Positions 1-64,000 of a stretch of 64,000 bases of DNA are shown piece by piece. The notes below the pieces were generated by a model. That model searched no databases and was not told the DNA's origin. It saw only the letters and a list, made by a program, of their open reading frames with translations. The position numbers and the translations under genes were made by a program. How positions within the stretch are numbered: the first letter of the stretch is position 1; the number at the start of each line of letters is the position of its first letter. The stretch comes from Minisyncoccota bacterium (GTDB lineage Bacteria > Patescibacteriota > Minisyncoccia > Minisyncoccales > CG1-02-41-26): the NCBI GenBank assembly GCA_028718785.1, contig JAQULB010000003.1, forward strand, positions 8,788 to 72,787. The letters run 5' to 3'.

Positions 1-73
1 AAAAATATCGGCAATATCAAAGGCAGGGACGGAACAGGAAACCAAATGACGGTAGAGCTAAACTATCAGCTTT
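1..73 (+). CDS. C-terminal end of an upstream gene (partial, runs off window start)
   Basis: Open frame from base 1 ending at TAA 71-73 (...NIGNIKGRDGTGNQMTVELNYQL*). No recognisable motifs. Confidence 0.25.
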
Positions 74-297
74 AAACTTTATTGGGGTTTTCATAGAGAT
101 AGAACAACTTTCGTCGTTTTATAGTTTCCGTTTTTGCGAATGTAAATTGTTGACTCATGAGTTTATCTTTGATATCATTGAGATATAAGGATCATGGATA
201 GTTTACTTATCGAAAAATCTTCTTTTTTACACTTTTCCTTGCCGGACTCCTAACCGCATTGTGGCTGAACCATTTGTGGCTGATTTAGCATAGATTT

Positions 298-3200
298 TTG
301 GCTATCCCACGCGATATGAAACCAAAACCTTCCTCAAACTCAAAAATTACTTCTTCATTTCTAACCATCTTTTTGATAACTTTATTAACAGTATGTATTT
401 TTTGGTTTCTTTTGGGACAGGAAAATGTTTTGGCTGCTGGTGCTTATTCTCTTAATTTTGATGGTACGAATGATTATGTTGATATGGGTGCTGGTAGTGC
501 TACTCTGTCTCTTCCCAGTTTTACAATTGAGGCGTGGGTTAAGGCAGATGTTACTTCTTCTACAAGAGGCGTCATTGATAAATTTAGTCTTAGTCAAGCC
601 AAAGGATTTTCTATATACATTCAAAGTGGTAAGCTTTATTTTTTGACTGGTTCTGGGGGTGGATCTTATGATTGGTTAAAGGATAATACGCGGAGCGCTT
701 GTTCAGCAAATACTTGGTATCATGTGGCTGCAGTTTACGATGGCACAACTAAATATCTTTACGTTAATGGTTCTTTAGCAGCCAAAAAGACAGTGGCATA
801 TAGCACAAGCAGCGTTAATCTTGTTGTGGGTGTTGCTTACTCAAGTCCTAAAACTTATTTCTTTGATGGCCTTATCGATGAGGTTCGTATTTGGAATACA
901 GCTCGCACTTCAGACCAAATAAATAGCTATAAAGACACTGAACTTACAGGAAGTGAGTCCGGTTTAGTTGGTTACTGGAATCTTAATGAAGGAACAGGCA
1001 CAACAACAACGGATTTGAGTCCTTCAGGAAACAATGGCACCTTAAGCCCAACTTATCCATCAGATTCTCCAGCATGGTCCGAAAGCTCAATAATGTCAAC
1101 ATCCTACGCCCCACCAGATAATATAACATCCACAGTACTTTCTTCTTCTCAGATAAAATTAGATTGGGATGCTAAATCGGGCGCGATTGGCTATAGAATC
1201 TTTAGAGATGGTTTTTGGCTAAAGGATTTCTATGCTATTTCAGGACTGCTGGAACCTGTATGCGATTCTAACAGTCCCACGTGGTCAACCACAACAGCTC
1301 TTGGCGCATATTCTTTGTATTTTGACGGCACAGATGATTATGTATTAAATCTTGACGATGCTGATTTAGACTTTTCACTAGATCAGGATTTCACAATAGA
1401 GACTTGGATTCAGAATAGCAGCAGTAGTTATAATGGTGGAATTATTAGTAATTTTAATTTAGTCGCTGGTGCCTATAAAGGATATGTTATTAACTATTCA
1501 ACAAATGGTAAGTTTGGTTTCGTCATAGGCGACGGGACCAATTTTACGGAAATCTACAGCAACAGCGCTTACACAGATTATAATTGGCACCATATTGCTG
1601 CTAAATACCAAAACGGTACCATGTATCTTTATATTGATGGCGTTCAACAAAATCAGACTGCTACAGTGGATTTTTCCCCTAACACTGTTTCTAATTTAGT
1701 GATTGGTGGTGAGTATGATAATGCATCCAGCTACCGTTTTAAAGGCTTTATTGACGATGTCCGTATCTGGAATGTTGCTCGTACTTCCGGCGAGATAAAC
1801 ACCTATAAAGATTCTGAACTTACGGGGAATGAGACAGGTTTGGCTAGGTATTTGAGGTTTAACGAAGGAAGCGGATGCTATATTAACTCTACCCCGCCGC
1901 TAACAGGGTTAACTACTTTAACTGAAACTGGCTTATACCCCAATTCTTCATATGAATACCGGATCAGCACGATTTTTAATGATGCTGATTCTGCTCGCAA
2001 GAGCGATGCAATTAACTTAACCACAAATAGCGGCTCTCCAAACCCTGTTGTCTCTTCTTCTAAAAGTGCTTACCAAAAGCTTATGACAGAAGGCGACTCT
2101 ATTACGTATGGAATTGGAGCTGACAGTCTTTCAACCGCTTGGCCTCATAAATTAAAGGATTACTTGGATTCCCGCAATGGCGGCAGTCTTACATCCTCTA
2201 TTACTAATTATGGACTAAGTGGTTCTGTGTCTTCTAATGTACTCGGAAGAATTGCTAATGAGGTGACCACAGCAACCCCGGATCTAGTTACTATCGATAT
2301 TGGATTGAATGATTTACGAAGAGGGGATTTGAGAAGTAAGGGGACAGTAAGCATAGATACTTACAGAAGTAATCTAAGACAAATTATTGATGCGGTAAGC
2401 CCTGGGAACAGCAGAAGTTTGCTTTTGGGCAATATCCCTTTTATGACCAATTGGACATATACTGGTTTTGATTGGGCGGCAGGCAATGAGGCAAAAAGGG
2501 CGGTTTGGAACAAGGTTGTGAGAGATGTGGCAAATGAAAAAGGAGTCATTTTAATTGATGTTTCCACTGCAATGAATGCGAGCACATCCTTACTAGCAGA
2601 TGGCATTCACCCGAATCAAGCAGGACACGATCTTATCGGAACTACTTTTGGCAATAAGCTGATTTTAGGTAGCAGTTTGGGCATCTATTTGAATGCCACA
2701 AATACTGTATATTCAGATGGTTATTATAGCTATTCTTCCTACCCCACCCCTGGGGTTAATCTGGTGAATAATTTGTCAGTTACCCCTTCAACGAGTTCAG
2801 TTGATGTGGTAGTTGATACCTGGAACACCACCAGCACTTATTATAAAAAATGGACTGAATCAGCCACAACCTCAAATATTACCACAAACCATACCATTGG
2901 CGATTTGAGAGCTAATCAGTATTACCAAGTAAAAGTGGGTGGTACAGTTTTGCAAACCCTACAAGCCAATGCTTCAGGAACAATCAGCTTTACATACTCT
3001 GGCGGTTATTCAACAAAAACGTTTGAGGTAGAAGAGCTTCCTACTGCTCCAACCATTGGCACACCAACCGCTTTATCTTCAACTGCCATTCGCTGGAACT
3101 TCACAGACAACGCCGACAATGAAACTGGCTTCCGTGTCTATACCAATGCCGATGCCATAGCCACCAGTTCAGCCACAGCCAATCTAACCTACCTTGATGA

Positions 3201-4077
3201 AACAGGATTATCCGAAAATACTCAATACACAAGATATGTAAAGGCATACAACAGCTATGGTGAAAGCGCTTCCTCTTCAGCAACTTCAACCTACACATCA
3301 GCCAACACTCCCACTGGTTTAACGACTATCAATACTGCTGATCAATCCATTACAGTGTCAGTAGATACTTTCCCTAATGCCACTTCCGCTTCTTCTGGAT
3401 ATTACTTTTCACAAGGTAGCCACAATTCAGGCTGGATACAAACCAATTCTTGGCAAGATACTGGACTTGCTTGCGGAACTAACTATACTTACAGCGTTAA
3501 ATATCGAAACGGAAACGGAGTAGAAACATCCGCTGTTTCCCAAACTTTCAGAACCCCAAACTGCGCTGGGGCTGTGATAATAACTCCTCAAATTAATCAG
3601 CAAACAACTCCTCAAGAAACCATCATCCCAACGGTCAGCTTTGACAAGCCCATTAGTCAAATGAGCCAAGAGGAAATAAAAGCAAAGATTGAGGAAATAA
3701 AAGCAAAGATTACAGAAATCACACAAGACATTACTCAATTGCAATCTCAACAACCAACTCAATCAACACCTAATCCAATTTCAACCATACCAACTACCTT
3801 TTCATTCCAGACTAATTTCAAGCAAGGTAAAGCAGGCTTATCGGTGAAATACTTACAAATTATCCTTAACCAAGACCCAGACACCCAATTAGCCAAAGCA
3901 GGAGTCGGGTCTCCCGGCAAAGAAACAAACTATTTTGGTCCATTAACAGAAAAAGCAGTCATCAAGTTTCAGGAGAAATACAGAGATGCTGTCCTAAAGC
4001 CCTGGGGCTTCACCGAAGGCACAGGTATTGTTGGTAAAACCACCAAAGCTAAACTGAATCAGTTACTTGGCAAATAA
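298..4077 (+). CDS. Large secreted multidomain surface protein: N-terminal TM/signal, two LamG (concanavalin-A-like) domains, SGNH/GDSL hydrolase domain, FN3-like repeats, coiled coil, C-terminal peptidoglycan-binding domain
   Basis: 1259-aa ORF. Hydrophobic N-terminus (FLTIFLITLLTVCIFWFLL). Two LamG-like blocks (FTIEAWVKAD...WYHVAAVYDG...DEVRIWNTARTSDQI, repeated around 1320-1800). GDSL-type block MTEGDSITYG...DGIHPNQAGHDL. C-terminal PG_binding-like LQIILNQDP...GKETNYFGPLTEKAVIKFQEKY. A more likely start is the ATG at 316. Confidence 0.8.
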   Translation: MAIPRDMKPKPSSNSKITSSFLTIFLITLLTVCIFWFLLGQENVLAAGAYSLNFDGTNDYVDMGAGSATLSLPSFTIEAWVKADVTSSTRGVIDKFSLSQAKGFSIYIQSGKLYFLTGSGGGSYDWLKDNTRSACSANTWYHVAAVYDGTTKYLYVNGSLAAKKTVAYSTSSVNLVVGVAYSSPKTYFFDGLIDEVRIWNTARTSDQINSYKDTELTGSESGLVGYWNLNEGTGTTTTDLSPSGNNGTLSPTYPSDSPAWSESSIMSTSYAPPDNITSTVLSSSQIKLDWDAKSGAIGYRIFRDGFWLKDFYAISGLLEPVCDSNSPTWSTTTALGAYSLYFDGTDDYVLNLDDADLDFSLDQDFTIETWIQNSSSSYNGGIISNFNLVAGAYKGYVINYSTNGKFGFVIGDGTNFTEIYSNSAYTDYNWHHIAAKYQNGTMYLYIDGVQQNQTATVDFSPNTVSNLVIGGEYDNASSYRFKGFIDDVRIWNVARTSGEINTYKDSELTGNETGLARYLRFNEGSGCYINSTPPLTGLTTLTETGLYPNSSYEYRISTIFNDADSARKSDAINLTTNSGSPNPVVSSSKSAYQKLMTEGDSITYGIGADSLSTAWPHKLKDYLDSRNGGSLTSSITNYGLSGSVSSNVLGRIANEVTTATPDLVTIDIGLNDLRRGDLRSKGTVSIDTYRSNLRQIIDAVSPGNSRSLLLGNIPFMTNWTYTGFDWAAGNEAKRAVWNKVVRDVANEKGVILIDVSTAMNASTSLLADGIHPNQAGHDLIGTTFGNKLILGSSLGIYLNATNTVYSDGYYSYSSYPTPGVNLVNNLSVTPSTSSVDVVVDTWNTTSTYYKKWTESATTSNITTNHTIGDLRANQYYQVKVGGTVLQTLQANASGTISFTYSGGYSTKTFEVEELPTAPTIGTPTALSSTAIRWNFTDNADNETGFRVYTNADAIATSSATANLTYLDETGLSENTQYTRYVKAYNSYGESASSSATSTYTSANTPTGLTTINTADQSITVSVDTFPNATSASSGYYFSQGSHNSGWIQTNSWQDTGLACGTNYTYSVKYRNGNGVETSAVSQTFRTPNCAGAVIITPQINQQTTPQETIIPTVSFDKPISQMSQEEIKAKIEEIKAKITEITQDITQLQSQQPTQSTPNPISTIPTTFSFQTNFKQGKAGLSVKYLQIILNQDPDTQLAKAGVGSPGKETNYFGPLTEKAVIKFQEKYRDAVLKPWGFTEGTGIVGKTTKAKLNQLLGK

Positions 4078-4110
4078 GTCAGGTTTTTTCTAAACTTAAT
4101 TCGAATTATG

Positions 4111-4138
4111 ACTCAGCAAGCAATTGCTGAGTTTTTAG
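4111..4138 (+). terminator. Rho-independent terminator after the large surface-protein gene
   Basis: Hairpin actcagcaa-gcaa-ttgctgagt followed by TTTTT. Confidence 0.6.
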
Positions 4139-4175
4139 TTGGATTAGTTTGATGCTGTAAAAAGTGTTGTTTTTT

Positions 4176-4547
4176 CTATTTACTTTCTTTTTTCTTTCGC
4201 CATTTTCGATACCAAGGCTCTTTTGCGGATTCCAACATTTTTTGCGTTTGCTCCATCTGTCTTGTCATTTGCATAACAATGGTATCGTGACGTTCTGACA
4301 TTTCTTGCACTTGCGTTTGAAGCAAGTTTATTTGCTTATCTTTCTCTTCAAGTTGTACTTTAAGTACGCTAATAACATCAGCAGTTTGTGAAAAATCCTT
4401 TTCACTTCCTAGTGATTCATCATTAACCAACCACCTGCCACCATCACGCTTTGCTTCAAGCTTTCTCTGGCTTATTAAATAGCGAATATTGGCTTGCGTA
4501 CATTTGCGAATTTTTGCGGCTTCTTTTACGCTTATCCAGTTTGGCAT
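4176..4547 (-). CDS. Excisionase-family (HTH_17/MerR-like) DNA-binding protein with a C-terminal coiled coil
   Basis: MPNWISVKEAAKIRKCTQANIRYLISQRKLEAKRDGGRWLV matches the Xis/HTH_17 pattern. Start reassigned to the ATG at 4547, which has a GGGAGG RBS 7 nt upstream; the track ORF extends to 4577. Confidence 0.6.
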   Translation of the reverse strand: MPNWISVKEAAKIRKCTQANIRYLISQRKLEAKRDGGRWLVNDESLGSEKDFSQTADVISVLKVQLEEKDKQINLLQTQVQEMSERHDTIVMQMTRQMEQTQKMLESAKEPWYRKWRKKKESK

Positions 4548-4757
4548 TTGAAAATTCCTCCCGCAAAAGAATAACAAATTTTATTTACTTAAATCAATGG
4601 AAAAATATGGAGATGGGCAATAAAATTGATTTTTGTTTTTACGTAAATCGAAAATAAAGAGTAGAAACCCTGATGTTTTTGCTTTCAATATTTTCTGTTG
4701 ACTATTTCCATATACAACATTTATACTATGTCAGTATGCTAAAGCTTACGATATTTT

Positions 4758-4850
4758 AATATAGTTATTTGACAACAGTAAAAAGGCGTATAATATAGTT
4801 ATTTGACAACAGTAATATAGTTATTTGACAACAGTAATATAGTTATTTGA
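4758..4850. repeat. Iteron array: 3.5 direct copies of AATATAGTTATTTGACAACAGTA, the last three at 22-bp periodicity, upstream of the rep gene
   Basis: Copies at 4758-4780, 4792-4814, 4815-4836 and a partial copy at 4837-4850. A further AT-rich direct repeat ATATTTAAAACA occurs twice at 4931-4962. Confidence 0.7.
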
Positions 4851-5055
4851 ACTCAATTTTTAAAACTTATCCACAAATGCAACATCGCTAGATTATTTAT
4901 TCATAAGGCTTTATAGCAAATTAAGAGATCGCAGATTTTTCGTGTAACATATTTAAAACATATTTAAAACAACATAGGTAAAAATTAAAGTTAAAAACAT
5001 CGTTAGCATACAAGCTTTTGTTGTTGTTTTTTTATTAAAAAAGGAAAACCAATCC

Positions 5056-6486
5056 GTGAGAAAAGGCAATAGTAAACAGCAAATTCAGATTATTACATCC
5101 AAGGATGAAATGAATCTCGTTGAATTCCCGTTTATTCTTTTGTCTAAAAGAAATGAAAATCAAAAAACCATTGAATTCACTGATTGGACAACGGCTAATG
5201 GTAAAACTGCGAAAAGAGAATGGGTCGTTACCGGATCAGATAAATACGGACTCCCAACTGCTAGTGACGAAGAGCTATATATTGCCTTGATGAAAGTCTC
5301 AAAAGACATGAATTTTCAAAGCAGAAGGGTCTCAATTGTTAGATACCAGCTTGCCAAACTCATGGGTTGGAGATTAGATGGCAAAAGCTACGAAAGGATT
5401 GAGCAAGGGCTGGACAGGTTAAGCGGGGTTAGGATTAAAGCTAAAAATGCTTTTTGGGATAATGAAAAGAAAAAATACGTTACCGTGAATTTCGGTATCA
5501 TTGACGATTATTATTTATATGATGAGAAACCGGGCAAAAAACGTGATATAGCCCAAGAGGAACTTTCCATTAGTAACTTTTCTTGGAACGAAGTGCTATT
5601 CAACAGTTTTAAAGCAGGGAATATCAAAACCATTGACGCTGAGTTCTATTTCACCCTAAAAAGCCCCATTACAAAGAGGCTATACAGATTTCTAGACAAA
5701 AAGAAATACGGTGGAAAGCCTAAATTTGAAATCGGAATCAGAAAACTAGCTTCGTTGCTTCCATTGAAGGATGACTACCCCTCTCATATTAAGGTGTTAT
5801 TGGGGAAAGCCCATGACGAATTAATGGAAAACGGTTTTATAAGCAGCGTGGATTACGAAAAAGCCAAAGGCGGAGAAGAGAAGATTGTTTATAGATTTCA
5901 CGGAAAGTTATCTGCTAAAGGCAAAACTGAAGAACCAGAAAAAGAGTTATTTCCACGAGGCAAAGGAAATGACCCTGTACTTCAATGTTTAGAGGAAAGG
6001 GGAATTACAAAAAGAGTAGCTAATACTCTAATTCGTAACTGTTCAATCGATCAAATACAAACTCAAATAGGAGTGTTTGACTGGTTAAAGAGAAATAAAA
6101 GCCCATTGGTGAGTAAGAATCCTGCTGGTTTTTTGCGTAAGGCGATTGAAGAAAACTATCAACCTCCCAAAGAATATCTCGATCAGCAAAATAAAAAAGA
6201 CGAAGAACAAAGAAAGGAAGATCGTCAAGAACGTTGGCTCAAACATAGAAAGGAATTAATAAAGCAAGATATTATTGATTGGCACCATGTCCCATTAGAA
6301 AAAAGAATAGAAGGGCGACTTGGGTTCTGGATAACTGGAGAGACACTGAATAGTAGAATACCAACGCCAGAACAGATAGAGCTTAAAAAACAAGAATTGA
6401 TAGATTCTTTGCCGAAAACCGATGACGAAAAATGGGAATACTTAGCACAAAATTATTCGGAGAACCCCCCAAATGATTTTGAATAG
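5056..6486 (+). CDS. Putative plasmid-type replication initiator (RepA_N-like)
   Basis: 476-aa ORF directly downstream of the iteron array and an AT-rich region, GTG start with an AAAGGAAAA RBS-like stretch. The N-terminal region (MNLVEFPFILLSKRNENQKTIEF...GLPTASDEELYIALMKV) resembles firmicute RepA_N initiators. Assignment rests mainly on context. Confidence 0.5.
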   Translation: MRKGNSKQQIQIITSKDEMNLVEFPFILLSKRNENQKTIEFTDWTTANGKTAKREWVVTGSDKYGLPTASDEELYIALMKVSKDMNFQSRRVSIVRYQLAKLMGWRLDGKSYERIEQGLDRLSGVRIKAKNAFWDNEKKKYVTVNFGIIDDYYLYDEKPGKKRDIAQEELSISNFSWNEVLFNSFKAGNIKTIDAEFYFTLKSPITKRLYRFLDKKKYGGKPKFEIGIRKLASLLPLKDDYPSHIKVLLGKAHDELMENGFISSVDYEKAKGGEEKIVYRFHGKLSAKGKTEEPEKELFPRGKGNDPVLQCLEERGITKRVANTLIRNCSIDQIQTQIGVFDWLKRNKSPLVSKNPAGFLRKAIEENYQPPKEYLDQQNKKDEEQRKEDRQERWLKHRKELIKQDIIDWHHVPLEKRIEGRLGFWITGETLNSRIPTPEQIELKKQELIDSLPKTDDEKWEYLAQNYSENPPNDFE

Positions 6487-6614
6487 AAGCAAACAAAAGA
6501 CTAAATTTATGGGTTAGTGAGATACATTATGGTTATACATAGTCATATACATATATGTTTGTATAGGCAAAAATAATCACTTTTGGTTATATAACTCAAA
6601 TAATACAAGGGAAA

Positions 6615-6866
6615 AGGCAGGTTATTGAACGTCGGTTGGTGTCTAATTCACCTCCCGACCCAATCCCTTTTTCGCACCACATCTCACTCATAACTGAGTT
6701 TCGTTGCTGGATGCGACTCCGCCCTTCTGAGGGGCTTCGGGTTCGCTTAAAGCATCACCAAAAGGGATTGGGTCGGGAGCTCGATTTCTCAAACCAATCA
6801 GGCTTCGTCTTTGCTAAGACTCGCCTTCTTGGGAGAAATCGGCACCCCGACGTTCAACAACCTGCC
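6615..6866 (+). other. GC-rich structured element with nested long-range inverted repeats: candidate ncRNA, or replication/transfer origin
   Basis: Outer inverted repeat AGGCAGGTTATTGAACGTCGG (6615-6635) pairs with CCGACGTTCAACAACCTGCCT (6846-6866). Inner inverted repeat ACCTCCCGACCCAATCCCTTTT (6648-6670) pairs with AAAAGGGATTGGGTCGGGAGCT (6759-6780). CGATTTCTC and GAGAAATCG form a third pair. Several C(UUCG)G-type loops (gcttcggg, gcttcgtc). The 91-aa track ORF here is probably spurious. Confidence 0.4.
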
Positions 6867-6920
6867 TTGGGTACAAAAATACATAATAATTTATGGATTC
6901 AAAACATTTAGGGTTAAGCA

Positions 6921-7808
6921 GTGGGAAAAGCACCTCGTTTTGAAAAAAAACCAAAAGTGATTGGAAATATCGTAATCCAGAAAAGAGATGTAGAGATCAT
7001 AAAACTCTTATGGGAATACCGGTTTCTGAGTTCAGAGCAGATTCAAAAGCTAGCTGAAGGTTCAGATCAGGTCAAGTTGAGACGACTCCAAAAGCTTTAT
7101 CACCATGGATACATTGACAGACCGATCAGCCAGATCATATTCTCAAATCCATTGTTCGGTCCGCAGAAGATGGTTTACGGATTAGGAGATAAAGGAGCCG
7201 ATCTTCTGGCTGAAACTTATGGTATAGACAGAGGCAAGATAGTCTGGAGCGAAAAGAACAAAGAAGTTCGAGAACAATACATCCAGCATACCTTAATGGT
7301 ATCCGATTTCAGAGCGTGTTTGACCCTATCTTTGAAAGATAATCCTGAAACGGAGCTTCACTGGTTAATGGGCGGTGATTTAGAGATAAAGCAGGAAGTT
7401 CGTTTCAGAGAAGAAGGTAAAGAAAAAAGGATACCCATCATTCCTGATGGGTATTTTGATATAGAGGATCCTCGCGGCAAAGCATATTTTTTCCTTGAAG
7501 CTGATCGTTCAACCATGACCAATACCCGGTATTTTAATAAAATGCGTGCCTATTGGCTGTGGTGGCAAAGAGGCGGACAGAAAGATCTGGGTATAGAAAA
7601 TTTCCGGGTTTTAACTATAACCAAGACCAAAGAAAGGCTGGAAAATCTCATTGAGGTGACAAAGCGTGTCAATAACAGCCAAGCAAGCTCTTATATGTTT
7701 TGGTTTGCCGATATTTCGGCTTTTAGTATTAAAAGGCCTTCATCAATCCTTGATAATATCTGGGCGACTGACAACAGGAATGGAGGCTTACATTCTTTGC
7801 AGGAGTGA
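6921..7808 (+). CDS. Replication-relaxation family-like protein (N-terminal wHTH)
   Basis: GTG start. N-terminal VIQKRDVEIIKLLWEYRFLSSEQIQKLAE looks like a winged HTH, and the overall architecture resembles the replication-relaxation family of plasmids and ICEs. Confidence 0.45.
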   Translation: MGKAPRFEKKPKVIGNIVIQKRDVEIIKLLWEYRFLSSEQIQKLAEGSDQVKLRRLQKLYHHGYIDRPISQIIFSNPLFGPQKMVYGLGDKGADLLAETYGIDRGKIVWSEKNKEVREQYIQHTLMVSDFRACLTLSLKDNPETELHWLMGGDLEIKQEVRFREEGKEKRIPIIPDGYFDIEDPRGKAYFFLEADRSTMTNTRYFNKMRAYWLWWQRGGQKDLGIENFRVLTITKTKERLENLIEVTKRVNNSQASSYMFWFADISAFSIKRPSSILDNIWATDNRNGGLHSLQE

Positions 7809-7811
7809 AAA

Positions 7812-8330
7812 GTGACAATACGAATTAGATGGCTGTATATTCTAACTGCTTTGATTTGTATAATCCCTTGCGTTCTTCTCTGCATTCATTGGCTGCATAA
7901 AGGCTTTAACGATAATCTAAAATCCGCAACAAACTTTTTTGCTAGACATATTTCTAATATATGGGACAAGAAAGACCCTAACTCTAACGAAACTCTAACA
8001 AAGGTATTTCACGTAACGTTTATTTTGGTATTTATTTTAGGACCGGAAATGCTTCTTGTGGATCTCGTAATTATGCTTTTGTATCCTGTTTTCGTTTTTC
8101 TCGTGGCAGGTTTTGTGGGAATATTTTATTTGTTTTTCGCTTTGTTATTTGTTTCTGAGAAAGTGTTTATTCTCACTGCGTTACTTGGTATTCTTATCGG
8201 TTTAGGACTTAATCGCCTTACCGTGTATACTATTGCATACCATATTTTAATTGCAGTCGGTTCTATATGGGTGCAAAAAGTAGCTTTCACAATAAACATA
8301 GGAGGCAGTAATGTTCAAAAAGAAAGATAA
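7812..8330 (+). CDS. Polytopic membrane protein (4-5 TM), unknown function
   Basis: GTG start with an AGGAG RBS 7 nt upstream. Strongly hydrophobic segments throughout. Confidence 0.5.
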   Translation: MTIRIRWLYILTALICIIPCVLLCIHWLHKGFNDNLKSATNFFARHISNIWDKKDPNSNETLTKVFHVTFILVFILGPEMLLVDLVIMLLYPVFVFLVAGFVGIFYLFFALLFVSEKVFILTALLGILIGLGLNRLTVYTIAYHILIAVGSIWVQKVAFTINIGGSNVQKER

Positions 8331-8919
8331 AGACAAAGATGACGATAACCAAAAGAAGGTTCTGCTACCACAAATCATAAACGATGAAGACGCCATAAAA
8401 TTCGTTGAGTATCAGCCTAAGGTCAAAGATGGGATAAGGAGACGACTGGCAAATTATTCAATTGAACATTCAATAAGATCAGACACCAACGTTATCGAAG
8501 CCCAAACCGAGCAATACAAAAAAATAGCTGAATACTACGATGCTCTACATGGTGCTAAATCATCAAAGGATAGGGCGGAGCATTTTACAGACCAGAGAGA
8601 TAATAGAAAAAGATCGGAAGATCTGGATTTTCAAAAAGAAGAACTCGATCTGGAAATAAAAAAACTAGACTACGAGAGAGCAAAAATCGCTGTTGATAGA
8701 GAAAGAGCAAAGCTGGAAAGAGAAAAAGAGTCAATTGATAGAGAAGAGAAGGACCCGATAGAAACCCTTATCCAGAAAGTAAAATCACAAGCAATAAGCA
8801 TTATCCGGGCTAAAGAAGAAATACAAAAATCGTTTGGTGATAACCCTGAGCTTGTTGACGCTATGCTGGACCGCTTTGAACAAGAACTCGCAGAAAGAGG
8901 CATTTCAGGAGGAGACTAA
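8311..8919 (+). CDS. Charged coiled-coil protein (K/D/E-rich), unknown function
   Basis: 202-aa ORF with heptad-like charged repeats (LDFQKEELDLEIKKLDYERAKIAVDRERAKLEREKE). Overlaps the previous gene's stop. Confidence 0.45.
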   Translation: MFKKKDKDKDDDNQKKVLLPQIINDEDAIKFVEYQPKVKDGIRRRLANYSIEHSIRSDTNVIEAQTEQYKKIAEYYDALHGAKSSKDRAEHFTDQRDNRKRSEDLDFQKEELDLEIKKLDYERAKIAVDRERAKLEREKESIDREEKDPIETLIQKVKSQAISIIRAKEEIQKSFGDNPELVDAMLDRFEQELAERGISGGD

Positions 8920-8920
8920 A

Positions 8921-10636
8921 ATGGATATTTTGCTTGGTGAAAATGCTCTAAACGGTAAAGACGTATTCCTGAAGCAAAAAGGCAAACAGGTCCATACACA
9001 TATTATCGGGTCCTCAGGAGCGGGTAAAAGCAAATTCCTCGAGCATTTAATGCGTGAGGATATAAAAGCAGGCAGGGGCTTTTGTTTGGTGGACCCACAT
9101 GGTGATCTATATCAAAATATATTGAAGTATATAGTCAGACGGCGTATGGAAAAGAAAGTGATATTAATCGATCCCAATGATGAGGAATGGTCTGTCGGGC
9201 TTAATTATCTCGAATACAACAAAGATATTATGAGTTCTGCCTCACACGCCTCTTCGGTGATGGCAGGGATAGCAAAGGTATTCGGTGGAGAGGATACGGA
9301 CATAGCTCCCCGGTTGCAAAGATGGGAAAGAAATACACTCGTGCCTTTAATAGAAAGAGAGTTGACTCTTATTGAGATGACAGGCTTTGTTAATCCGCAA
9401 AGCCCTGAATTGAGAGCAGTAGTATTAAGGGAAGTCCAAAACGAAGCGATACTGCAAGAATGGGACATTTTTGATAAAGCCACTGCCAGAGACAGGACGA
9501 CCTATATTGAGGCAGTCTTAAATAGAGCTAATAAGTTTGCAGCAAGCCCGGTGATAAGGCGTATATTCGGGCAAGCAAAGTCGACTATTGATTTCAGGCA
9601 AGCTATGGATGAAGGCAAGATTATCCTCTGTAATTTAGCTTGCACTAAAATGTCAGACGAAGAGCAAAGGCTTCTGGGGATCGTAATTTTAGACAAGCTG
9701 GTGCAGGCGGGAAAATCAAGAACCAATATCCCTGAAGCAAAGAGAAAACCTTACTACGCCTATCTCGATGAGTTCGGCTTGTTCGTCTCAAAAGATATTG
9801 CTAAAGCCTTACAGGAGTTAAGAAAATTCAGAGTTTTCTTTATTCTTGCCCATCAGGAGCTAGAACAGCTAAAAGAAGATGATAAGAAGGTTTACAGCGC
9901 TGTCATGTCAGAACCACAGATCCGGGTTTCATTCAGGATAAGTCGGGAAGATGCCGAGATCATGGCAAAGGAAATGTTCACTGGCAAGATAAAACCTTAT
10001 GAGAAAAGACGCATAGAACAAACTAAGTTCAGGCCCGTTGAAACTACGAGAACCATTACGAGTAGCTCATATAGCTCTTCCGAAAGTGAAAGCTATGGCC
10101 AAAGCGATAGCTCAGGAGAAAGCGAAACTCGAGTGCCGCCAGACCTTAGTTTCTTTGATATCCCGCTTGGCGATGACAATGACATAATTTATATGGGAGC
10201 TTCATCGTCATCTGCTGTTTCTTCGAGCAGATCAAGCTCAAGTGGAAGCTCTTATGGCGAATCGGTAGTTCCTTTTTACGAGTTTCACGAGTTTAAAGAG
10301 GTTTCCAGCATTCAGGATTTCTCAATAGAAGAATTAATAGAAAAATTTATATCGTGGATAAAGACCCAGCCTGACAGGCATGCGCAGTTGAAGATAAAGC
10401 AAAATTCGCCAATCCCCATAATAACTCCATGGGTGGACGATTTGCCTGTGAGAGAAAAGGATATTAAAAAGCTTAAAGAAGCTATTTACTCAGTGTATGC
10501 TTTGCCTGCTCATGAAGCAGACCAGATGATAGACCAGAGGAAAACACTGATTTTAGATGAAGCAGAATCTATGGGTATGATTTCCTCGACAAAGGAGCAA
10601 CCCGTGCTTACTCCCGAAAGTATGCGGCATAAATAG
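8921..10636 (+). CDS. TraD/VirD4/DUF87-like P-loop ATPase (type IV coupling-protein-like), with a Ser/Glu-rich low-complexity C-terminal region
   Basis: Walker A HTHIIGSSGAGKSKFL followed by LVDPHGDLY, and a hhhhDE Walker B (AYLDEFGLF). ATG at 8921 with a CAGGAGGAG RBS. No N-terminal TM. Confidence 0.55.
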   Translation: MDILLGENALNGKDVFLKQKGKQVHTHIIGSSGAGKSKFLEHLMREDIKAGRGFCLVDPHGDLYQNILKYIVRRRMEKKVILIDPNDEEWSVGLNYLEYNKDIMSSASHASSVMAGIAKVFGGEDTDIAPRLQRWERNTLVPLIERELTLIEMTGFVNPQSPELRAVVLREVQNEAILQEWDIFDKATARDRTTYIEAVLNRANKFAASPVIRRIFGQAKSTIDFRQAMDEGKIILCNLACTKMSDEEQRLLGIVILDKLVQAGKSRTNIPEAKRKPYYAYLDEFGLFVSKDIAKALQELRKFRVFFILAHQELEQLKEDDKKVYSAVMSEPQIRVSFRISREDAEIMAKEMFTGKIKPYEKRRIEQTKFRPVETTRTITSSSYSSSESESYGQSDSSGESETRVPPDLSFFDIPLGDDNDIIYMGASSSSAVSSSRSSSSGSSYGESVVPFYEFHEFKEVSSIQDFSIEELIEKFISWIKTQPDRHAQLKIKQNSPIPIITPWVDDLPVREKDIKKLKEAIYSVYALPAHEADQMIDQRKTLILDEAESMGMISSTKEQPVLTPESMRHK

Positions 10637-10703
10637 AGCTATTAAAGGGCAGATGATACTCTGCCCCCTCAACCAAAAAAATTCTCACTTCCCTCTTCTC
10701 ACT

Positions 10704-10799
10704 TTATTAATTATAGCCAGCACCCTAATTAATCAAGGTCATTCCAGTTAATCAATCGCTCCAAAGGGTTCAACTCGTTCCACCTTGACAAATCAGGTG
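10704..10799. repeat. Intergenic cassette: ATTATAGCcAGCACCCTAATTAATCAAGGTC plus GTTCCACCTTGACAAATCAGGTG (copy 1 of a recurring motif)
   Basis: The same two modules recur at 12410-12450, 11206-11220 and 14843-14920. The second module contains the hexamer TTGACA. Confidence 0.6.
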
Positions 10800-10873
10800 A
10801 ACCCGCTGGCTCTTCTCGTTTCGATGAGAATTAAACATAAAGGTCGCCTCATCAGAAATAAAAATACAAAATT

Positions 10874-11074
10874 ATGAACTACTTAGATAAAACCGTAGCT
10901 GAAATGAGGGAACAGATCCTCGTTGCGCTTGGTTCTTACTTTGCTGAGGACGTCAAGCAGATCGATGCTGATGTCGTTGAAGATATTGATAAGATTTTGA
11001 TAGAAAATCTAAAAACTTCATTCAAGAATGGACTTGACGCGGCAAAGAAACCAAGAAAGAATTTCAGCAAGTAA
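10874..11074 (+). CDS. Small hypothetical protein (66 aa)
   Basis: ORF followed by a strong terminator. No motifs. Confidence 0.35.
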   Translation: MNYLDKTVAEMREQILVALGSYFAEDVKQIDADVVEDIDKILIENLKTSFKNGLDAAKKPRKNFSK

Positions 11075-11086
11075 AAGTGAGAAATA

Positions 11087-11118
11087 GAGGGAGTCCTTCG
11101 GGACTTCCTCTTTTTTTT
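11087..11118 (+). terminator. Rho-independent terminator
   Basis: gagggagtcc-ttcg-ggacttcctc hairpin followed by TTTTTTTT. Confidence 0.65.
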
Positions 11119-11321
11119 AGTTTCCCCAACCACCTTTGACTTTACAAGCCATTTCCTCCTTCCCCAAGCCCCAATGAGGAAACAATCGAGCGTTCCATTT
11201 TGGTCGTTCCACCTTGACTAAATAAAAACGCTGGTTTAATGAAGGTTAGTTCTTTTAGGGGCCCACTATGATCCATTATAACCAGCTTATATTATATTTC
11301 GTCAAGGTCGAGTAGCCATTA

Positions 11322-11339
11322 AGATTGACAAGTTGCTAT
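11322..11339 (+). promoter_or_regulatory. Candidate promoter with an extended -10 (TGcTATAAT), adjacent to a TTGACA
   Basis: gattgacaagttgcTATAATgg. The TTGACA-to-TATAAT spacing is only 6 nt, so the TGn extended -10 is the likelier functional element. About 100 bp upstream of the 11445 ORF. Confidence 0.3.
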
Positions 11340-11444
11340 AATGGTGGTATGCAGGATTTAGGACAATAACAATCAGGCGGATGTCGTGAAAGCAAAATTT
11401 CATTTATCTGCCTATTTTTTTGCTATTTTACAATCTAATCAGGA

Positions 11445-11744
11445 TTGGAAGGGTGTGTGATTATGCTACAGGCAGAAACTTGTGATTCAATAGTGGCTGT
11501 GTTAAGAGTTCAGGAGTTAGCTGAGAAAGCGGCGGATCAAAGAGTGCAGGAGTGGCAGGAGCAAATAAAGGAAGGAAATCACTTTAAGCGAATAACACCA
11601 GATGGCTTGGAAATATTCGGTGAAGTGCTTGGCCCTGGGTTGAGCAGGAACTGGAGAAGGTGCCGATGCTATTCCATGTCTTGTCCGGAAGGCGAAACAG
11701 GCTCCGTTCACGTATCGCAGATGGACATCCTAATAGACAAATGA
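11445..11744 (+). CDS. Small hypothetical protein (99 aa)
   Basis: ORF only. Followed by a hairpin plus T-run at 11861-11895. Confidence 0.3.
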   Translation: MEGCVIMLQAETCDSIVAVLRVQELAEKAADQRVQEWQEQIKEGNHFKRITPDGLEIFGEVLGPGLSRNWRRCRCYSMSCPEGETGSVHVSQMDILIDK

Positions 11745-11860
11745 ACTTTTGAATCAGTAAAGAATAAGCTAGAAAAAGCGTATAAGCTTGCTATCCAGAG
11801 AATAAGGAATCAAGAGTTTTCCTTTGTTTAGTTTCGGCACTTATTCGTGCTAAAGGTATA

Positions 11861-11895
11861 AGCGTCAGTATATAAAACTGACGCTTTTCGTTTAT
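11861..11895 (+). terminator. Rho-independent terminator
   Basis: agcgtcagt-atataaa-actgacgct followed by tttcgttt. Confidence 0.45.
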
Positions 11896-11917
11896 AGTTT
11901 TATCCACCAGGCGATGC

Positions 11918-12382
11918 GTGGGGCGTTCCACCTATGACAATTCAGGGCAGCCCGCTTGCTTTTCACGAGTTGACGAGAATTATATAAAAGTCGACTCGTC
12001 AGAAATAAAAGCGAGAAATATGAAATCTATGGGTCAATATTTCAAGGCTGTCAATCTCACCAAGAACGAATACGTCTGTCCGTGGGAGATCGGCGGGGTA
12101 GCGAAGCTGTGGGAGTGGTGTGTCAATTCTCAAGCTGGCATATTCCCGTTTCTGTTGCGAAAGAGCGATGATTACGGCGGCGGTGACATTCAGAAAGAGT
12201 ATGAGACAGCCGGCAGATGGGCGGGCGATAGGATCGTTCTGATCGGAGATTACGATTCCAGCAATCTCTGGAATAAATTAGAACACGGCGGCTGGACTGA
12301 TATCAGTGAACAGTTGGTAAAGGATTATAACGATTTCATTGGAGATGATCGAGATAAGCTGGAATATAAGAAGGAGGGCTAA
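11918..12382 (+). CDS. Hypothetical protein (154 aa)
   Basis: ORF preceded by the recurring operator-like motif and followed by a terminator. A possible internal start is MKSMGQYF. No recognisable motifs. Confidence 0.4.
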   Translation: MGRSTYDNSGQPACFSRVDENYIKVDSSEIKARNMKSMGQYFKAVNLTKNEYVCPWEIGGVAKLWEWCVNSQAGIFPFLLRKSDDYGGGDIQKEYETAGRWAGDRIVLIGDYDSSNLWNKLEHGGWTDISEQLVKDYNDFIGDDRDKLEYKKEG

Positions 12383-12401
12383 CAACCCTCCTCTTTTTTT
12401 T
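12373..12401 (+). terminator. Rho-independent terminator
   Basis: ggagggct-aaca-accctcc followed by TCTTTTTTTT. Confidence 0.65.
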
Positions 12402-12409
12402 CTCGTTTT

Positions 12410-12450
12410 CTTAATTATAGCAAGCACCCTAAATTGTCAAGGTCGGGCTC
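12410..12450. repeat. Copy of the intergenic cassette CTTAATTATAGCAAGCACCCTAAATTGTCAAGGTCGGGCTC
   Basis: Near-identical to 10704-10740 and 14886-14920. Confidence 0.6.
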
Positions 12451-12641
12451 AATAATACAGATTTGACGGTTTTGTTCCCGCTGTTTTTACAAATAAAAAC
12501 CGCCAGAACCATGCTTTATTAGATCTGGCGGATTATCTCTATGATAATCCATAACGTTTTTTAGTCAAGAGTACCCCCACAATTTTCTATATTCAGTCGT
12601 AGCGTCCAGCAGGAAAAGCCATTCTCGCTTCGCTCAATGAT

Positions 12642-13766
12642 ATGAATAAAATAAAATGTTATCAATGTGGCAAACTTTATCCAGAGGACAAGCTAACGTT
12701 CTTTGATACAGGGATGTGGTGCGGGGAATGCCTTGATGAATACACAACGCTCTGTGATGATTGTGGCGAGAGGATTTACACCGATGACGCTCATTATACT
12801 ACTGATGATTACCCTGTATGCGACAGGTGCTATGACGAACATTATTTTTACTGCGACAGGTGTGAGAGGATTTACAGCAACGAATACTGGACTAATGGCG
12901 TGTGCGAGCGGTGCAGTGAGGATGAGGGAGCGCCAGAGGCGATACCAAACGACAGACGCTACTACTTCAAAAGCCGAAAGGACTTGCCAATAGGTGTAGA
13001 AATAGAGGCGGAGGGCGGGGATTATATGGATGTCTACGATGAGCTAACGCCAAAAGGGTTCGGGGTTTCAAAAGACGGGAGCTTACAGGACGGCATAGAG
13101 GTTCAGGTCCCTGCTTCCAATGGTGGCAATACCGAAAAGCTGATAAAACAGGCATGTGAAAGCTTAAAGAGAAATGGCTTTGGGATTTCAAGCCGATGCG
13201 GTTTGCATGTCCACATAGAGTTTCCGAGCCGAAAGAAAACGATCAAGCGATTATTGCTGATGGTCTATGCCTGTGAGCCGATACTTTTCGCAGTTAATCC
13301 CAAAAGCAGAAAGAATAACAATTTTTGTAAATCGCTTGCCCCTGCCTTCAAGGTCGGTGAAATTCTGTCCACCGAGACAGCCAGAATAGACAAGCTCTTT
13401 TACTCCAAAGGCAATGGACGAACCACGCAAAACGCCATTAAGCTCTACAAGATGAGCAAGTGGAACGAATGCCGATACTTTGGCTTTAACCTGCATTCGC
13501 TTTTTTTCAGGAATACGATCGAGTTTAGATACCACGCTGGAACGATCGAGCCACAAAAGATAATCTCCTGGGTATGGCTTTTAAGGTCAATTCTGCTGTA
13601 TGTGCGCTATGGCTATGACAAGCCCGAAGTCCTTGGGCTTATCGAACAGCCAACGATCCTTGGCAAGTTCAGGTATTTGAGCAATATGCTCAAACTCAAC
13701 GAAGGGCATATTTCTTACTTCCTTAATCGGTATATGAGATTTAATAAAAAACTATGTGTGGCATAA
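12642..13766 (+). CDS. Multi-zinc-ribbon N-terminal region fused to a putative amidoligase (GCS2/glutamine-synthetase-like, Amidoligase_2-like) domain
   Basis: At least six CxxC pairs in the first 95 aa. The C-terminal region carries GVEIEAEGG, CGLHVHIEF and TIEFRYHAGT, typical of carboxylate-amine ligases of the GCS2/amidoligase class. Confidence 0.5.
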   Translation: MNKIKCYQCGKLYPEDKLTFFDTGMWCGECLDEYTTLCDDCGERIYTDDAHYTTDDYPVCDRCYDEHYFYCDRCERIYSNEYWTNGVCERCSEDEGAPEAIPNDRRYYFKSRKDLPIGVEIEAEGGDYMDVYDELTPKGFGVSKDGSLQDGIEVQVPASNGGNTEKLIKQACESLKRNGFGISSRCGLHVHIEFPSRKKTIKRLLLMVYACEPILFAVNPKSRKNNNFCKSLAPAFKVGEILSTETARIDKLFYSKGNGRTTQNAIKLYKMSKWNECRYFGFNLHSLFFRNTIEFRYHAGTIEPQKIISWVWLLRSILLYVRYGYDKPEVLGLIEQPTILGKFRYLSNMLKLNEGHISYFLNRYMRFNKKLCVA

Positions 13767-14632
13767 TATACGCAAAAAATCTGGCTGGAAACGAGCCAGT
13801 CAATAACTTGATCAAGGTGCTTTACCAGAACCAGAAAGGCAGGGGGCAACAGGGCTTTGGCTTCGTGGGTATGAGCGCAAAGAGTGTATGCACTTATCGG
13901 GCCATTAACGAGAAATGGATAATGAGATACCTAAACGAAAACCAGTATGACGAGATACTTTTTCATCACCGAAACCCTACCTCAACACCGAACACGCTGA
14001 AAAGCACGCACCCGTTCGTAATACGATTAAACGGCAAGAGCTACTATTTCGTCCACAATGGGATAATTCAGAATGACGAGGAGTTGCAGAAGGATCACTA
14101 CCAGAGGAATATCACCTACCAGAGCCACGAGGAATTTCTTTTTAACGATAGCGAGGCGTTAGCGTGGGATTTCTGTCTGTGGCTCAATGGTGAGCAGGAT
14201 AAGATGAGAGCGAGGGGCGCTGTCGCCTTCGTATGCCTTGAAACCGATGAGAATAACAGGGCTGTTAAGCTGTATTTCTACCGAAACAACGAGGCGCCTT
14301 TAAGGATATACAGGGATAAAACCTTGCTTGTAATATCGTCAGAGGGGAGCTACCCGCTTGTAAGGGAAAACTGCCTGTATTGCTGGGATTATCCGAGCGG
14401 GGAGGTCTTGAAAATGAATGATCTCCAAATCGCTTGCCCGAATGTTTATGATGTCAGTATGGGCGATGATGTGCGTAATTACGAGATTATGTTGCGTGAT
14501 GAGTTGAGGGCATTAGAGCAGGAGAAAGATTACCTCATAAGTGTGGGAAATTATGAAGAAGCGGATTATATTGATGACGAGATAATGGATTTAGCGGATC
14601 AACTAAAAGGTCGAACTTTGACACAATTTTAG
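13754..14632 (+). CDS. Class II (Ntn) glutamine amidotransferase-like protein
   Basis: Begins MCGIIYAK (Cys2 nucleophile, as in GlmS, PurF and AsnB). Overlaps the stop of the amidoligase gene, which suggests translational coupling. Confidence 0.6.
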   Translation: MCGIIYAKNLAGNEPVNNLIKVLYQNQKGRGQQGFGFVGMSAKSVCTYRAINEKWIMRYLNENQYDEILFHHRNPTSTPNTLKSTHPFVIRLNGKSYYFVHNGIIQNDEELQKDHYQRNITYQSHEEFLFNDSEALAWDFCLWLNGEQDKMRARGAVAFVCLETDENNRAVKLYFYRNNEAPLRIYRDKTLLVISSEGSYPLVRENCLYCWDYPSGEVLKMNDLQIACPNVYDVSMGDDVRNYEIMLRDELRALEQEKDYLISVGNYEEADYIDDEIMDLADQLKGRTLTQF

Positions 14633-14651
14633 TGTTTGTGTAAGATATATT

Positions 14652-14682
14652 AAGACGCTTTCATGCTTGTGCGTCTTATTAT
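14652..14682 (+). terminator. Putative terminator
   Basis: aagacgc-tttcatgcttgt-gcgtctt hairpin followed by a U-rich tail. Confidence 0.4.
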
Positions 14683-14842
14683 CAGTCGGAGGACAAGCAT
14701 GCCTGCGACTTTTTAATTTAACTTTGGTCAAGCTTTAAGAAAGCTTGGTCGCTCAATGGCTTTTCCTGCTGGACGCTCACGACTTTTTATAAATTGCCAA
14801 AAATAATGTGGGATAAGCATTATATTCCACCAAACGATTGCG

Positions 14843-14920
14843 TGTTACGTTCCACCTTGACAAATCAGGTTTGCCTGCCTTTCTCATTGTAGCAAGCGCC
14901 CTGATTTGTCAAGGTCGGAG
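14843..14920. repeat. Perfect 15-bp inverted repeat CCTTGACAAATCAGG / CCTGATTTGTCAAGG separated by 30 bp (copy of the recurring operator-like motif)
   Basis: 14855-14869 and 14900-14914 are exact reverse complements. The flanks match the motif copies at 10704-10799 and 12410-12450. Confidence 0.65.
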
Positions 14921-14937
14921 AATAAAGCCACGTATCA

Positions 14938-15558
14938 TCACTTTTTCCATAACGCTGACGTTAGAGTAGCTGTGTTGCTCAACGCTACGTACTTCACTGC
15001 CTTATCGTAGGGAGGAGAAAAGAAACCGGAGCATTCCTGCTTATTGTTGCACTCAAATACCGTCTGGCTTTTTTCAGCACTCCAGACCTGAGTATTTAAG
15101 ACCGCTACGGCTTTCTTGTCCACACGATAAAGGCTTACGAGCCGGCTGATTACGAAGTACCTGACGCCGAGAGCTTCGGCAAGTTTCCCGGCGACGACCG
15201 TGTTGAGGATCCCTGTTTTTTGATAATCTTCCGTCAGTTTGGAGTAGTCAGGAACGAGGTTCTCATTATTGAGGATAACGCTGACGTCCGCTGGCGACAG
15301 TATTTTGATGACTGGCTGTCGCTCCTTGATACGGGCAGTCATCTCTTCGCCAGCATCACGGCAATAGGACTCGATGCCGCCAGCGATTATTACGCTCTGT
15401 CCCAGGATGACTGGAAAGACAGCGATACCTCCCGCTGTGACTTTTTCTCCTGTTAGCCATGGGTCAGCGAAGAACCTGGGGGAGAAAAATGAGCATCCGC
15501 TGATAAAAGTTAATAGAGCAACCATAAAGAGTGTTGAAAAGACACATTTTTTGACCAT
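14938..15558 (-). CDS. Lipoprotein (signal peptide plus lipobox ISGCS)
   Basis: Start reassigned to the ATG at 15558 (MVKKCVFSTLFMVALLTFISGCS), which has an AGGGAG RBS. The track ORF starts at 15645. Confidence 0.55.
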   Translation of the reverse strand: MVKKCVFSTLFMVALLTFISGCSFFSPRFFADPWLTGEKVTAGGIAVFPVILGQSVIIAGGIESYCRDAGEEMTARIKERQPVIKILSPADVSVILNNENLVPDYSKLTEDYQKTGILNTVVAGKLAEALGVRYFVISRLVSLYRVDKKAVAVLNTQVWSAEKSQTVFECNNKQECSGFFSPPYDKAVKYVALSNTATLTSALWKK

Positions 15559-15586
15559 GACGATTCTCCCTTTTATTAATACCTGA

Positions 15587-16120
15587 TTAAAAGTCTTCTT
15601 TGTCGCTGCTGCTGACCCTGTATGAGTGACCGTTATCATCCTCAATGGAAATGGTCGCTTTGAGGGTGTGCCACCGGGTGAAAAAGTCCGTGCTGAACTT
15701 CGTTCCGCTTAAAGCGCTTCCGTTCCACGAATCGTATAAAAACTCGATGTATATAGTAGCTTCCTCAAGCGGAGCGATTTCCGATGGCATTTTCACTTTT
15801 TCAAAGTACGAGCGAACATTGCCTGCGTCTATCGTAAGGTCGTCGTCTATCTGGAATTTCCAGTCTGACGTGACGCTTGCCCGGACGTTGCTTTTGTTTT
15901 TCAGGACGCACCCGATCCAGACGCCATATTGAACCAGCACTTCTGACCCGTATGCCTGTCTTTCTTTGTAATGCCCTCCGATCAAACCTGTGATTACAAC
16001 GTCACTCCTCTCCCCCTTTTTATCGAGGAAATCGCATCCAGAGGCTATCAGAGCCAGAGCTATAACACAAAAGGCTAAAAGCCACTTTAATTTGCCTAAC
16101 TTCTTAATTTCCTTCATTTT
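15587..16120 (-). CDS. Lipoprotein (lipobox IASGCD)
   Basis: Start reassigned to the ATG at 16120 (MKMKEIKKLGKLKWLLAFCVIALALIASGC), which has an AGGGAGAG RBS. Confidence 0.55.
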   Translation of the reverse strand, partial: KMKEIKKLGKLKWLLAFCVIALALIASGCDFLDKKGERSDVVITGLIGGHYKERQAYGSEVLVQYGVWIGCVLKNKSNVRASVTSDWKFQIDDDLTIDAGNVRSYFEKVKMPSEIAPLEEATIYIEFLYDSWNGSALSGTKFSTDFFTRWHTLKATISIEDDNGHSYRVSSSDKEDF

Positions 16121-16185
16121 CATATCTCTCCCTGTAAAAAATACTGCCCGCATTTTCGTATTCTCATCAAAATCGTGTTTGAGAG

Positions 16186-17016
16186 TCACCTGCTTTTTAT
16201 ATCACCCCACGTGACACTCAGTTTTCCTTTTCGCTGGACTGACTGCTCAAAGGGCAAAATCCGATACTCAAACAGATCATTCGCCTTCTGATCTCCCGTT
16301 ACTATCCTGACAGCGCCGATCTGAGGAACCAAAAAAATGATGAATAGCTCTTTGAGGTCTTGATCATCGCCAAACGGTCCTCCTATACTCCACGAGTATG
16401 AATAACGGAGTTCGTAAGCCTGGAACACCTCCGGTCCGTCTTTCGTCATTATCGTCACCGGCGTTAGAGGGCCAAGACTGCCATCTATTTCACGGATTTC
16501 TAATATGTCCTCTAATCCCAGACCCTCGAGGTCCACTATCGTCCTGGTCCGCATAACCGTCCACGTGCCGTTCGGTCCGGCGTTACCATCCAGTAGGACC
16601 CACTCTTTGTACAGAGAAGACACCAGTATCTGTCCTTCGCCTATCAGACCGAGACATGATTCGATCATAACATCAACGATAGAATTCTTTAGCTTCTCGT
16701 TCATGCCCTCCCCGTAGCTCACGATATGGTTCTTCCCATCTTCCCTGAAAGTCAGGAAAGGATCGATGATGGTGTCGTCTCCGCCGCCTGCCAGCGTGGA
16801 GGTTTCCTTTACGACCCTGTATCTTATGCCATCGAGGACCACTGTATCTTCGGCAGTATCCTCTATTGTAGAGCCAGCGGGGGTCGTGTATACCCACGAA
16901 GACCCGGTTCCGCCGGGATACCATAGCTCAGCGGCGGAAAGGGCGTGAGTTGAATTGACTATGCACAATTGCCCGATGAGAGCGTATGCGACCAATATGA
17001 CCACGTAATTCTTCAT
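16186..17016 (-). CDS. Secreted protein with an N-terminal signal peptide, unknown function
   Basis: MKNYVVILVAYALIGQLCIVNSTHA signal-like N-terminus. Confidence 0.5.
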   Translation of the reverse strand: MKNYVVILVAYALIGQLCIVNSTHALSAAELWYPGGTGSSWVYTTPAGSTIEDTAEDTVVLDGIRYRVVKETSTLAGGGDDTIIDPFLTFREDGKNHIVSYGEGMNEKLKNSIVDVMIESCLGLIGEGQILVSSLYKEWVLLDGNAGPNGTWTVMRTRTIVDLEGLGLEDILEIREIDGSLGPLTPVTIMTKDGPEVFQAYELRYSYSWSIGGPFGDDQDLKELFIIFLVPQIGAVRIVTGDQKANDLFEYRILPFEQSVQRKGKLSVTWGDIKSR

Positions 17017-17060
17017 TGTCTAACTATCCTCCTGATGTAATGAGTTGAATCCACGAGAAG

Positions 17061-17744
17061 CTACACTTCCGCTATCCTGGCGCTTTGCTCTATCCGCCTG
17101 AATGTCTCTTCCCGTCTGCTGTTGGTTATCTGTGCGTAGATCATGGTGTTCTGGATATTGGTGTGACCGAGGTGGTCCTTGACGAACTCTATGCCCTCCC
17201 CGGCATCCAGCAGATGAGTGGCTATGGAGTGCCTGAGACAGTGGACGGAGTATTTGGGGGCGATCCCTGCTTTCTGTGCGTATCGCTTGAAAAGCTGATG
17301 CGCTCTCTGCCTGCTGATATTGCCCTGTCTGCCTGTGAATAGGGCATCACCGGTGTCCAGTCTCTTTTTGAGATACTTCCTGATGAGCTTTTCGGCGGTC
17401 AAAAAAAGCGGTCGTTCTCCACCGATCCCGCCTTTCAGCCTATGGATGAGTATCCTTTTGTTTTCAAGGTCGACGTGGGAGAGTTTGAGCGAAAGAGCTT
17501 CTGATATTCTGAGTCCGTAAAGATAGGTGAGTCCGAATAACGCCTTGTCTCTGTTGCTTTTAATGCACAAAAAAAGCCTCTCGACTTCTTCTTTTGAGAG
17601 GTATTTTATGGCTGACGGAGTGCAGTTGTATATTTTAATCAAAATGTCTAACTCACAACATAGCAAATTTATCCTCCTTTCCCTTGTGTAAAGCCATTTC
17701 ACAGCATTTCTCATCCGCATAACTTTGACAACAAAATACGTCAT
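17061..17744 (-). CDS. Tyrosine recombinase / phage-integrase-family protein (catalytic domain only)
   Basis: GLRISEALSLKLSHVDL...HCLRHSIATHLLDAGEGIEFVKDHLGHTNIQNTMIYAQI supplies the R, HxxR and Y catalytic residues. Only about 227 aa, with no obvious N-terminal core-binding domain. Confidence 0.75.
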   Translation of the reverse strand: MTYFVVKVMRMRNAVKWLYTRERRINLLCCELDILIKIYNCTPSAIKYLSKEEVERLFLCIKSNRDKALFGLTYLYGLRISEALSLKLSHVDLENKRILIHRLKGGIGGERPLFLTAEKLIRKYLKKRLDTGDALFTGRQGNISRQRAHQLFKRYAQKAGIAPKYSVHCLRHSIATHLLDAGEGIEFVKDHLGHTNIQNTMIYAQITNSRREETFRRIEQSARIAEV

Positions 17745-17749
17745 TTTTC

Positions 17750-18350
17750 ACCTGTCCTGTACTCACCCGGATCGCACCTAACCCTTACACCACCTTATGT
17801 TTTTCCACCACCACCAGTTTAACACTTTGATTAAAATGTCTAACTGAAGATATTTTATCATAAATTGATGAAAAAGGAAAGCAAAAATTGCTGAAATAAT
17901 CCTTAAATCTAATAGCAGATATTGCTTTCATAACAATGTGGTTGATGATTTTGACCTTAGAATGCCTTATTCTAGTATTAAGTCTTTATTGATTTTCGAT
18001 TTAAATATTAATCTTGTATTGTCATACTTTTAACTGTATACTTATACACATAAAAATCAAAGCATGCAAGAGTGGAAATCTTTTGGTAATACAGAAAATA
18101 TGGCAGGTTATATCCATGTAATTATTCGTTATAACAGCAAATATAATCATAAAATTGTGGATAAACTTAGGCATTAGCAAAAAACTCGTTGGCCAATTTA
18201 ATGGTTTTTTTTGTGACGAAAAGGATTTTTACTGAACAACTTAATTTTTCTCTTGACTCCACCTGATAGATGGGTGTATAATACATCTTGTATATGGTGT
18301 ATATATAATACATGTGACTTATCTTTAACATACAATATGGATTGGTGAGG
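17750..18350. other. 600-bp AT-rich non-coding region adjacent to the recombinase: candidate att or junction region
   Basis: Direct repeats AAAATGTCTAACT at about 17640 and 17836. Palindromes GTATACTTATACAC (about 18036) and TGTATATGGTGTATATATAATACA (about 18288). No ORFs. Confidence 0.35.
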
Positions 18351-18354
18351 TCTT

Positions 18355-18552
18355 ATGGAGAGAAAAATAAGGAACATAAATATCGGAGTATATGAAGATC
18401 AATTAGAAATCTTAGAGGGAATACGGAAAAAGAGTAATCGGAGTTATGTGCCAAGTCGGTCGGAGTTAGTAAGGGAAGCTATCGATAATTTTATTGAACT
18501 TTGTTCACAGCCTAATTTAATTTCTTCAGGGGCTAAATTGGTCAAAGAGTAA
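18355..18552 (+). CDS. Ribbon-helix-helix (CopG-like) small DNA-binding protein
   Basis: 65 aa. INIGVYEDQLEILEG as the beta strand, followed by ...SRSELVREAIDNFIEL, matches the RHH pattern. Confidence 0.45.
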   Translation: MERKIRNINIGVYEDQLEILEGIRKKSNRSYVPSRSELVREAIDNFIELCSQPNLISSGAKLVKE

Positions 18553-18594
18553 GGGTGTCAAAAATTAAAATTTAATTTATTAGAGGAATATAAT

Positions 18595-19683
18595 ATGAGT
18601 ATTATAGATACTTATTCAAAAGCTGGGGTTGATACGGAACAAGAAGAAAGTTCTATGTCTGGTTTGATTAATCACGTGAAAAGGACATGGCCTTTTTCAG
18701 GTGACATCGCAAAAGTGAAGTTAGATATAGGTTTTTTTGCCAATGTTTTAGATATTGGCAATGGTATTGGTCTTGCTATATCAGCCGATGGGGTAGGAAC
18801 AAAAATACTTGTAGCCCAAATGATGGATAAGTATGACACTGTAGGTATAGATTGTATTGCTATGAATGTTAACGACATTCTTTGCGTTGGGGCAAGGCCT
18901 ATTACAATGGTTGATTATATAGCTGTGCAAAATGCTGATCCTTGGTTACTTAACGAAATCGGAAAGGGGCTTTATGAAGGCGCAAAAATAGCGAATGTAA
19001 ACATACCTGGTGGAGAGTTAGCACAAGTGAAAGATATGATAAGGGGACCAAGAGAAGGCTTCGGATTTGATCTTGTAGGTATGTCTGCCGGAATAGTACC
19101 CATTGATAAACTTATTGTCGGAGAAGATTTAAAAGACGGGGATGTTATTATTGGTATAAAAAGTAATGGGATACATAGCAATGGCCTAACATTAGCTCGC
19201 AAGGTTCTTTTGGAGGAGGCAGGTTTTTCGGTAGGCAAATATATAGACGACCTAGGAACTACTCTTGGAGAAGAGCTTCTTAAACCAACCCACATTTATG
19301 TTAAAGAGGTCCTAGAGATAATCGAGTGTTGCAAAAATGTAAAATCGCTAATTCATATTACAAGTGATGGCTTTCTGAATTTGCCAAGAGTTAAGTCTAA
19401 TGTGAGCTATATTATAGATAACCTTCCCGATATACCTCCGATCTTTAACCTTATTCAAAATTTAGGTGAGGTCCCTGATGAAGAAATGTTCACTGTTTAT
19501 AATATGGGAATAGGTTTTTGCGTAATTGTAGCGCCAAATGATGTGGATCAAGTTTTTTCAATACTTAAGAATAATAATCGGCAGGCGTACAAAATAGGCT
19601 ATATTGTTGGTGACGGAAAAAGCCAAGTGACAATTAATCCCAGGGGGTTAATAGGTAGTGGAAAACGATTTCACAAATTTTAG
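18595..19683 (+). CDS. PurM-like protein (AIR synthetase family)
   Basis: ISADGVGTKILVAQMMDKYDTVGIDCIAMNVNDILCVGARPI closely follows the PurM signature DGVGTK...GIDLVAMCVNDL. The size (362 aa) fits. No other purine-pathway genes are nearby. Confidence 0.7.
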   Translation: MSIIDTYSKAGVDTEQEESSMSGLINHVKRTWPFSGDIAKVKLDIGFFANVLDIGNGIGLAISADGVGTKILVAQMMDKYDTVGIDCIAMNVNDILCVGARPITMVDYIAVQNADPWLLNEIGKGLYEGAKIANVNIPGGELAQVKDMIRGPREGFGFDLVGMSAGIVPIDKLIVGEDLKDGDVIIGIKSNGIHSNGLTLARKVLLEEAGFSVGKYIDDLGTTLGEELLKPTHIYVKEVLEIIECCKNVKSLIHITSDGFLNLPRVKSNVSYIIDNLPDIPPIFNLIQNLGEVPDEEMFTVYNMGIGFCVIVAPNDVDQVFSILKNNNRQAYKIGYIVGDGKSQVTINPRGLIGSGKRFHKF

Positions 19684-19699
19684 AAGAGCTCTGATATAG

Positions 19700-20080
19700 A
19701 TGGATGATAACGAGGTCATAGAGCAGTTAAATAAATTGAAAGAATGGGCTTATCAACTCGCATCTGACCACAGTCTTAGTGAGGACTTTGGGCTCTGGTA
19801 TAAACAAGTGGTGGACGCTATTCAGAATATTTTTGGAGCCGATTCAGAAGAGATGAAGAAATTTAATCAAATCAATTTTAGAATCGATTCTAACATTATT
19901 CAGGATATAAAGCATAAAGCCGAAACACTTACCCATCAACTCGAAGCCGTATCACAAAAAGATACCAAAATTCAACATTTTGATTCCTCATCGGGTCATT
20001 ACTATCGTGAAAGATTATATGATGCTGCCGAAACGATAATGGCAATGATAATAGAACTGAGATCTCATAATAAAGAATAA
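19700..20080 (+). CDS. Hypothetical protein (126 aa)
   Basis: ORF only. Confidence 0.35.
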   Translation: MDDNEVIEQLNKLKEWAYQLASDHSLSEDFGLWYKQVVDAIQNIFGADSEEMKKFNQINFRIDSNIIQDIKHKAETLTHQLEAVSQKDTKIQHFDSSSGHYYRERLYDAAETIMAMIIELRSHNKE

Positions 20081-20172
20081 TAGCCGTTGTTGTTTTTATC
20101 GTCTTCGTAAATACGAAAAAGTTCATTTTTACCCTAACTAAAAAGCTTAAAATTCCTGGATTCCTAACTTAA

Positions 20173-20197
20173 AAGGCATCATCTTGATGCCTTTTTT
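20173..20197 (+). terminator. Rho-independent terminator
   Basis: aaggcatca-tctt-gatgcctt followed by TTTTT. Confidence 0.55.
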
Positions 20198-20334
20198 ACT
20201 TTTTTTACTTTTGTTGACAAATACCAAAAAGTTTTTTATACTGGGTAGAAATTATGAGGTAAACTATTGTTGAGTGCATTGAATGTTAAAGTTAAATATT
20301 CTGCAACTACTTTGACAGGAAAAAAGGAGAGATA

Positions 20335-20925
20335 ATGGGCTATTTGAGCATAAGCAATCTCGAAATTTTATCCAAGTGTTTAGCTGTAATCGCAATAATT
20401 GCCGCCGGGGTTTGGTCCTTATTTCTCTTTTTTAAGTCTCAGCAGATCCAAAAAGCACAGTTATATAAAGACCTAGAGCTCAAAGCGATAGACTTATTTC
20501 TTGAAGCAATGAAGAATTCTGAGCTCAACAAAATTTATGACTCACAATTCGAAATTCCAAAGACAGATATTGATTCTAGTGAATCTATGCAATGGTCTGA
20601 CTCAATAGCGTCTATGGCCAACTATGCGTATAGTATTCTTAATCTTTTTGAGTTAGTATTTAATCTTCAGAAAAGACGCTTGATAACGGAAGAGATATTC
20701 ATGACTTGGGTAGCTTGGTACTGGGATTTCTCTCGAGGTGTTTTTACTCAATGGCTTTGGAGAAACGCGAAGTGGAATTATTCCACAGAATTTATGGAAG
20801 TGATGGACAAGTTCTTTCAAATAAAAGATGATAGTTGGGCGGATGCCTACACAATTCTCGATAATAAAGGAGTCTTACGATATGATCTCAAAAAATGGCT
20901 CGAAGCACGTGGTGGCAGAAGCTGA
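20335..20925 (+). CDS. Membrane-anchored hypothetical protein (N-terminal TM)
   Basis: AAGGAG RBS upstream of the ATG at 20335. N-terminal TM segment AVIAIIAAGVWSLFLFF. Confidence 0.45.
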   Translation: MGYLSISNLEILSKCLAVIAIIAAGVWSLFLFFKSQQIQKAQLYKDLELKAIDLFLEAMKNSELNKIYDSQFEIPKTDIDSSESMQWSDSIASMANYAYSILNLFELVFNLQKRRLITEEIFMTWVAWYWDFSRGVFTQWLWRNAKWNYSTEFMEVMDKFFQIKDDSWADAYTILDNKGVLRYDLKKWLEARGGRS

Positions 20926-21457
20926 TAATTTGGTAATTCGGTGTGCATCCCCCAACGAAATTGACCGTATCGTAGAAATTTACCTTCATGTTGTACAGGG
21001 GGAGTACATATCTCACGGTGAAGTATTAGACGGAATAACTCGGGATTTTCATTCTCAAGCCCCTGATTTGTGTAAGCAGAAGACAGAGGAGTTCTGTTCA
21101 ATCATTAGTGGACAAGAGACAGAAAAGTCCATTTTGGTAGCTCTTGAAAAAAGTGAAGTGATCGGTTTTTTGTTTGGAGGGATTGAGCGAAATACGCGAG
21201 AAGGAGCTCCTCTTGTTGCATCTATCTACGATCTTGGGGTCATGGAATCTTATAGGGGTCATGGAATTGGAAGAAAGCTTATGGAAGCGTTTATCCGCTG
21301 GGCTCGGGAAAAAGGTGCTATTTGGGTCTTCTTTGAATCCGGGGTGAATAATAAAAATGCTCATCGCCTTTTTCACAAGCTCGGTTTCACTCTGACAAGC
21401 CATGTATTTATGATGCCTCTTGATGAATCACTAGCAATGCCCGATAAATTAGAGTGA
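20882..21457 (+). CDS. GNAT-family N-acetyltransferase
   Basis: LGVMESYRGHGIGRKLMEAFIRWAREKG is the acetyl-CoA binding motif (Q/R-x-x-G-x-G/A). Start reassigned to the ATG at 20882, which has an AAAGGAG RBS. Overlaps the upstream ORF. Confidence 0.65.
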   Translation: MISKNGSKHVVAEADNLVIRCASPNEIDRIVEIYLHVVQGEYISHGEVLDGITRDFHSQAPDLCKQKTEEFCSIISGQETEKSILVALEKSEVIGFLFGGIERNTREGAPLVASIYDLGVMESYRGHGIGRKLMEAFIRWAREKGAIWVFFESGVNNKNAHRLFHKLGFTLTSHVFMMPLDESLAMPDKLE

Positions 21458-21481
21458 TATTTAATAATAAAAAATTGAGAT

Positions 21482-21509
21482 AGGCGTCAAAATGACGCCT
21501 TTTATTTTT
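21482..21509. terminator. Bidirectional terminator between convergent genes
   Basis: aggcgtca-aaa-tgacgcct hairpin with an A-run upstream and a T-run downstream. Confidence 0.55.
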
Positions 21510-21536
21510 GGTTGATTTTACCATTTGAAGATGTCT

Positions 21537-22901
21537 CTAAAAAGGTAGAGAATCAAATAGTGTATTTGTTTTCTTCGTCTCCGTTGTTTTAGGAAATTTC
21601 TGATCATAAGCCCTATATGGAGAATAAGATTTTAGAAGAAGCTCGTTTTCCACTTCCTTCCGTGGTCTTGAATATTTTTCTCTGCATAGCTTTGTGATCT
21701 CTTTTTCATAAGATTTAACCTTTTCAGGCGGTGGCAAAGTTATTGCGTTGAAAGGCTGAGATGTGGCTCCATCAACCATAAGCTTCAGGTAAATATGATG
21801 ATTGGGCAGATTGATTAAGTCGTTCATGTTAAATACAGGATAAAATTCCTTACCCAGTAGTTCTGCATCTTCGATGCTTACTCTGAAAGAGATAACTGTT
21901 CCAATATTGCCAAATATTGCTCCCCTTATTTTTTCGTCAAGCTGGTTAGTGTATTGGTGAGCAAGGGTCATGTGTAGACCGTATTTTCTGGCTTCAGACA
22001 GAACATCAGCAAATGATAAAGTCAGAAAGTTTTGGACTTCATCAACGTATAAATAAAATGATCGCCTCTTTCCTTCTGGTAAATTAGCTCTACTCAAAGC
22101 TGAAAGCCATATCTTGGTTACTATCATTGAACCAAGAAGCGAGCAATTATCCTCACCAATCTTACCTTTAGCTAGGTTGACTATCAGGATTTTGCCTTCG
22201 TCCATGACTTTTCTTAGATCAAAGGTGTTTTCCTTTTGCCCAACGATATTTCTGAGTGGAAAACTCGTTAGGAACTGTCCCATCTTATTTAGGATAGGGG
22301 ATACAGCTTCTGTTTTGAGATAAGCTGAGTATTTCTCGAACTCAGAGAACCAGAACTCTCTTACTTGCTGGTTCTTCACCTTCCCTATAATCTCCCATCG
22401 AAACTCTTTATCAGTCAACAGTTTTGGTATATCCAAGATTGTGCTATTTGGTCGTTCCAGAAGCGTTAAGATAGAGTTTCTTAAGATATGTTCCAGTCTT
22501 GGACCCCAAAACTCAGACCATATCTTTTTGAATACAGAGATTAATCCCGACGCTATGAGGTGATGTTGGTCAGGATGAGGGCTTTCCAAAGGGTTAAAAG
22601 CGATGGGATACTCAACATCTCCGGGGTTGAAATAAATGACATCTTTTATCCTTTTCTTTGGCACGAAATCCAAAACAGCTTCAGTCAGATCGCCATGGGG
22701 GTCAATCAGTGCTAATCCACTACCATCGTTCACGTCAGAAATGACCATGTTTTCAATAAGCGTTGATTTTCCAGTTCCAGTTTTCCCTACGATATAAATA
22801 TGTCCTCTGCGATTCTTTTCCCTGATCCCAAACCTCTTTCTTATATCACGATAGTTGGTGACAGCAAAGAATGTGATTGGATTTTTGTCGTTTCCATTCA
22901 T
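21537..22901 (-). CDS. TraD/VirD4/DUF87-like P-loop ATPase (second copy, divergent from 8921-10636)
   Basis: Walker A HIYIVGKTGTGKSTLI followed by LIDPHGDL, and a Walker B YLYVDEVQNF. Confidence 0.55.
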   Translation of the reverse strand: MNGNDKNPITFFAVTNYRDIRKRFGIREKNRRGHIYIVGKTGTGKSTLIENMVISDVNDGSGLALIDPHGDLTEAVLDFVPKKRIKDVIYFNPGDVEYPIAFNPLESPHPDQHHLIASGLISVFKKIWSEFWGPRLEHILRNSILTLLERPNSTILDIPKLLTDKEFRWEIIGKVKNQQVREFWFSEFEKYSAYLKTEAVSPILNKMGQFLTSFPLRNIVGQKENTFDLRKVMDEGKILIVNLAKGKIGEDNCSLLGSMIVTKIWLSALSRANLPEGKRRSFYLYVDEVQNFLTLSFADVLSEARKYGLHMTLAHQYTNQLDEKIRGAIFGNIGTVISFRVSIEDAELLGKEFYPVFNMNDLINLPNHHIYLKLMVDGATSQPFNAITLPPPEKVKSYEKEITKLCREKYSRPRKEVENELLLKSYSPYRAYDQKFPKTTETKKTNTLFDSLPF

Positions 22902-23074
22902 GCTTTAATGGTAGCTTTCTTATTAGACAAAAAAAGTAAGGGGAAAGAGCCAGTTTGAGCATAAAATCGCCACACTAGACAAAATCAGATTTTTATTGAC
23001 CAATCAACAAAAACGTCTTATACTAACAGTGAACAGATAGTTCGTCAATCAACTATTAAAATTTTTATTACTTA

Positions 23075-24631
23075 ATGGGAATTATTATGTCAAAAGAAAA
23101 CAATAAAACTGAAGGCTTCGAGAGAACACTTTTTAAGGCGGCGGATAAACTCCGAAAAAATATGGATGCCGCCGAATATAAGCATATCGTGCTTGGGCTT
23201 ATCTTTCTTAAATACATCTCAGATTCGTTTGAGGACTTATACAAAAAATTAAAAACCGGTGAAGGCGACTATCAAGGCGCTGATCCAGAAGACCCCGATG
23301 AATACAAAGCGGAAAATATCTTTTTCGTTCCACACATAGCCCGCTGGTCTTATCTTCATTCCCACGCAAAACTCCCATCAATCGGCAATGACGTTGATAA
23401 TGCGATGGAAGCCATAGAAAAAGAGAACCCATCGCTCAAGGGAATCTTACCGAGAGTATATGCACGACCTAATCTTGATAAAGCCGCTCTTGGTGGACTT
23501 ATTGACTTAGTCGGGAATATTGCGATTGGTGATGAGGCAGCTAAAAGCAAAGACGTTCTCGGTAGGGTATATGAATACTTTCTCGGTGAATTTGCCAATG
23601 CTGAGGGCAAAAAGGGCGGACAATTCTATACGCCAAAGTCAATCGTTCGCATTATGGTAGAGATGATAGAGCCTTACAGTGGTCGTGTATATGATCCATG
23701 CTGTGGCTCTGGCGGCATGTTTATTATGAGTGAGCGATTCGTTGAAAGCCATCAGGGAAAAATTAACGATATTTCTATTTATGGGCAGGAGAGCAACCAG
23801 ACTACTTATCGTCTGTGCCGAATGAATCTTGCTATCCGTGGGATTGATGGATCACAAGTGAAATGGAATACGGAAGGCTCTTTCCTTAATGATACTCATA
23901 AGGACTTAAAAGCAGATTTTATTTTGGCTAATCCGCCGTTTAACGATAGCGATTGGTCGGGAGAACTTCTGCAAAAAGACCCTAGATGGCAATATGGCAT
24001 ACCTCCGGCGGGAAGTGCCAATTTTGCTTGGCTTCAGCACATGATCTATCATCTGTCGCCAAAAGGCGTGATGGCTTGCGTGTTAGCTAACGGTTCGCTT
24101 TCATCTCAGACTAATAACGAAGGGGAGATACGCAGACAGTTTGTTGATAACGATCTAGTGGATTGTATCGTCATGCTCCCAAAACAGCTTTTCTATAATA
24201 CTGGTATACCTGCTTGTATCTGGTTTATCTCCCGCAAGCGCGCAGGCAATGGCGACAGAAAGCGCACTGGTGAAATTCTGTTTATTAATGCCGATGAAGT
24301 TGGTTCTATGGAAGACCGAACCCATAAATTGTTTAATGATGAAGATATACAGAAAGTCGCTGGTACTTATCACGAGTGGAGAACTAAAAATGGGAAGTAT
24401 GAGGATATAAAGGGATTTTGTAAGTCCGTTAAGCTTGAAGAAATACAGAAGCATAATTACATTCTTACTCCGGGGCGATATGTCGGTATAATGGACGAAG
24501 AAGACGATGGCATACCCTTTGAGGAGAAAATAACGGAATTAACCGGGAAACTTAAAGTGCAAGTAACGGAAGAAAAGAGACTAAACGAGAAAATAAAAGA
24601 GAGTCTGGAAAGTATAGGATTTGAGCTTTGA
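23075..24631 (+). CDS. hsdM: Type I restriction-modification system methyltransferase subunit
   Basis: NPPF motif (ILANPPFNDSDW). SAM-binding FYTPKSIVRIMVEMIEP...YDPCCGSGGMF. Size 518 aa. Confidence 0.85.
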   Translation: MGIIMSKENNKTEGFERTLFKAADKLRKNMDAAEYKHIVLGLIFLKYISDSFEDLYKKLKTGEGDYQGADPEDPDEYKAENIFFVPHIARWSYLHSHAKLPSIGNDVDNAMEAIEKENPSLKGILPRVYARPNLDKAALGGLIDLVGNIAIGDEAAKSKDVLGRVYEYFLGEFANAEGKKGGQFYTPKSIVRIMVEMIEPYSGRVYDPCCGSGGMFIMSERFVESHQGKINDISIYGQESNQTTYRLCRMNLAIRGIDGSQVKWNTEGSFLNDTHKDLKADFILANPPFNDSDWSGELLQKDPRWQYGIPPAGSANFAWLQHMIYHLSPKGVMACVLANGSLSSQTNNEGEIRRQFVDNDLVDCIVMLPKQLFYNTGIPACIWFISRKRAGNGDRKRTGEILFINADEVGSMEDRTHKLFNDEDIQKVAGTYHEWRTKNGKYEDIKGFCKSVKLEEIQKHNYILTPGRYVGIMDEEDDGIPFEEKITELTGKLKVQVTEEKRLNEKIKESLESIGFEL

Positions 24632-24668
24632 TTTTGTGGCAAATTTTATTTTGAGGAGTTGAGCGATT

Positions 24669-25016
24669 GTGTTAACTAAAACGAAAAATTCAAAACAAAT
24701 AGAGCATTTGGCATTTAGGCTATCAAGTATATTGATTGAAAAAAGTGAAAACCAACTGGAAGATTACGACTTTTCTTGGCTAGACGTTTTTACCAAAAAA
24801 GGTAAAGAGGACTTCAAAAGCCAGCTATATCAAGCCATATCAAAATCAATAGATACTGGTGATTGGTCTTTTGTGGAAGAGATAATAGATTCTTGGTATG
24901 AAACTGCCGAGATTAAATCAAACAAAAGCCTAATGAGAAGGATCAAAAAAGGTAGCGAAGAAGCAAGGCGAGGAGAATCTAAAAGTTGGGAAGAATTTCA
25001 AAAAGAACTAGAATAG
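24669..25016 (+). CDS. Putative antitoxin partner of the downstream RelE/ParE-like toxin
   Basis: Small acidic ORF overlapping the toxin ORF by 31 bp. No clear DNA-binding motif recognised. Confidence 0.3.
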   Translation: MLTKTKNSKQIEHLAFRLSSILIEKSENQLEDYDFSWLDVFTKKGKEDFKSQLYQAISKSIDTGDWSFVEEIIDSWYETAEIKSNKSLMRRIKKGSEEARRGESKSWEEFQKELE

Positions 25017-25285
25017 AGTTTTCATCTCAAGCACAAAGGGATTGGAAAAAGCTGAAAAAGAAGATCGGGAAAGATGCAGAATCAGACTTTAACAAGTCTA
25101 TTGAGGCTATAGCAAATAATCCGTTAAGCGGAAAACCGCTACAAGAAAACTTATCAGGTCATTATGGGTTCAGATTTGGCGGGCATTATAGGATCGTGTA
25201 TGAAATTCTAGAGGATGATAAAGGAAAATTCGTTTCTATATGTGCGGTTGATGACAGGAAAAACATATACAGGAAGCGTTTATAA
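24986..25285 (+). CDS. RelE/ParE-family type II toxin
   Basis: IEFSSQAQRDWKKLKKKIGK...LSGKPLQENLSGHYGFRFGGHYRIVYEI matches the RelE/ParE consensus (kpL.g.l.g.yrlRvGdYRiiY). The exact start is uncertain. Confidence 0.6.
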   Translation: MGRISKRTRIEFSSQAQRDWKKLKKKIGKDAESDFNKSIEAIANNPLSGKPLQENLSGHYGFRFGGHYRIVYEILEDDKGKFVSICAVDDRKNIYRKRL

Positions 25286-25303
25286 AATTGGGCAAAAATA
25301 ACT

Positions 25304-26563
25304 ATGACATCTAAAAATACACAGCAGATACTGACTGGATGGGAAGAAGCCACTTTGGGGGATTATATTTCTATTAAGCATGGCTTTGCATTTAAGGGAG
25401 AATATTTCTCCGAACAGGAAAATGAAAATGTATTATTAACGCCGGGAAATTTTAATATTGGAGGAGGATTTAAAGCTGATAAATTGAAGTATTATATAGG
25501 CTTGTTTCCAGAAGAATACATTTTGCATGCCGGCGATTTAATAGTTACAATGACTGATCTAAGTAAAGATGGTGATACTCTAGGTTATCCTGCAAAAGTC
25601 CCGCATTATGAAAATAAAAACTTTTTACATAATCAACGAATAGGGCTTGTTCAATTCAAACGCAAGGATCTTGATAGAGACTTTTTATACTATCTGATGT
25701 GTACAAGAAATTACCAAAAAAATATTGTAAATTCTGCATCAGGAAGCACTGTACGGCATACGTCACCCGATAGGATTAAAGAATATAAGTCTTTATTTCC
25801 ATCTTTTCCCGAACAACGAGCTATTGCGTCCGTGCTTTCTGCTTTTGATGATAAGATTGAACTTTTACGGGAGCAGAATAAGACGTTGGAAAGTATCGCC
25901 CAAGCACTATTCAAGCGATGGTTTGTGGATTTTGAGTTCCCTAATGAGCAAGGCAAGCCCTATAAATCAAGCGGTGGCAAAATGATTGACTCTGAATTGG
26001 GAGAAATCCCAGATGGGTGGAAAGTAGGGGGATTGAGGGATATTATAAATATTTATGATTCTAGGCGTATACCATTATCAAGCGAGCAGAGAGCAAAAAG
26101 AAAAGGAAAATATCCATACTATGGGGCTACTGAGGTTATAGATTATATTGATGATTATTTATTTGAAGGCATTTATCTTTTACTTGCCGAAGATGGCTCT
26201 GTTATAGATGAAGAAGGATTTCCTGTTCTGCAATATGTTTTTGGACAGTTTTGGGTCAGTAACCATGCTCATGTTATACAAGGTAAGCAAGACATATCAA
26301 CTGAATATCTTTATCTTCTTTTTAAGCAAACCCCGGTTTCTGGGATTATTACAGGCGCGGTACAATTAAAAATAAACCAAGAAAATCTATTATCACTAGA
26401 AGTTATCATACCAGAAAAGCAAACCTTAAAAGTATTCAATAGTCTTATGGATTCTATTTTCTCTAAGGTTAGAGCTAATATTCTTCAAATTCAGACTCTT
26501 TTTCAACTCCGAGATACTTTATTACCAAAGCTTATGCGTGGTGAAGTGAGAGTGAAGCATTAA
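25304..26563 (+). CDS. hsdS: Type I restriction-modification system specificity subunit (two target-recognition domains)
   Basis: Position between hsdM and hsdR. Repeated conserved spacer-like segments (…LFKRWFVDFEFPNEQG… and …LPKLMRGEV…). Size 419 aa. Confidence 0.75.
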   Translation: MTSKNTQQILTGWEEATLGDYISIKHGFAFKGEYFSEQENENVLLTPGNFNIGGGFKADKLKYYIGLFPEEYILHAGDLIVTMTDLSKDGDTLGYPAKVPHYENKNFLHNQRIGLVQFKRKDLDRDFLYYLMCTRNYQKNIVNSASGSTVRHTSPDRIKEYKSLFPSFPEQRAIASVLSAFDDKIELLREQNKTLESIAQALFKRWFVDFEFPNEQGKPYKSSGGKMIDSELGEIPDGWKVGGLRDIINIYDSRRIPLSSEQRAKRKGKYPYYGATEVIDYIDDYLFEGIYLLLAEDGSVIDEEGFPVLQYVFGQFWVSNHAHVIQGKQDISTEYLYLLFKQTPVSGIITGAVQLKINQENLLSLEVIIPEKQTLKVFNSLMDSIFSKVRANILQIQTLFQLRDTLLPKLMRGEVRVKH

Positions 26564-26573
26564 GGTTTGAATC

Positions 26574-27419
26574 ATGGCAAATATGTCAAATAATGATAAA
26601 ACAAAGCTTGAGGCTCTGTTCGGAATGCGCAGCGGGTATGTCTTGGATTTTTCAGGCAACACTTTCCAAGATTTTATCCATGACAGCACTGGTTTAGATA
26701 TTTTTGATTCGAAGTATAATCATTTTAGTGGTTCTAAGGCAAATAGGCTTCGTGCTTTTTGGCAAAAGGAATCAGATAACATAGTTGGGAAATTAATTGC
26801 AGACCTATTAGAATATTGGAAAACACAAAAGGAAGTAAAAGGTAATGAAATAGAGGAAATTGAGCAAAAGCTTTATGGCGATTGCATAAATATTTCAAAA
26901 AGATTACTCGGTGAAAGACAAGAGTATATCGATCAGCAAAATGTTACCGAAGATGATTTTCTCAATAAGGAATTCCAAGAAATATCTTTAGAGAAACTCG
27001 GTTTAGAAAGTGTATTTACTAATGTATTGAATCAGAGAATGGATGAAATAAAGAGGTGTCTGGGTGCAAAAGCATCTTTGGCTGCGATTTTCCTATGTGG
27101 AAGTATACTTGAAGGTATATTACTGGGTTTTGTGATAAAGAAACCAGAAGAATTCAATCGAGCAATCCTTAGTCCTAAAGATAAAAATGGCAAAGTGTTA
27201 CAATTTCATGAATGGAAGCTAAGTAGTCTTATAGATGTTTCCCATGAAGTAGGTTTACTTGGGGATGATGTAAAGAAGTTTAGTCATGCCCTACGCGAAT
27301 TTAGGAATTATATCCATCCATACCAACAAGCTAGTTCAGGGTTCAATCCTGATGGGCATACTGCCAAAATATGTTGGCAAGTACTCAAGGCTGCGATTAG
27401 CGATTTATCTAAGGTATAA
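26574..27419 (+). CDS. HEPN-like (Abi-type RNase-like) protein embedded between hsdS and hsdR
   Basis: C-terminal HALREFRNYIHPYQQ resembles the HEPN R-x-x-R-N-x-x-x-H motif of Abi_2-like proteins. It sits in the position that anticodon nucleases occupy in prr-type loci. Confidence 0.35.
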   Translation: MANMSNNDKTKLEALFGMRSGYVLDFSGNTFQDFIHDSTGLDIFDSKYNHFSGSKANRLRAFWQKESDNIVGKLIADLLEYWKTQKEVKGNEIEEIEQKLYGDCINISKRLLGERQEYIDQQNVTEDDFLNKEFQEISLEKLGLESVFTNVLNQRMDEIKRCLGAKASLAAIFLCGSILEGILLGFVIKKPEEFNRAILSPKDKNGKVLQFHEWKLSSLIDVSHEVGLLGDDVKKFSHALREFRNYIHPYQQASSGFNPDGHTAKICWQVLKAAISDLSKV

Positions 27420-27425
27420 TCATTT

Positions 27426-30400
27426 ATGACCAAAATATTTGAATCTGACATCGAAAAATTGGTATGCGAACTCCTCGGAGAACAGGGCTACACTTACCTT
27501 TCTCCAGAAGCCCAAGAAGCCGAACGCCAAAGTCTAGGTGATGTTTTGCTATTGAATCGCCTCAAAAATGCTATTGATAACATAAATCCCAAAATACCAC
27601 AAGAAGCGAAAGAACAAGCCCTCCGACAAGTCCGCAATCTCACAACTCAAAACTTGATAGACAATAATGAGTCCTTCCATCGAATGTTCACCGAAGGGGT
27701 AGAGGTTGAGTATATGGGCGAATATGGCATAAAAGGCGATAAAGTTTGGCTGATTGATTATGATAATACTGAGAATAATGAGTTTTTGGTCTGCAATCAG
27801 TTTACAGTCATGGAGAACAACATTACCAAACGCCCTGATGTTGTTTTGTTTATTAATGGTTTGCCACTTGTGGTTATTGAACTAAAGAATCCCGCCGATG
27901 AGAACGCAACCGTACATAAAGCATTTACTCAGCTTCAAAATTATAAAAACGCCATCCCGAGCCTTTTTCATTACAATAGCATTTTAGTTGCTTCTGACGG
28001 CTTTGACGCTACCGCAGGCACGATCTCATCTGATTTCTCAAGGTTCTTGGCTTGGAAATCAAGCGATGGCTCAAAAGAGGACAGCATGACCATTCCACAA
28101 ATTGAAACGCTCATCAAAGGGATGCTGAAAAAAGAGACGTTGCTTGACCTGATCCGTCAATTTATCGTGTTTGAAAAATCCAGAAAAGAGGATCTAGAGA
28201 CAGGGCTAACTTCGGTTGTCTCCATCAAGAAAGTTTCCGCTTATCATCAATATTTCGCAGTTAATAAAGCTGTTAGCTCAACTATCCAATCCACAAGTGA
28301 ATATGGTGACAGAAAAGCAGGTGTAGTCTGGCACACACAGGGAAGCGGAAAATCGCTTTCCATGGTGTTTTATACTGGAAAGGTAGTTTTGGCGCTTAAT
28401 AATCCGACTATCGTTGTAATAACCGACAGGAACGACCTTGATGACCAGCTTTTTGATACTTTTGCCAACTGCAAACAGCTATTAAGGCAGGACCCGGTTC
28501 AGGCGGAAAATAGAGAACACCTGAAAAGCTTATTGAAAGTTGCCGGCGGAGGGATCGTGTTTACCACGATTCAGAAATTCTTTCCTGAGGATGGTTCTAG
28601 TAGTTATGATCTCTTATCAGAAAGAAAGAACATTGTGGTTATCGCCGATGAGGCGCACCGAAGCCAATATGGCTTTGGCGCAAAAACGATCTATGACAAA
28701 AATAATGGTGTAAGGACGACTTATGGATTCGCTAAATACTTGAGAGATGCCCTGCCGAAAGCCTCTTTTATTGGTTTTACAGGCACACCTATCGAGAAAG
28801 AGGACGCTTCCACACCGGCGGTATTTGGCAATTACATTGATATTTACGATGTAGCTAGGGCAGTAGAAGATGGGGCGACTGTTCGCATTTACTATGAATC
28901 AAGGCTTGCTAAAGTCCACCTAAAGCCAGAGGAGAAAGCGAAGCTTGATGAAGAGGTAGAATCTATCACTGAAGGTGAGGAAAGCACAGCTAAAGAGAAA
29001 GCAAAGGCAAAATGGGCGCAACTTGAAGCTATTGTTGGACATAAAGACAGGTTGCGTATTGTTGCTGGTGACATTATAGACCATTTTGAGAAACGACAGG
29101 AAGCCTTTGATGGAAAAGGCATGATCGTCTGTATGAGCCGAAGGATTGCAGTTGAACTGTATCAGGAAATCATCAAGCTAAGACCAGATTGGCACGACAA
29201 GGACAAGAAAAAGGGAGCGATTAAGGTGGTAATGACTTCCGCTTCTTCCGACCCCGAAAGTTGGCAGATGCACAATACTACCAAGCAGGATAGAAAAGAG
29301 ATCGGCGAACGGTTTAAAGACCCTAACGATCCTCTGAAGCTCGTTATTGTCCGTGATATGTGGCTGACTGGATTTGATGTGCCTTGCTTACATACGATGT
29401 ATGTTGATAAGCCCATGCGTGGACACAATTTAATGCAGGCTATCGCTAGGGTTAATCGTGTTTTCAAGGATAAACCGGGCGGACTTGTAGTTGACTATAT
29501 AGGGATTGCGTCAGATTTGAAGATGGCTTTGGCAACTTATGCCGCAAGTGGAGGACAAGGCTCACCGACCCTTGACCAAGAAGAAGCTGTGGCAACAATG
29601 CTTGAGAAATACGAGATTGTCGTTCAGATGTTCGATCAGTTTGATTATACAAAGTATTTTTCAGCGACGACTCAACAGAAGCTCACTATCATTTTAGAAG
29701 CACAGGAATATATTTTAAGCTTAGAAGATGGCAAAAATAGGTTCATAAAGCAGGTCAATCTATTATCCAAAGCATTTGCCCTTTCCGTTCCACATCATAA
29801 AGCGATGGATATTAAAGATGAAATAGGGTTCTTCCAAGCGATAAAAGCCCGATTAATAAAATTTGAAACGACCGGAACTGGCAAATCCGACCAAGATATT
29901 GAAACAGCTATAAGGCAGATTGTGGATAGAGCAGTTGTAACCGAGGGGATCGTTGACATATTTGATGCGGCAGGTATTAAAAAGCCTGATATTTCCATAC
30001 TTTCTGATGAATTTTTGGCAGAGATTAAGGACATGAAGCGAAAGAACATTGCCTTGGAACTTCTGAAAAAGATTCTCAATGATGAGATTAGACTGCGAAT
30101 GAGAAAGAACTTTATCCAAAGTAAAAAGCTTTCAGAAATGCTCGAAAATGCCATAAAAAGGTACCAAAATAATCTTTTAACGACCGCTCAGGTGATCGAA
30201 GAGCTTATAAAGCTGGCTAAGGAAATAAGGGAATCGGACATGCGTTTGCATGAATTGAACCTTTCCGAAGACGAGATCGCATTTTATGACGCTTTATCTA
30301 ATAACGACAGCGCCAAAAAGGTTTTAGGCGATGACGCACTTCGGGATTTAGCAAGGCTTTTGGTCCAAAAAGTGAAGGCGAACACTTCAATAGATTGGAC

Positions 30401-30545
30401 TATAAAAGAAAGCATTCAAGCGAAGCTTCGGGTCATTGTCCGCCGAACACTACGCCAATACGGTTATCCACCGGATCAACAGTTATTAGCTACTGAGAAT
30501 GTGTTGAAACAGGCAGAACTTTTCGCGGATGATTGGAGTGATTAG
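27426..30545 (+). CDS. hsdR: Type I restriction enzyme R subunit (helicase-nuclease)
   Basis: 1039 aa. SF2 motifs HTQGSGKS (Walker A) and [12 protein letters not shown] (DEAH). N-terminal nuclease region. Confidence 0.85.
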
Positions 30546-30664
30546 CTAAAACCTTTTTGTTCTAATAATAACGTCGGATTGATAATACAAATTCATCAGA
30601 AAATAATGGTTGAAAGATTTATCTTAGTATAATCACATTCTTAATAATTAAGGATTGATATAAC

Positions 30665-31819
30665 ATGCATAATAATTCACAGACTATAAAGCCTCGAGTT
30701 TTTGTGAGTTCTGTTCTAGAGGGTTTTAAAGAATACCGAGAGGTAGCCCGTCAGTCTATAATTAATATTGGAGGAGAGCCGATACTTGTTAATGAGGACT
30801 TTCCATCGTTAATAAGTTCATCAAGGAATGTTTGCTTGGATGCAGTTGATAGCGCAGATGCTCTTGTTGTGATTGTTGGTGAACGCGGTGGATGGAAAAC
30901 CCCATCAGGAAGATTAGTTATTGAAGAAGAATACGATCGAGCACGTTATAAAAAACTGCCCATACTTGTTTTCATTCAAGATATAAAACGTGAGCCAGAG
31001 GCACAGAGATTTACGAATGAAATATCTGATTACATTGATGGGTTATTCCGGGTTACTTTTCGATCACCAGTAGAACTTAAGGCTGAAATAGAAAAGGCTC
31101 TAAAATCATTATTCCCCGTCTTAAAGGTGAAAGCTATGGATGATCATTTATTGATACAATTTTTAAAAAATCCTTATTCTGTCGCAAATGAAGCAAGCGT
31201 GCGTTTTATTATTGCTCCGGAACGAGATGAAGAGGTTATCGATCCTGTTGTTCTTGGGTCAGAAGATTTTGTCGAAACAATACTTGAGTTAGGGCATTCA
31301 AAGAAAGTCAGAATTTTTGATTATTTAAGACCAAAAAAGCATTGGATTGATGGGCAATCGCTATTTATTCATCAATTTGACCCATCAGGATTAAGAAAAG
31401 AAACTGTTAACGAAGTACGTCTGGAAATCTTAGAATCAGGTTTAATGATCATTGATTCAAATGTTACCTGTCGCGTGATTAGAGGGCAACTACATTCTTT
31501 GTTAGACTCTTGTGTTGTTGCAGAGGAAGATATTAGAGCAGTATTAAATACTTGCTTTCAATTTACAGGTGCTTTGTTTGATTCTATCGATCAGTTTAAA
31601 AGACATAATCGCTTTATGTATAATGCTGCATTAGTGAATATAGGAACTCGTGTATTAGTCAAGGAACCCAAAGAGCAAAATTCCTATTCTCTCAACATGC
31701 CAGGTCATAATCAACCCATTATTGCATTTGATAGTCCACGTTTATTGATACGATCTGATCTTATGCTTCCTAAAAATGAGATAGAAAGAGCGATTGTTAT
31801 TTTTTCACGCAAAATCTAA
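30665..31819 (+). CDS. DUF4062-like N-terminal domain protein (defence-island-type), with a C-terminal domain of unknown function
   Basis: N-terminal RVFVSSVLEGFKEYREVARQSIINIGGEPILVNEDFPS...DALVVIVGERGGWKTPSG fits the DUF4062 pattern (kVFiSSt...Re...i...gh.pv..e.f.a...cD..v.iig.rYG). Confidence 0.4.
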   Translation: MHNNSQTIKPRVFVSSVLEGFKEYREVARQSIINIGGEPILVNEDFPSLISSSRNVCLDAVDSADALVVIVGERGGWKTPSGRLVIEEEYDRARYKKLPILVFIQDIKREPEAQRFTNEISDYIDGLFRVTFRSPVELKAEIEKALKSLFPVLKVKAMDDHLLIQFLKNPYSVANEASVRFIIAPERDEEVIDPVVLGSEDFVETILELGHSKKVRIFDYLRPKKHWIDGQSLFIHQFDPSGLRKETVNEVRLEILESGLMIIDSNVTCRVIRGQLHSLLDSCVVAEEDIRAVLNTCFQFTGALFDSIDQFKRHNRFMYNAALVNIGTRVLVKEPKEQNSYSLNMPGHNQPIIAFDSPRLLIRSDLMLPKNEIERAIVIFSRKI

Positions 31820-31864
31820 GAATCCCATCTGTTTTGAGAACAACCCGGAGGTTATTGAGTCATT

Positions 31865-32572
31865 ATGATGATTAAAGATATTTATCCACCAATTGAAACA
31901 GCTATGGAATTAGAGCCAGAAGAATTGGCTCCTTTTGTGTTAAAAGATTTAGCAGATCAAAGGAGACTTAATCGGCATAATTTTACTTTAGGAAATAGTC
32001 CTGATTTTATCGAATATGCTGGTAATTATCGGGAGGAATTTTGTAAAAGACTTATGGAAGCTTGGATTTGGCTTGAAAAGGAAATGTTTATTGCACCAAT
32101 GCCGGGCGGTGGTGGCACGGATGAATTCTTTATTACTCGCAAAGGTAAAAAGATTCTTGATGAGCAGAATTTTGAATCATATAAAAAAGCGTCATTACTG
32201 CCATCAGAGAATCTTGACCCAATTTTAGTAAGAAAAGTAAAACCATTGTTTATAAGAGGAGACTATGACACCGCAATATTTCAAGCCTTCAAAGAAGTTG
32301 AAATAAGGGTTAGAGATAAAGCAGGATACACAGATAATGAAATAGGCGTTGCTCTTATGAGAAAGGCTTTTAAGCCAGATAATGGACCTCTTGCAGACCA
32401 GTCTTTAGAAGCTAGTGAAAAGGAAGCGATAGTTGCTCTTTTTGCGGGATCTATAGGCAAGTTTAAGAATCCATCAAGTCATAGAGATGTAGAATATACT
32501 GATCCGGGTGAGGTTGTCGATATAATTCATATAGCGAACCAGTTATTACGAATTTGTGATCGCTGTAGATAA
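31865..32572 (+). CDS. Hypothetical protein, possibly HEPN-like (TIGR02391/Ymh-like) at the C-terminus
   Basis: C-terminal ...FAGSIGKFKNPSSHRDVEY is weakly reminiscent of the HEPN RN..H motif (K replaces R). Low certainty. Confidence 0.3.
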   Translation: MMIKDIYPPIETAMELEPEELAPFVLKDLADQRRLNRHNFTLGNSPDFIEYAGNYREEFCKRLMEAWIWLEKEMFIAPMPGGGGTDEFFITRKGKKILDEQNFESYKKASLLPSENLDPILVRKVKPLFIRGDYDTAIFQAFKEVEIRVRDKAGYTDNEIGVALMRKAFKPDNGPLADQSLEASEKEAIVALFAGSIGKFKNPSSHRDVEYTDPGEVVDIIHIANQLLRICDRCR

Positions 32573-32652
32573 AATTTATGAAATGTTTTTGGAGAGCTTT
32601 CAAAAGAAATAACAGTATCAAATATTTATTTTATAGTTAGGTTTTAAGGAAA

Positions 32653-34788
32653 ATGCGGAAATCCGAAAAAATGTGTACTAATGAGATAATCAATGCTATT
32701 GAAGATTTGGCGAAGGAACCAGGATTTATATATTCCTTGGCAATAATATTGCAGCGAGACCAATTTTTAGACCCCGAAGAAGTAGCTGATATCAACTGGC
32801 ATGAACGGCTAATTTTCCAAGAGTTATCTTTTTTGGTTGGTCTAATGGTTAAAAATAAAATAGATTATTCTGTAATACCAACAGAAAACACTTTAACTAA
32901 TCAAATCAATAGGACTTATGAATTATTTCAGAAGTTGCATGAAAATCATTTGGCAATATTTGCGGATAAGCTTTCGAAGAAATATAAACAAAGTGTAGAG
33001 GATCAGAATGCTGAGGATAATTATAAAGATTTCATGGGAAACGGGGAATTAATGGCAGAGCCAATTTTTTATGGTGATTCTGGTGCCTATGATTTTCAAT
33101 ATTTGGAATTTGCACAGAAGAAATATAAAAATGACGAAACATGGATATATAAAAATAAAGGTATTACACTATCCATAGTGTCCAATATATATGCAACGTT
33201 AAAGAAACTTAGCGAAGAGAGGTGGCAGAATTTCCAAATACCGGAAAAATTTGAGGAACTCTGCAAGTCATCTCTATCAGTTTTTTGCTTTAACCAAAAA
33301 GATTTGGAATATTTTGATGTTGATGCTGTTAAAAATTTCATCAAAGCTTTTTCGGTAATTCCTGGTACTGTTAATCAAAATCTGAATTCTGTTGGGATGT
33401 ATAATGCTATTGATTCTCATCCTATAGTTACTCTTGCAGAGAATCTTTATTTTTTACCTGTGGGATTCAATTTTTCGCGATCCATCTACGAAAGTCCTTT
33501 TTACTGGATGAGTGACGATGATCTATATAGAGACACTGCTTTTAATAATAGAGGCGAGTCAGCTGAAAATATTGTCTATGAAATTTTGGAAGATATCTTT
33601 GGGAAGGAAAATGTCTACAAAGAAGTAAAGGTTTGTAGAAACAGGCAAGATTTAACAGATATTGACGTATTGGCCATAGCTGGCAATAAAGCCGTTATTG
33701 TGCAGGCGAAATCAAAAAAGCTTACGGAGCTATCTAAAAAGGGAGATGAGGCAAGGTTAAGAGCAGACTTCAAAGAAGCTGTTCAAAAGGCTTATAATCA
33801 AGGTTTGATCTGTCGTTCAGCAATTATAGACAAGAAAAATGATTTAGTAACAGAAGATGGTAAGAAACTTTATCTCAGTGAATTTATTGACGATGCCTAT
33901 ATTATCTGTATAACACTGGATCACTACCCAGCAATAACTCATCAATCGGATATTTATCTAGAGAAACAGCCACAGGATCCATACCCTTTAGCAATGAGTA
34001 TTTTTGATTTAGACATTATTGCTTTTTACTTAAAAGATCCTTTTGATTTTTTATACTATATAAGGCAAAGAGTTGCGTTAAGCTCTTATTATGAAGCGAA
34101 TTCGGAATTAGTGTTGTTAGGGAGTCATCTCAGACAAAAGCTATTTCCAAATCCTGATGTAGATAGGGAAGCTTTGGACGATGGATTTGCTCAACTAATA
34201 GATGCAAATTTTCCAGCTATGCGTGGTTATCAGCCAAAAACAAGTGCGGTAGAGAAATTACATCATCAATGGAAGAATGAGAAGTTTGAAAAACTTATTA
34301 ACCAGATAAAGGCAATAAAACAGCCGGGTCTTACAGATGCCCTGTTTTTCTTATATGATTTGGCTGGTAAGGGAGCTGATGATCTTATCTCCTGGATCGA
34401 AAAAACCATAGATAAAACCATACAAGATGGACGAATGCATTCTTTATCTATGGGTTTTGAAAACGGGAAAAGTGGAGTTTCTTTTATCTGTTTGCCAAAT
34501 TTTTCGGAAAAAATAAAAACACAGTTGGTGAGTTTTGCTTTAGCTAAAAAATATAAAACAAAGGCTGATATGTGGCTTGGTCTATGCTCTATTGCAGGGA
34601 GTTCTAATATTGTCGATGCTGTAACTTTTAACAATCAACCATGGGTAGAGGATAGCAACCTAGAAGAAATTTCTAAAATTGCTCTAAAAGCTGGTGTAAG
34701 AGCTGATTTGGATATTAAAAAAATCGGCAGAAATGATCCATGTATTTGTGGAAGCGGAAAAAAATTCAAGAAATGTTGCGGTAGATGA
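32653..34788 (+). CDS. Large protein with a PD-(D/E)xK / NERD-like nuclease motif and a C-terminal SEC-C zinc-binding motif
   Basis: ESAENIVYEILEDIF...LTDIDVLAIAGNKAVIVQAKSKK carries an E...D...QxK nuclease-like signature. C-terminal NDPCICGSGKKFKKCCGR matches the SEC-C motif. Confidence 0.45.
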   Translation: MRKSEKMCTNEIINAIEDLAKEPGFIYSLAIILQRDQFLDPEEVADINWHERLIFQELSFLVGLMVKNKIDYSVIPTENTLTNQINRTYELFQKLHENHLAIFADKLSKKYKQSVEDQNAEDNYKDFMGNGELMAEPIFYGDSGAYDFQYLEFAQKKYKNDETWIYKNKGITLSIVSNIYATLKKLSEERWQNFQIPEKFEELCKSSLSVFCFNQKDLEYFDVDAVKNFIKAFSVIPGTVNQNLNSVGMYNAIDSHPIVTLAENLYFLPVGFNFSRSIYESPFYWMSDDDLYRDTAFNNRGESAENIVYEILEDIFGKENVYKEVKVCRNRQDLTDIDVLAIAGNKAVIVQAKSKKLTELSKKGDEARLRADFKEAVQKAYNQGLICRSAIIDKKNDLVTEDGKKLYLSEFIDDAYIICITLDHYPAITHQSDIYLEKQPQDPYPLAMSIFDLDIIAFYLKDPFDFLYYIRQRVALSSYYEANSELVLLGSHLRQKLFPNPDVDREALDDGFAQLIDANFPAMRGYQPKTSAVEKLHHQWKNEKFEKLINQIKAIKQPGLTDALFFLYDLAGKGADDLISWIEKTIDKTIQDGRMHSLSMGFENGKSGVSFICLPNFSEKIKTQLVSFALAKKYKTKADMWLGLCSIAGSSNIVDAVTFNNQPWVEDSNLEEISKIALKAGVRADLDIKKIGRNDPCICGSGKKFKKCCGR

Positions 34789-34889
34789 GATACACATTTG
34801 ATAGACACTATCTAGCTAATATCTGATATTGGGGTCCTTTGCATAAAACCCCAGATAGTGATTTTGTCATAGCTTGTTTTTGATGAGTT

Positions 34890-35170
34890 CATCAAGGAGC
34901 TACGAGACAGGACAGTAGTATCGATGGATAACTCGACATTCCATAACAGTGAAAGCATTTGAGATGAAGATACCAGAATGGCAAAGTAAAGGACTGGAGA
35001 TATTTTATCTGCCGAAATATTCACCTCAACTAAATCTCATAGAGATTCTGTAGCGTTTCATGAAATATGAGTGGATAGAGTGTTGGGCATACAAGGGATG
35101 GTCATATCTTGTGGAATACGTCGAAATGGTTATTCGCGGATACGGAACTGAATATGAAATTAATTTTGGC
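34890..35170 (+). pseudogene. Remnant of an IS630/Tc1-mariner-family transposase (C-terminal DDE region only, with an internal stop)
   Basis: Translates to ...DNSTFHNSESI*...LEIFYLPKYSPQLNLIEIL*RFMKYEWIE, which matches the IS630 consensus DNasiH...LPpYSPdLNPIE. There is no upstream N-terminal part. Confidence 0.55.
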
Positions 35171-35501
35171 TAGGTACTTATAATTTAGAGGACTAATTTT
35201 ATAAAAAAGGTAAAATATATTTTGGAAGTATACGTGCCAGGTAGTGCCGATGATGTTTGGGTTACTTTCGAAACGTCAGAGCCGATATTAGGAATTAGTA
35301 AAGGAGATATATTAAATCCTGGGATTTGGGAAAATACACAATCTCCTATGAAAGTGCTAAAGGTGGTGAATTTAGAGCATTTAATTTGGGATGTCAAAGC
35401 TGAAAATTGTGTCAAACATAAACTAATGATTTTTACCAAAGAAGTCGAAGGAACTAGAAAATTGAGAATAGATGAATGACTATTCCTAAAAGGAAATTGG
35501 G

Positions 35502-35853
35502 ATGACTAAAAAAGAGACTAGAGAATCTGCGATGGATTTTGTAGAAGAACATGAGAGGAAGCGAGGTACGTTTATACGAAGGGTGGATAAAGATAAGGCA
35601 GAAGTTGGGATAGATATTTTATCTTCGGACAGGAGGATCGAGGTTAAGGGAAGAACAGGTACTGATAACTTTGTTCAGATGAATGATAAAAATGTGGAAT
35701 CCTGAAAACAACATGATAATTTTTGGTTATATATAGTTCATTTTGACAAATATGGTAATCCTAAATTAGCGACTTTGTCAAAAGAGCAGGTCTTGCAAAG
35801 ATGTAAGCCTCTTGAATGGTGGGAAATTCCTTTCAGAAAAGCCGATTTTAAGT
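35502..35853 (+). pseudogene. DUF3883-like (PD-(D/E)xK) domain gene interrupted by an in-frame TGA
   Basis: ...DRRIEVKGRTGTDNFVQMNDKNVES*KQHDNFWLYIVHFDKYGNP... The frame continues 49 codons past the TGA to the TAA at 35853. TGA is used as a stop elsewhere (hsdM, 36128 ORF), so recoding is unlikely. Confidence 0.35.
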
Positions 35854-36127
35854 AAGAAGTATTTTATGTAATAGGCAAAAACTCCATCATTCAAGGGAAA
35901 AAATAAATAGTATAACTTTTTGCTTGACGTTTGTAAATAAACGTGGTAGAAGATTGAGTATCTATATTATTGGAATGTCATATTGATCTCTGTGGCGATA
36001 TTTTAGCTTTCTTTGAAGAGAAAAACAATGATAAATACATGGGTTCTTTTCTTATATCTCGCTTAAAAACTATTTGGTTATATCACACTGTCCGTCTTTT
36101 ATGCATTTAGGGGAAGCCTAATAAACA

Positions 36128-37330
36128 ATGACTACAAACGTAAACAATCCCTTTTCTGCGAGTGCTTCGGTACTTGGTTATATGTATCAAATTCGGTATG
36201 CCTTACTGGAAAGTTTAAAACGATTACGAAAGAGTGAGGAATTCACCGTTTCTATTGAGACGTTAGACGATGTCGCTTTCGAGCCAGAAGGGGAACCAAT
36301 CGAATTATTGCAAACGAAACATCATATTAATCAATCCGCTGACTTAACGGACGCATCCCTAGACTTGTGGAAGACAATTAGGATATGGTGTGAAGGCATA
36401 ATTAATAATACTATTCCAAACGATGCCTTGTTTTTTCTGATCACCACAGCACAAGCGGCTGGAGGCAGTGCTGCTTTCTACCTCAAAACAGGTGAACCAC
36501 AGGACGCAGATAAAGCTCTTGAGCGATTAGTATCCACTGCTGAATCATCGACAAGTTATTCTTTACATCCTGCCTTTACCGCGTTTAAAAGATTAAATTA
36601 TGAGCAAAGAAAACAACTGGTTCAAAATGTGATTTTGGTTGATTGTGCCCCAACAATCACAGACCTTGATGTTGCGCTCAAAGAAGCGGTGTTTGGCTTT
36701 ACTGACAAACAATTCCTTGATTCATTTCTTCAGAGATTTGAGGGTTGGTGGTATCGTCGGTCAATAAAGCATTTAGCTGATGATCAAACTCAGCCAATAC
36801 TCAGCGAAGAATTAGAAGCCGAGGGGTCCCGCCTGCGAGAACAGTTCAAATTGGATTCCTTACCTATTGACGATGACATCATGTCTGCCAGCGTAGACGC
36901 TTCTGGATATGAAAATAAGGTATTTGTTCAACAGCTACGCCTTATTGAAATTGGCAACCCACGTATCCTACATGCAATTCGGAATTACTTCAGAGCCTTT
37001 GAGCAAAGATCACGATGGATACGAGAAGACCTTATTCTCGTTGGGGAACTTGATCGCTACGAAGACAAATTGGTGGAGGAATGGGAAATCTACTTTGAGC
37101 AAATGCGAGATGAAATTGGAGACGACGCAACAGAGCAGACCAAGAAAGAAGCAGCCCAAGCTCTATATAAATGGGTGGAGACCGGTTGCCATCATACAAT
37201 CCGACAAGGCGTTACAGAGGCGGCTATTTCACGCGGTTCTTATCAGATACTTTCTGACTGTCAAAAAGTCGGTTGGCATCTCAACTTTGCTGAACGCATA
37301 CGGCAGATTTTAGAGAGTAAGGAGACCTGA
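36128..37330 (+). CDS. Lamassu/ABC-3C effector-like protein (LmuA/DdmA-like, possible Cap4-type nuclease domain)
   Basis: First gene of a tightly coupled trio. N-terminal GYMYQIRYALLESL and ETLDDVAFEPEGEPIELLQTKHH are reminiscent of DUF4297/Cap4-type nuclease N-termini. Its stop TGA is 3 bp before the next ATG. Confidence 0.45.
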   Translation: MTTNVNNPFSASASVLGYMYQIRYALLESLKRLRKSEEFTVSIETLDDVAFEPEGEPIELLQTKHHINQSADLTDASLDLWKTIRIWCEGIINNTIPNDALFFLITTAQAAGGSAAFYLKTGEPQDADKALERLVSTAESSTSYSLHPAFTAFKRLNYEQRKQLVQNVILVDCAPTITDLDVALKEAVFGFTDKQFLDSFLQRFEGWWYRRSIKHLADDQTQPILSEELEAEGSRLREQFKLDSLPIDDDIMSASVDASGYENKVFVQQLRLIEIGNPRILHAIRNYFRAFEQRSRWIREDLILVGELDRYEDKLVEEWEIYFEQMRDEIGDDATEQTKKEAAQALYKWVETGCHHTIRQGVTEAAISRGSYQILSDCQKVGWHLNFAERIRQILESKET

Positions 37331-37333
37331 TTT

Positions 37334-37831
37334 ATGAAGCCTTGGTCCGAACGTTCCATTGAGGAAGCCAACCTTTTGAATCCAGCCTTCTGTTGCGCAG
37401 CTCTGGCAATGTCAATTGCTGGATATTCCGGTGTTAATGATGCAGGTATGCCATATCCATTGACCTTTATGGTTTTGCCAATCGTTCTTCACAAACAAAC
37501 ACGAGAAAGTCTTCCGCCATCTACGAGGACATCGCTTGCGGTTTGGATGCAAAATAACGCCGATGCCAAGGTTCTTTATGCGGAAAGATTGTTGTCACTA
37601 AAACCTTATACTCGAGAAGCAATCCAATTCGGACTGCTTTATGATTGGATTGCGCTACGTCATGGTTGGTTAGTGCAAACTACCTTTGAGGAGTCTATAT
37701 CAGCTCGAATACTTCAAAATCTCGATAATGAAGCAAAGGATTGTGTGTCTCGTGCAAAGCTTGTCGGGAAATGGTTTGCTTTGGCAGGATCGGCTCAAAC
37801 TGTAATGAATTTGTGGGGAATCCGTATATGA
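37334..37831 (+). CDS. Small middle component (LmuC/DdmB-like) of the trio
   Basis: 165-aa ORF wedged between the effector and ATPase genes. Its stop overlaps the next start (ATGA). Confidence 0.4.
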   Translation: MKPWSERSIEEANLLNPAFCCAALAMSIAGYSGVNDAGMPYPLTFMVLPIVLHKQTRESLPPSTRTSLAVWMQNNADAKVLYAERLLSLKPYTREAIQFGLLYDWIALRHGWLVQTTFEESISARILQNLDNEAKDCVSRAKLVGKWFALAGSAQTVMNLWGIRI

Positions 37832-39783
37832 GTTTTCAAATATCGGATATTATTCTTTACGGCTTTAATGGACAGAAACGCGTAATCACTCTCCGTACCG
37901 GACAGTTGAATATCATCACAGGTGCATCTAAAACTGGCAAAACGGCACTTATTGAGATCATTGACTACTGTCTTGGTAGCGATGAATGTAGAATCCCCGC
38001 GGGAATTATTCGCAAAGCTGTTGAGTGGGTTGGTGTACGTCTCCAGATAGAAGCAGGTCAGGCATTTGTTGCACGGCGTTTGCCAGGTCCTGGTCGGAAT
38101 GCCTCTTCCGATATTTTCTATGATGTTCGTAACTTCATTGAAATACCTGAGCGAGTTGAATTAAGGCAAACAATTAATGATGTAGCATTAAGAGCTATTC
38201 TCTCTCAATATGCAGGAATAGGAGAAAACATTCATTATCCACCGGAAGGAAATAATAGACGTTCGTTGACAGCCAATATCCGTCATGCACTTTACTTTGC
38301 ATTCCAGCAACAAGCCGAGGTATTAAACAATCGCCTCTTGTTTCATAATCAGGGCGAACCATTTATCCCACAGGCTATCAAGGATATACTTCCGTATTTT
38401 CTTGGAGCTGTTGACGACGACTATGTTGCTAAGGTGACTAAACTACGAGACCTTCGATATAAACTCAGGGGATTGGAACGTAGGCTTTCTGAGTATGAAG
38501 CAGTCCGGGGGGAAGGAGTATCTCTTGCGCAATCTCTGCTTGTCGAGGCAATGGACATCGGGTTGCCTGGAGCGGAAATGCCCGTTGAAGATTGGAATGA
38601 ATGCATTGAGATATTGAAACGTATTCAAAGCCAACCTCCGGAACCAGAAGACGAACTCGCATCTGAAAACAATGCCTACAACCAGTTACGAAGGACAAAG
38701 TTGGAATTGGAAAGCGAGTTGCAACGAGTCAAATCTCAGATGCAGGCAGCAGAAGCATTGAACTCAGAAGGACAAGGATATTCTCATGAAGCACAAGCCC
38801 AATTGCATAGACTTCGGAGTATTGAACTTTTTGAAGAATCTGAACAAGGCGTTCCAAGATGCCCATTATGTGAATCTGAACTTTCTAATGTTTCGTTACC
38901 AGGATTAGAGCAAATGCGCCAGTCTGCCCAATGTTTAGATTCGCAGATTCGGACAATTGAAGATCGTTCTCCGCAAATGAATGAAGTAGTGAGAAAGTTA
39001 CGTGGACGATTCGATGATGTAAAACGGCGTTTACACGAAAACCGTGAAGAAATGGATGCAATCCAAGCTTCGGATCGTCGCCTTCAAGGCATGCGTGACC
39101 GTTCATCTCGACGTGCTCATATTCTTGGTCGAATCAGCCTTTACCTTGAAAGCCTTCCTCATATTGAGGATACAAGTGAACTAAAGCTGGAAATCGCGGC
39201 ATTGCAGAGCAAAATCAGTGGGCTTGAAAAAGAATTAAGCGATGCCACTGTGCAAGAACGGTTAGATTCAATCTTGTCAATCTTAAGCCGTGATATGAGT
39301 CAATGGGCATGTGAGTTGCAGTTAGAACACTCAAAATTCCCATTGCGACTCGATTTAAGGAAACTAACAGTGGTCGCTGATACAGCAGATGGTCCCATCC
39401 CCATGAATCAAATGGGAAGTGGAGAAAATTGGGTTGGCTATCACTTGATCGCGCATTTTGCCTTACATAAATGGTTTGTGAAGAGAGGTCGACCACTGCC
39501 CCGCTTTATTTTTATTGACCAACCATCCGAAGTGTATTTCCCTGCGGATCAAGAAGTGAATGGTGGCAGAATAGACGGTGAGAATGAAGACAGGAAAGCT
39601 GTTGCACGTATGTATAAATTAGCACTAGACGTTGTAAATAATCTGTCTCCAGAATTCCAAATCATAATGACAGACCATGCCGACCTCGCTGAAAAATGGT
39701 TTCAAGATTGTATTATAGAGCGTTGGAGGGACGGAATTAAATTGGTACCTGAATCATGGATACCAGGAGATACCAAAATTTGA
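37828..39783 (+). CDS. SMC/RecF-like ABC ATPase with a long coiled-coil insert (LmuB/DdmC-like, DUF3732-type)
   Basis: N-terminal Walker A ITGASKTGKTALIEI. About 300 aa of coiled coil (...LESELQRVKSQMQAAEAL...EIAALQSKISGLEKELSD). C-terminal Walker B/D-loop RFIFIDQPSEVYFP. Start reassigned to the ATG at 37828, which overlaps the upstream stop. Confidence 0.6.
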   Translation: MSFQISDIILYGFNGQKRVITLRTGQLNIITGASKTGKTALIEIIDYCLGSDECRIPAGIIRKAVEWVGVRLQIEAGQAFVARRLPGPGRNASSDIFYDVRNFIEIPERVELRQTINDVALRAILSQYAGIGENIHYPPEGNNRRSLTANIRHALYFAFQQQAEVLNNRLLFHNQGEPFIPQAIKDILPYFLGAVDDDYVAKVTKLRDLRYKLRGLERRLSEYEAVRGEGVSLAQSLLVEAMDIGLPGAEMPVEDWNECIEILKRIQSQPPEPEDELASENNAYNQLRRTKLELESELQRVKSQMQAAEALNSEGQGYSHEAQAQLHRLRSIELFEESEQGVPRCPLCESELSNVSLPGLEQMRQSAQCLDSQIRTIEDRSPQMNEVVRKLRGRFDDVKRRLHENREEMDAIQASDRRLQGMRDRSSRRAHILGRISLYLESLPHIEDTSELKLEIAALQSKISGLEKELSDATVQERLDSILSILSRDMSQWACELQLEHSKFPLRLDLRKLTVVADTADGPIPMNQMGSGENWVGYHLIAHFALHKWFVKRGRPLPRFIFIDQPSEVYFPADQEVNGGRIDGENEDRKAVARMYKLALDVVNNLSPEFQIIMTDHADLAEKWFQDCIIERWRDGIKLVPESWIPGDTKI

Positions 39784-40019
39784 AAATTATCATCATTTGT
39801 GTTTTTGTTTTTGAAAAAATGGCTTATTTAAAAATCCACTAAAAGTATATACTTTGGAGATATGTTCTCACCTGATGCTACTTATGTGACATTATAAGAC
39901 TGAGCGAAATGGCCCATTTTTTGCTTTACAAGGATGGCAATTTATGTTACAATACGCCATAATATGAATATGAACGTTCAAATAGCGTTCTAATAGCATT
40001 CTATGAACGCTTTTTATTT

Positions 40020-40520
40020 TTGGGAGATTATATATCAATGAGCCATTTTGGTCCATTGACTAGACATCAAGCTGAAACTTTAGCAGCCATAGTTAGGTAT
40101 TCTAAAAACAATGGAGACCGGGTACCCAAACCAAAAGATTTGGCTCCAATTCTTGGAATTACGGAGATTGCTGCAAAAGGACGCATTTCAAGACTTAAAA
40201 AGTATTTTGTCGAGGGAGTTACTCCCTTAAGAGTCAATGTCGAGCAATTATGCACAATAAGCACATCTGCTTTATTTTTTCTTGCAGTTCGATCTATGAG
40301 TCTTGAAGACAAAAAAGATGGAAGGGTTTTTAAATCCAGCCTTTTTGAAAAACTAACTTGCCAACATAAAGACATCTTCAATAATGACCTACTTGAAAAT
40401 CTCTGGAAAAAGGGTATAGAAGCGGGATATATTATCAACGATCCATATGAATCCGAAGCCATAAGACCTGGCGAATTATTGACAGATCAACTCGAATATC
40501 TGAAATTGATTGCAAGTTGA
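40020..40520 (+). CDS. Hypothetical protein with a possible wHTH
   Basis: ORF. LAPILGITEIAAKGRISRLKKY is HTH-like. Confidence 0.3.
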   Translation: MGDYISMSHFGPLTRHQAETLAAIVRYSKNNGDRVPKPKDLAPILGITEIAAKGRISRLKKYFVEGVTPLRVNVEQLCTISTSALFFLAVRSMSLEDKKDGRVFKSSLFEKLTCQHKDIFNNDLLENLWKKGIEAGYIINDPYESEAIRPGELLTDQLEYLKLIAS

Positions 40521-40796
40521 TATTTACTTATTTATGATTAAGAAAAATGAGAAATAAACCGAAGGTGTTTGATGGTTTTAATTTTTATTACAGGATACGT
40601 TTCTGACTATTATCTGTAATCTAACCAGATATAACAGGCGTTTTTATGTCAGTGTCTCTGAGATTAACTTCTTGATAAAGCAATTTTAATATTTTATAAT
40701 TTATCTAGAACGTCAAAATTGAAAATGTCATTATAAACATTTGATTGTTTGTGTTAGAACTTGTTTGTTGTAGGGAGATAAGGAGGGAAAGGGAAA

Positions 40797-41198
40797 ATGG
40801 CAGAAGTATCAATACGGGAAAGTATATTTAGCTCACCAAACATAGGTTTCTCAACGACGTGCGAGTGGATTCTCGTCAAAATTATTAGTTCATTTAGATA
40901 TGGTGCTACAGCCGATCAAGTTTGGGATTGTGTTGAAACGCTGTTAGATGTGTTGCGTAAAATGGGGAAACCTTTTTTCTTTTGGCTAGGTCCGGGGATA
41001 AATGTAAAGGGTGTTTTAGCCCGAATGGAAAGTCAGGGTATTTTGATCAATCATAATCCCCAAAATTTATATATTATGGCTAGAGACGGAGAGGAATCTC
41101 TTAAAGATTGGATTGATGATATGGTTAAAATATTAAATTTACCCGATGTTGCGGAGTTAGATCGAATAATACTTTCATGCGTTAGTGATAAAGAATAG
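40797..41198 (+). CDS. Hypothetical protein (133 aa)
   Basis: GGAGGGAAAGGGAAAATG RBS context. No motifs. Confidence 0.35.
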   Translation: MAEVSIRESIFSSPNIGFSTTCEWILVKIISSFRYGATADQVWDCVETLLDVLRKMGKPFFFWLGPGINVKGVLARMESQGILINHNPQNLYIMARDGEESLKDWIDDMVKILNLPDVAELDRIILSCVSDKE

Positions 41199-41324
41199 GA
41201 AAATGACTTTTTCGAGTTTTTATAAAGGGCTGACAAATATGGTTAGCCCTTTATTTTTTTATATTTTGCAAGAGTTTTTACAAACAGGACTTATCCTATG
41301 AATTAGATAATGGAGGCACAATAA

Positions 41325-43406
41325 GTGAGAGTTATCAGAGACCCTATTCATAAATACATTTCGTTAAGTGATTTGGAACTTGAAATTATTGAAACACCTT
41401 ATTTTCAGCGTCTGCGTTATATCAAACAAAATGCAACTGCTTATCTTACTTATCCTACTGCTGTTACTAGCCGATTCGATCATAGTTTAGGCGTAATGCA
41501 TATTGCAGGTAGGATGATTAGTTCCGCTCTGGAATTGAGTGCTCCAAAAGATATTAAAAATTTCTTTATTAAATGCAAGGGTGATTTTGGCAAAGAATAT
41601 AGCAAATTAAAAGATGAGCAACTTAAATATATAATTATTTCTTTAGTTCGCTTACTTGGATTATTGCATGATATTGGTCATCTGCCTTTTTCCCATACGG
41701 GTGAAGATGCGATAGATTTTCCTGATTTTTTAAGGTTGATATATAGAGAAGATGAGCATAAGGAAATAATATATTTGCATAACCAATATGGATTGCATTT
41801 GCATGAATATAATACCCTCAAAATTATTGAGAGCGAGTCTATGCGTGGAAAATTTCAATCCGTTAAAGAAGACTTGTTAGGAAAGAAATTCAAGGACAAA
41901 TGTTATATATATGATTTAATACTAATGACTTTAGACCCAAGAAAAAGGAGAAAATTTAGTGTATTTGAGACATTAGTACAAATTGTTAGTTCCAATCTGG
42001 ATGCTGATCGTGCTGATTTTTTGCTTCGTGATGGAACCATCAGTGGAGCTGGTTTCGGTGCATATGACATAGATCGTTTTATAACAACACTTAGGTTATT
42101 CAATCGCAAGGAAACAAAGGAATTCCTAATACGCCCATTATTTACTGGAATCAGTGCTATAGAGACGATGCTAATTGAACGCTATAAACTATATAAGTGG
42201 CTATATTTTCACCACTATGTTGTTTTTACTGATATGGCTGTAGAAAAACTGATTAAATCAATGCTTAAAGCAGTAGTGATAGATTCAGATTTTGCTGAAA
42301 GATTGGATATTGATATTAAACGGTTTCATTATGCTAATTTTGTTAAAGATGGTATATTTCTTGATGATACTTATATTTGGCATAAATTCAACAAATTCCT
42401 ATATTTGTTAGAAAACGAGCGAAAAATAGCAAGAGAAAATTCCAATGATTTGTCCAAAGGACTTTCATTATTCACTATAAATTTAGATGTGCAAAACATT
42501 ATAAATGAGTTAAATTCTGGGCAATTAAAAAGCCTACGGGAGCAATTTAAAGATGGAGATATTTTATCTTCCAATAGTATAAAAGTCTATACTCCTATAG
42601 AATTAAAAGAAACATGGTTGGTAATTCATGAAAGTGATGAGGAAACAGAATACAAAGTTTTGTGTGTAATCAAAAAAGAAGAGGATAAGTTATGCGTTTA
42701 CGATCCAAGATACAAACTGATCCCTCTCGAAAAGCGAGATAAAGATATAGCAGTAAGTCTTCTCCGTATCGTTTTACACAGGCGTAAGTTGGGTAGTGCA
42801 TTGTGGAAGGACACCCAGCAATATAAAGAGGTTAATAGAGATATAAAAAGTGTGATTAGGGATGCTTTCGAAAAGAAATACTGCAAAAAATATCCTAGTC
42901 AATCAGAAACAAGCTTTGATGATGAGTTTGAGGAAAGGATTAAAGAAGGTACATTTATACTTAACTATTTTGCGGAATTTTTTCCTTCCGACAAGAAGGA
43001 ATTGATTAATGATGTTGAAGAAAACTGGCTTAATAAAACTAACCAAGACTGCCACTTATCCATTCAAATTAAGCGATTCAAACCATACGGGGATTATGAA
43101 ATTATAACAAGAAAAAACGATTTAACTACGCTTAATGAGTGTTCTGAAATCGTGCAAGGGTTGGATGATGCTTGGAGTAAAGATGTTCATATGTATTTAT
43201 TTTTATTCTTTTTCGACAATTTTACTAGAGTGGCAACTGGAATAAAGATGGGGCAAATAAAGAAAGCTATGATAAAGACTTTCGCTAAATCGCTAGGTAG
43301 CTGGTACAAAGATGCCAAAGCAATGAAAAACGTTTTGTGGAAAACAGACATGTTACCTAAAGAAACAAATACCCAAATTAAGGATAAAGCAAAAATTGAA
43401 GATTAA
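41325..43406 (+). CDS. HD-domain dNTP/dGTP triphosphohydrolase-like protein with a long C-terminal extension
   Basis: RFDHSLGVMHIAGRM ... LLHDIGHLPFSHTGE is the dGTPase-type HD signature. At 693 aa it is much longer than housekeeping Dgt. Confidence 0.6.
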   Translation: MRVIRDPIHKYISLSDLELEIIETPYFQRLRYIKQNATAYLTYPTAVTSRFDHSLGVMHIAGRMISSALELSAPKDIKNFFIKCKGDFGKEYSKLKDEQLKYIIISLVRLLGLLHDIGHLPFSHTGEDAIDFPDFLRLIYREDEHKEIIYLHNQYGLHLHEYNTLKIIESESMRGKFQSVKEDLLGKKFKDKCYIYDLILMTLDPRKRRKFSVFETLVQIVSSNLDADRADFLLRDGTISGAGFGAYDIDRFITTLRLFNRKETKEFLIRPLFTGISAIETMLIERYKLYKWLYFHHYVVFTDMAVEKLIKSMLKAVVIDSDFAERLDIDIKRFHYANFVKDGIFLDDTYIWHKFNKFLYLLENERKIARENSNDLSKGLSLFTINLDVQNIINELNSGQLKSLREQFKDGDILSSNSIKVYTPIELKETWLVIHESDEETEYKVLCVIKKEEDKLCVYDPRYKLIPLEKRDKDIAVSLLRIVLHRRKLGSALWKDTQQYKEVNRDIKSVIRDAFEKKYCKKYPSQSETSFDDEFEERIKEGTFILNYFAEFFPSDKKELINDVEENWLNKTNQDCHLSIQIKRFKPYGDYEIITRKNDLTTLNECSEIVQGLDDAWSKDVHMYLFLFFFDNFTRVATGIKMGQIKKAMIKTFAKSLGSWYKDAKAMKNVLWKTDMLPKETNTQIKDKAKIED

Positions 43407-43472
43407 ATAAATCCATTTGAACTTTTATAGGAGTGGAGTGACCCCATTTTTCACCTGATTCTTTCTACTAAT

Positions 43473-44180
43473 TCAAATTTGAATATTGTACTGTGCCCAC
43501 GGGTATAGCATATTATGGCCTCCAGCTATGGCAATTTCCATGCCTCGCTTGGCATGGCTTTGACCCTGTATCCAGTGCCACTGAATTTCAAAGTTATTAT
43601 TTATTTGAAAATCGTTTGTTTCTGTTTCAAAGGGTTTTATATCAACCCGGCCATCAAGGTAAGATAAGGTTTGTTGAAGATTTTCAACTGGAATAATTTT
43701 TATTTTATTTTGAGGGCTCAACAAGTTGGCAACCGAGGCCTCTTTGGCGTTTTGAGCGGGTAAAATAATTTCTTCAAAGTTATTTTCTTTAGCTAATAAA
43801 GCAAAAGAAAAAGCTCCTTTTATGGGCTTTAGTTCTGCGTTTAACGCTAACTCTCCAAGAATTAATTTTTTATTGGGAACAAATTTTGTTTGTTGAGTGG
43901 CCAATAGATAGGCCAAGGCAATTGATAGATCAAAATGGCTGCCTTCTTTTTTTAAATCCGCTGGGGATAAATTAACAACCACTTTTTTTGTTTGAGAAGT
44001 GGGGGAAGAGAGACAAATATTTTTTATGGCTGAGGCCACTCTTTCTTTGGCTTCTGCGATTGATTTATCAGCCAATCCCACAATAATAAAATTTCTCAGA
44101 CCTTGATTAACCGAAACTTCCACTTCAATAAGGGTTGCGTTTATTCCCCACAAAACGGCTGAAAAAGTTTTAGCAAACAT
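43473..44180 (-). pseudogene. comM: comM/yifB (Mg-chelatase-like competence ATPase) N-terminal fragment, truncated just where the AAA+ domain begins
   Basis: MFAKTFSAVLWGINATLIEVEVSVNQGLRNFIIVGLADKSIAEAKERV is a YifB N-terminal Lon-like domain. The ORF ends ...IQGQSHAKRGMEIAIAGGHNMLYPWAQYNIQI*, immediately after the GGHN that normally precedes the Walker A. The composition shifts at this point. Confidence 0.6.
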
Positions 44181-44185
44181 GTTAG

Positions 44186-44325
44186 AAGTCGTTAATGAAT
44201 GAGTCCGCCTCAGGCGGGCGAGTGAATTTATGAATTCTTACACCTTGTGAAGTAGAAATTTGTTCTACAAATTTCTGTTTCAAATTTTTTACTAAAAATT
44301 TGAAACTACTTCACGGGGTAAATTT
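44186..44325 (+). repeat. Nested-palindromic repeat family, copy 1 (short variant, inner hairpins in swapped order)
   Basis: CGTTAATGAATGAG-[ccgcctcaggcggg]-CGAGTGAATTTATGAATTCTTACACCTTGTGAAGTAG...CTACTTCACGGGGTAA, with compensatory GTGAAGTA/TACTTCAC pairs. Confidence 0.7.
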
Positions 44326-44348
44326 GTTGATTTAATAATACTCTAAAA

Positions 44349-45599
44349 TTACTCTTGAGGTTTTTGTTTTTGGTCTTCTGGTTCGGTTTCTGTCTCAGCA
44401 TCTGCCCCCAACTCTTCAATATCTGCTGTTTGTTCTTTGGGAATTTCGTTAGCGTTTAATTGACTAACGCTACGCACATCAATTTTCCAGCCAGTGAGCT
44501 TGGCGGCCAACCGCACATTTTGTCCTTCTTTGCCAATAGCTAATGAAAGCTGGTCGTCTGGAATAATGGCTTGAGCTTTATTTTTTGGCAAGATTTTAAC
44601 TTCTAAAACCTTGGCTGGTGATAAGGCATTGGCAATAAATTTTTCTGGAAGTTCGTCCCAAATAATAACATCAATTTTTTCTCCGCCAAGTTCGTTGGTA
44701 ACAGCAATAATTCTTGTGCCTCGTTGCCCCACCAAAGAACCGATTGGGTCAATGCCATCTTCCAAGGCCTCAACAGCCACTTTTGACCTAAACCCAGCTT
44801 CTCTGGCAATAGCTCGAATAGCCACTTGATTGGCGCCAATTTCTGGCACTTCAAGCTCAAAAAGCTTGGAGATAAGCTTGGGATAAATTCTGGATAAAAC
44901 AATTTGAGCGCCTTTGGGCGTGTTTTCAGTTTTTAAAACAAAAAGTTTCATTCTTTGTCCGGGCTTGTAATATTCGTTGGGAGCTTGCTCTTTTTTGGGC
45001 AAAATGCCAGAAGTTCGGCCAATGTCAAAAAATACAGCCATTGGCTCAACTCGTTGCACAATACCCGAAACCACCTCTCCTTCTTTGTCTTTAAATTCTT
45101 TAAAGGTTTCTTCTTTTTCAATTTCTTTTATTTTTTGCAAAATAACTTGTTTGGCTGTTTGAGCGGCAATTCGGCCAAAATCATCTTTGGCCTCTAATGG
45201 CAAGCTAACCTCATCGCCCACCTTGGCGTTTTCGTCAATTTCTTTGGCTTCGTTTAACATAATATGCCTTTCGGGATTAAATCTGATTTTTCCACCCTCT
45301 TCATCTTCGAATTCTTCATTTGGGTTAATTTCTCCGGTTTCTCTTTTTTGTTTTATTTCTTCAATTTCTTCTTCTGATAAAATAATGGATTCATCAACTA
45401 CTTCTTTTTCTTGCCAAAAATCAAGACGCCCGGATTTTAAATCCAGCTTGGCTTTTATTTTTTGCTTTTTTTTGCCGTATTCTTTTTTGTAGGCACTGGC
45501 AATGGCCTCGGTGATAACATCAATTATTTTGTTTTCGGGAATACCCCGCTCTTCAGCGATTTCTAAAATAGCTGAGCCCAAATTTTTTAAATCTAACAT
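44349..45599 (-). CDS. nusA: Transcription termination/antitermination factor NusA, with an acidic C-terminal tail
   Basis: [39 protein letters not shown]; S1 and KH-like regions (...[18 protein letters not shown]...). Confidence 0.85.
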
Positions 45600-45600
45600 A

Positions 45601-45790
45601 TTAGTAGTTGTTAATGAGCGAGCAATTTTATTGCGAGTGAGTTTACGAATACTTACACCCTGTGGAGTAATTTTAAATTTTTTGCTAAAAATTTAAAATA
45701 GAAATTTGTCCTGCAAATTTCTACTCTACGGGGTAAAATACCCGTAAAACTCAAACTTCGCTAATCGCTCGTTTTCGTTAACGGTTATTT
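45601..45790 (+). repeat. Nested-palindromic repeat family, copy 2
   Basis: GTTAATGAGCGA-[gcaattttattgc]-GAGTGAGTTTACGAATACTTACACCCTGTGGAGTA...CTACTCTACGGGGTAAAATACCCGTAAAACTCAAACTTCGC...TCGTTTTCGTTAACGG. Confidence 0.7.
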
Positions 45791-45964
45791 TAAGAAAATC
45801 GCCCCGTTCTTAATCAGAACCGAGCTTATCTATACTTTATCAAATAAAATAATCTTTGTCAAATTTGTATGGACTGGGTTCAAAAAAAGCGTATCAATCT
45901 GTGCCGACTCGCCTTGCTGGAGCCTTCGGCGTAGCGCAGGTTGGCCAACTTTGACACACTTTAT

Positions 45965-46405
45965 TTAATAATCTCCAATAGCGTTTTTAGTGTGGCGGAC
46001 AATATAATCACTGAGGGTGTTAAAGATAATTGCCACAACATCAATTTGTTGGTCAATATCTAATGGCAGTTTTTTAAAAGATAGGTAAATTTGGGCCATT
46101 TTTTGCAATTGCTTGGTTTTGTGAAAAGTTATTTCATCCTCTGGTAAAAATTCAGATTTTGCGAAGGGCCTGCCCTGAGCAGTTCGGCGTAGCTCACTGC
46201 GAAGGGTTTTTACTTCCACAAAAATAAGCACTCCTTTCTTTTTTGCAATAATATCCAGCTCGCCCCATTTTGTTTTAAAGTTTCTCTCTAAAATTTGATA
46301 ACCCTCTTTTTTTAAATAATTCGTGGCAATATCCTCTCCAACTTGCCCAATTTTTTGCCTCTGGTTTTGCATATTTTGAATTGGTGGACCTGGGCGGAAT
46401 TTCAC
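45965..46405 (-). CDS. yraN: YraN/UPF0102-family endonuclease-like protein
   Basis: ...WGELDIIAKKKGVLIFVEVKTLR... is the YraN signature. Confidence 0.6.
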   Translation of the reverse strand: MKFRPGPPIQNMQNQRQKIGQVGEDIATNYLKKEGYQILERNFKTKWGELDIIAKKKGVLIFVEVKTLRSELRRTAQGRPFAKSEFLPEDEITFHKTKQLQKMAQIYLSFKKLPLDIDQQIDVVAIIFNTLSDYIVRHTKNAIGDY

Positions 46406-46487
46406 CCTGTTAAATAAAATTTGTGCTCAAATTTTAATTTTAAATTAGCAAATTTAAAATTATTTAACGGGGCGGGCCGCCATCTTT

Positions 46488-46558
46488 TGGACCTAGTGAG
46501 AATCGAACTCACGTTTCCGCAATGCGAATGCGGCGCGCTACCACTGTGCTATAGGCCC
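46488..46558 (-). tRNA. tRNA-Ala (anticodon CGC)
   Basis: Reverse complement GGGCCTATAGCACAGTGGTAGCGCGCCGCATTCGCATTGCGGAAACGTGAGTTCGATTCTCACTAGGTCCA. G3:U70 identity pair, anticodon loop UUCGCAU, T-loop GTTCGATTC. No encoded CCA. One D-stem mismatch. Confidence 0.7.
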
Positions 46559-46564
46559 TGATTA

Positions 46565-46771
46565 TTATTTTTTGTCTTCCATTAATTTTAAGGCAACCAA
46601 TAAGGCAATAAAGGCAATTGAAATCATCCCAGAGGTTAGTATAAGTTTGCCAATAATTGTGTTATCAAGATTCGTTTGAAATCTTGTGCTCCACACATTC
46701 AAGAGCATCATGGCTGTGAAAAATGCGCCGAATGCCACGGCAATTAGAGCAATAATTCTTTTTATTTTCAT
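46565..46771 (-). CDS. Small membrane protein (two TM, 68 aa)
   Basis: MKIKRIIALIAVAFGAFFTAMMLLNVW...ISIAFIALLVALKLM. Confidence 0.4.
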   Translation of the reverse strand: MKIKRIIALIAVAFGAFFTAMMLLNVWSTRFQTNLDNTIIGKLILTSGMISIAFIALLVALKLMEDKK

Positions 46772-46772
46772 G

Positions 46773-49457
<2,685 letters not shown>

Positions 49458-49463
49458 ATTTTG

Positions 49464-49536
49464 TGAGCAGGGAGGGAATCGAACACCTCGTCTTCCATTA
49501 TGTAATAATGGCGCTCTGCTACTGAGCTACCCGCTC
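49464..49536 (-). tRNA. tRNA-Val (anticodon UAC), with a one-nucleotide bulge in the T-stem
   Basis: Reverse complement GAGCGGGTAGCTCAGTAGCAGAGCGCCATTATTACATAATGGAAGACGAGGTGTTCGATTCCCTCCCTGCTCA. The acceptor, D and anticodon stems pair. The T-stem GAGG(T)G/CCCTC needs a bulged T. Confidence 0.55.
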
Positions 49537-49637
49537 AATTTATTAAATTATTTGTTTGTCGGGCCGTGGAGATTTGCACTCCAGCTAAATCTTCCCGAAA
49601 GACTCGTGCTACTGTTAACACTACGGCCCGTTTTACG

Positions 49638-51152
49638 TTAGCTCACCCAGTATTTGGCTTTGGTCATTTGGTCTTGTTTGGTTTCCACTTGTTCAACTTC
49701 GGTTTTGGCTTTTTGGGCTAATTTAGCAAGTTCCTGATCGCTTAAAGCGCCAAGCCGAGTTATTTCTGTTGTCAAAAACTCGGAAGTGTTTTTAGTTGGG
49801 TCGGACAGGACATAGGACAAAACAATAGACAAAATTTGTCCTACTTTTGGCCCGGGTTTTATTTGCAGGGTTTCCATTATGGTTTGGCCATTAACCTTGA
49901 GCATTTTGGGAGAAATTGGATCTTTGGCCACTTTTTCAAGCAAATACTTTAGATGTCTTAACTTATATGGCTCGGCTTTGGGCACGCCCGAGCCAATGCG
50001 GTCGGATTGCCTCACTTGCATTAATTCTTCAATGTTTTCTTGGCCAACATTTCGCAATAATCGCCTTACCGAAGATTCGCCAACTTCATCAACATTGTAA
50101 TAAAACAAATGATATCTAACTAATTTGGTAATTTTTTCCCCTTCTTTTTTGGGAAATTTTAGGTTTTCTAAAATTTTTTTTGTCATTTTAGCCCCAACAA
50201 TTTCATGGTTGTGAAATGAAGCGTTTTCGCCTTCGCCGTTTTTGGTTCTGGGCTTGGCAATATCGTGCAATAAAGAAGCCAAGCGAACTTCAAAAGAGAA
50301 TCCTTTTTTGCAAGCATAATCTAAGCTCAAGAGATTATGTTGGTAAACTTCATAAGTGTGGTGCTTGTTTTGGTCAATTCCAAGCCCCTCTAAAAGTTCG
50401 GGGATTATGTGTTGCAAAAGCTCAAGTTCGCGTAAAAGATCAATTCCCTTTGCGCCATTCTTGCTCATTATAATTTTTGTTAGTTCGTCTTTTATTCTTT
50501 CTTTGGCGATTTCTTTAAGTAAGTTTGCATTTTTTTTAATGGCTTGATAGGTTTTTTCTTCTATTGTCCAGGGTTTTTCATCTAAGCAAACAGCAAACCG
50601 AACAGCTCGCATCATTCGCAAAGCATCTTCGTTGAACCTTTCGTCTGGTTCCCCAACCGCTTTTATTATTTTATTTTCTATATCTTTCTTTCCGCCAAAT
50701 AAATCAATTATTTTAATTCCTAATTCTTGATTCCTAATTCTTAATTCTTGGCTTATTGCCATTGCATTAATGGTAAAGTCCCTTCTGGCTAAATCTTGGT
50801 CAATTGTGTCCACAAATTTTACATTGTCTGGATGGCGTTTGTCAGAGTATTTAGTTTCGGTTCTAAAGGGGGTTATTTCTATTTCTTCTTCGCATTTTTG
50901 ATTTTTAATCCTTGATTTTTGATTTATCACCGTGACCGTGCCAAAAGAATTTTCGTAAAATGTTTTAAAGCCAGCCAAATTAAAAACCTCCTGAATTTCT
51001 TCGGGCTTGGCATTGGTGGTTAAATCCCAATCATTGGGCTGGACATTGCGCAATAAATCCCGCACGCATCCACCAACTATGTAGGCCTCGTATCCTGATT
51101 TTTGAAGGATTTCTAAGGCTTTTTTGATTTTTGGAGGAATATTCATAAACAC
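49638..51152 (-). CDS. cca: CCA-adding tRNA nucleotidyltransferase / poly(A) polymerase family protein with an HD domain
   Basis: N-terminal EAYIVGGCVRDLLRNVQPNDWDLTT (class II NTase GG and D.D motifs). C-terminal HD region ...HHTYEVYQHNLLSL...LLHDIAKP. Confidence 0.8.
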   Translation of the reverse strand: MFMNIPPKIKKALEILQKSGYEAYIVGGCVRDLLRNVQPNDWDLTTNAKPEEIQEVFNLAGFKTFYENSFGTVTVINQKSRIKNQKCEEEIEITPFRTETKYSDKRHPDNVKFVDTIDQDLARRDFTINAMAISQELRIRNQELGIKIIDLFGGKKDIENKIIKAVGEPDERFNEDALRMMRAVRFAVCLDEKPWTIEEKTYQAIKKNANLLKEIAKERIKDELTKIIMSKNGAKGIDLLRELELLQHIIPELLEGLGIDQNKHHTYEVYQHNLLSLDYACKKGFSFEVRLASLLHDIAKPRTKNGEGENASFHNHEIVGAKMTKKILENLKFPKKEGEKITKLVRYHLFYYNVDEVGESSVRRLLRNVGQENIEELMQVRQSDRIGSGVPKAEPYKLRHLKYLLEKVAKDPISPKMLKVNGQTIMETLQIKPGPKVGQILSIVLSYVLSDPTKNTSEFLTTEITRLGALSDQELAKLAQKAKTEVEQVETKQDQMTKAKYWVS

Positions 51153-51360
51153 AAAATTTCTAAACCATAATTTCTAATGTCAAATAAAATGTCAAATGAT
51201 TTAAAATTTTTAATAGCTACCATTTTATTAGAAATTTGTTATTTATTAGTAGTCATTTTTTTATAGTATGGCCTAAAAATGGATTTTTTTCAATTCTGTC
51301 ACAAAAAATAAATCCTTATCTTTGAAGAATAAGGATTTAATAAATAGGTTAACAGAAATA

Positions 51361-51534
51361 TCAAAATGGGCATGGAGCGCCGTTTTTTACAACAAATACG
51401 TACCATTCTTTTTCTTGTTCTGTCACCTTTGGATTATTTTTTTCTAAAAAACTTAAAAACTGCTCAACATCTTCTTTTGAGGAGGAGATGTTTTTTTGAC
51501 GATGTTGTTCCATTTCTTCGTCAGTAGTTTCCAT
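51361..51534 (-). CDS. Small acidic protein (57 aa), absent from the ORF track
   Basis: Reverse strand reads GGAGGTTTATTGATT-ATG, then METTDEEMEQHRQKNISSSKEDVEQFLSFLEKNNPKVTEQEKEWYVFVVKNGAPCPF*. Good RBS. Confidence 0.4.
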   Translation of the reverse strand: METTDEEMEQHRQKNISSSKEDVEQFLSFLEKNNPKVTEQEKEWYVFVVKNGAPCPF

Positions 51535-51705
51535 AATCAATAAACCTCCAATTTTTGTGTTTTTGTGATGATTTTAAGAAATTAGAACCATTATTTTAAT
51601 AAAACACCAAATAATTGTTTTTGTCAATGGCTTTTATTGGTTTATATAGCAAATAGAGTGTATGTGTCTTGTTGTTGGCTGAATTATCTGCTAAATTTAT
51701 TTAAT

Positions 51706-51777
51706 GCTTCCGTGGTGAAATGGATATCACGAATCGCTTCGGACGATTTGTTGGGGGTTCGAATCCCTCCGGAAGCA
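51706..51777 (+). tRNA. tRNA-Arg (anticodon UCG)
   Basis: GCTTCCGTGGTGAAATGGATATCACGAATCGCTTCGGACGATTTGTTGGGGGTTCGAATCCCTCCGGAAGCA. All stems pair; short variable loop. The overlapping track ORF 51637-51861 is spurious. Confidence 0.75.
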
Positions 51778-51867
51778 CAAGAGCGAGGTTGCCTTTTTGG
51801 GTTTATTGTGGTAAAAATTTATTATCTTAATAGTTTGAGGTTTTATTTTTTTATTGTATAATAAGTA

Positions 51868-51950
51868 ATCCGTTAGCGAAGGTGAGGCGGTAGCCAAACT
51901 AAAGCTTACGGAGGACTTACCCCGTGAAGTAATTTTAAATTAACGAATTC
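51868..51950 (-). repeat. Nested-palindromic repeat family, copy 4 (partial, inverted orientation)
   Basis: TAATCCGTTAGCGAAGGTGAGGCGG...AAGCTTACGGAGGACTTACCCCGTGAAGTAATTTTAAATT matches the 3-prime half of the family. Confidence 0.6.
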
Positions 51951-51957
51951 TAACAAA

Positions 51958-52617
51958 ATGAAATCTTCAAAACTTTTTGTTCTTTTTAGTTTATTTTTTA
52001 TTGCAATGTTTTTATTGCCAAAATTTGTAATGGCTGATGGTGAGTACCAGATACAGCTTTTTGAAGACGCAAATCAAAATGGTATTTTTGATCCCAGCAC
52101 CACGAAAAATCCCAGAGAAAATGAAGGAGCTGGAACTCAGAAAGTTTGTTATGACGGGCTTGTGCCTTGTGGAAAAGTTTTATGTAATGGCCTTGATACT
52201 ACAAAAGATAGTCCCACAGAGGGAAAATGCAAAAACAAAATTGGACAGTGTATAAATGCATTTCCAGATCCGCAAAAACCAGTTCAATGCCAGCTTTGCC
52301 ATGGCTTTATAATGGTGGATAAAGCGGTTGATTATATTGTGATAAAACTGGTGCCCTTGTTGGCAGTGTTGATGTTGGTGATTGGGGGGGTAATGTTTTA
52401 TTTTGGCGGGTTTAATCCCGGGCTGTTAAGCCGAGCCAAAACATTGATAAAAGGAGTGGTTGTTGGGCTTGTTCTTATTTACAGCGCCTATATGATTGTG
52501 AATATCTTTTTAATGGTTTTGGGGGCGTCTGAAATAAACTCAATCAAAGATGTTTTTTCCAATGGGGTTTTTTCAATAAAATGTCCGGTTTATATGCCAA
52601 GCGGATTTTTTAAGTGA
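51958..52617 (+). CDS. Secreted Cys-rich protein with a C-terminal pair of TM helices (VirB2/TrbC-pilin-like topology)
   Basis: Signal peptide MKSSKLFVLFSLFFIAMFLLPKFVMA. Cys cluster CYDGLVPCGKVLCNG...CQLCHG. C-terminal LVPLLAVLMLVIGGVMFYFGGFNPGLLSRAKTLIKGVVVGLVLIYSAYMIV is two hydrophobic helices split by a short charged loop. Confidence 0.45.
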   Translation: MKSSKLFVLFSLFFIAMFLLPKFVMADGEYQIQLFEDANQNGIFDPSTTKNPRENEGAGTQKVCYDGLVPCGKVLCNGLDTTKDSPTEGKCKNKIGQCINAFPDPQKPVQCQLCHGFIMVDKAVDYIVIKLVPLLAVLMLVIGGVMFYFGGFNPGLLSRAKTLIKGVVVGLVLIYSAYMIVNIFLMVLGASEINSIKDVFSNGVFSIKCPVYMPSGFFK

Positions 52618-52719
52618 TGCAGTTTATTGTGTGAGAGGGGAATTAATTCCGCGCGACTCATGGGGTTTTATGTCAAAAGCATTTAATTAAAGCTCCACGA
52701 AAGGCACAATATGCCTTTT

Positions 52720-52792
52720 GCCCCCATAGCTCAATTGGTAGAGCAGAACTCTCTTAAAGTTAAGGTTACAGGTTCGAGCCCTGTTGGGGGCA
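52720..52792 (+). tRNA. tRNA-Lys (anticodon CUU)
   Basis: GCCCCCATAGCTCAATTGGTAGAGCAGAACTCTCTTAAAGTTAAGGTTACAGGTTCGAGCCCTGTTGGGGGCA. One G-A mismatch at the top of the anticodon stem. The overlapping track ORF 52687-52884 is spurious. Confidence 0.7.
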
Positions 52793-52831
52793 CAAGGATA
52801 ACTTAAAGACAAAAAGTTAAAAATCAAAAAT

Positions 52832-53110
52832 ATGTTAACAACACAAGAAAAAGAAAAAATTATAGGCGATTTCAAAATAAACAAAACCGATAGCGGTTCA
52901 GCAGATGTGCAAATAGCTATTTTATCTCAAGAAATAACTCGGCTTTTAGAGCATTTAAAAGCAAACCACAACGATAACCATTCCAGAAGAGGGCTTTTGA
53001 AAATGATTATTAAAAGAAAAAAGCTTTTAAAGTATTTAGAGCGAGAGGATAAAAAAAGGTTTAATTCGGTGGTTAAAAAGCTGGGTTTGAAAGAACATGC
53101 AACAAAATAA
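52832..53110 (+). CDS. rpsO: 30S ribosomal protein S15
   Basis: ...DSGSADVQIAILSQEITRLLEHLKANHNDNHSRRGLLKMIIKRKKLLKYL... is the S15 signature. Confidence 0.85.
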   Translation: MLTTQEKEKIIGDFKINKTDSGSADVQIAILSQEITRLLEHLKANHNDNHSRRGLLKMIIKRKKLLKYLEREDKKRFNSVVKKLGLKEHATK

Positions 53111-53609
53111 GCCAAAAGAACAAAGAGTTGAGGTTTTGATAGATGTGCAAAACCTTTATCATTCAGCCCGCAACTTGCACCAATCTCGGGTAAACTTTAA
53201 CGAGATTTTAAAAACAGCTATTGCCGGACGCAAGTTTATTAGAGCTTTTGCTTACGTGGTTAAAACAAAAACAGGCGAAGAGAAACCTTTTTTTGAGGCC
53301 TTAAGCAATTTGGGTATTGAAATGAGAGTTAAGGATTTGCAAGAATTTTACGATGGCCAAAAAAAAGCGGATTGGGATGTGGGTATTGTTGTTGACGCCA
53401 TTAGAACAGCTCCGGGGGTGGATGTGGTGGTTTTGTGCTCTGGAGACGGGGATTTTATTCCCTTGGTGGAGTATTTAAAAAATCAAGGCAAAAGAGTGGA
53501 GGTTGTGGCCTTTGGAAAAACAACTTCTTCTGGACTTAGAGAAACAGCTGATGAATTGATTGATATTGGCCAAGACCCAAGAAAATATTTAATAAAAATG
53601 AAACAATAA
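53097..53609 (+). CDS. NYN-domain (LabA/PIN-like) protein inserted between rpsO and pnp
   Basis: VEVLIDVQNLYHSAR...VVLCSGDGDFIPLVEYLKNQGKRVEVVAFG is the NYN/DUF88 pattern. Its start overlaps the rpsO stop. Confidence 0.7.
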   Translation: MQQNKPKEQRVEVLIDVQNLYHSARNLHQSRVNFNEILKTAIAGRKFIRAFAYVVKTKTGEEKPFFEALSNLGIEMRVKDLQEFYDGQKKADWDVGIVVDAIRTAPGVDVVVLCSGDGDFIPLVEYLKNQGKRVEVVAFGKTTSSGLRETADELIDIGQDPRKYLIKMKQ

Positions 53610-53714
53610 AAAAATAATCGGATTATGGGTTTGGGGTTATGAATTTGGAATTGTGGCTTAACTACGATTCCCTTTTCATAATTCTTAACTCACAAACCAT
53701 AGTTCAAAAATTTT

Positions 53715-55910
53715 ATGCAAGAGAAAAAAATGTTTGAGTTTCAGCTTGGCGACCCTTCGGCGGGGGCTTCGACTGAGCTTGGCCGAATGTCCTCAGGGCA
53801 AGATAGAAAGCTGACAGTTAAAGTGGGCGGGTTGGCTGAGCAGGCCAGCGGTTGTTGTTTAATTAGGTATGGGGACACTTCAATTTTGTGCACATCCCAA
53901 TTGGGGAAAAGCAATCCAGGAATGGGATTTTTTCCTTTAACTTGCGACTATGAAGAAAGATTTTACGCGGCTGGGAAAATACTGGGCTCTCGGTTTATAA
54001 GGCGAGAAGGACGACCATCAACCGAGGCGGTTTTGACTTCGCGTTTAATTGACAGGGCGGTTAGGCCGTTGTTTCCAAAAGAATTAACAAGCGAGGTGCA
54101 AGTTATTGCCACCTGTTTATCGTGGGACGCAGAAAATGATCCTTCAACCTTGGGGCTTTTGGGCGCTTCTTTGGCTTTGGGAATGTCGGAAATTCCTTGG
54201 AACGGACCAGTGGCGGTGGTGAGGATTGGCTATGTGGAAAATAAATTTATTTTAAACCCCACCTACGAACAAAGAGCAAATGGCAATTTGGATTTGGTTT
54301 TAGCTGGTATTGAAAAAGAGGGCGAACTTTTAATTAATATGATTGAATCAGGCGCTCAAGAAGTTTTAGAAGAGGAAATGTTGGGGGCTTATGATTTTGC
54401 CAAACCGTTTTTGCAAGAAATTTTAAAATTTCAAAATAATGTTTTAAAAGAAATCGCCAAGCCAAAAGCAGTTGTTGCTCAAAATGAGCTTGACCATTTA
54501 ATAGTTGAAAAAATTAAAAATTACTTAAACGATAAATTAGAAAACGCTTTATACGAAACAGACAAGCAAAAAAGAAGCATGGCCTTAGAGGCCTTGCAAG
54601 AACAAATGTTATTGGATTTAGCTGGGGAAATTGGAGAATCAAACCAAGAGCTTGCAAAAATATTTTTTGAAGAGCAAATAGAAAAAGCATTTAAAGAAAA
54701 TATTTTGCAAAAAGACAAAAGGCCAGATGGCAGAAAGCTTGATGAAATAAGGCCGCTTTCTTGCGAAATTGATATCTTGCCCAGAACTCATGGCTCTTCC
54801 ATTTTTACGCGAGGAGAAACAAAAATTTTATCAATTTTAACTCTCGGCTCGCATGGCGATGAGCTTATGATGGACAATATGGAAGTTTCAGGCAAAAAAA
54901 GATTTTTACATCATTATAACTTTCCTCCATACTCTGTGGGAGAGGTAAAAAGAATGGGAAGTCCTGGAAGAAGAGAAATTGGGCATGGTATGTTAGCTGA
55001 AAAGGCCTTGTTGCCCTTGATTCCAAGCTCGGAAGATTTTCCCTACACAATAAGGTTGGTTTCTGAGGCAATTAGCTCAAATGGCTCAACCAGCATGGCT
55101 TCGGTTTGCGCTTCAACTTTGTCTTTAATGCAGGCAGGGGTTCCAATAAAAAGACCGGTGGCTGGCATTTCAGTTGGCTTAGTGATGGGAAAAAATTTAA
55201 AAGAGTACAAGCTTTTAACAGACATTCAAGGCCCAGAAGATCATTATGGAGAAATGGATTTTAAAGTAGCTGGCACTTCCAATGGAATAACCGCCATTCA
55301 AATGGATGTTAAAACAGACGGCATAACAAGAGAAATTTTTACTGAGGCGTTAAACAGAGCTAAAACAGCAAGAGAATATATTTTATCTAAAATTAAAGAA
55401 ACAATTGCAGAACCAAATAAATCGCTTTCACCCTACGCGCCCAAAGTAAAGATTATTCAAATTAATCCTGACAAAATTGGCATGGTTATTGGCACGGGCG
55501 GAAAAGTTATTAACGAAATTATTGATACTTGCGAGGTGGCCATTGATATTGATGATGACGGAAAAGTTTTTATTACCGGGCAAACAGAAGAGGCAATGGA
55601 AAAAGCCATTGCCTGGATAAAAGAAATAACTCATGAATTTGAAATTGGAGAAACATTTACAGGCAAAGTAAAACGGATTTTTAATTTTGGAGCAATGGTG
55701 GAGATAAGTCCAAAGCAAGACGGATTAGTGCACATTTCAGAATTAGCTCCATTTAGAGTGAATAGCGTGGAAGATGTGGTAAAAATTGGCGATGTTATTC
55801 CGGTTAAAATTATTAAAATTGATGAACAAGGCAGAGTTGACCTGTCAGCCAAGCAGGCAGGATTTTCCCCAGAAAACAAGTCCTCAACCAAAGACACAAA
55901 ACGCAGATAA
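53715..55910 (+). CDS. pnp: Polynucleotide phosphorylase
   Basis: Two RNase PH domains (...FTRGETKILSILTLG...; ...FPPYSVGEVKRMGSPGRREIGHG...), a KH domain (IGMVIGTGGKVINEI) and an S1 domain (GETFTGKVKRIFNFGAMVEI). Confidence 0.9.
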   Translation: MQEKKMFEFQLGDPSAGASTELGRMSSGQDRKLTVKVGGLAEQASGCCLIRYGDTSILCTSQLGKSNPGMGFFPLTCDYEERFYAAGKILGSRFIRREGRPSTEAVLTSRLIDRAVRPLFPKELTSEVQVIATCLSWDAENDPSTLGLLGASLALGMSEIPWNGPVAVVRIGYVENKFILNPTYEQRANGNLDLVLAGIEKEGELLINMIESGAQEVLEEEMLGAYDFAKPFLQEILKFQNNVLKEIAKPKAVVAQNELDHLIVEKIKNYLNDKLENALYETDKQKRSMALEALQEQMLLDLAGEIGESNQELAKIFFEEQIEKAFKENILQKDKRPDGRKLDEIRPLSCEIDILPRTHGSSIFTRGETKILSILTLGSHGDELMMDNMEVSGKKRFLHHYNFPPYSVGEVKRMGSPGRREIGHGMLAEKALLPLIPSSEDFPYTIRLVSEAISSNGSTSMASVCASTLSLMQAGVPIKRPVAGISVGLVMGKNLKEYKLLTDIQGPEDHYGEMDFKVAGTSNGITAIQMDVKTDGITREIFTEALNRAKTAREYILSKIKETIAEPNKSLSPYAPKVKIIQINPDKIGMVIGTGGKVINEIIDTCEVAIDIDDDGKVFITGQTEEAMEKAIAWIKEITHEFEIGETFTGKVKRIFNFGAMVEISPKQDGLVHISELAPFRVNSVEDVVKIGDVIPVKIIKIDEQGRVDLSAKQAGFSPENKSSTKDTKRR

Positions 55911-55966
55911 AAATCCCCCCTTTTTTCTTTTTAGGCATCGTTTAAACAGGCATTTCAAAAAGGCAA

Positions 55967-58861
55967 ATGCCAGATAAAAATAATAAAAAATCAAATGGCG
56001 AGAACCTTGCGGTTTTAAAACAAGAAGGCAAGGGTTTTTCTAATAGGTTAAGCCAAGAAAGAGCTTATCAAATTTTATCTCAAGGAGTTATTTTTACAAT
56101 GGAAGATGATTTGAAAGAGGCCTTAAAGCGCCAAAAAATGAAAGCTGATTTAATTCCGGGCCGGATAAAAAAAGAAAATAAAACGCAAGAAATTTTTGCG
56201 GACAATCCTTTTTTTGATCCTTTTCCAAAACTAGAAGAAACTAAAGAGAAATTGCCCAAAAAAATAAATCCCGAAGCTTTAACAGATCTAAATAATTTTG
56301 AGAAAAAAGAAATAAAATCACCCCCTAAACCAGAAATTTCTGAAAAAAATGTAGCAAAAGATCAACTGCCTCAAGAAAAAATTGTTGCAATTTCTCAATC
56401 GCCAAAAGATTTTCCGTTGCAAGAGAAAGGAGAAAAAGAAAATATCACAAAAGAGAAAGCGCTTCCTGAAAAATTAGAAAAAAAGCCCGAAGAATCTTAT
56501 AAAGAGGCGCAAAAACCAGCTATATTAAAAGAAATAATTGGAGAAAATATTGAAAAAATCAAACATAATTTGGGTCAAAAAATCGTTGATATTTCATCAA
56601 AATTGAAAGATATCAACAATCAAGAAGAACCTCTTTTACAAAGAAGAAAAGCAATTTTGGAGAAAATAACGCTTCAAAAAAAGGCCTTAGAAAATTTTTT
56701 TCAAATAACCGAATCTGCCAAACTCGAGCAATTTGAATTAGAAAAAAAAGAACAAGAAGCAATAGACAGCCAAATAAAACACAATATTGAAGAGCAAAGG
56801 TGGCAAGCAGAAGAAAAACTTAAAAAAGCTCAGGACTTGCAATGGGCCCAAGAAGAAGAGCTTGAAAAAGCGCAAATGGCTTTGTCTAAAGTTGATAACG
56901 ATTTAAAGAGTTTTTTGAAGCAAAAAACTCAGCTTGGAAAAGAAAAAATAGAGATTCAAAAATTTTTGGACAATATTGGTTTTTTAATTCAAAAAGAAGA
57001 ATTTTTAAATAAAAATCAAAACTTCTTAAACCAAAAGGCCAAACTTGAAATGTTTTACAAGCAAGCGCTTTTGCAAAAAAACAAACAAGAGCAAGATCTT
57101 TTTCTTATAACGCAAGAAGAGCAAAAAATTGAACAAGACCTAAGGGTTTTTGAAGAAAAAGTTCAAAAAGCAACTGACTATCAAGAAAGACGGAAACTAG
57201 AGCAGGAAAGAAGGGAATTGGCGCAAAAAAGGCAATTTCAAGAAAAAAAGCGATGGGAGCTTGAAAAAAATAAGGAAATAACAAATAACAATTTCAACCT
57301 TGCAAAAGAAAAACTTTTTAAAGCAAAACAAGAAGAAGAAAATTTTAATCAAAAAATAGCTGAAATAGAAGCCAGGATTGATAAAGGAATTTTTTTGCCA
57401 GAAGCAGAAAAATATTTAAAATCAAAACTTCAAACCAAAGCGTTAGAGGGGGACCATTCTCAAGAGCTATCAAAAGAAAGCCAAGAAAATCAAGTAGTTG
57501 AAAAAGAAGAAAAGGAGAGAGTAAATTCTCCCCTAACAGTTCCACAGCCAGTAGCTATTGACAGGCCAGCTCCCGCAAAGGAAGTTTTTTTAAACAAAGA
57601 GGAGCAGGAAACCGTTGAAAAAATTCGCTTAATGGCAAAAGAAAAAGAACAAGAACTAATCCAAAAGCAAGTTGTTCAAAAACAGGTGCTTGAAGGAGAA
57701 AAAGAAGCGCATGAGGAGATTAAGCAAAGGCAAGAAGAAGAAAATCGTATCAAGGCAATTGCAAAATTAAAACAGATAGCCGAACAAGAACAAAAAAAGG
57801 CCTTTGAGGGGAGATTAAGGGGTCCGCTTTTAAAGGAAGAGATATTGAAAAAGCTAACAAAAATTTCTGCGCAGGAAGAAGGACAAAGAAAAGAGTTTTT
57901 ATCAAGGATTAATAAAAAAATAAACTCCCTACCCAAAAGAAAGCAAAAGGGATTTGAAGAAGCGGTTGTTTTTCATCCAATGATAAAAAAAACCTCTTTA
58001 TTTGAAAAAATTATTATTCGTTTTTTAGTTATTTTTTTAATTATTGCTGTTGGCTGTGGAATTTACCTTGGAATTTTGGAGTTAAATAAAAAGAGAAATA
58101 ATATTCCACCATTAAACAATAATATAGAAACGCCATTAAATCCAACAAGCGACTGGCCGGATCTTTATCCTGAGGGTTCAACAACAGCTTCAAGCACAGC
58201 TCCATCTGTAACAAGCACAACAACACCCCAAGCCACCACTACTCCTTCAACAAACCCAGAGCAAATTCAACCGACCACTACTCCTGCTATTGCCATTCCT
58301 CCAGTTTCTTTAATTTTAGTTTCAAAGAATAATATTTTTTATTATCAGGGCGACCCTGTTGCTTTGATATCATCAATAGGAGAAATCATCAGCAATAAAA
58401 TAACATACAGCGCCTTTGAACAAGTATCTGTTTTAAACGATAATGAAGGCGTTTTCTTCACAGCTCCTCAGTTTTTTCAGATATTGGGAACTTCTTTTCC
58501 TCAAGAAATTTTTAATAATAGCGATGACAATGAAATATCAACAACATTGATATATTCTTCAAAATACGGCAATCGCTTAGGATTTGTTTTAGCAACTAAT
58601 AGCACCAGCTCTCTGTTTACTGCTTTTAAGAATTGGGAAAGTCAAGCTGAGTTAAATACAGCTGATATTTTTAATTTAATGGGCAAGAAATCTCCAGCTA
58701 TAAGTAAAATATTCAAGAATACAATATATAAATCAGTTCCCATAAGATATCAAACCTTTGCTTTAACTGATCTTGGAATTTGTTATGCTGTTTATAAAGA
58801 TTATTTTATTTGGACAAGCTCTTTGGAGCAAATGCAAAAGATAGTGGACAAATTGCCTTAG
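55967..58861 (+). CDS. Giant Lys/Glu/Gln-rich coiled-coil protein with a single TM segment and a C-terminal globular domain
   Basis: 964 aa. About 650 aa of charged coiled coil, then TM IIIRFLVIFLIIAVGCGIYLGIL, a Thr/Pro-rich linker and a C-terminal region of about 200 aa. Confidence 0.6.
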   Translation: MPDKNNKKSNGENLAVLKQEGKGFSNRLSQERAYQILSQGVIFTMEDDLKEALKRQKMKADLIPGRIKKENKTQEIFADNPFFDPFPKLEETKEKLPKKINPEALTDLNNFEKKEIKSPPKPEISEKNVAKDQLPQEKIVAISQSPKDFPLQEKGEKENITKEKALPEKLEKKPEESYKEAQKPAILKEIIGENIEKIKHNLGQKIVDISSKLKDINNQEEPLLQRRKAILEKITLQKKALENFFQITESAKLEQFELEKKEQEAIDSQIKHNIEEQRWQAEEKLKKAQDLQWAQEEELEKAQMALSKVDNDLKSFLKQKTQLGKEKIEIQKFLDNIGFLIQKEEFLNKNQNFLNQKAKLEMFYKQALLQKNKQEQDLFLITQEEQKIEQDLRVFEEKVQKATDYQERRKLEQERRELAQKRQFQEKKRWELEKNKEITNNNFNLAKEKLFKAKQEEENFNQKIAEIEARIDKGIFLPEAEKYLKSKLQTKALEGDHSQELSKESQENQVVEKEEKERVNSPLTVPQPVAIDRPAPAKEVFLNKEEQETVEKIRLMAKEKEQELIQKQVVQKQVLEGEKEAHEEIKQRQEEENRIKAIAKLKQIAEQEQKKAFEGRLRGPLLKEEILKKLTKISAQEEGQRKEFLSRINKKINSLPKRKQKGFEEAVVFHPMIKKTSLFEKIIIRFLVIFLIIAVGCGIYLGILELNKKRNNIPPLNNNIETPLNPTSDWPDLYPEGSTTASSTAPSVTSTTTPQATTTPSTNPEQIQPTTTPAIAIPPVSLILVSKNNIFYYQGDPVALISSIGEIISNKITYSAFEQVSVLNDNEGVFFTAPQFFQILGTSFPQEIFNNSDDNEISTTLIYSSKYGNRLGFVLATNSTSSLFTAFKNWESQAELNTADIFNLMGKKSPAISKIFKNTIYKSVPIRYQTFALTDLGICYAVYKDYFIWTSSLEQMQKIVDKLP

Positions 58862-58905
58862 AAATAATATAATGTTAATCTGTTAGTTGAATACTTAAAA
58901 AATAT

Positions 58906-59271
58906 ATGGTTAAACAGAATAAAAAATTTATAGAAGAGCAAAAAGAAATTCTTTTGCAAGAAAAGAATAAAATTGAGGATCGACTTGGTTCTTTTGCTAA
59001 GGAGTCCCAAGAGCATAAAGGCGAGTGGACTTCTAATATGCCAGATTTTGATAAAAGTTCCAGTTTAGAGGAAGAAGCAGATGAGGTTGAAGAATTTGGA
59101 ATGAGGTTGGCATTAGAGCATTCAATGGAAGAGCAATTAAAAGCCGTTGATTTAGCTTTGGAAAAAATTAAAAAAGGCACTTATGGCATTTGCGATAAAT
59201 GCGAGAAAGAAATTCCCCAAGGCCGATTAAAGGCCTATCCTCAGGCCAGTTATTGCCAGAGATGTCAATGA
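58906..59271 (+). CDS. DksA/TraR-family C4 zinc-finger protein
   Basis: C-terminal CDKCEKEIPQGRLKAYPQASYCQRCQ preceded by a coiled coil. Confidence 0.7.
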   Translation: MVKQNKKFIEEQKEILLQEKNKIEDRLGSFAKESQEHKGEWTSNMPDFDKSSSLEEEADEVEEFGMRLALEHSMEEQLKAVDLALEKIKKGTYGICDKCEKEIPQGRLKAYPQASYCQRCQ

Positions 59272-59414
59272 GCATCTAAATTTTCAAGGCGATGAGCCGC
59301 AGAAAATTTAGCAATGCGAATTGATCCCGTTAGATAAAATTTGTAATCAGATTTTATCTAACGGGGCCAACAAGATAAATTTTAAATTTTATTTATCAGA
59401 GTTTATATATAAAT

Positions 59415-60356
59415 ATGCCCACAAAGTCGCCAACAATTATTATTGGCCACAAAAATCCCGACACGGACTCAGTCGCTTCTGTTTTAGCTTATTCAAATTT
59501 AAAAGCTAAGTTGGGTGAAAGCGTTGAACCAGCTGTTGCTGGCCCTCTTAACAATGAAACAAAATTCGTGTTGTCTTATTTAAACATTGAACCGCCAAAG
59601 CTTATTGAAAATTTAGAGCAAAAACAAGTTATCTTGCTTGATCATGGCGATCTTTCCCAAATAGCCACAGGAATTGATGCTGCTGAAATAATGGAAATTA
59701 TTGACCACCATAAAATTGGTGATATTCAAACCGAATCCCCAATTTTATATAGAGCAGAACCAGTGGGTAGTACCTGCACTATTTTAGCTAAATTGTTTAA
59801 GGAGGAGAGGCAAAGCATAGAAAAAAAGATAGCAGGACTTCTTTTAGCTGGAATTATCTCTGACACCTTATTCCTTAGCTCTCCAGCTACAACGGAATTA
59901 GACAAGAAAACCCTTCAAGAGCTTGCTGAAATTGCTGAAATTGAACCAAAAGAATTTGCCCAGAAAATGTTTGAGGCAAAATCAGATATTAGCTCTTTAA
60001 GTGTTAGAGACATTATTGGCGGTGATTACAAGGAATTTGAATGTCATGGCATTAAGTTTGGCGTTGGAGTTTTTGAAACCCTGTGCCCAGAAAAAGTAAG
60101 AGAGTTTGATAGCGAAATTTTTAAAGAATTATTGGAACTTAAAAAGGAAAACGCCATGGGGCTTATATTTTTTTTGCTTGTTGATATTCTTAAACAGGAA
60201 TCTTTTATGTACCTTGTAACAGATGAGGAAGCAGATTTATGTAAACAAAGTTTTTCTGGAGAAATAAAAAACAAGGTAATGTTTTTGCCAGGCGTGGTTT
60301 CAAGGAAAAAGCAAGTAATTCCTGTTTTAACCAACGCTTTAGCAAGAAGGTCTTAG
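59415..60356 (+). CDS. ppaC: DHH/DHHA2 phosphoesterase: family II (Mn-dependent) inorganic pyrophosphatase-like
   Basis: N-terminal IIIGHKNPDTDSVASVLAY. DHH motif MEIIDHHKIGD. LLLAGIISDTLFLSSPATTELDKKTLQELAEIA resembles PpaC [21 protein letters not shown]...ELAEIA. Size 313 aa. Confidence 0.65.
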   Translation: MPTKSPTIIIGHKNPDTDSVASVLAYSNLKAKLGESVEPAVAGPLNNETKFVLSYLNIEPPKLIENLEQKQVILLDHGDLSQIATGIDAAEIMEIIDHHKIGDIQTESPILYRAEPVGSTCTILAKLFKEERQSIEKKIAGLLLAGIISDTLFLSSPATTELDKKTLQELAEIAEIEPKEFAQKMFEAKSDISSLSVRDIIGGDYKEFECHGIKFGVGVFETLCPEKVREFDSEIFKELLELKKENAMGLIFFLLVDILKQESFMYLVTDEEADLCKQSFSGEIKNKVMFLPGVVSRKKQVIPVLTNALARRS

Positions 60357-60365
60357 AATTGAATT

Positions 60366-61150
60366 AAAGTTACACCGGTCTTACCGGTGTAACTTTGAGA
60401 ATTATGATTTTACGACAAGAACCATTTACTAACGAAGAAATTTACCATATTATTAATCGGGGAATTGACGACAATTTAATTTTTAAAGATACAAACGATT
60501 ATTACAGGGGGATTTTTTCTATTTATGAGTTTAACACTATTGATTTGATTAAGATCAGAGAACGTCGTCGGCAAAGAGAGGTTTTTAAAAAAGCTTGCAC
60601 TGGTAAGACCGGTGAAATTATTATTGAACCAGATAAAAGAAATAAGTTAGTAGAAGTATTGGCTTTTTGCTTGATGCCCAACCATTTTCACTTATTATTG
60701 AGGCAACTGAAAGATAATGGAGTAACTGATTTTATGAGAAAGGTTGGCACGGGATACAGCGGTTATTTTAATAGGAAATATGAAAGAAAGGGTCATGTTT
60801 TTCAAAATAAATTTATTGATGTACGAATTAAGGGTGACGACCAATTAAAAAATATTTTTGTTTATGTTCATACAAATCCGATAGCCATTATTGAGTCAAG
60901 CTGGAAAGAAGGAGGCATTGAAAACCTATCAAAAGCTAAAAATTTTGTTGAAAATTATAAGTGGTCAAGTTATCCAGATTATTTGGGGAATGGGAATTTT
61001 CCATCAGTGACGCAGAGAGACTTTATTTTAGAAGTTATGGGAGGTAGGGATGGCTGTAAAAATTTTGTTGATAATTGGGTGGAGCATAAAGCTGAAATTT
61101 TAGCGTAAAACCTACATACACTGGTAAGACCGGTGTAAACCGGTGTAAAT
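60366..61150 (+). mobile_element. IS200/IS605-like (or RAYT-like) element: Y1 HUH transposase gene flanked on both sides by the same ~19-bp hairpin
   Basis: Left AAAGTTACACCGGTCTTACCGGTGTAACTTT (60366-60396). Right ACACTGGTAAGACCGGTGT (61118-61136) followed by the tandem AAACCGGTGTAAAT. Confidence 0.6.
60404..61108 (+). CDS. IS200-like Y1 (HUH) tyrosine transposase
   Basis: CLMPNHFHLLLRQ (HUH motif) and GYSGYFNRKYERKGHVFQNKFIDVRI (catalytic Tyr region). ATG at 60404 preferred over the track TTG at 60395. Confidence 0.7.
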   Translation: MILRQEPFTNEEIYHIINRGIDDNLIFKDTNDYYRGIFSIYEFNTIDLIKIRERRRQREVFKKACTGKTGEIIIEPDKRNKLVEVLAFCLMPNHFHLLLRQLKDNGVTDFMRKVGTGYSGYFNRKYERKGHVFQNKFIDVRIKGDDQLKNIFVYVHTNPIAIIESSWKEGGIENLSKAKNFVENYKWSSYPDYLGNGNFPSVTQRDFILEVMGGRDGCKNFVDNWVEHKAEILA

Positions 61151-61153
61151 AAT

Positions 61154-62410
61154 ATGAAAATAGGGATTAAAAAACAATCAAAGACAAAAGTGGAAATTGA
61201 TTTTGAATTAAGCTGGGAGGAGTTTGAGGTATATTATCAAAAAGCTATCAATAAAATAAGCCAGGGAGTTTCTTTGGACGGTTTTAGGCAAGGCAAAGCG
61301 CCAAAAGATATTGTGGAACAAAAAGTGGGCGATTTTAAAATTTTAGAACAAGCCGGGGAAATTGCCTTGCAAGAAAACTATTTAAAGATTGTTAAAGAAA
61401 ATAATTTAGAAGTTATTGGTCCCCCTCAAATTGAAATTAAAAAATTAGCTAAAGATAATGAGTTTCAGGCGAAAATAAAATTAAGTATTTTGTCAGAGGT
61501 TGATTTGCCAGATTACCAAAAAATCGTTTCCAAAATTGAAAAGAAAAAATCAAAAGTTGAGGACCAAGAGATTGAAGAAACAATTAAGTGGATTCAAAAA
61601 TCTAGAGCCAATATGCAGGAAGTAGAAAAGGGGGCTGTTAATGGTAATTGGGTGGAAATTGAATATCAATCTCCGCAAATAGAAAATAACAAACTTCTTG
61701 AAGATAGTTTTATTTTAGGAGAGGCAAAATTAATTCCTGGTTTTGAACAAGCCATTGAGGGAATGAAAAAGGGGGAGGAAAAGGAGTTTTCCGCTGTATT
61801 TCCCAAAGATTATTACCACAAGGAGCTTTCAGAGAAAAAAGCAGATTTTAAATTAAAAATTAAAGCGGTAAAAACAATGGATTTGCCAGAGCTAAACGAC
61901 GATTTTGCTAAAACGCTTGGTAATTTTGAAAGCTTTGAAAAGTTAAAAGAAAATATAAAAGAGGGCTTGGGGCTTGAAAAAGAAAATCAAAGTAAAGAAA
62001 TTTGGAAAGACGATGTTTTAAAAGCAATTTCTGATGAAATAAAAGTGGAAATGCCTGAAATTTTAGTGTTGTCAGAAAAAGAAAGGATTATGCATCACCT
62101 TGAACACGAGGCCGAGCATTTAAAAATAAGTTTTGAAGATTATTTAAAAAGAATTCAAAAAACAAAAGAGCAAGTGGAAAACGAGGCAATGGAAAGGGCT
62201 ATTCAAGGGGTAAAAAATTATTTAATTTTAAAAGAAATTGGAAAGAAAGAATCTATAGAGGTTTTAGAAAAAGATATAGAGGAAGAAATTAACAAGATAT
62301 TAGCAAGTTATCCACAGACCAATTTCAAAGAAATTGATAAAGAAAGCGTAAAAAGTGTATTATATAATAATAAGGTGTTTTCAGCTTTGGAAAAATTTTG
62401 TGATAAGTAA
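61154..62410 (+). CDS. tig: Trigger factor
   Basis: 418 aa. N-terminal ribosome-binding region, central FKBP-like region ([49 protein letters not shown]) and C-terminal arm. Confidence 0.85.
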
Positions 62411-62414
62411 ATTT

Positions 62415-62996
62415 ATGCCGTTAATTCCAACAATAATTGAAAAATCTTCAAGGGGTGAAAGAGTCACCGACATATTTTCACGATTACTTGAAGAACGGAT
62501 TATATTTTTAGCTGGTCCAATTGATGATTATGTGGCCAATTTGATAATTGCGGAAATTTTGCTTTTAGCTTCAAAAGATTCTCAAAAAGATATTAAGTTA
62601 TATATTAATTCGCCAGGGGGTTCGGTAACAGCTGGTTTGGCAATTTATGACACAATGCAGTATATTTCTTGCGATGTTTCCACAATCTGTGTGGGCATGG
62701 CCGCTAGTATGGCTGCTGTGTTGTTGGCTGCTGGAGCTAAAGGAAAAAGATTTGTTTTGCCAAACTCTGAAATCTTGTTGCACCAGCCAATGGGAGGCAT
62801 TACAGGCCAGGCCTCGGAAATTGAAATTGGGGCAAAACAAATTTTAAAAATAAAAGCCAAGCTAAATCAAATTTTAGCCAACCATACAGGAAAGCCATTA
62901 AAAAATATAGAGAGCGACACTGACAGAGATTTTTATTTGTCAGCTGAAGAAGCAAAAAAATACGGAGTAGTTGACGAAGTTATTAACGGGAAGTAA
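62415..62996 (+). CDS. clpP: ATP-dependent Clp protease proteolytic subunit
   Basis: [26 protein letters not shown]...[16 protein letters not shown]...LLHQPMGG gives the Ser/His/Asp triad context. Start at the ATG at 62415. Confidence 0.9.
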
Positions 62997-63000
62997 ATAA

Positions 63001-63190
63001 TCCGTTATTGAAAGCGAGCCGAAAGGCGAAGCTTGAAATTTAAGGAGGACTTACCCCGTGGAGTATAAATTTGCTCTGCAAATTTATATTTTAAATTTTT
63101 TACTAAAAATTTAAAATTACTCCACAGGGTGTAAGAACTCGTAAATTCACTCGCGACTAATCGTCGCTCATTCACTAACGATTTCTAACA
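63001..63190 (-). repeat. Nested-palindromic repeat family, copy 5 (full-length, inverted orientation)
   Basis: Reverse complement of the family: TCCGTTATTGAAAGCGAGCCG...GGCGAAGCTTGAAATTTAAGGAGGACTTACCCCGTGGAGTA...TACTCCACAGGGTGTAAGAACTCGTAAATTCACTCGCGACTAATCGTCGCTCATTCACTAACGATTTC. Confidence 0.75.
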
Positions 63191-64000
63191 TGAATTTTTT
63201 TAAAAAATTTAAGCCGCTAATTTTGATAGTGGGTGTTTTTGTTATTTGTTATTCAATTATTTGTTATGTTGCGGCTTTTTCTGACGCGCCTTCTGGCACT
63301 CCTCCGGCTTGCACGCCTGGTTATCCGGGGTGTGACGCGCCTTTGAATGTTGGCTTAACTGCGCAAACAAAAGCAGGCGACTTAACAGTTGGCAACTTTA
63401 CTGTTAGCGCTGGGAAAACCGCTTATTTGTCTACCACTAATGTTTATGGACCCTTAACCATTGATGTTACTAGCGGTAGTTTGTGTCTTGGTGGCGTTTG
63501 TAAAACATCTTGGGATCAAGTTGGTGGTTACTGGCAAGACGGGGGCAGTGGTAAAATTTATTACAATGGTGGCAATGTGGGCATTGGCACAGTAGCAGCG
63601 CCAGTTGCTAAATTAGAAGTTAATGGAGATATTAAAAGTAATTTATCTTATATAAAAAAATATACCTTACCAGTTGATGGTAATTGGTATAAGGTCGCCT
63701 CTGTGGGTGGAAGGTTCGGCAGGATTAAATATATGTATGATAATGCTTCAGCTAACAATCCAGCTATTTCAAGTGGCGAGATAGTTTTTATTAACGACAA
63801 ATATACTTTATACCAAAATCATTTTTCAGGTTTTTATAACGCTAACAATAATTTACAATTTGCCAGAAGCGGTAATTTTTCAGAAGCTGGAATAGTTTGG
63901 GTGAAAGCGAGCGGCACAAGCGCTGGCACTTTTTATATCACTGAAAATGAAAATGCAACAATAGCTCTTGATGGCACAAGTTTGGCTGATGTTCCCGCAG
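63190..64000 (+). CDS. Secreted or membrane-anchored protein (partial, runs off window end)
   Basis: ATG at 63190. MNFFKKFKPLILIVGVFVICYSIICYVAAF is a signal/TM segment, then a Gly/Thr-rich, beta-rich sequence. No stop before the window end. Confidence 0.5.
   Translation, partial: MNFFKKFKPLILIVGVFVICYSIICYVAAFSDAPSGTPPACTPGYPGCDAPLNVGLTAQTKAGDLTVGNFTVSAGKTAYLSTTNVYGPLTIDVTSGSLCLGGVCKTSWDQVGGYWQDGGSGKIYYNGGNVGIGTVAAPVAKLEVNGDIKSNLSYIKKYTLPVDGNWYKVASVGGRFGRIKYMYDNASANNPAISSGEIVFINDKYTLYQNHFSGFYNANNNLQFARSGNFSEAGIVWVKASGTSAGTFYITENENATIALDGTSLADVPA

Follow-up and report, generated by a model that had tools for sequence, protein, structure and literature searches.

We analysed a 64,000-nt stretch of the genome of a Minisyncoccota bacterium (assembly GCA_028718785.1, contig JAQULB010000003.1, positions 8,788 to 72,787, forward strand), referred to below as the window. 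A 435-nt intergenic region (6487-6920) separates a gene for a replication initiator from a gene for a MOBC-class relaxase, and the gene for a T4CP follows further downstream (Table 1). The intergenic region holds an array of short sites and the only copy in the window of a branched inverted-repeat element. No T4SS channel genes were seen beside the module, which is thus at most mobilisable, and there were no att-like direct repeats of at least 12 nt around the island.

Table 1. Genes, sites and structural parts of the locus (positions in the window)
Feature	Position	Strand	Remarks
Replication initiator RPA (PF10134)	5056-6486	+	Pfam E = 2.3e-21; neighbour outside the module
7-bp site array	6521-6565		Candidate protein-binding (relaxase wHTH) sites
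Direct 7-bp sites GATACAT, TATACAT, TATACAT	6521-6527, 6534-6540, 6546-6552		Spacing 12-13 bp
Inverted 7-bp copy TTGTATA	6559-6565
Outer bracket repeat AATCACTTTTGGTT	6575-6588/6949-6962		14 bp, perfect; right arm inside relaxase coding region
Whole branched element (P1, P1a, P2 with P2a-c, P3)	6614-6868	-	Strand given is the better-folding one
P1 5' arm	6614-6635		Pairs with 6847-6868
Mechanical 91-aa ORF	6636-6911	+	TTG start; not a gene
P1a small hairpin	6638-6651		GGTG...CACC; variable length
P2 5' arm	6652-6671		20 bp, perfect with 6760-6779
P2 interior	6672-6759		P2a, P2b, P2c and unpaired blocks
P2a	6672-6678/6710-6716		Tip hairpin 6686-6690/6695-6699
P2b hairpin	6721-6725/6731-6735
Unpaired block TTCGGGTTC	6736-6744		Inside P2
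P2c hairpin	6745-6746/6752-6753
ATCACC	6754-6759		P2 interior; largely conserved
P2 3' arm	6760-6779		Pairs with 6652-6671
P3 domain	6782-6841		Base helix 6782-6790/6833-6841
P3 second helix	6794-6797/6829-6832
P3 tandem mismatch	6798-6799/6827-6828		TC/TC on top, GA/GA on bottom strand
P3 third helix	6800-6803/6823-6826
P3 tip	6807-6811/6816-6820
P1 3' arm	6847-6868		Pairs with 6614-6635
Replic_Relax (PF13814), MOBC-class relaxase	6921-7808	+	Pfam E = 2.4e-22, 80.4 bits (cut-off 25.3)
T4CP	8921-10636	+	Pfam TrwB_AAD_bind, T4SS-DNA_transf; NCBIfam VirD4/TraD-like

The Replic_Relax family has been equated with the MobC/MOBC class of CONJscan (PMC5357655) and placed in the PD-(D/E)XK fold (PMC3424549). 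In the relaxase, residues D176, E193 and D195, together with P175, are invariant among 28 homologues, and the MOBC relaxase of pAM373 has D/E/E at the positions aligned with this acidic triad; the DEE motif has been described before (PMC6736028). An hhalign comparison with the pAM373 relaxase gave E = 0.0017 over 190 columns, with a probability of only 15.7%. Residues 19-83 showed a weak profile match to MecI-type winged helices (E = 0.05). From its sequence, the protein is predicted to consist of an N-terminal winged helix and a PD-(D/E)XK-type nuclease. The T4CP is syntenic in many homologous loci.

The element differs from its surroundings in base composition, with a GC content of 0.49-0.50 over 6600-6899 versus 0.30-0.38 in the flanks, in agreement with the original prediction. 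The outer inverted repeat reported in that prediction is real and forms helix P1, with arms of 22 nt that are 95% complementary, although its second arm had been placed 1-2 nt away from its true position. The inner inverted repeat also exists; its perfect core is P2, which can be extended imperfectly to 6645-6671/6760-6786 (27 nt, 89%). The further helices expected inside the repeats were found as P3 with its distal parts and as the hairpins enclosed by P2. The inner six pairs of P1 (CGTCGG/CCGACG) are nearly invariant among homologues, and its outer pairs covary. Hairpin P1a varies from 3 to 20 bp (GGCA/TGCC, GAAGC/GCTTC and longer variants in the homologue alignments) and was left out of the pair counts because MAFFT aligned it poorly.

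Several unpaired or mismatched positions are conserved as well. In the unpaired block TTCGGGTTC, the GGGTT is invariant in clade A (columns G130-T134 of alignment A5), and several positions are nearly invariant across the family. This block and the ATCACC at the end of the P2 interior could be recognition or nick sites. The TC/TC columns of P3, which form a tandem G.A mismatch on the bottom strand, show no variation in any of the 14 clade-A sequences, and the pairs flanking them covary (CCAA/TTGG to CCGT/ACGG). There are five TTCG words in the element (at 6671, 6700, 6736, 6742 and 6804). These had been read as several C(UUCG)G motifs with UUCG-type loops, a claim that fails on both points: one copy alone has the C...G flanks (6735-6740), and none closes a tetraloop in either the predicted or the comparative structure. 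The complement of these words on the bottom strand is CGAA, which frequently makes up c(GAA)g triloops or G.A loops.

The 91-aa ORF over the element is present in the ORF list, as had been stated, and has no Pfam match. Among 27 homologues no reading frame is open across all, substitutions fall evenly over the codon positions (for example, 17/19/13 and 26/24/26), and indels between close relatives are not multiples of 3. The lack of a conserved open frame and of codon-position bias indicates that the element is non-coding, as originally proposed.

The structure itself is real and is kept by compensatory change. Folding with RNA parameters gave z scores of -10.5 (+) and -12.0 (-), folding with DNA parameters gave -11.1 (+) and -12.7 (-), and none of 200 shuffles folded as well as the element. 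In a sliding-window fold scan of 31 loci, the element was the most structured window in most of the loci that bear it; the same scan revealed a different nested-repeat block in locus L047. Covariation among homologues, a check named in the original prediction, gave a positive result: the arms compensate for one another's changes, with double compensatory changes in 24 of 33 core pairs. Both sides had changed in 6 of 7 pairs of P1 (helix 2), in 10 of 15 pairs of P2 (helix 4; 96.3% paired) and in 6 of 6 pairs of the P3 base helix (helix 6). Overall, 96.4% of core cells were paired, versus 77% after shuffling and 46-56% after sliding, and the covariation score was 0.563, with controls at or below 0.151 and 0 of 500 shuffles reaching the observed score. 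Because covariation is common to structured RNA and folded DNA, it cannot separate the two.

The element is tied by position and orientation to the relaxase operon. Iterated nhmmer searches found it in ~50 metagenomic and genomic loci, in all of which its orientation is that of the Replic_Relax relaxase gene, and in the loci examined the distance from it to the first gene of the relaxase or T4CP-relaxase operon downstream is 30-100 nt. In the window this operon begins with the relaxase gene (50 nt from element to relaxase start). In L034 and L084 a small ORF precedes the relaxase, and in L033 the order is membrane protein, T4CP, relaxase. Similarity between elements tracks the identity of the relaxases (Spearman 0.84, n = 37), and this co-divergence runs, at the syntenic position, down to 43% protein identity. 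No recognisable copy was found by nhmmer at ~80 more distant relaxase loci. A blastn search of the element against 72,556 PLSDB plasmids returned no match, and tblastn of the relaxase against plasmids returned only 5 distant matches. We also scanned viral_contigs with the pattern GTCGGGAGCNCGATTT; none of the 28 matches came with the element or a relaxase, and we attribute them to chance.

The link to the upstream initiator gene is looser. In other loci the initiators belong to differing families (HTH_36/Rep_O-like and weakly TrfA-like), and in L034 and L084 other ORFs put ~1 kb between rep and the element, whereas the relaxase operon remains close to the element. In L008-L011, identity is only 40-55% over the first ~1 kb of rep but 93-100% from about -500 nt through the relaxase, with a recombination break inside rep.

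Two sets of repeats flank the element. Under the strict rule applied to the 7-bp sites, two direct 7-mers had to be spaced by 10-14 nt and accompanied by an inverted copy. This arrangement occurs with a constant 12-nt spacing in 13 of 23 homologous loci, where chance would give it in 2-30% per locus, and is absent from the other 10. The site word is clade-specific, being TATACA(T) or TAGTCAT/ATGACTA. By likeness to TraX of pAD1, these sites may be bound by the relaxase. The outer bracket repeat was matched in length by 0 of 200 shuffles (14 nt), but it is not conserved, an analogous 19-bp bracket being present in L051 only, and it was therefore kept out of the family structure.

As to the nature of the folded molecule, the helices evolve as near-pure Watson-Crick duplexes, and the structural refinements are found on the bottom strand. 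The 891 core cells included 844 Watson-Crick, 13 G-U (~1.5%) and 8 A-C (~0.9%) cells. An alignment-free count over 2289 pairs found 34 isolated mismatches, which in the bottom-strand view included 23 G.A, 5 G.T and 4 A.C; isolated wobble mismatches thus numbered 4 on the top and 5 on the bottom strand, versus 23 G.A. In RNA helices, G-U commonly reaches several per cent and clearly exceeds G.A; this comparison is statistical and here involves phylogenetically related sequences. The ~135 hairpins included 2 UNCG and 3 GNRA loops on the top strand and 2 of each on the bottom strand, which is 5 of 49 and 4 of 56 tetraloops, respectively. The bottom strand had the lower MFE in 27 of 27 homologues with RNA and DNA parameters alike. 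Its loops are rich in A and poor in C (A 0.42, G 0.26, U 0.21, C 0.12) and include c(GAA)g, GATA, GTTA and TTT types. The top-strand loops are pyrimidine-rich (U 0.38, C 0.30), and that strand has C.U mismatches.

The Rfam scan that the original prediction had named as a check gave no family for the element: against Rfam 15, the whole window yielded only tRNAs at gathering scores, and at E <= 10 the region 6400-7100 (701 nt) yielded nothing in the element and a sub-threshold Bacilli-1 match outside it at 6535-6584. There was no promoter-like site on either strand in a scan limited to the sigma-70-type consensus. The sole terminator-like site is weak, lies outside the element on the minus strand (6474-6455) and does not exceed the shuffle level. 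As rep has no terminator after it, the top strand is probably transcribed anyway.

The arrangement resembles that of oriT2 in pAD1 and pAM373 of Enterococcus faecalis, which likewise have a Replic_Relax/MOBC relaxase and an intergenic site adjoining the T4CP and relaxase genes. The pAM373 record has no oriT annotation, and we take the corresponding region to be the one indicated by gene order and by the 2002 paper on pAD1 and pAM373. Between the genes for the T4CP and the relaxase (Orf8, typed MOBC by MOB-suite), pAM373 has five ~11-nt direct repeats and then nested 18-bp and 25-bp inverted repeats with a small tip hairpin (z = -11.5 and -14.4). Short repeats at roughly helical spacing are thus followed by a large nested inverted repeat, as in the window. 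Francia and Clewell reportedly placed the nick in 2002 within the large inverted repeat and attributed specificity to the direct repeats. In pAD1, the relaxase TraX has its binding sites in five direct repeats 70-120 bp away from nic (PMC12857230). More generally, a large intergenic region preceding the relaxase operon is the typical place of an oriT, and in MOBC systems this is often the region before T4CP-MOBC (bioRxiv 10.1101/2024.01.30.577996).

The differences from these plasmids are also considerable. Sequence similarity is undetectable (the element HMM found nothing in pAM373 or CloDF13 at E <= 10), and the relaxases are only remotely related. The element is 255 bp long, compared with ~140 bp in pAM373, and is branched, with at least 8 helices, conserved unpaired blocks and a tandem G.A, whereas the pAM373 structure is one long nested hairpin. 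There are 2-3 direct and one inverted 7-bp copy here, in place of the five or six direct repeats of pAD1/pAM373, and the distance to the relaxase start is 50 nt rather than ~600 nt. To our knowledge, no known oriT is as elaborate as this one would be, with its ~8 helices and conserved unpaired blocks.

Among the other explanations, a structured RNA deserves the most attention, although we consider it unlikely. It could be a top-strand 5' leader (a conAn2-like antiterminator or a translational regulator) or a bottom-strand antisense RNA controlling such a leader. An RNA would suit the size, high GC content and covariation of this multi-helix structure amid AT-rich DNA, the fixed short distance to the first gene of the operon, and the A-rich, C-poor loops and G.A motifs of the bottom strand, which are seen in many RNAs. 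There is also a precedent in conAn2 of pLS20, an RNA element heading a conjugation operon, with 20-bp inverted repeats around a 238-bp centre and a GC-rich patch (PMC8191782). Like conAn2, the element is long and non-coding, stands at the operon head, and has inverted repeats of ~20 bp around a centre of ~240 bp and a GC-rich patch. However, conAn2 acts as sense-strand RNA with the ConAn1 protein encoded just upstream, and no ConAn1-like gene lies between rep and the element in the window. The operon-sense strand here is the poorer folder throughout, with pyrimidine-rich loops, C.U mismatches and nearly no G-U. Across both strands, G-U is no commoner than A-C in the core cells and isolated G.U is much rarer than G.A, GNRA and UNCG loops are scarce, Rfam offers no match, and no conserved promoter or terminator was found. 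The likeness to Rfam families of RNAs from plasmids or conjugation systems, such as traJ-II and the FinP/traJ 5' UTR, is limited to the neighbourhood of conjugation genes. An sso or ssi, in which the folded transferred or displaced strand would recruit RNA polymerase or primase beside the nick region, would account for the strand asymmetry of a DNA-like fold and for purine-purine mismatches on the bottom strand, yet we find it decidedly improbable. Elements of this kind, such as ssoT of pBAA1/pTA1060 and ICEBs1 sso1, are also non-coding (~200-300 nt), near a relaxase gene, composed of several stem-loops, orientation-specific and predicted to function only in single-stranded form, which matches the fixed orientation and favoured strand seen here. 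Known sso types are common to unrelated plasmids, whereas the divergence of this element closely follows that of one relaxase family, and the element has no plasmid match; its position upstream of the relaxase and its covarying candidate protein sites fit a relaxosome site better. It shares no sequence similarity or common motif with these sso elements, and on inspection of the loop sequences by eye we saw no conserved loop like ssoA CS-6 (TAGCGT-like). The P3 tip of the window reads TAGCAA, which is not conserved. ICEBs1 sso1, an orientation-specific element of ~200 bp with three stem-loops, adjoins the relaxase gene nicK (PMC4595007), but on its downstream side.

Two further explanations concern the genes and sequences around the element. 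That it is part of an oriV served by the upstream rep, with the 7-bp sites as iterons, is suggested by its place directly downstream of rep in the window and in many loci, and by the short repeated sites and AT-rich DNA adjoining it. We nevertheless regard this as very improbable, given that the element and sites also lie behind initiators of different families, that near-identical elements accompany divergent rep genes in L008-L011, and that rep is far removed behind other ORFs in L034 and L084, where the relaxase operon stays close. A protein-coding gene or a miniature transposable element has almost nothing to recommend it beyond the ORF that spans the element and the 22-bp inverted repeat that bounds it, which would serve as terminal inverted repeats. 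The former is contradicted by the absence of a conserved frame, of third-position bias and of indels in multiples of 3. The latter is contradicted by the single copy in the window, by synteny and co-divergence with the relaxase, and by covariation of the internal helices too.

Taken together, the element is on balance best explained as an oriT, the cis-acting DNA site of a MOBC mobilisation module, in a new and unusually branched form. The original prediction had offered either a structured RNA or a DNA origin; the conserved structure is borne out and the oriT branch appears to fit better, while the UUCG cue for RNA does not hold. We prefer the oriT branch because the element travels with the MOBC relaxase operon and not with one rep family, because its helices are near-pure Watson-Crick with rare RNA-type tetraloops and no Rfam match, and because the layout parallels the MOBC oriT of pAM373/pAD1. 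As it has no similarity to known oriTs, it would, if an oriT, represent a new sequence family. Counted against this reading is that a location 30-100 nt upstream of the operon suits a 5' leader RNA or an operator equally.

If the element is an oriT, the relaxase would dock on the 7-bp sites, and the 255-bp domain would leave the duplex state, either as a cruciform or after unwinding. The bottom strand would then fold into the branched structure of P1, P1a, P2 with its three inner hairpins, and P3, and the relaxase would nick one strand within or beside this domain. Delivery of the strand to a type IV secretion system would fall to the T4CP. Once refolded in the recipient, the domain may aid termination and recircularisation and perhaps also help to prime the complementary strand. 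The bottom strand may be the T-strand, as suggested only by the rule from F, RP4 and R388 that relaxase genes enter last.

We also entertain, as a tentative possibility, that the element is a natural single-stranded DNA with a multi-junction fold of riboswitch size (~60-80 bp), including the invariant tandem G.A and conserved nucleotides at the junctions, and that MOBC relaxases are structure-specific nucleases acting on branched DNA. In that case, these relaxases, with their restriction-endonuclease/Holliday-resolvase-like fold, would not be sequence readers of a simple hairpin, and once in the recipient the multi-junction fold might serve to prime synthesis of the complementary strand too. 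As a less likely variant, the element could be a large non-coding RNA of a new class dedicated to conjugation modules.

This analysis shows how scarce wobble pairs, mismatch type and loop composition can mark a GC-rich, covarying element that looks like RNA as probable folded DNA. MOBC is the least understood relaxase class; its members fold like restriction enzymes, have shown no covalent DNA intermediate and bind far from the nick (PMC12857230, PMC6736028). Among the relaxase classes reported in Patescibacteria it is also the most frequent (PMC12102498). A candidate cognate site with a comparative structure supported by dozens of compensatory changes, a favoured strand and conserved unpaired blocks provides substrates for nicking, binding and mobilisation assays, and the combination of oriT, relaxase and T4CP is a possible vector part for uncultured lineages.

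The original prediction of a GC-rich element with nested inverted repeats held up in outline. Both repeats are present, the outer one (P1) 22 nt long and 95% complementary and the inner one (P2) with a perfect 20-bp core and an imperfect extension to 27 nt, but their limits (see table) differ from the predicted 6615-6635/6846-6866 and 6648-6670/6759-6780. The further helices that had been proposed were also found, namely a third long helix (P3) and several hairpins, and GC content is indeed raised (0.49-0.50 versus 0.30-0.38 in the flanks). Fold z scores ranged from -10.5 to -12.7 across both strands and both RNA and DNA parameters, and none of 200 shuffles equaled them. The several C(UUCG)G motifs did not survive scrutiny: TTCG occurs five times, with only one copy flanked by C and G and none closing a tetraloop. 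A perfect 14-bp inverted repeat, matched in none of 200 shuffles, encloses the element together with the relaxase start codon; an analogous bracket, of 19 bp, was seen only in L051, one of the loci fetched around relatives from metagenomes and genomes. The window also holds four copies of a ~14-nt word, CCAATC[AC]CTTTTGGT, in alternating orientation, which leaves room for other long-range pairings that involve the P2 arms.

Features of the element and its surroundings, in window coordinates
Feature	Position	Strand	Remark
Outer inverted repeat, P1	6614-6635/6847-6868
Inner inverted repeat, P2	6652-6671/6760-6779		core
Third helix, P3	6782-6790/6833-6841		base
Bracketing inverted repeat	6575-6588/6949-6962
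~14-nt word	6575-6588, 6660-6673, 6757-6771, 6949-6962
7-bp sites	6534, 6546		TATACAT
7-bp site	6559		TTGTATA
7-bp site	6521		GATACAT
Terminator-like hairpin	6455-6474	-	in rep 3' end
Replication initiator RPA (PF10134)	5056-6486		upstream of element
Replic_Relax protein (PF13814)	6921-7808		downstream of element
Type IV coupling protein (T4CP)	8921-10636		after relaxase gene
Excisionase-like HTH	4176-4577	-	island
Amidoligase_2	12642-13766		island
GATase	13754-14632		island
Tyrosine recombinase	17061-17744	-	island
Second T4CP	21537-22901	-	island
Type I R-M system	hsdM 23075-24631, hsdS 25304-26563, hsdR 27426-30545		island
DUF3732 protein	37741-39783		island
NusA, CCA-adding enzyme, PNPase, trigger factor	within 44349-62410		housekeeping
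tRNA genes Ala, Val, Pro, Arg, Lys	46.5-52.8 kb

A sequence-only MAFFT alignment of 27 distinct element copies, passed to RNAalifold, yielded 33 core pairs distributed over P1, P2, and the P3 base. The inverted-repeat arms carry compensatory changes, with 24 of the 33 pairs changed on both sides, rather than diverging freely. In an independent count, 96.4% of cells were paired, versus 77.2% with shuffled partners and 46-56% with partners slid by 1-3 columns; doubly changed cells numbered 181 (49 in shuffles), and the covariation score was 0.563 (against a maximum of 0.151). None of 500 shuffles matched the observed pairing and covariation values. For clade A, the closer set of 14 sequences, an 80-pair model adds hairpins P1a, P2a, P2b, and P2c and the distal part of P3. 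Some unpaired blocks are conserved as well: the GGGTT of TTCGGGTTC (6736-6744) is invariant within this clade, and ATCACC (6754-6759) has several conserved positions. P3 contains a tandem mismatch, GA/GA on the bottom strand, that is invariant in 14/14 clade A copies, while the pairs beside it covary (CCAA/TTGG to CCGT/ACGG).

The non-coding reading of the original prediction is borne out as well. The mechanical 91-aa TTG open reading frame (ORF) at 6636-6911 was ruled out as a gene: no frame is open throughout the 27 homologues, substitutions relative to the window frame are even across codon positions (e.g., 17/19/13 and 26/24/26), indels between close relatives are not multiples of three in length, and the ORF has no Pfam match. 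The element occurs once in the window, and we give almost no credence to its being a coding sequence or a transposable element.

The rep-relaxase-T4CP module lies within a chromosomal mobile and defense island (~4100-43400), the chromosomal assignment following from the housekeeping and tRNA genes to its right. No att-like direct repeats of at least 12 nt were found at the island ends tried. Directly left of the island, a 1,259-aa ORF (298-4077) with repeated low-complexity stretches resembles, judged by its sequence, a large protein that is secreted or surface-exposed. PF13814 is the Pfam counterpart of the MOBC relaxase class, which includes TraX of pAD1 and MobC of CloDF13 and comprises PD-(D/E)XK nucleases that bear an HTH at the N terminus (PMC5357655, PMC3424549, PMC12857230).

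We counted 185 homologues of the relaxase in the protein collection and took 130 loci around relatives from metagenomes and genomes. The MAGs into which relaxase relatives are binned are very diverse, as might be expected of mobile DNA that resists binning. Iterated nhmmer recovered the element in ~50 loci, invariably on the relaxase-gene strand and usually ending 30-100 nt ahead of the next gene start. In the window and most loci the next gene is the relaxase itself; a small ORF intervenes in L034 and L084, and T4CP precedes the relaxase in L033 (after a membrane-protein ORF) and L041 (from gene order). Element similarity correlates with relaxase identity (Spearman 0.84, n=37). The upstream initiator varies, being RPA in the window, L034, and L071, HTH_36/Rep_O-like in L005 and L087, and weakly TrfA-like in L014, and in L034 and L084 rep and the element stand ~1 kb apart with other ORFs in between. 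In the near-identical loci L008-L011, L044, and L083, identity is just 40-55% over rep's first ~1 kb, whereas from ~500 nt before the element, with the final ~400 nt of rep included, through the relaxase it is 93-100%; these sequences indicate a recombination break inside rep that exchanged the initiator's N-terminal part. Thus, the element belongs to the relaxase module and to no particular Rep, and a vegetative origin (oriV), for all its nearness to rep, appears very improbable. The ~80 loci with more distant relaxases showed no recognizable copy. Nor did L047 (relaxase 50% identical) by HMM; a different ~250-nt nested inverted-repeat block, which may be the element's counterpart after divergence or replacement, lies there between RPA and relaxase (1900-2160). 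Its fold z with DNA parameters is -7.05, computed on 401 nt (1860-2260), and a 22-nt direct repeat, GGACATCCTATCGGACATCCCC, flanks the block.

In most loci, a 7-mer also occurs as two direct copies at a spacing of exactly 12 nt, ~10-70 nt ahead of the alignment-delimited structured domain, with an inverted copy 13-15 nt after the pair. The full set of three was found in 13/23 loci under a strict rule; another clade has TAGTCAT (twice) and ATGACTA in place of the window's word. Because the identical word occurs behind different Rep families, these look like candidate sites for binding by some protein that belongs to the relaxase module. Between the sites and P1, 20-60 nt upstream of the latter, many homologues (L033, L034, L084, L052, L087, L062, L051, L065, and L071) have an extra small hairpin, P0, e.g., CCTTGCTAACACAAGG or GGCGTAACTACGCC; the window seemingly lacks its 5' arm.

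The conserved fold could in principle act as RNA. The conAn2 antitermination RNA, with 20-bp repeats around a 238-bp center, heads a conjugation operon (PMC8191782). Among 891 core cells, however, 844 were Watson-Crick, 13 G-U, and 8 A-C, so wobble is scarce and symmetric. An alignment-free survey of isolated mismatches within Watson-Crick helices (24 non-redundant copies, 2,289 pairs) gave, read on the bottom strand, G.A 23, G.T 5, A.C 4, A.A 1, and G.G 1. RNA helices normally hold several per cent G-U, well above G.A, and the least destabilizing mismatches in DNA are G.A, G.T, and G.G; such a pattern is thus unlike that of RNA, and since these positions read C.T on the top strand, it implicates the bottom one. 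Minimum free energy was lower on the bottom strand in 27/27 homologues (mean difference, 8.9 kcal/mol with RNA and 5.4 with DNA parameters), a difference that mostly survives a ban on G-U and hence arises from loops. Base composition at unpaired positions inside P1 is A 0.42, G 0.26, U 0.21, and C 0.12 for the bottom strand and U 0.38, C 0.30, A 0.24, and G 0.09 for the top strand. On neither strand do GNRA and UNCG loops exceed 5 of ~135 hairpins; the bottom strand has, instead, c(GAA)g triloops along with GATA, GTTA, and TTT loops, all notably stable in DNA hairpins. The element had no Rfam match, and a scan for the sigma-70-type consensus gave no promoter-like sites. The sole terminator-like site, past the element for a leftward transcript, is weak, lies outside it, and is at chance level (1 found, 0.6 expected). 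We favor folded DNA of the bottom strand over RNA, a preference that falls short of proof given the relatedness of the sequences, the modest counts, and the fact that RNAs, too, often have A-rich loops and G.A motifs. A structured RNA is, on balance, unlikely.

In pAM373, the intergenic region between a replication-relaxation (MOBC) gene and a T4CP gene contains five ~11-nt direct repeats and, after them, nested inverted repeats of 18 bp and 25 bp that end in a small tip hairpin (fold z = -11.5 and -14.4). Francia and Clewell (2002) reportedly placed the nick within the large inverted repeat and attributed specificity to the direct repeats. TraX of pAD1 binds to a set of five direct repeats lying 70-120 bp from the nick site, with no covalent intermediate seen (PMC12857230), and origins of transfer (oriTs) are generally located in large intergenic stretches that precede the relaxase operon and, in the MOBC case, often upstream of T4CP-MOBC (bioRxiv 10.1101/2024.01.30.577996). 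The window element follows the same plan, but its short repeats are fewer and partly inverted, it is nearly twice as long as the pAM373 structure, and it is branched rather than a single hairpin. Single-strand origins offer another parallel: sso1 of ICEBs1 spans ~200 bp, forms three stem-loops, is orientation-specific, and adjoins nicK (PMC4595007). We consider an sso/ssi improbable, more so than an RNA.

Taken together, these data narrow the original alternative of a structured RNA or DNA origin to a best-supported reading, which we hold with modest confidence: 6521-6868 is probably the oriT of a MOBC mobilization module. It would combine short protein-binding sites with a branched inverted-repeat domain whose bottom strand would fold when single-stranded or extruded. 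In this proposal, binding and nicking are inferred, as are the choice of transferred strand and any part played in the recipient. Relaxase genes enter last in F, RP4, and R388; if that holds here, the bottom strand would be the transferred one, although the rule may fail for monoderm-type elements. As the element has no sequence in common with pAM373, CloDF13, or any PLSDB plasmid, it would, if an oriT, found a new sequence family, and we rate it as a MOBC-type plan of unusual structural complexity.

Follow-up and report, generated by a model that had tools for sequence, protein, structure and literature searches.

An inverted-repeat-bracketed cassette encoding a zinc-finger amidoligase and a stand-alone class II glutaminase in a mobilizable element of a Candidatus Paceibacterota genome

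The two-gene module described here encodes a zinc-finger amidoligase of 374 aa (12642-13766) and a class II glutaminase of 292 aa (13754-14632), and is carried by a small mobilizable element integrated in a Candidatus Paceibacterota genome (candidate phyla radiation). Both open reading frames lie exactly at the coordinates given in an initial annotation of the 64-kb window, that is, the whole stretch of DNA analyzed. The pair belongs to the amidoligase plus GAT-II modules, a kind that is known but uncharacterised, and a conserved bracket of inverted repeats together with a terminator, both missed by the initial annotation, define it as a discrete cassette. Our preferred and still tentative reading is that the two proteins make up an obligate two-subunit amidotransferase, dependent on ATP and glutamine, whose target would be chosen by the zinc fingers.

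Folds and conserved residues of the two proteins

The N-terminal part of the amidoligase (residues 1-95; 12642..12926, plus strand) is an array of three CxxC...CxxC zinc fingers, delimited from the sequence, its conservation and the AF2 model. Six CxxC pairs are present in this region, at residues 6-9, 27-30, 38-41, 60-63, 71-74 and 88-91, in agreement with the at least six counted previously, and they are spaced as CxxC-x17-CxxC-x7-CxxC-x18-CxxC-x7-CxxC-x13-CxxC. Each of the 12 cysteines is invariant or at least 90% conserved in 54 homologues, down to 23% identity, and AF2 modelled the array with pLDDT values of 85-96 as units consisting of a beta-hairpin and a helix. A weak profile match to the LIM domains of PINCH (E 2.3e-5) was obtained, and none of the Pfam zinc-finger families scored above cutoff against this N-terminus. 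Identity with the LIM domain (PF00412) itself was rejected, as it scored 12.3 bits against a cutoff of 22.9 and the spacing of the ligands also differs: two residues separate the two fingers of LIM, unlike the spacing of x7 to x18 found here. A homologue search using the zinc-finger region by itself returned zero candidates.

The catalytic domain (residues about 110-374; 12969..13766, plus strand) was assigned, on the basis of Pfam, Foldseek and conservation, to Amidoligase_2, with a glutamine-synthetase/GCS2-like carboxylate-amine ligase fold. The motifs from which an amidoligase had been recognized earlier are located at residues 118-126 (GVEIEAEGG), 186-194 (CGLHVHIEF) and 292-301 (TIEFRYHAGT), and the proposed family was confirmed by the PF12224 HMM (64.4 bits, cutoff 22; E 1.9e-17; residues 150-317); the PHROG amidoligase families matched the protein as well (E 5e-19). 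The fold expected for 12642-13766 is also the one predicted by AF2 (pLDDT 93.0), with Foldseek matches to YbdK, glutamine synthetases, plant glutamate-cysteine ligase and Dop/PafA. Among solved structures, YbdK, a GCS2 carboxylate-amine ligase of E. coli (PDB 1r8g; E 7e-6), resembles the catalytic domain best, although it shares just 10% identity with the amidoligase at a TM of about 0.4 and has neither zinc fingers nor a glutaminase partner. YbdK could not be detected by sequence, since a PDB search outside the zinc-finger region gave one sub-threshold chance match only (E 0.91). The residues E120, E122, D145, E153, C186, G187, L188, H189, H191, R223, Y279, N283, T292, E294 and R296 are invariant in the 54 homologues, and E120, E122, E153, H189, H191, E294 and R296 are located on predicted strands. 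As judged from sequence and model, the 374-aa protein is a glutamine-synthetase-like ligase, with a predicted activity of ATP-dependent carboxylate-amine/ammonia ligation.

The MCGI start of the 292-aa protein had been taken as that of a class II glutaminase, and both the fold match and the catalytic residues bear this out. The class II (Ntn) glutaminase domain spans residues 1-231 (13754..14446, plus strand), with residue 2 as the catalytic Cys, according to GATase_6, Foldseek and conservation. The GATase_6 score of 28.3 bits against a cutoff of 27 is marginal for this sequence taken by itself, but the assignment holds because the fold matches and the catalytic residues are invariant. Foldseek aligned the AF2 model (pLDDT 90.5) with the GlmS glutaminase domain (1xff; E 6.5e-12), PurF and GFAT, all with a probability of 1.0, and with EgtC (E 3.9e-10), in keeping with the four-layer Ntn fold. 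Among 47 homologues, C2 is at least 90% conserved, and R73, N102, G103, D132, S133 and E134 are invariant; R73 and N102-G103 align with R73 and N101-G102 of PurF, and D132-S-E corresponds to the DSE motif of PurF D127. In PurF, R73, N101-G102 and D127 are known glutamine-binding and oxyanion residues, the Arg binding glutamine, the Asn-Gly pair serving the oxyanion and the Asp the alpha-amino group. The protein ends in a helical hairpin (residues 239-291; 14468..14626, plus strand) that resembles a UVR motif, as indicated by the AF2 model and weak profile matches. It is modelled as two long helices, 239-263 and 267-291, scores below the Pfam UVR cutoff (16.6 vs 21.5 bits), and gives a weak profile match to a ClpC fragment.

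Genomic setting and pairing of the two genes

The mobilizable element that carries the cassette (4176..17744, no strand assigned) was delimited from Pfam and NCBIfam matches, G+C content and the backbone order in relatives. Its backbone comprises an HTH_17 gene (4176-4577, minus strand), iterons (4757-4859, from the repeat listing), a RepA-like gene (5056-6486), a Replic_Relax relaxase gene (6921-7808) and a T4 coupling-protein-like ATPase gene (8834-10636), these genes being identified with Pfam/NCBIfam, and at its far end a tyrosine recombinase gene (17061-17744, minus strand; Pfam). Single-gene units of 66, 99 and 154 aa in the element have their own terminator each, and the three minus-strand open reading frames listed between the cassette and the tyrosine recombinase are without Pfam match. 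The G+C content is 0.42-0.46 from 10 to 18 kb and about 0.35 past 18 kb, and related loci keep the same backbone gene order. Searches of PADLOC-DB 2.0 yielded no significant match for either protein or any neighbour, and no Rfam family was found between 10600 and 15000, where the sole match was a chance-level one to PrrB/RsmZ (E 0.23).

The coupling of the two genes that had been noted before is precise: the glutaminase ATG at 13754 lies within the last ligase codons and the ligase stop ends at 13766, resulting in an overlap of 13 nt. Such an overlap is present in every close-family locus for which downstream sequence exists (24/24), and measures 13-23 nt except in one of them, where it is 65 nt and the start may be miscalled. 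Taken with the conservation of catalytic residues and cysteines, this recurrent overlap is far above chance. A class II glutaminase gene is found directly 3' in all zinc-finger amidoligase loci with sequence there, one of them Pfam-unconfirmed, and the settings of the pair include relatives of the present element, gut-metagenome mobilizable elements and phage early regions. In distant relatives (about 25% identity), the adjacency is kept in gut-metagenome mobilizable elements, in phage-like contigs and in a podovirus, where the pair lies between the integrase and RNA polymerase genes in what we interpret as the early region. The neighbours in related loci are relaxase, coupling protein, RadC or HTH_17 genes, and some minimal mobilizable elements carry hardly any cargo besides the pair, which suggests that it is important for the spread of the element itself.

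The zinc-finger amidoligase family contains 41,612 clusters at 50% identity, so that the pair is extremely common rather than unusual. This locus is an ordinary member of its family, and gives no easier access to the function than many others. Of the accessory modules without a tested function that phages and mobilizable elements carry, pairs of a zinc-finger amidoligase and a class II glutaminase are among the most common, and the two-gene, terminator-bounded form is about the simplest version for experiments. A scan of reference genomes retrieved just four relatives, distant and finger-less, and a scan of viral contigs using the close-family alignment gave zero matches; the more diverse alignment was too variable to scan loci. 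The 99-aa and 154-aa upstream open reading frames, for which a co-occurrence analysis had been suggested, did not behave as partners: their families occur in 8/24 and 3/24 loci, at variable positions, which rules out an obligate three- or four-gene system including them. No third conserved gene beside the pair was found in the mobile-element loci.

Predicted activity and alternative functions

The earlier statement that the function of such pairs is predicted solely by comparative genomics still stands, and we found no experimental characterisation of a zinc-finger amidoligase plus glutaminase pair in the literature. In the mechanism that we tentatively propose, the 292-aa protein would lose its initiator Met and the exposed Cys would hydrolyse glutamine to glutamate and ammonia. 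The glutamine-synthetase-like domain of the 374-aa protein would use ATP to phosphorylate a carboxylate, and the ammonia, transferred within a complex of the two proteins, would turn the resulting acyl-phosphate into a carboxamide. The three N-terminal zinc fingers would select the target, most likely a macromolecule or a peptide-like substrate. The mobile element may use the pair to counter defences or to modify the envelope when it becomes established in a new cell, a role that we infer because related pairs are similarly placed on other mobilizable elements and in the early regions of phages. The model is consistent with the similarity of the ligase fold to YbdK/GCS2 and glutamine synthetases, with GlmS and PurF glutaminase domains being the best matches of the second protein, with the invariance of both the PurF-type glutamine-binding residues and the acidic, His and Arg residues of the ligase, with the overlap of the genes and their adjacency in distant relatives too, and with the relaxase, coupling protein, RadC or HTH_17 genes beside them. 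By analogy with MurT/GatD and GatCAB, which are known heteromeric amidotransferases, the start/stop overlap suggests that the two subunits are made in equimolar amounts.

MurT/GatD is the closest working analogy for this mechanism. Its two co-transcribed genes encode an ATP-dependent ligase-type subunit and a separate glutaminase, and the two subunits act jointly to amidate a carboxylate of a larger substrate. However, neither subunit is homologous to the present proteins, MurT having a Mur-ligase fold and GatD being a glutaminase of class I (triad), and their function is a chromosomal housekeeping one, unlike that of a mobile cassette. The MurT/GatD genes were identified as those of the lipid II amidotransferase of Staphylococcus aureus (PMC3267633). 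Within mobile DNA, the modules of the phiEco32/LUZ24 type, which according to later papers were predicted by Iyer, Abhiman, Burroughs and Aravind in 2009 (Mol Biosyst 5:1636), likewise combine an Amidoligase_2 gene with an adjacent gene for a class II glutaminase, for instance in phages UFV-P2, tf and Bjorn, and their function is a predicted one, as for the present pair. They differ in their larger proteins, with glutaminases of 486-586 aa compared with 292 aa here, and in their extra genes for ATP-grasp, COOH-NH2 ligase and sometimes gamma-glutamyl cyclotransferase proteins, whereas the present cassette has just two genes, a three-finger ligase and the inverted-repeat bracket. A multi-ligase module of this type was rejected, as neither ATP-grasp nor COOH-NH2 ligase (PF14395) genes are present in the neighbouring open reading frames or in related loci.

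Several observations argue against the amidotransferase model. To our knowledge, class II glutaminases acting as amidotransferases are fused N-terminally to a synthase (PurF, GlmS, AsnB, GltB), whereas EgtC, the characterised stand-alone class II enzyme among the fold matches, is a gamma-glutamyl-amide hydrolase. The characterised glutamine-synthetase-fold ligases that we know of activate the gamma-carboxylate of glutamate, and the phage amidoligase modules add gamma-glutamyl cyclotransferase and glutathione-synthase-like genes; this ligase chemistry and gene content point to gamma-glutamyl chemistry over plain amidation. Moreover, the related loci showed no conserved third gene. The main rival is a gamma-glutamyl ligase/hydrolase pair, a possible reading that we regard as less probable than the amidotransferase. 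It is modelled on EgtA/EgtC of ergothioneine synthesis and PafA/Dop of pupylation: the amidoligase would join the gamma-carboxylate of glutamate, either free or at a peptide end, to a target amine, and the Ntn hydrolase would cleave gamma-glutamyl amides, for tag removal or for processing of a glutamine/glutamyl precursor. EgtA is a GCS2-type ligase and PafA/Dop have a glutamine-synthetase-like fold, like the amidoligase, and EgtC is a stand-alone Ntn class II hydrolase, like the glutaminase. The fold matches to YbdK/GCS2, plant glutamate-cysteine ligase, Dop/PafA and EgtC fit this pair, and so does the presence, along with phage modules, of genes for gamma-glutamyl cyclotransferase, glutathione-synthase-like ATP-grasp proteins and COOH-NH2 ligases. 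In addition, the conserved hydrolase residues would bind the alpha-amino and alpha-carboxylate groups of a glutamyl moiety, and would accommodate gamma-glutamyl-X as well as glutamine. Nevertheless, the likeness to these systems is at the fold level only (8-15% identity), they are not known from mobile elements, and no Pup-like small-protein gene or EgtB/D-like gene is near the pair. If ligase and hydrolase acted on one and the same bond and were made in equal amounts from their overlapping genes, a futile cycle would run unless there is a further step, for which the mobile-element cassettes have no third conserved gene, and the best sequence and fold matches of the hydrolase, PurF and GlmS, are slightly ahead of EgtC.

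Other functions appear far less probable. That the pair acts in defence or as a toxin (by abortive infection or exclusion), and not in establishment or counter-defence, might be expected from the frequent carriage of defence cargo by mobile elements and from the position of the pair among single-gene accessory units with their own terminators. We consider it quite improbable in view of the lack of significant PADLOC matches, the location in the putative early region of the podovirus, and the adjacency to relaxase genes in minimal elements, a place that would be more usual for counter-defence or establishment. Small-molecule amidation in NAD/nucleotide metabolism, for instance of a nicotinic-acid-type carboxylate to the amide so as to rebuild a metabolite depleted by host defence, is suggested by one phage-like contig family (L071/L072) with two tandem zinc-finger amidoligase plus glutaminase pairs. 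There, a gene of the isochorismatase family, which includes nicotinamidases, is located about 2 kb downstream of the glutaminase gene of the second pair, and a ribose-phosphate pyrophosphokinase-like gene (phrog_619, E 1.8e-73) about 3.6 kb downstream of it; the phage NAD-reconstitution enzyme Adps carries this same annotation. Such a role is nonetheless highly improbable: the support comes from this single contig family, the mobilizable-element loci examined have no NAD-related neighbours, none of the three published NARP pathways, as outlined in an abstract, includes such enzymes, and a three-finger array would suit the recognition of a macromolecule more than that of a small metabolite. Finally, weak NCBIfam matches to purF and glmS could point to ordinary housekeeping genes or fragments, i.e. 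a truncated AsnB, PurF or GlmS beside an unrelated protein, the outcome that the initial annotation had named as contrary to its own reading. These scores are far below the cutoffs (24 vs 350 bits for purF; 21.6 vs 381 and 16.6 vs 418 bits for glmS), the glutaminase is full length in 497 homologues of similar size, its gene always follows that of the amidoligase, and the mobile element on which the pair is located differs in G+C content. The protein belongs to a conserved stand-alone family ending in a C-terminal hairpin of its own instead of a synthase domain, which excludes a truncated biosynthetic amidotransferase and makes a housekeeping origin of the pair barely conceivable.

Inverted-repeat bracket and terminator of the cassette

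The left arm of the bracket, AGCGTCCAGCAGGAAAAGCCATT (12601..12623, plus strand), is the perfect 23-nt complement of the right arm, AATGGCTTTTCCTGCTGGACGCT (14755..14777, plus strand); it includes the conserved core GGAAAAGCCATT (12612-12623) and ends 18 nt before the amidoligase start codon. The direct repeat TCGCTCAATG is present between the left arm and the start codon (12630..12639, plus strand) and again overlapping the inner end of the right arm (14749..14758, plus strand), these being the only exact copies in the window, where chance would give 0.05, and CGCTCAAT is conserved at both cassette junctions in nearly all loci. The two-gene operon is closed by an intrinsic terminator (14685..14714, plus strand), a stem-loop at 14685-14709 followed by TTTTT that was detected in an RNAfold-based scan (dG -10.2); in 11 of the 12 loci examined, the interval from the glutaminase stop to the right arm contains an equivalent hairpin with a T-run.

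Bracket arms were found in 13 distinct loci; in related loci they measure 20-30 nt or more, and their perfect complementarity extends over 21-42 nt. The core is present upstream in 23/25 loci with a left flank and downstream in 16/18 loci whose right flank extends over at least 150 nt. The arms covary across loci with proteins as far apart as 55% identity, strictly by Watson-Crick compensatory changes, with a G-U pair in one of 310 pair cells. Chance was rejected as an explanation, the longest match in shuffled flanks being 12 nt compared with the 23 nt observed, and the bracket is not general to all units of the element, as the other single-gene units have no such repeats. This previously undescribed bracket clearly points to a constraint that acts on the cassette at the level of DNA or of structure. 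An mRNA 5'-3' panhandle was discarded as the main explanation on account of the terminator preceding the right arm and the scarcity of G-U pairs. An integron gene cassette was rejected because the sole recombinase is a 227-aa Phage_integrase protein 2.4 kb away, with no IntI; there is also no local attC hairpin, and the arms lie 2.1 kb apart at opposite ends. Two local hairpins in viral contigs with the same 11-nt core were rejected as empty cassette sites, since they lack the TCGCTCAAT motif and resemble unrelated terminators.

Flanking inverted repeats, as in invertons, are present in the form of the perfect arms. The pair has the same orientation in all loci with a coupling-protein gene upstream, as seen in assemblies, which show the majority form only, and the bracket arms were found to contain no promoter. 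Invertible segments (the cwpV and flgB switches, the R64 shufflon) and Frpo, the single-strand promoters of plasmid leading regions (Nature 2024, PMC11541004), also have long inverted repeats, a transferable element and a core beside a variable part, and are analogies only: the arms here covary and enclose a whole operon, and no inverted copy was seen in the loci compared. It is tempting to speculate, even if we hold it to be unlikely, that the arms must pair as DNA, either in the single strand entering the recipient or during inversion or precise excision, and that the expression or retention of a macromolecule-amidating enzyme would thereby be tied to horizontal transfer. Mobile elements would then have a novel means of timing their establishment or counter-defence, and a family of over 40,000 protein clusters would receive its first function. 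In the event of precise excision, the expected junction would be V-GGAAAAGCCATT...TCGCTCAATGGCTTTTCC-V'.

Gene pair and predicted active sites

The amidoligase gene (12642-13766, plus strand, 374 aa) and the glutaminase gene (13754-14632, plus strand, 292 aa) appear in the ORF list exactly where the initial annotation had placed them, with the amidoligase motifs (GVEIEAEGG, CGLHVHIEF and TIEFRYHAGT) and the MCGI N-terminus that it had read; the CxxC pairs it had counted at the ligase N-terminus are six, at residues 6-9, 27-30, 38-41, 60-63, 71-74 and 88-91. The glutaminase ATG lies inside the final ligase codons (AAA CTA TGT GTG GCA TAA), giving an overlap of 13 nt at which no obvious Shine-Dalgarno sequence for this start was found. 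Identical proteins are deposited at NCBI as MDD5738666.1 (amidoligase family protein) and MDD5738667.1 (hypothetical protein), both encoded on a 160-kb MAG contig assigned to Candidatus Paceibacterota.

The ligase scored 64.4 bits against Pfam Amidoligase_2 (cutoff 22) and the second protein 28.3 bits against GATase_6 (cutoff 27); the NCBIfam matches of the latter were only purF and glmS, far below threshold. AlphaFold models were confident (mean pLDDT 93.0 for the ligase and 90.5 for the glutaminase). The ligase model matched YbdK/GCS2 (E 7e-6), glutamine synthetases, plant glutamate-cysteine ligase and Dop/PafA, so that a GCS2/amidoligase fold is indeed predicted, and the 292-aa model matched the glutaminase domains of GlmS (E 6.5e-12) and PurF as well as the stand-alone hydrolase EgtC; it is not a truncated fragment of AsnB type. 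The initial annotation was thus correct on folds and families, and the finding is real.

Conservation was assessed in alignments of 54 amidoligase homologues (identity down to 23%) and 47 glutaminase homologues. In the ligase, eight cysteines of the CxxC pairs are invariant and the remaining four at least 90% conserved, with further invariant residues at E120, E122, D145, E153, C186-G-L-H189-x-H191, R223, Y279, N283, T292, E294 and R296. All aligned glutaminases keep R73, N102-G103 and D132-S-E, and C2 is almost invariant; a profile search against PDB sequences aligned the HHRxPT and HNG motifs of the glutaminase with R73 and N101-G102 of PurF. Ligase residues 1-95 were modelled as three zinc fingers (knuckle, hairpin, helix) with a weak likeness to LIM domains (PINCH at E 2.3e-5 in a profile search), and no Pfam family was above cutoff for this region. 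In the glutaminase model, the C-terminal 55 residues fold as a helical hairpin, for which the UVR match was below threshold. All 54 aligned amidoligases have Cys186 directly ahead of the GLHVH strand; glutamine-synthetase-fold ligases do not need a catalytic cysteine.

Relatives of the pair and its possible activity

Homologues of the two proteins were found on shared contigs, and we surveyed 70 fetched loci by calling ORFs and searching them with profiles of both alignments. In the close family (55-91% identity), the glutaminase gene overlaps the ligase gene in all 24 loci having downstream sequence, by 13-23 nt with one exception of 65 nt, which may be a miscalled start. Neighbour clustering revealed a backbone common to many loci, made up of HTH_17, Rep, relaxase, a 202-aa protein and a coupling protein. 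The 99-aa and 154-aa ORFs upstream of the pair, flagged early as possible associates, are not obligate partners, since their families occur in only eight and three loci, respectively, and the 99-aa ORF may lie on either side of the pair; other loci carry RadC or HTH_17 genes directly 5' of it.

Distant relatives (~25% identity) retain all six CxxC pairs and, with an adjacent glutaminase, occur in phage-like contigs and in gut-metagenome mobilizable elements bearing NikA/relaxase, DUF960, resolvase or integrase genes. In a podovirus, the ligase and adjacent glutaminase genes lie between those for integrase and RNA polymerase, the downstream protein starting with MCLL and keeping the Arg and Asn-Gly motifs. 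The profile search of the full database with the amidoligase returned 41,612 clusters (50% protein identity) at E <= 1e-3 and 6,747 at E <= 1e-30, and nearly all of the best 150 spanned fingers and catalytic domain alike. BFVD holds many phage proteins named amidoligase enzyme and one named LIM domain protein, and LUZ24-like phages encode larger, finger-less amidoligases beside ATP-grasp and COOH-NH2 ligase genes. On a human-gut element (locus L009, 3260-4531), the zinc-finger amidoligase P0111 has an additional N-terminal DUF3846 domain and is followed by its partner glutaminase with a start/stop overlap of 1 nt. The phage-like contig L071 (2400-8462 and 10469-12861) carries two tandem zinc-finger amidoligase and glutaminase pairs, with an isochorismatase-family gene ~2 kb and a ribose-phosphate pyrophosphokinase-like gene (phrog_619, Prs/Adps-like) ~3.6 kb downstream of the second; L072 has the same arrangement.

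The pair belongs to a very large kind, known yet uncharacterised. A prediction of 2009 is said, in passages of later papers citing it, to have named cell-wall modification, metabolite synthesis or peptide tagging. Papers mentioning the pair treat it as unexplained and cite that prediction, and one of them remarks that it accompanies thymidine-hypermodification genes and is uncharacterised. No experimental work on the pair was found in the literature, in line with the early statement that its function comes from comparative prediction, and neither protein matched a known defence system.

As to function, which we infer, the favoured reading is a heteromeric glutamine-dependent amidotransferase, by analogy with MurT/GatD and GatCAB, which follow the same two-subunit logic: the glutaminase would release ammonia from glutamine, and the ligase would make an acyl-phosphate to be attacked by that ammonia. 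The intact glutamine site, the strict overlap suggestive of co-translation and a resemblance to PurF and GlmS slightly closer than that to EgtC argue in favor of it. The main rival is a gamma-glutamyl ligase paired with a gamma-glutamyl hydrolase. Glutamine-synthetase-fold enzymes generally activate the gamma-carboxylate of glutamate, EgtC is a precedent for a stand-alone class II enzyme acting as a hydrolase, and phage modules add a gamma-glutamyl cyclotransferase. The genes near the tandem pairs of L071 and L072 hint at an NAD-related substrate, although this hint comes from one contig family alone. The zinc-finger array points to a macromolecule as the target, and where the pair sits in genomes suggests a role early after arrival in a new cell.

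A covarying inverted repeat around the cassette

The most interesting new feature, absent from the initial annotation, is a conserved, covarying inverted repeat that makes the pair a discrete cassette. Its perfect 23-nt arms lie at 12601-12623, ending 18 nt 5' of the ligase start codon, and at 14755-14777, beginning 122 nt 3' of the glutaminase stop; shuffled flanks gave at most 12 nt, and no similar bracket was found on other genes of the element. The arrangement is present in 13 distinct loci (the window, L001, L003, L005, L018, L021, L022, L024, L025, L027, L028, L033 and L043). In 12 of these the arms pair perfectly over 21-42 nt, and near-perfect pairing extends up to ~65 nt; in the thirteenth, L024, an otherwise 25-nt arm is split by a single uncompensated mismatch. 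The arms share an 11-nt core, GGAAAAGCCAT, on their gene-proximal side (23/25 left and 16/18 right flanks), while their outer parts vary between loci. The core also occurs in two local hairpins of viral contigs, which look unrelated to the cassette.

We aligned the arms by the core and tested 24 stem positions (310 pair cells) for covariation. Fourteen positions had changed on both sides and none on one side only, standard pairs made up 98.1% of cells and G-U 1/310, and 0/500 shuffles reached the observed score; in control structures slid by 1-3 columns, 32-47% of cells paired. Two changes within the core, in L025 and L033, are each compensated in the opposite arm. In 11/12 loci, the glutaminase stop is followed by an intrinsic terminator ahead of the right arm, which probably leaves this arm outside the main transcript. 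Both this terminator placement and the near absence of G-U wobble favour a constraint at the DNA level, not on mRNA. A 10-nt direct repeat, TCGCTCAATG, occurs only twice in the window, once immediately gene-proximal to the left arm and once at the gene-proximal end of the right arm. Deletion between these copies would leave a single long hairpin, perfectly paired around a 3-nt loop; L001, L003 and L033 show this most clearly. Candidate roles are an inversion switch, pairing in single-stranded transferred DNA and precise excision stimulated by the repeats; the cassette was seen neither inverted nor as an empty copy.

The host element

The carrier is a small integrated mobilizable element without mating-pore genes (~4100-17750), combining Rep, relaxase, coupling protein and tyrosine recombinase. 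The contig into which it has inserted belongs to Candidatus Paceibacterota, of the candidate phyla radiation, and no attachment sites were found for the element. The cassette's close relatives are named from Cloacimonetes MAGs, and the G+C of the pair's region is 0.42-0.46 versus ~0.35. The element opens with an HTH_17 gene and four copies of a 25-nt repeat (4757-4859; TAATATAGTTATTTGACAACAGTAA, spacing 22-34 nt), likely replication iterons, ~200 nt upstream of a RepA-like gene. Next come genes for a Replic_Relax relaxase and a coupling-protein-like ATPase, then three one-gene units (66, 99 and 154 aa) that are each closed by a terminator, and then the pair. Three minus-strand ORFs (14938-15645, 15587-16189 and 16186-17016), with zero matches in Pfam, PADLOC and PHROG searches, separate the cassette from the 227-aa tyrosine recombinase, after which host genes such as purM resume. 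These ORFs are probably envelope cargo; two have lipoprotein-like N-termini (FISGC and IASGC).

Directly 5' of the Replic_Relax gene, nested inverted repeats (6614-6635/6847-6868, 95% complementary; 6645-6671/6760-6786, 89%) form a candidate origin of transfer. Between the accessory units lie three copies of a 45-nt repeat (10696-10740, 12400-12444 and 14872-14916), the second bearing TTGACA-15 nt-TATAAT on the minus strand and the others weaker versions, and three of a 23-nt repeat (10776-10798, 11205-11227 and 14848-14870) with TTGACA on the plus strand. The 23-nt repeat and the end of the third 45-nt copy are complementary and make up a hairpin (14854-14869/14900-14915); both families may be promoters, operators or junction sequences. 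Finally, a 27-nt direct repeat (89% identical) lies directly 5' of the ATG of the 66-aa ORF (10837-10863) and, at 11984-12010, before an internal ATG (12021) of the 154-aa ORF, which suggests a leader shared by both ORFs and a true start of the latter at 12021.

Follow-up and report, generated by a model that had tools for sequence, protein, structure and literature searches.

The 281-aa protein encoded between hsdS and hsdR in a type I restriction–modification (RM) operon of a Minisyncoccota bacterium (CG1-02-41-26) is likely a single-chain sensor–effector defense protein, an abortive-infection-type RNase carried as operon cargo. The operon was found in positions 8,788-72,787 of the forward strand of contig JAQULB010000003.1 (assembly GCA_028718785.1), a stretch of 64,000 nt referred to here as the window. 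It occupies window positions 23075-30545 as a compact set of genes on the + strand, in the order hsdM, 115-aa ORF, RelE/ParE toxin, hsdS, 281-aa ORF, and hsdR. Gene order and coordinates reported in an earlier sequence-only reading match the ORF positions exactly, with all genes on the + strand. The operon and the parts of the 281-aa protein are as follows:

23075-24631, + strand: hsdM, type I RM methyltransferase, 518 aa (PF02384 N6_Mtase, 1.4e-114; HsdM_N, 5.9e-24; PADLOC MTase_I, 3.4e-210)
24669-25016, + strand: 115-aa putative antitoxin, GTG start (sub-threshold DUF6247 match only, 4.6e-4)
24986-25285, + strand: 99-aa RelE/ParE-superfamily toxin, TTG start (PF05016, 1.7e-13; TIGR02385 RelE_StbE, 39.4 bits, cut-off 27.9; PHROG RelE-like toxin, 3.3e-15)
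25304-26563, + strand: hsdS, specificity subunit with two target-recognition domains, 419 aa (PF01420 Methylase_S, 8.9e-32 in two stretches; PADLOC Specificity_I, 2.5e-103)
26574-27419, + strand: 281-aa two-domain protein, a shared N-terminal module plus a predicted DUF4145-type HEPN domain
26574-26909, + strand: N-terminal module, residues 1-112, probable AbiJ-NTD1 (signature GYVLxF ... SKANRLRxFW)
27006-27419, + strand: C-terminal HEPN-like domain, residues ~145-281 (DUF4145 matches, domain model, Foldseek)
27294-27317, + strand: predicted active-site motif REFRNYIH, with R241, R244, N245, and H248 (translation checked; invariant in 36 homologs)
27426-30545, + strand: hsdR, restriction/translocase subunit, 1039 aa (HSDR_N, SWI2_SNF2, T1R_D3-like, and T1RH-like_C, 6.4e-132; TIGR00348, 2.2e-195)

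In the mechanism we propose, the HEPN domain would be a metal-independent endoribonuclease that is silent by default. The N-terminal module would sense infection, for instance through a phage protein or a nucleic acid, which would release or assemble the HEPN domain. HEPN domains are usually active as dimers. The active enzyme may cut tRNA, rRNA, or mRNA and thereby halt translation, leaving the infected cell without phage yield, the outcome of abortive infection. Residence in a type I RM operon would give the RNase co-expression and co-transfer with a first-line DNA-targeting defense, making the operon a two-layer cassette of DNA restriction followed by RNA cleavage, and the RNase would not depend strictly on the RM enzyme.

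Domain composition of the 281-aa protein

The protein has 3,447 homologs, and its AF2 model (pLDDT 85.9) contains two helical domains separated by a disordered linker at residues 115-122. The C-terminal domain is predicted, from profile matches and modeling, to be a divergent DUF4145-type HEPN domain. DUF4145 is matched in the same region by 32 of 36 family members, and no other Pfam family, including Abi_C, is matched among them; the match of the window protein itself (residues 158-246, 1.1e-3, 19.5 bits) lies under the gathering score of 23.1. When the domain was modeled (pLDDT 90.8, pTM 0.85), about 12 of the 15 top Foldseek matches in the PDB were HEPN structures (TM 0.45-0.60), the best matches being sacsin HEPN, HepT toxins, TM0613, HI0074, AF0298, SO_3166, and MtlR. 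None of these fold matches is statistically significant (best E 0.43), and a sequence search of the PDB gave no significant solved relative. The HEPN-type domain proposed by the sequence-only reading is thus borne out by the DUF4145 matches, the placement of the motif, and a predicted fold whose top matches are HEPN.

The motif itself, ALREFRNYIHPYQQ (residues 239-252), has the form R-x2-R-N-x2-H. The earlier reading had picked it out, but two residues rather than three separate N from H, and 29 residues follow the motif, so it does not form the C-terminal end. Residues L240, R241, F243, R244, N245, I247, H248, and P249 are invariant across 36 homologs (53-88% identical to the window protein), as is Glu180 in helix 2. 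[quoted passage not shown] The C-terminal domain is also joined to another type of N-terminal domain, or forms the last part of a TPR protein, and relatives whose N-terminal domain differs retain the motif. This retention, together with invariance in 36 homologs, argues against a chance match.

Profile searches identify the N-terminal domain as a promiscuous module common to many candidate defense effectors. Its profile recovers 2,523 representative clusters, in nearly all of which the match falls at residues 1-112, and G21, V23, S54, K55, A56, R58, and R60 are invariant in the 36 homologs. Searched by themselves, residues 1-115 match plasmid proteins whose C-termini are Abi_C or Mrr_cat (E 4e-14 to 3e-17). 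Partner domains include Abi_C (AbiJ-type HEPN), Mrr_cat, and TIR_2 by domain match, and an HKD nuclease, a deaminase, and others by motif inspection. Type I RM genes were absent from the four contexts examined for proteins that join this domain to one of these other effectors, one of which has type II RM nearby. The spread of the module over many unrelated effectors favors an autonomous sensor–effector protein. It is probably AbiJ-NTD1, an assignment made by description from a matching list of fusion partners: AbiJ-NTD1, as defined in 2013, is a helical N-terminal module of ~110-140 aa found on AbiJ, DUF4145, and Ymh HEPN, REase, HKD, and other effector proteins, with Bcep1808_2091 and gi 113972064 as prototypes (PMC3710099). 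AbiJ-NTD2 is similarly described and is an alternative identity for the module.

Genomic context and alternative explanations

Context was surveyed at species-level loci, taking the best-scoring 80 of 333 and not a random sample. Among these 80, the gene lies in a type I RM operon in 31, usually directly after hsdS, and has no RM genes nearby in 49 (~61%), an upper estimate of the stand-alone share because some loci are short contigs. No partner gene other than Hsd recurs around the family in the same best 80 of 333 loci. The sequence-only reading had placed the ORF between hsdS and hsdR, and the window gene order confirms this, with gaps of 10 nt after hsdS and 6 nt before hsdR. The position is conserved, contrary to the recent unrelated insertion that the earlier reading had allowed for: relatives of 88% and 95% identity preserve the hsdS–ORF–hsdR order, and tight packing recurs across phyla, the hsdS-to-ORF gap lying between -4 and +9 nt at 15 of 16 loci, often as a 4-nt overlap. 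The HsdR proteins of linked loci all fall into one family with the window HsdR. RM-linked and stand-alone members are interleaved and equally similar (mean identities 0.49, 0.50, and 0.49), and co-divergence with HsdR is modest for the 281-aa ORF family (rho 0.39, p 0.005) against rho 0.88 for HsdM. In other operons, the same interval holds unrelated cargo (RhuM, Fic, DarT, DUF6119).

These data bear on whether the protein is a PrrC-like guard, bound to HsdM2S or the HsdR complex and kept inactive until RM is knocked out by an anti-restriction protein of phage origin (Ocr, ArdA, or Stp-like), which would free the HEPN RNase to kill the cell. The slot shared with prrC, the Hsd genes as sole recurrent neighbors, the single HsdR family, the significant co-divergence, and gaps suggestive of translational coupling with HsdS all fit such a guard, which has been put forward for RM-linked HEPN genes generally (PMC3710099). 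We nonetheless consider it unlikely. Interleaving of RM-less with RM-linked homologs makes an obligate inhibitor complex unlikely, the protein lacks an ATPase or nucleotide-sensing domain, TIR, Mrr, HKD, and AbiJ effectors have the same N-terminal domain and lie away from type I RM in the four contexts examined, and unrelated cargo can fill the interval. The term "RM-guarded" used in the earlier reading goes further than the data, given the ~61% of the best 80 of 333 loci without an RM neighbor, the interleaved forms, and the lower rho. Still, the recurrent site right after hsdS is tighter than hitch-hiking needs, and the protein could be in physical contact with the RM complex. Quite improbable is an addiction toxin that, as the neighboring RelE pair may do, mainly stabilizes a mobile RM island through post-segregational killing instead of defending against phage. 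The operon does sit inside a low-GC island with an integrase at its start and an adjoining TrwB-like ATPase, it includes a toxin–antitoxin pair, and HEPN toxins are known in such systems (PMC3710099), but no conserved antitoxin-like gene accompanies the family, and the sensor-plus-effector build, which TIR, Mrr, and HKD proteins also have, characterizes defense proteins rather than toxin–antitoxin toxins.

Two further alternatives concern the HEPN domain itself. A non-catalytic RM accessory, with an RNA-binding, nucleotide-binding, or regulatory role in, for example, hsdR expression or restriction alleviation, would be consistent with the existence of binding-only HEPN families (PMC3710099), the unusual R-to-H spacing (R244-x3-H248 or R241-x6-H248), and the sub-threshold DUF4145 match. 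It is improbable, as R241, R244, N245, H248, and E180 do not vary between phyla or between N-terminal architectures, which is how catalytic HEPN domains behave, the N-terminal module is elsewhere joined to clear enzymatic effectors, and the DUF4145 domain of RAZR (PD-T7-4, ring-activated zinc-finger RNase) has been shown experimentally to be an RNase requiring its R and H (PMC13017515). A helical protein of unrelated function, with a coincidental RN..H motif and weak DUF4145 matches, would suit fold matches that all have E > 0.1 and the PDB sequence search, but is very improbable in light of DUF4145 as the sole Pfam family matched, the predominance of HEPN structures among the top Foldseek matches, and the motif and acidic residue on the expected helices.

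Comparison with known systems

The sensor–effector RNase favored here represents a type of system already known from computational work. At least 16 clades of HEPN genes lie within RM operons (Anantharaman, Makarova, Burroughs, Koonin, Aravind 2013, PMC3710099), and the same purely computational study listed an AbiJ-NTD1 + DUF4145 architecture from genome comparison, noted the DUF4145 HEPN family in operons with RM, and proposed, by analogy with PrrC, a suicidal RNase as a backup to RM. The 281-aa protein resembles that architecture in its helical N-terminal module with varied fusion partners, its DUF4145-type HEPN domain, and its RM operon occurrence. Of the "new RM-guarded RNase effector" first suggested, the HEPN-type domain stands and the novelty does not, the RM embedding, the PrrC analogy, and the architecture all having been described in 2013.

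PrrC, encoded at the prr locus (EcoprrI) and proposed as a second-line suicidal defense (PMC3710099), shares the hsdS–hsdR location in a type I RM operon and a C-terminal HEPN-type RNase domain. It differs in its N-terminal ABC/AAA_13 ATPase, which domain profile searches failed to detect in the 281-aa protein, as the earlier reading had claimed; the HEPN family is also another one, DUF4145-like. In the prr locus, prrC lies between hsdS and hsdR, and PrrC uses an ATPase/nucleotide-sensing domain. Most relatives of the 281-aa protein, by contrast, are not RM-linked (49 of the best 80 of 333), and the window HsdR is only distantly related to that of type IC EcoR124I (2e-37, N-terminal half).

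RAZR, an abortive infection protein, is likewise a single chain with a small N-terminal sensor/assembly domain and a C-terminal divergent DUF4145 HEPN domain. Its N-terminus, however, is a Cys4 zinc ribbon, unrelated to the helical module; its R146 and H154 are spaced R-x7-H instead of R-x6-H; RM embedding is absent from its description; and PADLOC gave no PD-T7-4 match for the 281-aa protein. AbiJ-type Abi_C proteins such as WP_015060232.1 (Aeromonas, Pseudomonas, and Klebsiella plasmids) share the N-terminal module (38% identity across residues 1-115, E 4e-14) and have a similar length (268-276 aa) and a C-terminal HEPN domain with R-x6-H. Their motif is VRNNxSLAH rather than the RxFRNYIHP of the 281-aa family, marking separate HEPN families. 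The mechanism of AbiJ is still unknown (PMC13064643). At locus L088, an Abi_C-protein gene adjoins an Eco57I-type RM pair.

The RelE-type toxin pair

The RelE/ParE pair named in the earlier reading holds for the toxin (PF05016, TIGR02385) but not for ParE kinship, as its closest solved relatives (Rv2866, YoeB, RelE) are RelE/YoeB-type and not gyrase-poisoning ParE. Its gene overlaps the 115-aa ORF by 31 nt, and GAGGAG is read in the DNA ~10 nt upstream of the TTG start. The pair would represent exchangeable cargo of the hsdM–hsdS interval, separate from the 281-aa protein. Contents of this interval vary among those relatives (88% and 95% identical) that keep hsdS–ORF–hsdR: L085 and L087, at 95% identity, retain both genes, and L081-L084 carry a 135-aa antitoxin–toxin remnant fusion whose first 110 residues are 96% identical to the 115-aa ORF.

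Architecture of the 281-aa protein

The 281-aa ORF is embedded in a complete type I restriction-modification (RM) operon, which encodes HsdM, an HsdS with two target-recognition domains, and an HsdR with nuclease, SF2 motor, and C-terminal domains. The ORF map and family scans reproduce the gene order that had been proposed from the sequence:

23075-24631, +, hsdM
24669-25016, +, 115-aa ORF, upstream partner of the toxin gene (ORF map)
24986-25285, +, 99-aa RelE/ParE-superfamily toxin (PF05016, TIGR02385)
25304-26563, +, hsdS
26574-27419, +, 281-aa ORF, between hsdS and hsdR
27426-30545, +, hsdR

The 281-aa ORF begins 10 nt after hsdS and ends 6 nt before hsdR. A promoter/terminator scan, whose overall site counts were at chance level, placed the best promoter-like site just upstream of hsdM and found no obvious intergenic terminator-like site in the operon. 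An identical protein is recorded as a hypothetical protein in a 'Candidatus Pacebacteria' MAG.

AlphaFold2 modeling of the full-length protein predicts two all-helical domains separated by a disordered linker (pLDDT 85.9), and the C-terminal domain modeled separately reaches a pLDDT of 90.8 and a pTM of 0.85. This domain carries the motif REFRNYIH at residues 241-248, which reads as R-x2-R-N-x2-H (overall R-x6-H), with Glu or Asp at position 242. The sequence-only reading correctly recognized the R..RN..H pattern, but the motif is one residue shorter than written there and does not form the C-terminal end, being followed by 29 residues. The catalytic-type residues R241, R244, N245, and H248 are invariant in 36 of 36 aligned sequences; a non-catalytic accessory role is a minor alternative. 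Published criteria for the HEPN superfamily (Anantharaman et al. 2013, PMC3710099) are an all-alpha core of four up-down helices, interrupted by an insert that separates helix 2 from helix 3, an active-site layout to which helix 2 contributes a conserved acidic residue, and metal-independent endoribonuclease activity. In the domain model, helix 3 finishes at R241, and R244, N245, and H248 lie in the loop toward helix 4. The alignment and models also place Glu180, which is invariant inside a GSxLEG motif, in helix 2 (residues 168-189). These modeled positions of the motif and of Glu180 agree with the published placement of the HEPN active site.

The HMM search called for in the sequence-only reading points to DUF4145 (PF13643), a family assigned to the HEPN superfamily and recorded as 'in operon with R-M' (PMC3710099). 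The 281-aa protein itself reaches 19.5 bits (E 1.1e-3), short of the 23.1-bit gathering threshold. Of 36 relatives scanned singly, 32 give a DUF4145 match over the same region (E < 0.05, best 2.2e-5), and PF13643 is among the precomputed annotations of one relative (P0040). The family thus sits at the periphery of DUF4145, related but divergent, and does not count as a scored member. No other recurrent Pfam family was found among the 36 homologues scanned. The DUF4145 domain of RAZR has been established as an RNase by experiment, with conserved R and H residues being essential (PMC13017515).

Structure prediction, also suggested in the sequence-only reading, is in keeping with this assignment. 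A Foldseek search of the confident C-terminal domain model against the PDB gave no significant match (best E 0.43, TM 0.45-0.60), and the top matches, none of them significant, are almost all HEPN proteins: sacsin HEPN, HepT/MntA toxins, TM0613, HI0074, AF0298, SO_3166, and MtlR. Family matches, motif, and model mark the C-terminal part as a divergent form of the HEPN domain with putative RNase activity; a non-HEPN protein is a minor alternative. An earlier Foldseek search with the full-length model returned only noise, because the orientation of the two domains in the model is arbitrary, and was replaced by the search with the C-terminal domain alone. Profile searches against PDB sequences gave nothing beyond a marginal match to FAM118B (PDB 9r3e/9r0p; E 0.05-0.3) over residues 205-260, around RNxIH. 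It was judged spurious, the matching part being a short amphipathic stretch in the N-terminal part of this human SIR2-like protein.

The N-terminal module and its partners

Residues 1-115 and 133-281 each find different proteins independently in tblastn searches against plasmids. Of the plasmid proteins sharing the N-terminal domain (NTD), some belong to the 'abortive infection family' and end in an Abi_C domain (AbiJ-type HEPN); another, a Leptospira 'restriction endonuclease', carries Mrr_cat. An NTD profile run against 1.84 billion representatives retrieved 2,523 proteins at E <= 1e-3, of which 1,628 were at E <= 1e-10. The module occupies residues 1-112 in nearly all 2,523 clusters, in proteins of up to 666 aa. 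Among the best 150 of the 2,523 matches, 98 have at least 90 residues past the domain, and their C-terminal partners were sorted by a C-terminal-domain HMM and diagnostic motifs.

C-terminal partners of the NTD among these 98 proteins (approximate counts)
TIR-like: ~22
HEPN domain as in the 281-aa protein: 17
AbiJ-type HEPN: 10
Mrr nuclease: 6
Other HEPN-like: 4
HKD nuclease: 2
Deaminase: 1
Unclassified: 36

Fusions to Abi_C, Mrr_cat, TIR_2, and the DUF4145-like domain of the 281-aa protein are backed by HMM matches, with the Abi_C and TIR_2 partners confirmed by precomputed Pfam annotation, and those to HKD, Ymh-like, and deaminase domains were identified by motif inspection only. Two proteins (P0127 and P0128) possess a tandem pair of NTD copies followed by a TIR-like domain. 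Other members, of 654-666 aa, combine the NTD with a TIR-like domain, a transmembrane segment, and a formylglycine-generating-enzyme-like region recognized by eye. The contigs bearing proteins that join the NTD to other effectors were too short to inform on gene context.

The modularity also runs in the opposite direction. The same linker and HEPN-like domain (47-68% identical) occur behind an unrelated NTD of ~120 aa on IMG/VR contigs. This sister architecture (L094-L109, for example, L095 5620-6492) lies on predicted viral or proviral contigs, and its NTD reads ...EYRSGPxLVxFFNxLGFNDSYGQGFPSRW... with no Pfam match. Hsd genes were found near the alternative-NTD form at none of 19 viral-contig loci, a biased sample. 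The same C-terminal domain follows a third kind of N-terminus in Paraburkholderia. A 779-aa TPR-repeat protein (L110 4051-6390) also ends in this domain, with the motif LRDFRNYIHP and a DUF4145 match at 1.3e-4.

AbiJ-NTD1 has been described as an N-terminal, mostly helical module of ~100-140 aa that is fused to AbiJ, DUF4145, and Ymh HEPN domains, to REase and HKD domains, and to other conflict effectors, with the AbiJ-NTD1 plus DUF4145 fusion explicitly listed (PMC3710099). The NTD studied here is probably AbiJ-NTD1, an assignment matched by the list of fusion partners and the description rather than by the sequence of the published prototype, Bcep1808_2091 (gi 134296193; PMC3710099). Pfam has no NTD1 model, and the Pfam AbiJ_NTD3/4 models matched neither the window protein nor its 36 homologues. 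The 'DpnII/MboI-NTD + DUF4145' architecture from the same paper was considered and dropped, since the observed AbiJ-HEPN, Mrr, HKD, and Ymh-like partners fit the NTD1 list. No later characterization of the module was found in a literature search, and no mechanism is known for AbiJ itself (PMC13064643).

Genomic distribution and possible mechanism

The family comprises more than 3,400 clusters at 90% identity. With one genome taken per species, homologues are present in 333 of 185,579 species genomes, spanning many bacterial phyla and some archaea; none was found in the INPHARED phage genomes. The sequence-only reading had asked whether the ORF is conserved between hsdS and hsdR elsewhere. Among the best 80 of the 333 species-level loci, a 281-aa-type gene lies inside a same-strand type I RM cluster at 31, and the closer relatives of this locus (95% and 88% identity) retain the hsdS-ORF-hsdR arrangement. 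The usual order in RM-linked loci is M-S-X-(0 to 2 other cargo genes)-R, with M-X-S in three loci. Where the ORF immediately follows hsdS, the two are -4 to +9 nt apart at 15 of 16 loci, with an ATGA or GTGA overlap at six of these.

RM genes are not seen at about 61% of the 80 loci. Mean identity is 0.49 within the RM-linked group, 0.50 within the stand-alone group, and 0.49 between them, and RM-linked or stand-alone status clusters only modestly (nearest-neighbour test p 0.009). The 281-aa-type ORF co-diverges with HsdR at a rho of 0.39, compared with 0.88 for HsdM. The hsdM-hsdS and hsdS-hsdR intervals of the distant homologue loci (L002-L080) are cargo sites for many unrelated genes, including RhuM, Fic/DOC, DarT, DUF6119, NYN RNase, reverse transcriptase, patatin, deaminase, AbiJ_NTD3 proteins, and AAA_21/DUF4435. 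Taken together, linkage, packing, stand-alone forms, co-divergence, and the shared slot point to mobile cargo, strongly biased toward the position following hsdS, and not to a core subunit that co-evolves. The sole recurrent neighbours at the best 80 loci are Hsd genes and one ~340-aa cluster, probably of the RhuM family. No conserved partner or antitoxin-like gene was found at these loci, stand-alone homologues included; an addiction toxin is a minor alternative.

Several known systems resemble the 281-aa protein in part. Like the gene for PrrC, but not that for RloC, the ORF lies between hsdS and hsdR of a type I RM operon. In PrrC and RloC, an N-terminal ABC-type (AAA_13/Rad50-like) NTPase regulates the nuclease, and latent tRNA-Lys anticodon cleavage is unleashed by inhibition of the RM partner. 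The 281-aa protein has a 112-aa helical module instead and, as had been noted from the sequence, no ATPase domain (none matched in Pfam, NCBIfam, or PADLOC), so it is not a member of the PrrC/RloC family. RAZR (PD-T7-4) pairs an N-terminal Cys4 zinc finger with a C-terminal DUF4145 domain; the NTD lacks a zinc ribbon and the protein has no PADLOC match of any kind, RAZR included, so it is not RAZR either. Nor is it one of the Abi_C proteins. PADLOC, NCBIfam, and PHROGs returned no match for it or for the plasmid proteins sharing its NTD.

The arrangement would operate in the manner of the RM-linked HEPN systems that were predicted in 2013, and this architecture was already listed there (PMC3710099), so the 'new' effector considered possible in the sequence-only reading does not amount to a new kind of system. 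We classify it as an uncharacterized representative of the computationally predicted RM-linked HEPN proteins, which should be no surprise to a specialist. The family is absent from PADLOC v2, and no experimental characterization of it was found in the literature searched.

The best-supported reading, which we consider reasonably probable, treats the 281-aa protein as a single-chain sensor-effector belonging to the abortive-infection type. The NTD would sense an infection cue and then release or assemble the HEPN domain, which would cleave cellular or phage RNA and stop translation. The RM operon would supply co-expression and co-transfer, creating a layered cassette. The analysis shows the domain architecture, the conserved catalytic-type residues, the modularity, and the genomic associations, whereas RNase activity, the trigger, dimerization, and a suicidal outcome are what we infer for this protein. 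The main rival is the PrrC-like guard suggested in the sequence-only reading, in which the Hsd complex would keep the RNase inactive. The tight coupling of the ORF to hsdS speaks for such a guard, which nevertheless seems unlikely: many stand-alone relatives, the missing ATPase, and an NTD common to other effector proteins all argue against it as an obligate mechanism.

A more ambitious proposal, and a decidedly improbable one, is that the NTD is specialized for sensing the state of the type I RM system or anti-restriction proteins, perhaps binding HsdS/HsdM or DNA mimics (Ocr, ArdA), and that the protein is a minimal, ATPase-free PrrC analogue. If so, the ~2,500 relatives that join the NTD to TIR, Mrr, HKD, and HEPN effectors would make up a broad, unrecognized class of 'RM guards', and the tight, often overlapping hsdS junction across phyla would reflect stoichiometric co-assembly.

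This large and highly conserved family offers a tractable test case for the 2013 prediction that RM-embedded HEPN proteins act as second-line suicidal RNases. It could also help reveal what the promiscuous NTD senses, as the module is found in ~2,500 representative clusters with at least eight effector types. Identifying its trigger would allow a whole set of single-protein defence candidates to be annotated at once.

The surrounding defence island

For the window, the finding is an ordinary one: a Patescibacteria defence island with a layered RM, putative RNase, and toxin-antitoxin operon, which introduces no new principle. The RM operon sits inside a low-GC island (17061-39783), where GC content dips from ~48% to ~35% near 17.5 kb before rising again near 36.5 kb. 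Beyond the operon, the island holds a complete ABC-3C system. Features of the island outside the operon are:

17061-17744, -, tyrosine integrase at the island start
21537-22901, -, TrwB/HerA-like P-loop ATPase, divergent from hsdM
36128-37330, CTD7/Cap4-nuclease effector (ABC-3C)
37334-37831, MC3 (ABC-3C)
37741-39783, DUF3732 protein, which we take to be the ABC ATPase of the ABC-3C system

The RelE/ParE pair that had been proposed between hsdM and hsdS is borne out, with the toxin scoring above curated cut-offs (PF05016, ParE_toxin, 51.3 bits against 23; TIGR02385, RelE/StbE, 39.4 against 27.9) and its nearest solved relatives being RelE/YoeB-type proteins. The upstream 115-aa ORF, the putative antitoxin gene, overlaps the toxin gene by 31 nt and has only a sub-threshold DUF6247 match. 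By sequence, the pair fits a putative type II toxin-antitoxin system of the RelE/ParE superfamily. Relatives at 95% identity carry it as well. In those at 88% identity, ~225 bp have been deleted in frame, so that the antitoxin-like ORF runs into the final 24 toxin residues (L081 4329-4736 against window 24669-25285: ...SKSWEEF|LEDEKGKFVSVCAIDDRKNIYRKRL), and a YhcG/DUF1016 nuclease gene lies between hsdM and the fused remnant. The pair is thus ancestral to this small clade, with the toxin decayed in one branch, and the remnant looks like toxin decay with the antitoxin retained. Neither the toxin nor the 115-aa ORF has a homologue at any of the 80 more distant loci. The pair is exchangeable cargo of local extent and has no relation to the HEPN gene.

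The TrwB/HerA-like ATPase (PADLOC mad8, 1.2e-18) also adjoins hsdM in three 88%-identity relatives (L081, L082, and L084) and may be either a partner of the RM system or part of a conjugative element. HsdM itself also gives a PADLOC mad2 match (1.2e-51), much weaker than its match to the type I MTase. Directly after hsdR (30665-32572) come a DUF4062 gene (384 aa) and a Hypoth_Ymh/TIGR02391 HEPN-family gene (235 aa), a pair kept in the 95%-identity relatives (L085 7655-9559). The Ymh motif reads KNPSSH, apparently with Lys in place of the family's Arg. With the 281-aa ORF and this gene, two different HEPN genes lie within 5 kb of each other in the island. Downstream of the Ymh gene lies a 711-aa NERD-like plus SEC-C protein (32653-34788), replaced in the 95%-identity relatives by a 1202-aa protein without a Pfam match (L085 9610-13218); this exchange is another swap point in the island.

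Follow-up and report, generated by a model that had tools for sequence, protein, structure and literature searches.

Three adjacent defence-type genes in a Candidatus Pacebacteria genome are probably independent cassettes of a mobile-element hotspot

Three co-oriented and closely spaced ORFs, here called A, B, and C, follow the hsdR gene of a type I restriction-modification (R-M) operon in a metagenome-assembled genome of Candidatus Pacebacteria, and their arrangement raises the question of whether they constitute one new defence system, as the preliminary description of this locus proposed. The window, i.e., the whole stretch of DNA that was analyzed, is 64,000 nucleotides long. The ORFs are all on the + strand within positions 30665 to 34788 and encode proteins of 384, 235, and 711 amino acids, with gaps of 120, 45, and 80 nucleotides counted from hsdR onward. 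A, B, and C are real genes, with hundreds to thousands of homologues apiece that are conserved over the full length. Our reading, to which we give a probability of roughly 80%, is that they are independent single-gene cassettes in a hotspot for cargo or defence genes within an integrated mobile element rather than a three-component system.

The cassettes have the type I R-M operon on one side and an ABC-3C system on the other, and the defence-island setting that had been described is borne out. The R-M operon (positions 23075 to 30545, + strand) has the order hsdM, an embedded DUF6247/ParE toxin-antitoxin pair, hsdS, an ORF of 281 amino acids (ORF281) with a weak match to DUF4145 (HEPN), and hsdR (27426 to 30545, + strand), which is directly upstream of A. 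A TrwB/TraG-like coupling protein gene (21537 to 22901, - strand), a marker of the mobile-element backbone, adjoins the cargo region on the other side of the operon. The separate ABC-3C system (36128 to 39783, + strand), composed of a Cap4-like nuclease-CTD7 protein, MC3, and a DUF3732 ABC ATPase, is downstream of C. The GC content changes from 0.43 to 0.35 at the border between hsdR and A. The domain assignments of the preliminary description (a DUF4062-type N-terminal region in the first protein, a small HEPN-like second protein, and a PD-(D/E)xK-like nuclease with an E...D...QxK motif and a C-terminal SEC-C motif as the third) all hold, on the following evidence.

Gene A (30665 to 31819, + strand) encodes a DUF4062 protein (residues 11 to 93, Pfam, E = 1.2e-14) with 279 homologues, those listed being approximately 345 to 424 amino acids long. 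In the AF2 model (pLDDT = 84.9, pTM = 0.82), residues 11 to 150 (30695 to 31114, + strand) form a domain of the catalytic type with the TIR/nucleoside 2'-deoxyribosyltransferase (NDT) fold, the Foldseek matches of which in the PDB are TIR-STING, the SPARTA TIR, the SARM1 TIR, DNPH1, and BcmB. Phe13 is conserved in 117/117 homologues and Glu88 and Glu89 in 120/120, while position 90 (Tyr90 in A) is tyrosine or phenylalanine, and the E-Y motif aligns with the "LEY" of a DUF4062 protein from an Enterococcus plasmid. Residues 160 to 384 (31142 to 31816, + strand) form an alpha/beta auxiliary (AUX) domain, presumed to be a sensor, which is modeled confidently and for which Foldseek returned no convincing PDB match outside the N-terminal domain. 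This auxiliary domain is kept throughout the family, including a homologue on a Rhizobium plasmid; in a direct comparison with the Enterococcus protein, only residues 6 to 106 of A align, and the auxiliary domains are not homologous. A tblastn search with A detected no plasmid-borne relatives in enterobacteria or staphylococci. The gene occurs by itself, both on mobile elements and in defence islands.

Swarozyc (KpSwz) and Evangelion (Eva01 to Eva04) are single-gene defence systems of DUF4062 TIR-like NADases, in which Phe11 and Glu87-Tyr88 of Eva01 and Glu97 of KpSwz are needed for defence; the auxiliary domain of Swarozyc is of the HTH/winged type, and that of Eva01 is short (bioRxiv preprints 10.64898/2026.05.01.722283; 10.64898/2026.06.25.731849). 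A resembles these proteins in its DUF4062 core, TIR/NDT fold, N-terminal aromatic residue, Glu88-Glu89-Tyr90 motif, and C-terminal auxiliary region, and its Phe13, Glu88, and Glu89 match the residues that are needed in Eva01 and KpSwz. As in those systems, no obligatory partner was seen, B and C, the two families tabulated, being absent from 80 loci of A homologues. A differs in that its host is a CPR bacterium, and its auxiliary domain, of alpha/beta architecture, may set it apart as well. A is probably a new, divergent lineage of predicted DUF4062 TIR-like defence NADases with a putative sensor domain of its own. The earlier remark that the combination of genes is not a named system is correct only in the sense that there is no system; A alone falls in a family that was named in 2026. 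By analogy with Swarozyc and Evangelion, A would stay inactive until its auxiliary domain detects a phage component, and the activated protein may then oligomerize and hydrolyze NAD+, by which infection would be aborted; the NADase activity, the trigger, and the antiphage role are all putative.

Gene B (31865 to 32572, + strand) encodes a protein of the Ymh family, as indicated by matches of residues 116 to 229 to Hypoth_Ymh (PF09509; E = 2.8e-23, 82.5 bits against a cut-off of 25) and of the protein to TIGR02391 (E = 3e-17, 62.8 bits against a cut-off of 39.45), and it has 1762 homologues. Hypoth_Ymh is the sole Pfam match in B; the N-terminal domain of approximately 115 residues (1 to 115) is conserved and matches no family, and no signal-binding domain of a known type was detected in the protein. 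The Ymh family is classed as HEPN and occurs "solo" and "in operon with R-M" (Anantharaman et al. 2013, PMC3710099), and B, a small solo protein 1.3 kb downstream of the hsdR of a type I R-M operon, agrees with that description. At the position of the HEPN motif Rx4-6H, B has KNPSSH (residues 201 to 206; 32465 to 32482, + strand), i.e., K-N-x3-H instead of the canonical R-x4-6-H. Among 120 close homologues, the lysine is present in 118 (arginine in 2/120), the asparagine in all 120, and His206 in 119. Unlike PrrC and RloC, which are HEPN effectors linked to R-M, B has no ATPase or anticodon-nuclease architecture. Because it is a Ymh-family HEPN protein, B is predicted to be a metal-independent RNase, albeit one in which lysine replaces the arginine of the motif, and it may act as an abortive or second-line RNase effector. 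Eco57I, CBASS, OLD-like, TIR, DUF4238, and toxin-antitoxin genes are found in the other contexts of B.

Gene C (32653 to 34788, + strand; 705 amino acids in the NCBI annotation, which places the start 6 codons downstream) encodes a helical N-terminal region, a central NERD-like PD-(D/E)xK core, a C-terminal alpha/beta region, and an SEC-C tail. The core (residues 293 to 421; 33529 to 33915, + strand) contains Glu305, Asp336, Asp338, and Gln351-x-Lys353. In the AF2 model (pLDDT = 85.5), it is an alpha-beta-beta-beta-alpha-beta core consisting of helix 293 to 316, strands 321 to 329, 332 to 343, and 346 to 352, helix 366 to 393, and strand 414 to 421, and thus places acidic residues and QxK on the fold expected of a PD-(D/E)xK nuclease. 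Asp336, Asp338, Gln351, and Lys353 are invariant in 119 to 120 of 120 homologues and Glu305 is present in 99 of 120. The Pfam NERD match (17.2 bits) is below the gathering cut-off of 22.1, and the nuclease assignment therefore rests on these residues, the AF2 fold, and Foldseek matches to the nucleases Can2, Card1, and VC1899; there is also a weak Pfam match to Card1_endonuc, and two homologues (P0019 and P0095) have a precomputed PF08378 match. C shares the E..D..(E/Q)xK motif and the topology of the core with the NERD, Card1, and Can2 nucleases, but a CARF domain or another sensor of cyclic nucleotides is absent from it, and its flanking domains are unrelated to theirs. The SEC-C metal-binding motif (CxC...CC; residues 693 to 711; 34729 to 34785, + strand; Pfam, E = 1.3e-9) has invariant Cys697, Cys699, and Cys708 among the homologues, and its profile matches the C-terminal zinc motifs of SecA and YchJ in the PDB.

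The best match to the fold of C in the PDB is Upx (9wuf; Foldseek E = 1.2e-5, probability = 1.0), a single-protein defence system that combines a sensor with a PD-(D/E)xK nuclease (PMC13099982; PMC13601566). Both are large stand-alone proteins of bacteria and archaea, with big noncatalytic domains in addition to the PD-(D/E)xK core. On the other hand, the TM-scores are low (0.34 and 0.22), C has 711 residues against approximately 1270, the core is central in C and C-terminal in Upx (NTD-MD-CTD), and Upx as described lacks the SEC-C motif found in C. A profile of the C family did not find the 9wuf sequence, and the PADLOC model of Upx was unmatched. C was rejected as a member of Upx on its size, its central core, and the missing sequence and PADLOC matches, the fold match being the sole link. 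Rugutis, a lactococcal antiphage protein (PMC11381338), shares the SEC-C zinc motif with C, as do the PADLOC candidates PDC-S12 and E2, in both of which it forms a tail; however, only the motif of approximately 20 residues is common to C and these proteins, and Rugutis has 359 amino acids, carries the motif at its N terminus, and lacks the nuclease core. PADLOC matched no model in C apart from the SEC-C motif.

The C family is large, uncharacterized, and unnamed, comprising approximately 800 clusters at 50% identity, and a literature search found no paper on it. C would be a stand-alone PD-(D/E)xK nuclease in which large domains flank the core and the SEC-C tail binds zinc. Once activated, it would most likely degrade nucleic acid, either as Upx and other single-protein sensor-nucleases do or by serving R-M as an accessory or type IV-like partner; its nuclease activity, trigger, and antiphage role are predictions. 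We tentatively regard the family as a possible single-gene antiphage or antiplasmid defence with a distantly Upx-like fold that is repeatedly taken up into type I R-M operons or placed next to them, where it may act as a second-line nuclease or as one that depends on modification. The family has no constant partner, in that the 146 nearest neighbors belong to 105 Pfam families, none of which occurs more than three times. About half of the Pfam-matching neighbors look like housekeeping genes, including PfkB, aconitase, PdxA, and urocanase, and one close relative of C sits among metabolic genes. These neighbors, together with a PADLOC match limited to SEC-C and the silence of the literature, favor the alternative that C is a nuclease of a mobile element or of DNA repair that is in the island by chance. 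The family is, however, distributed patchily over many phyla, including archaea, and is carried by chromosomes and by 38 plasmids, of which 22 are conjugative; it also recurs beside R-M, MADS, DISARM, AbiE, Bil-like, and resolvase genes, and its best fold match in the PDB is the defence nuclease Upx, so a role outside defence appears rather unlikely.

A less probable explanation is that B, C, or both are accessories of the adjacent type I R-M operon and not autonomous modules. They would then be second-line effectors resembling PrrC and RloC, or C would be the type IV-like nuclease of an "immigration control" cluster. The documented occurrence of Ymh HEPN genes in R-M operons (PMC3710099) is consistent with this explanation. 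Eight of the 80 C loci, spread over different phyla, have C adjoining or within a co-oriented type I R-M operon (binomial P of 3e-6 to 2.5e-3, for which the background rates were assumed, not measured); the start of C overlaps the stop codon of hsdS in one of these loci (L072), the stop of C overlaps the start of hsdS in another (L017), and R-M-type genes recur among the nearest neighbors of C. Nevertheless, approximately 90% of the C loci and most contexts of B have no R-M genes nearby. In the window itself, A separates hsdR from B and C, the composition shifts after hsdR, and a close relative of the island (L081) keeps the R-M genes while C is swapped out.

Co-occurrence was surveyed with family HMMs in 80 genomic loci of C homologues and 80 metagenomic loci of A homologues, 56 of the latter having at least 900 nucleotides of downstream sequence; a small sample of 10 distinct contexts of B was added. 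Neither B nor C was found in any of the 80 A loci, B was found in none of the 80 C loci, and A was found in one of these (L010), approximately 5 kb away on the opposite strand; the 10 B contexts contained no A, no C, and no DUF4062 gene. The closest relatives of C on long contigs are accompanied by neither A nor B. In L081-L083, the genes hsdM-ParDE-hsdS-ORF281-hsdR-A-B are collinear with the window at 92 to 95% nucleotide identity, and an unrelated gene of 1202 amino acids occupies the position of C; the homology stops at window position 32562, 10 nucleotides before the stop codon of B. In L084, a homologue of A with 61% identity is found on the same TrwB/ParE backbone without B, C, or the R-M genes, so that only TrwB, ParDE, and A are common to L084 and the window. 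The TrwB gene adjoins differing cargo in L084 and L185.

Retention of A and B in L081-L083, the only other A-B pair found and a relative of the same island, and the gap of 45 nucleotides between them raise the question of a two-gene module in which A would be the infection sensor or the source of a nucleotide signal, B the effector, and C unrelated cargo. In Thoeris, TIR-derived signals activate effectors, and a homologue of B in locus L170 directly follows two TIR_2 genes. Such a module is nonetheless quite improbable: the two families do not meet in the survey, the shared backbone in L084 holds A but lacks B, B contains no detected signal-binding domain, and the published DUF4062 systems are single genes that make ADP-ribose, not a signal. 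The short gap, the lack of a predicted terminator, and the retention of the pair in the 92%-identical relative mean that A and B may be co-transcribed, with some functional interplay in this lineage. The proposal of one system of A, B, and C, e.g., a TIR-like sensor or signal generator with HEPN and nuclease effectors, is largely refuted and scarcely credible. The co-oriented genes are close together with no terminator predicted between them and all three proteins have defence-type domains, but the triad is not conserved in any of the loci surveyed, C is replaced in the 92%-identical relative that keeps A and B, and PADLOC gave no system match for the region.

Each of the three families is widespread and normally occurs alone, and the region is therefore a stretch of a defence island rather than a new system. 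With the claim of a new three-gene system withdrawn, wasted follow-up is spared, and the locus becomes a clean case of cassette turnover in a TrwB-adjacent hotspot of mobile-element cargo in a CPR (Pacebacteria) genome, a group whose defence biology is barely explored. With A, the DUF4062 NADases, the function of which was established only in 2026, would gain a divergent lineage that has a putative sensor domain of its own. C is the only part of the locus with real potential for novelty: its NERD-like/SEC-C family is widespread and unnamed, is reproducibly linked to type I R-M operons, and could reasonably be put forward for defence screening.

A, B, and C lie downstream of hsdR (27426-30545) on the plus strand, with gaps of 120, 45, and 80 nt before A, B, and C, respectively. 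A (30665-31819) encodes 384 amino acids with a Pfam DUF4062 domain at residues 11 to 93 (E = 1.2e-14), and B (31865-32572) encodes 235 amino acids with a Hypoth_Ymh domain at residues 116 to 229 (E = 2.8e-23) and a match to TIGR02391. C (32653-34788) encodes 711 amino acids and carries a SEC-C motif at residues 693 to 711 (E = 1.3e-9), a weak Card1_endonuc match, and a NERD match below the Pfam threshold (17.2 bits against 22.1). The ORF positions in the preliminary description were exact. The start of C is ambiguous, i.e., the ORF opens at the ATG at 32653, and the identical NCBI protein of 705 amino acids begins at the second ATG, at 32671. Each protein has full-length conserved homologues in public data, numbering from hundreds to thousands, and A, B, and C are real genes. 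A scan for promoters and terminators yielded as many hits as expected from shuffled sequence and was uninformative. In A, PHROG matches were restricted to the DUF4062 core, and in C to the SEC-C motif. The PADLOC (2023) search proposed in the preliminary description gave no system-level match for A, B, or C; its matches were limited to weak hits of B to Aga_HEPN and PD-Lambda-3_B and to the SEC-C tail of C.

The three genes belong to an extended series of defence and mobile-element genes, one of which (21537-22901, minus strand) encodes a TrwB/TraG-like coupling protein. The GC content falls from approximately 0.43 in hsdR to approximately 0.35 across A to C. The Type I restriction-modification (R-M) operon has the order hsdM, DUF6247/ParE toxin-antitoxin pair, hsdS, 281-aa ORF, and hsdR, and is thus itself interrupted by the DUF6247-like antitoxin and ParE toxin genes (24669-25285, plus strand) and by the 281-aa ORF (26574-27419, plus strand; weak DUF4145 HEPN match, E = 1e-3), both of which are kept in the related locus L081. 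Approximately 1.3 kb downstream of C is a complete three-component ABC-3C system (36128-39783, plus strand) that consists of a Cap4-like nuclease with CTD7 (400 aa), MC3 (165 aa), and a DUF3732 ABC ATPase (680 aa). A 67-aa ORF between C and ABC-3C (35502-35705, plus strand) contains only a partial NOV_C (PD-(D/E)xK) domain (E = 1.7e-5) and is probably what is left of a cassette that decayed or was displaced. At the distal end are a 693-aa HD-domain protein with a weak HD_assoc_2 match (41325-43406, plus strand) and, adjoining the housekeeping gene nusA, a truncated ComM/ChlI-type gene (43473-44180, minus strand), whose 234 residues (ChlI, Lon_C, and the start of Mg_chelatase) cover only the N-terminal part of such a protein; the right-hand end of the inserted island may lie at this gene. 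Upstream, a mobile-element backbone (5056-22901) contains a RepA-like initiator (5056-6486), a first T4SS coupling-protein-like gene (8834-10636) in addition to that at 21537-22901, a tyrosine integrase (17061-17744, minus strand), and genes for an amidoligase and a GATase; it has the appearance of a conjugative or plasmid-like element that integrated into a CPR (Pacebacteria) genome.

The AF2 model of A is confident (pLDDT 84.9, pTM 0.82). Residues 11 to 150 match the TIR domains of TIR-STING, SPARTA TIR-APAZ, and SARM1, as well as the nucleoside 2'-deoxyribosyltransferase-type N-glycosidases DNPH1 and BcmB. Two 2026 preprints identify DUF4062 as a TIR-like NADase and DUF4062-plus-AUX proteins as single-gene abortive-infection systems (10.64898/2026.05.01.722283; 10.64898/2026.06.25.731849). 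In Swarozyc, E97 is catalytic and the auxiliary domain binds the phage portal (10.64898/2026.05.01.722283), and Evangelion requires F11, E87-Y88, W162, and the auxiliary region (10.64898/2026.06.25.731849). A keeps equivalent residues, with F13 in 117 of 117 homologues, E88 and E89 in 120 of 120, and Tyr or Phe at position 90. The profile alignment with an Enterococcus plasmid DUF4062 protein covers only the core (residues 6 to 106 of A, including the E-Y motif). A Rhizobium plasmid protein, encoded by a solitary gene beside a PIN/XRE pair, is a full-length relative (99.8% probability). A therefore belongs to the DUF4062 defence superfamily and has an auxiliary domain of its own at residues 160 to 384, for which no convincing PDB match was found.

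Ymh (PF09509) has been described as a HEPN family, solo or fused, "in operon with R-M" (Anantharaman et al. 2013, PMC3710099), which fits the position of B here. The family alignment of B (A3) contains a conserved N-terminal domain (residues 1 to 115) and the position of the HEPN motif, which reads K-N-x3-H, with Lys in 118, Asn in 120, and His in 119 of 120 homologues; the canonical HEPN Arg is therefore replaced by Lys, a caveat attached to the prediction that B is an RNase. Phage-encoded relatives of B were limited to two IMG/VR loci.

The model of C is also confident (pLDDT 85.5, pTM 0.85) and comprises a helical N-terminal region, a PD-(D/E)xK core (residues 293 to 421), a C-terminal alpha/beta region, and the SEC-C zinc motif, which matches the motifs of SecA and YchJ in the PDB. 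In the core, E305 is present in 99 of 120 homologues, and D336, D338, Q351, and K353 in 119 to 120. Among PDB structures, the model best matches the fold of the defence nuclease Upx (9wuf; E = 1.2e-5, probability 1.0), with TM scores of only 0.34 and 0.22 and a different architecture, followed by VC1899, Can2, and Card1. A link to Upx at the sequence level was rejected, as the C-family profile misses 9wuf at E <= 10 and PADLOC gives none. The lactococcal SEC-C defence protein Rugutis shares the motif only. The C family contains 802 clusters at E <= 1e-30 among 1.84 billion representatives, nearly all of 650 to 780 residues, and occurs on 38 plasmids, 22 of which are conjugative. No viral fold relative was found in BFVD at E <= 1e-3, and our literature search found no paper on the family. 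The two closest relatives of C on long contigs are without A or B; one adjoins Bil-like, resolvase, and AbiEii genes, and the other is among metabolic genes. That C is no defence gene at all is an unlikely but substantial possibility.

The neighbourhood of C was surveyed in 80 genomic loci of GTDB species representatives, each with 10-kb flanks; many phyla of bacteria and two lineages of archaea are represented. The 146 nearest neighbours of C are spread over 105 Pfam families, none of which is present in more than three, and C has no conserved partner. R-M-type neighbours recur (Type IIG, 4; Type I methyltransferase, 3; MADS, 3; DrmD, 2), and co-oriented Type I R-M genes are beside or around C in 8 of the 80 loci, from different phyla. 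In L017 (10001-12301) and L072 (9986-12097), C is between hsd genes, and stop and start codons overlap hsdS. With assumed background rates, the P value for this proximity is 3e-6 to 2.5e-3, which makes chance unlikely under those rates. A looser functional connection of B and C with R-M systems, compatible with the three proteins being autonomous, would draw on this proximity and on the operonic description of Ymh; we consider it rather improbable.

L081-L083 share the gene order of the window (hsdM-ParDE-hsdS-ORF281-hsdR-A-B), the proteins A and B being 92% identical, and an unrelated protein of 1202 residues (L081, 9610-13218, plus strand) follows B in place of C. Nucleotide homology to the window spans 22925-32562 (window positions), except for the target-recognition regions of hsdS, and ends 10 nt before the stop codon of B. 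The 1202-aa gene is a large cassette of unassigned family in a defence slot; it was matched by nothing in Pfam, PADLOC, PHROG, or the PDB sequences, is not similar to C, and was rejected as an Upx or C relative. L084-L086 share the TrwB and ParDE backbone and carry on it a 61% homologue of A, with no Type I R-M, B, or C. In L185 (3309-10537), the cargo after TrwB is PDDEXK_1, a B homologue, a 262-aa ORF, DUF4238, and a resolvase, and this TrwB-adjacent type of hotspot seems to recur in related elements. The swapped cargo in these loci identifies the site as a cargo hotspot that exchanges single cassettes.

Co-occurrence was examined with single-sequence searches and with family HMMs (120 homologues per family); C was also represented by A1, an alignment of 30 homologues. 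Neither a B- nor a C-family gene was detected by the HMMs in 80 metagenomic loci of A homologues (37 to 63% identity), 56 of which have at least 900 nt downstream, and neither A nor C in 10 distinct contexts of B homologues. Those contexts contain a PIN toxin-antitoxin pair and a 2667-aa gene; Eco57I and UvrD; two TIR_2 genes; an integrase, SLFN_AlbA_2, and a reverse transcriptase; a resolvase island; CBASS genes and a LexA-like gene; TrwB, PDDEXK_1, and DUF4238; an OLD-like ATPase; and two IMG/VR contigs. A common downstream partner of B was sought; the ORFs that follow B in L168 (261 aa) and L185 (262 aa) are not related. An A-B unit, as the joint retention in L081-L083 might suggest, is poorly supported and very unlikely. 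In the C loci, both methods detected B in none of 80 and an A-like ORF in one (L010, approximately 5 kb away on the opposite strand), and the answer of this key test is that A, B, and C do not belong together. The preliminary description was right about the domains and the defence setting, whereas its single three-gene system, for which the close spacing speaks, is very improbable in the face of these counts.

The best-supported reading is that of three autonomous effector-plus-sensor proteins in one island. The analysis demonstrates the domains, the conserved residues, and the independence of the genes, whose activities and triggers we infer: A would be an NADase released by a phage cue, B would act as a HEPN RNase, and C would be a regulated nuclease. 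A and B belong to known kinds of protein; C represents an uncharacterised family that is worth testing and bears what novelty there is.
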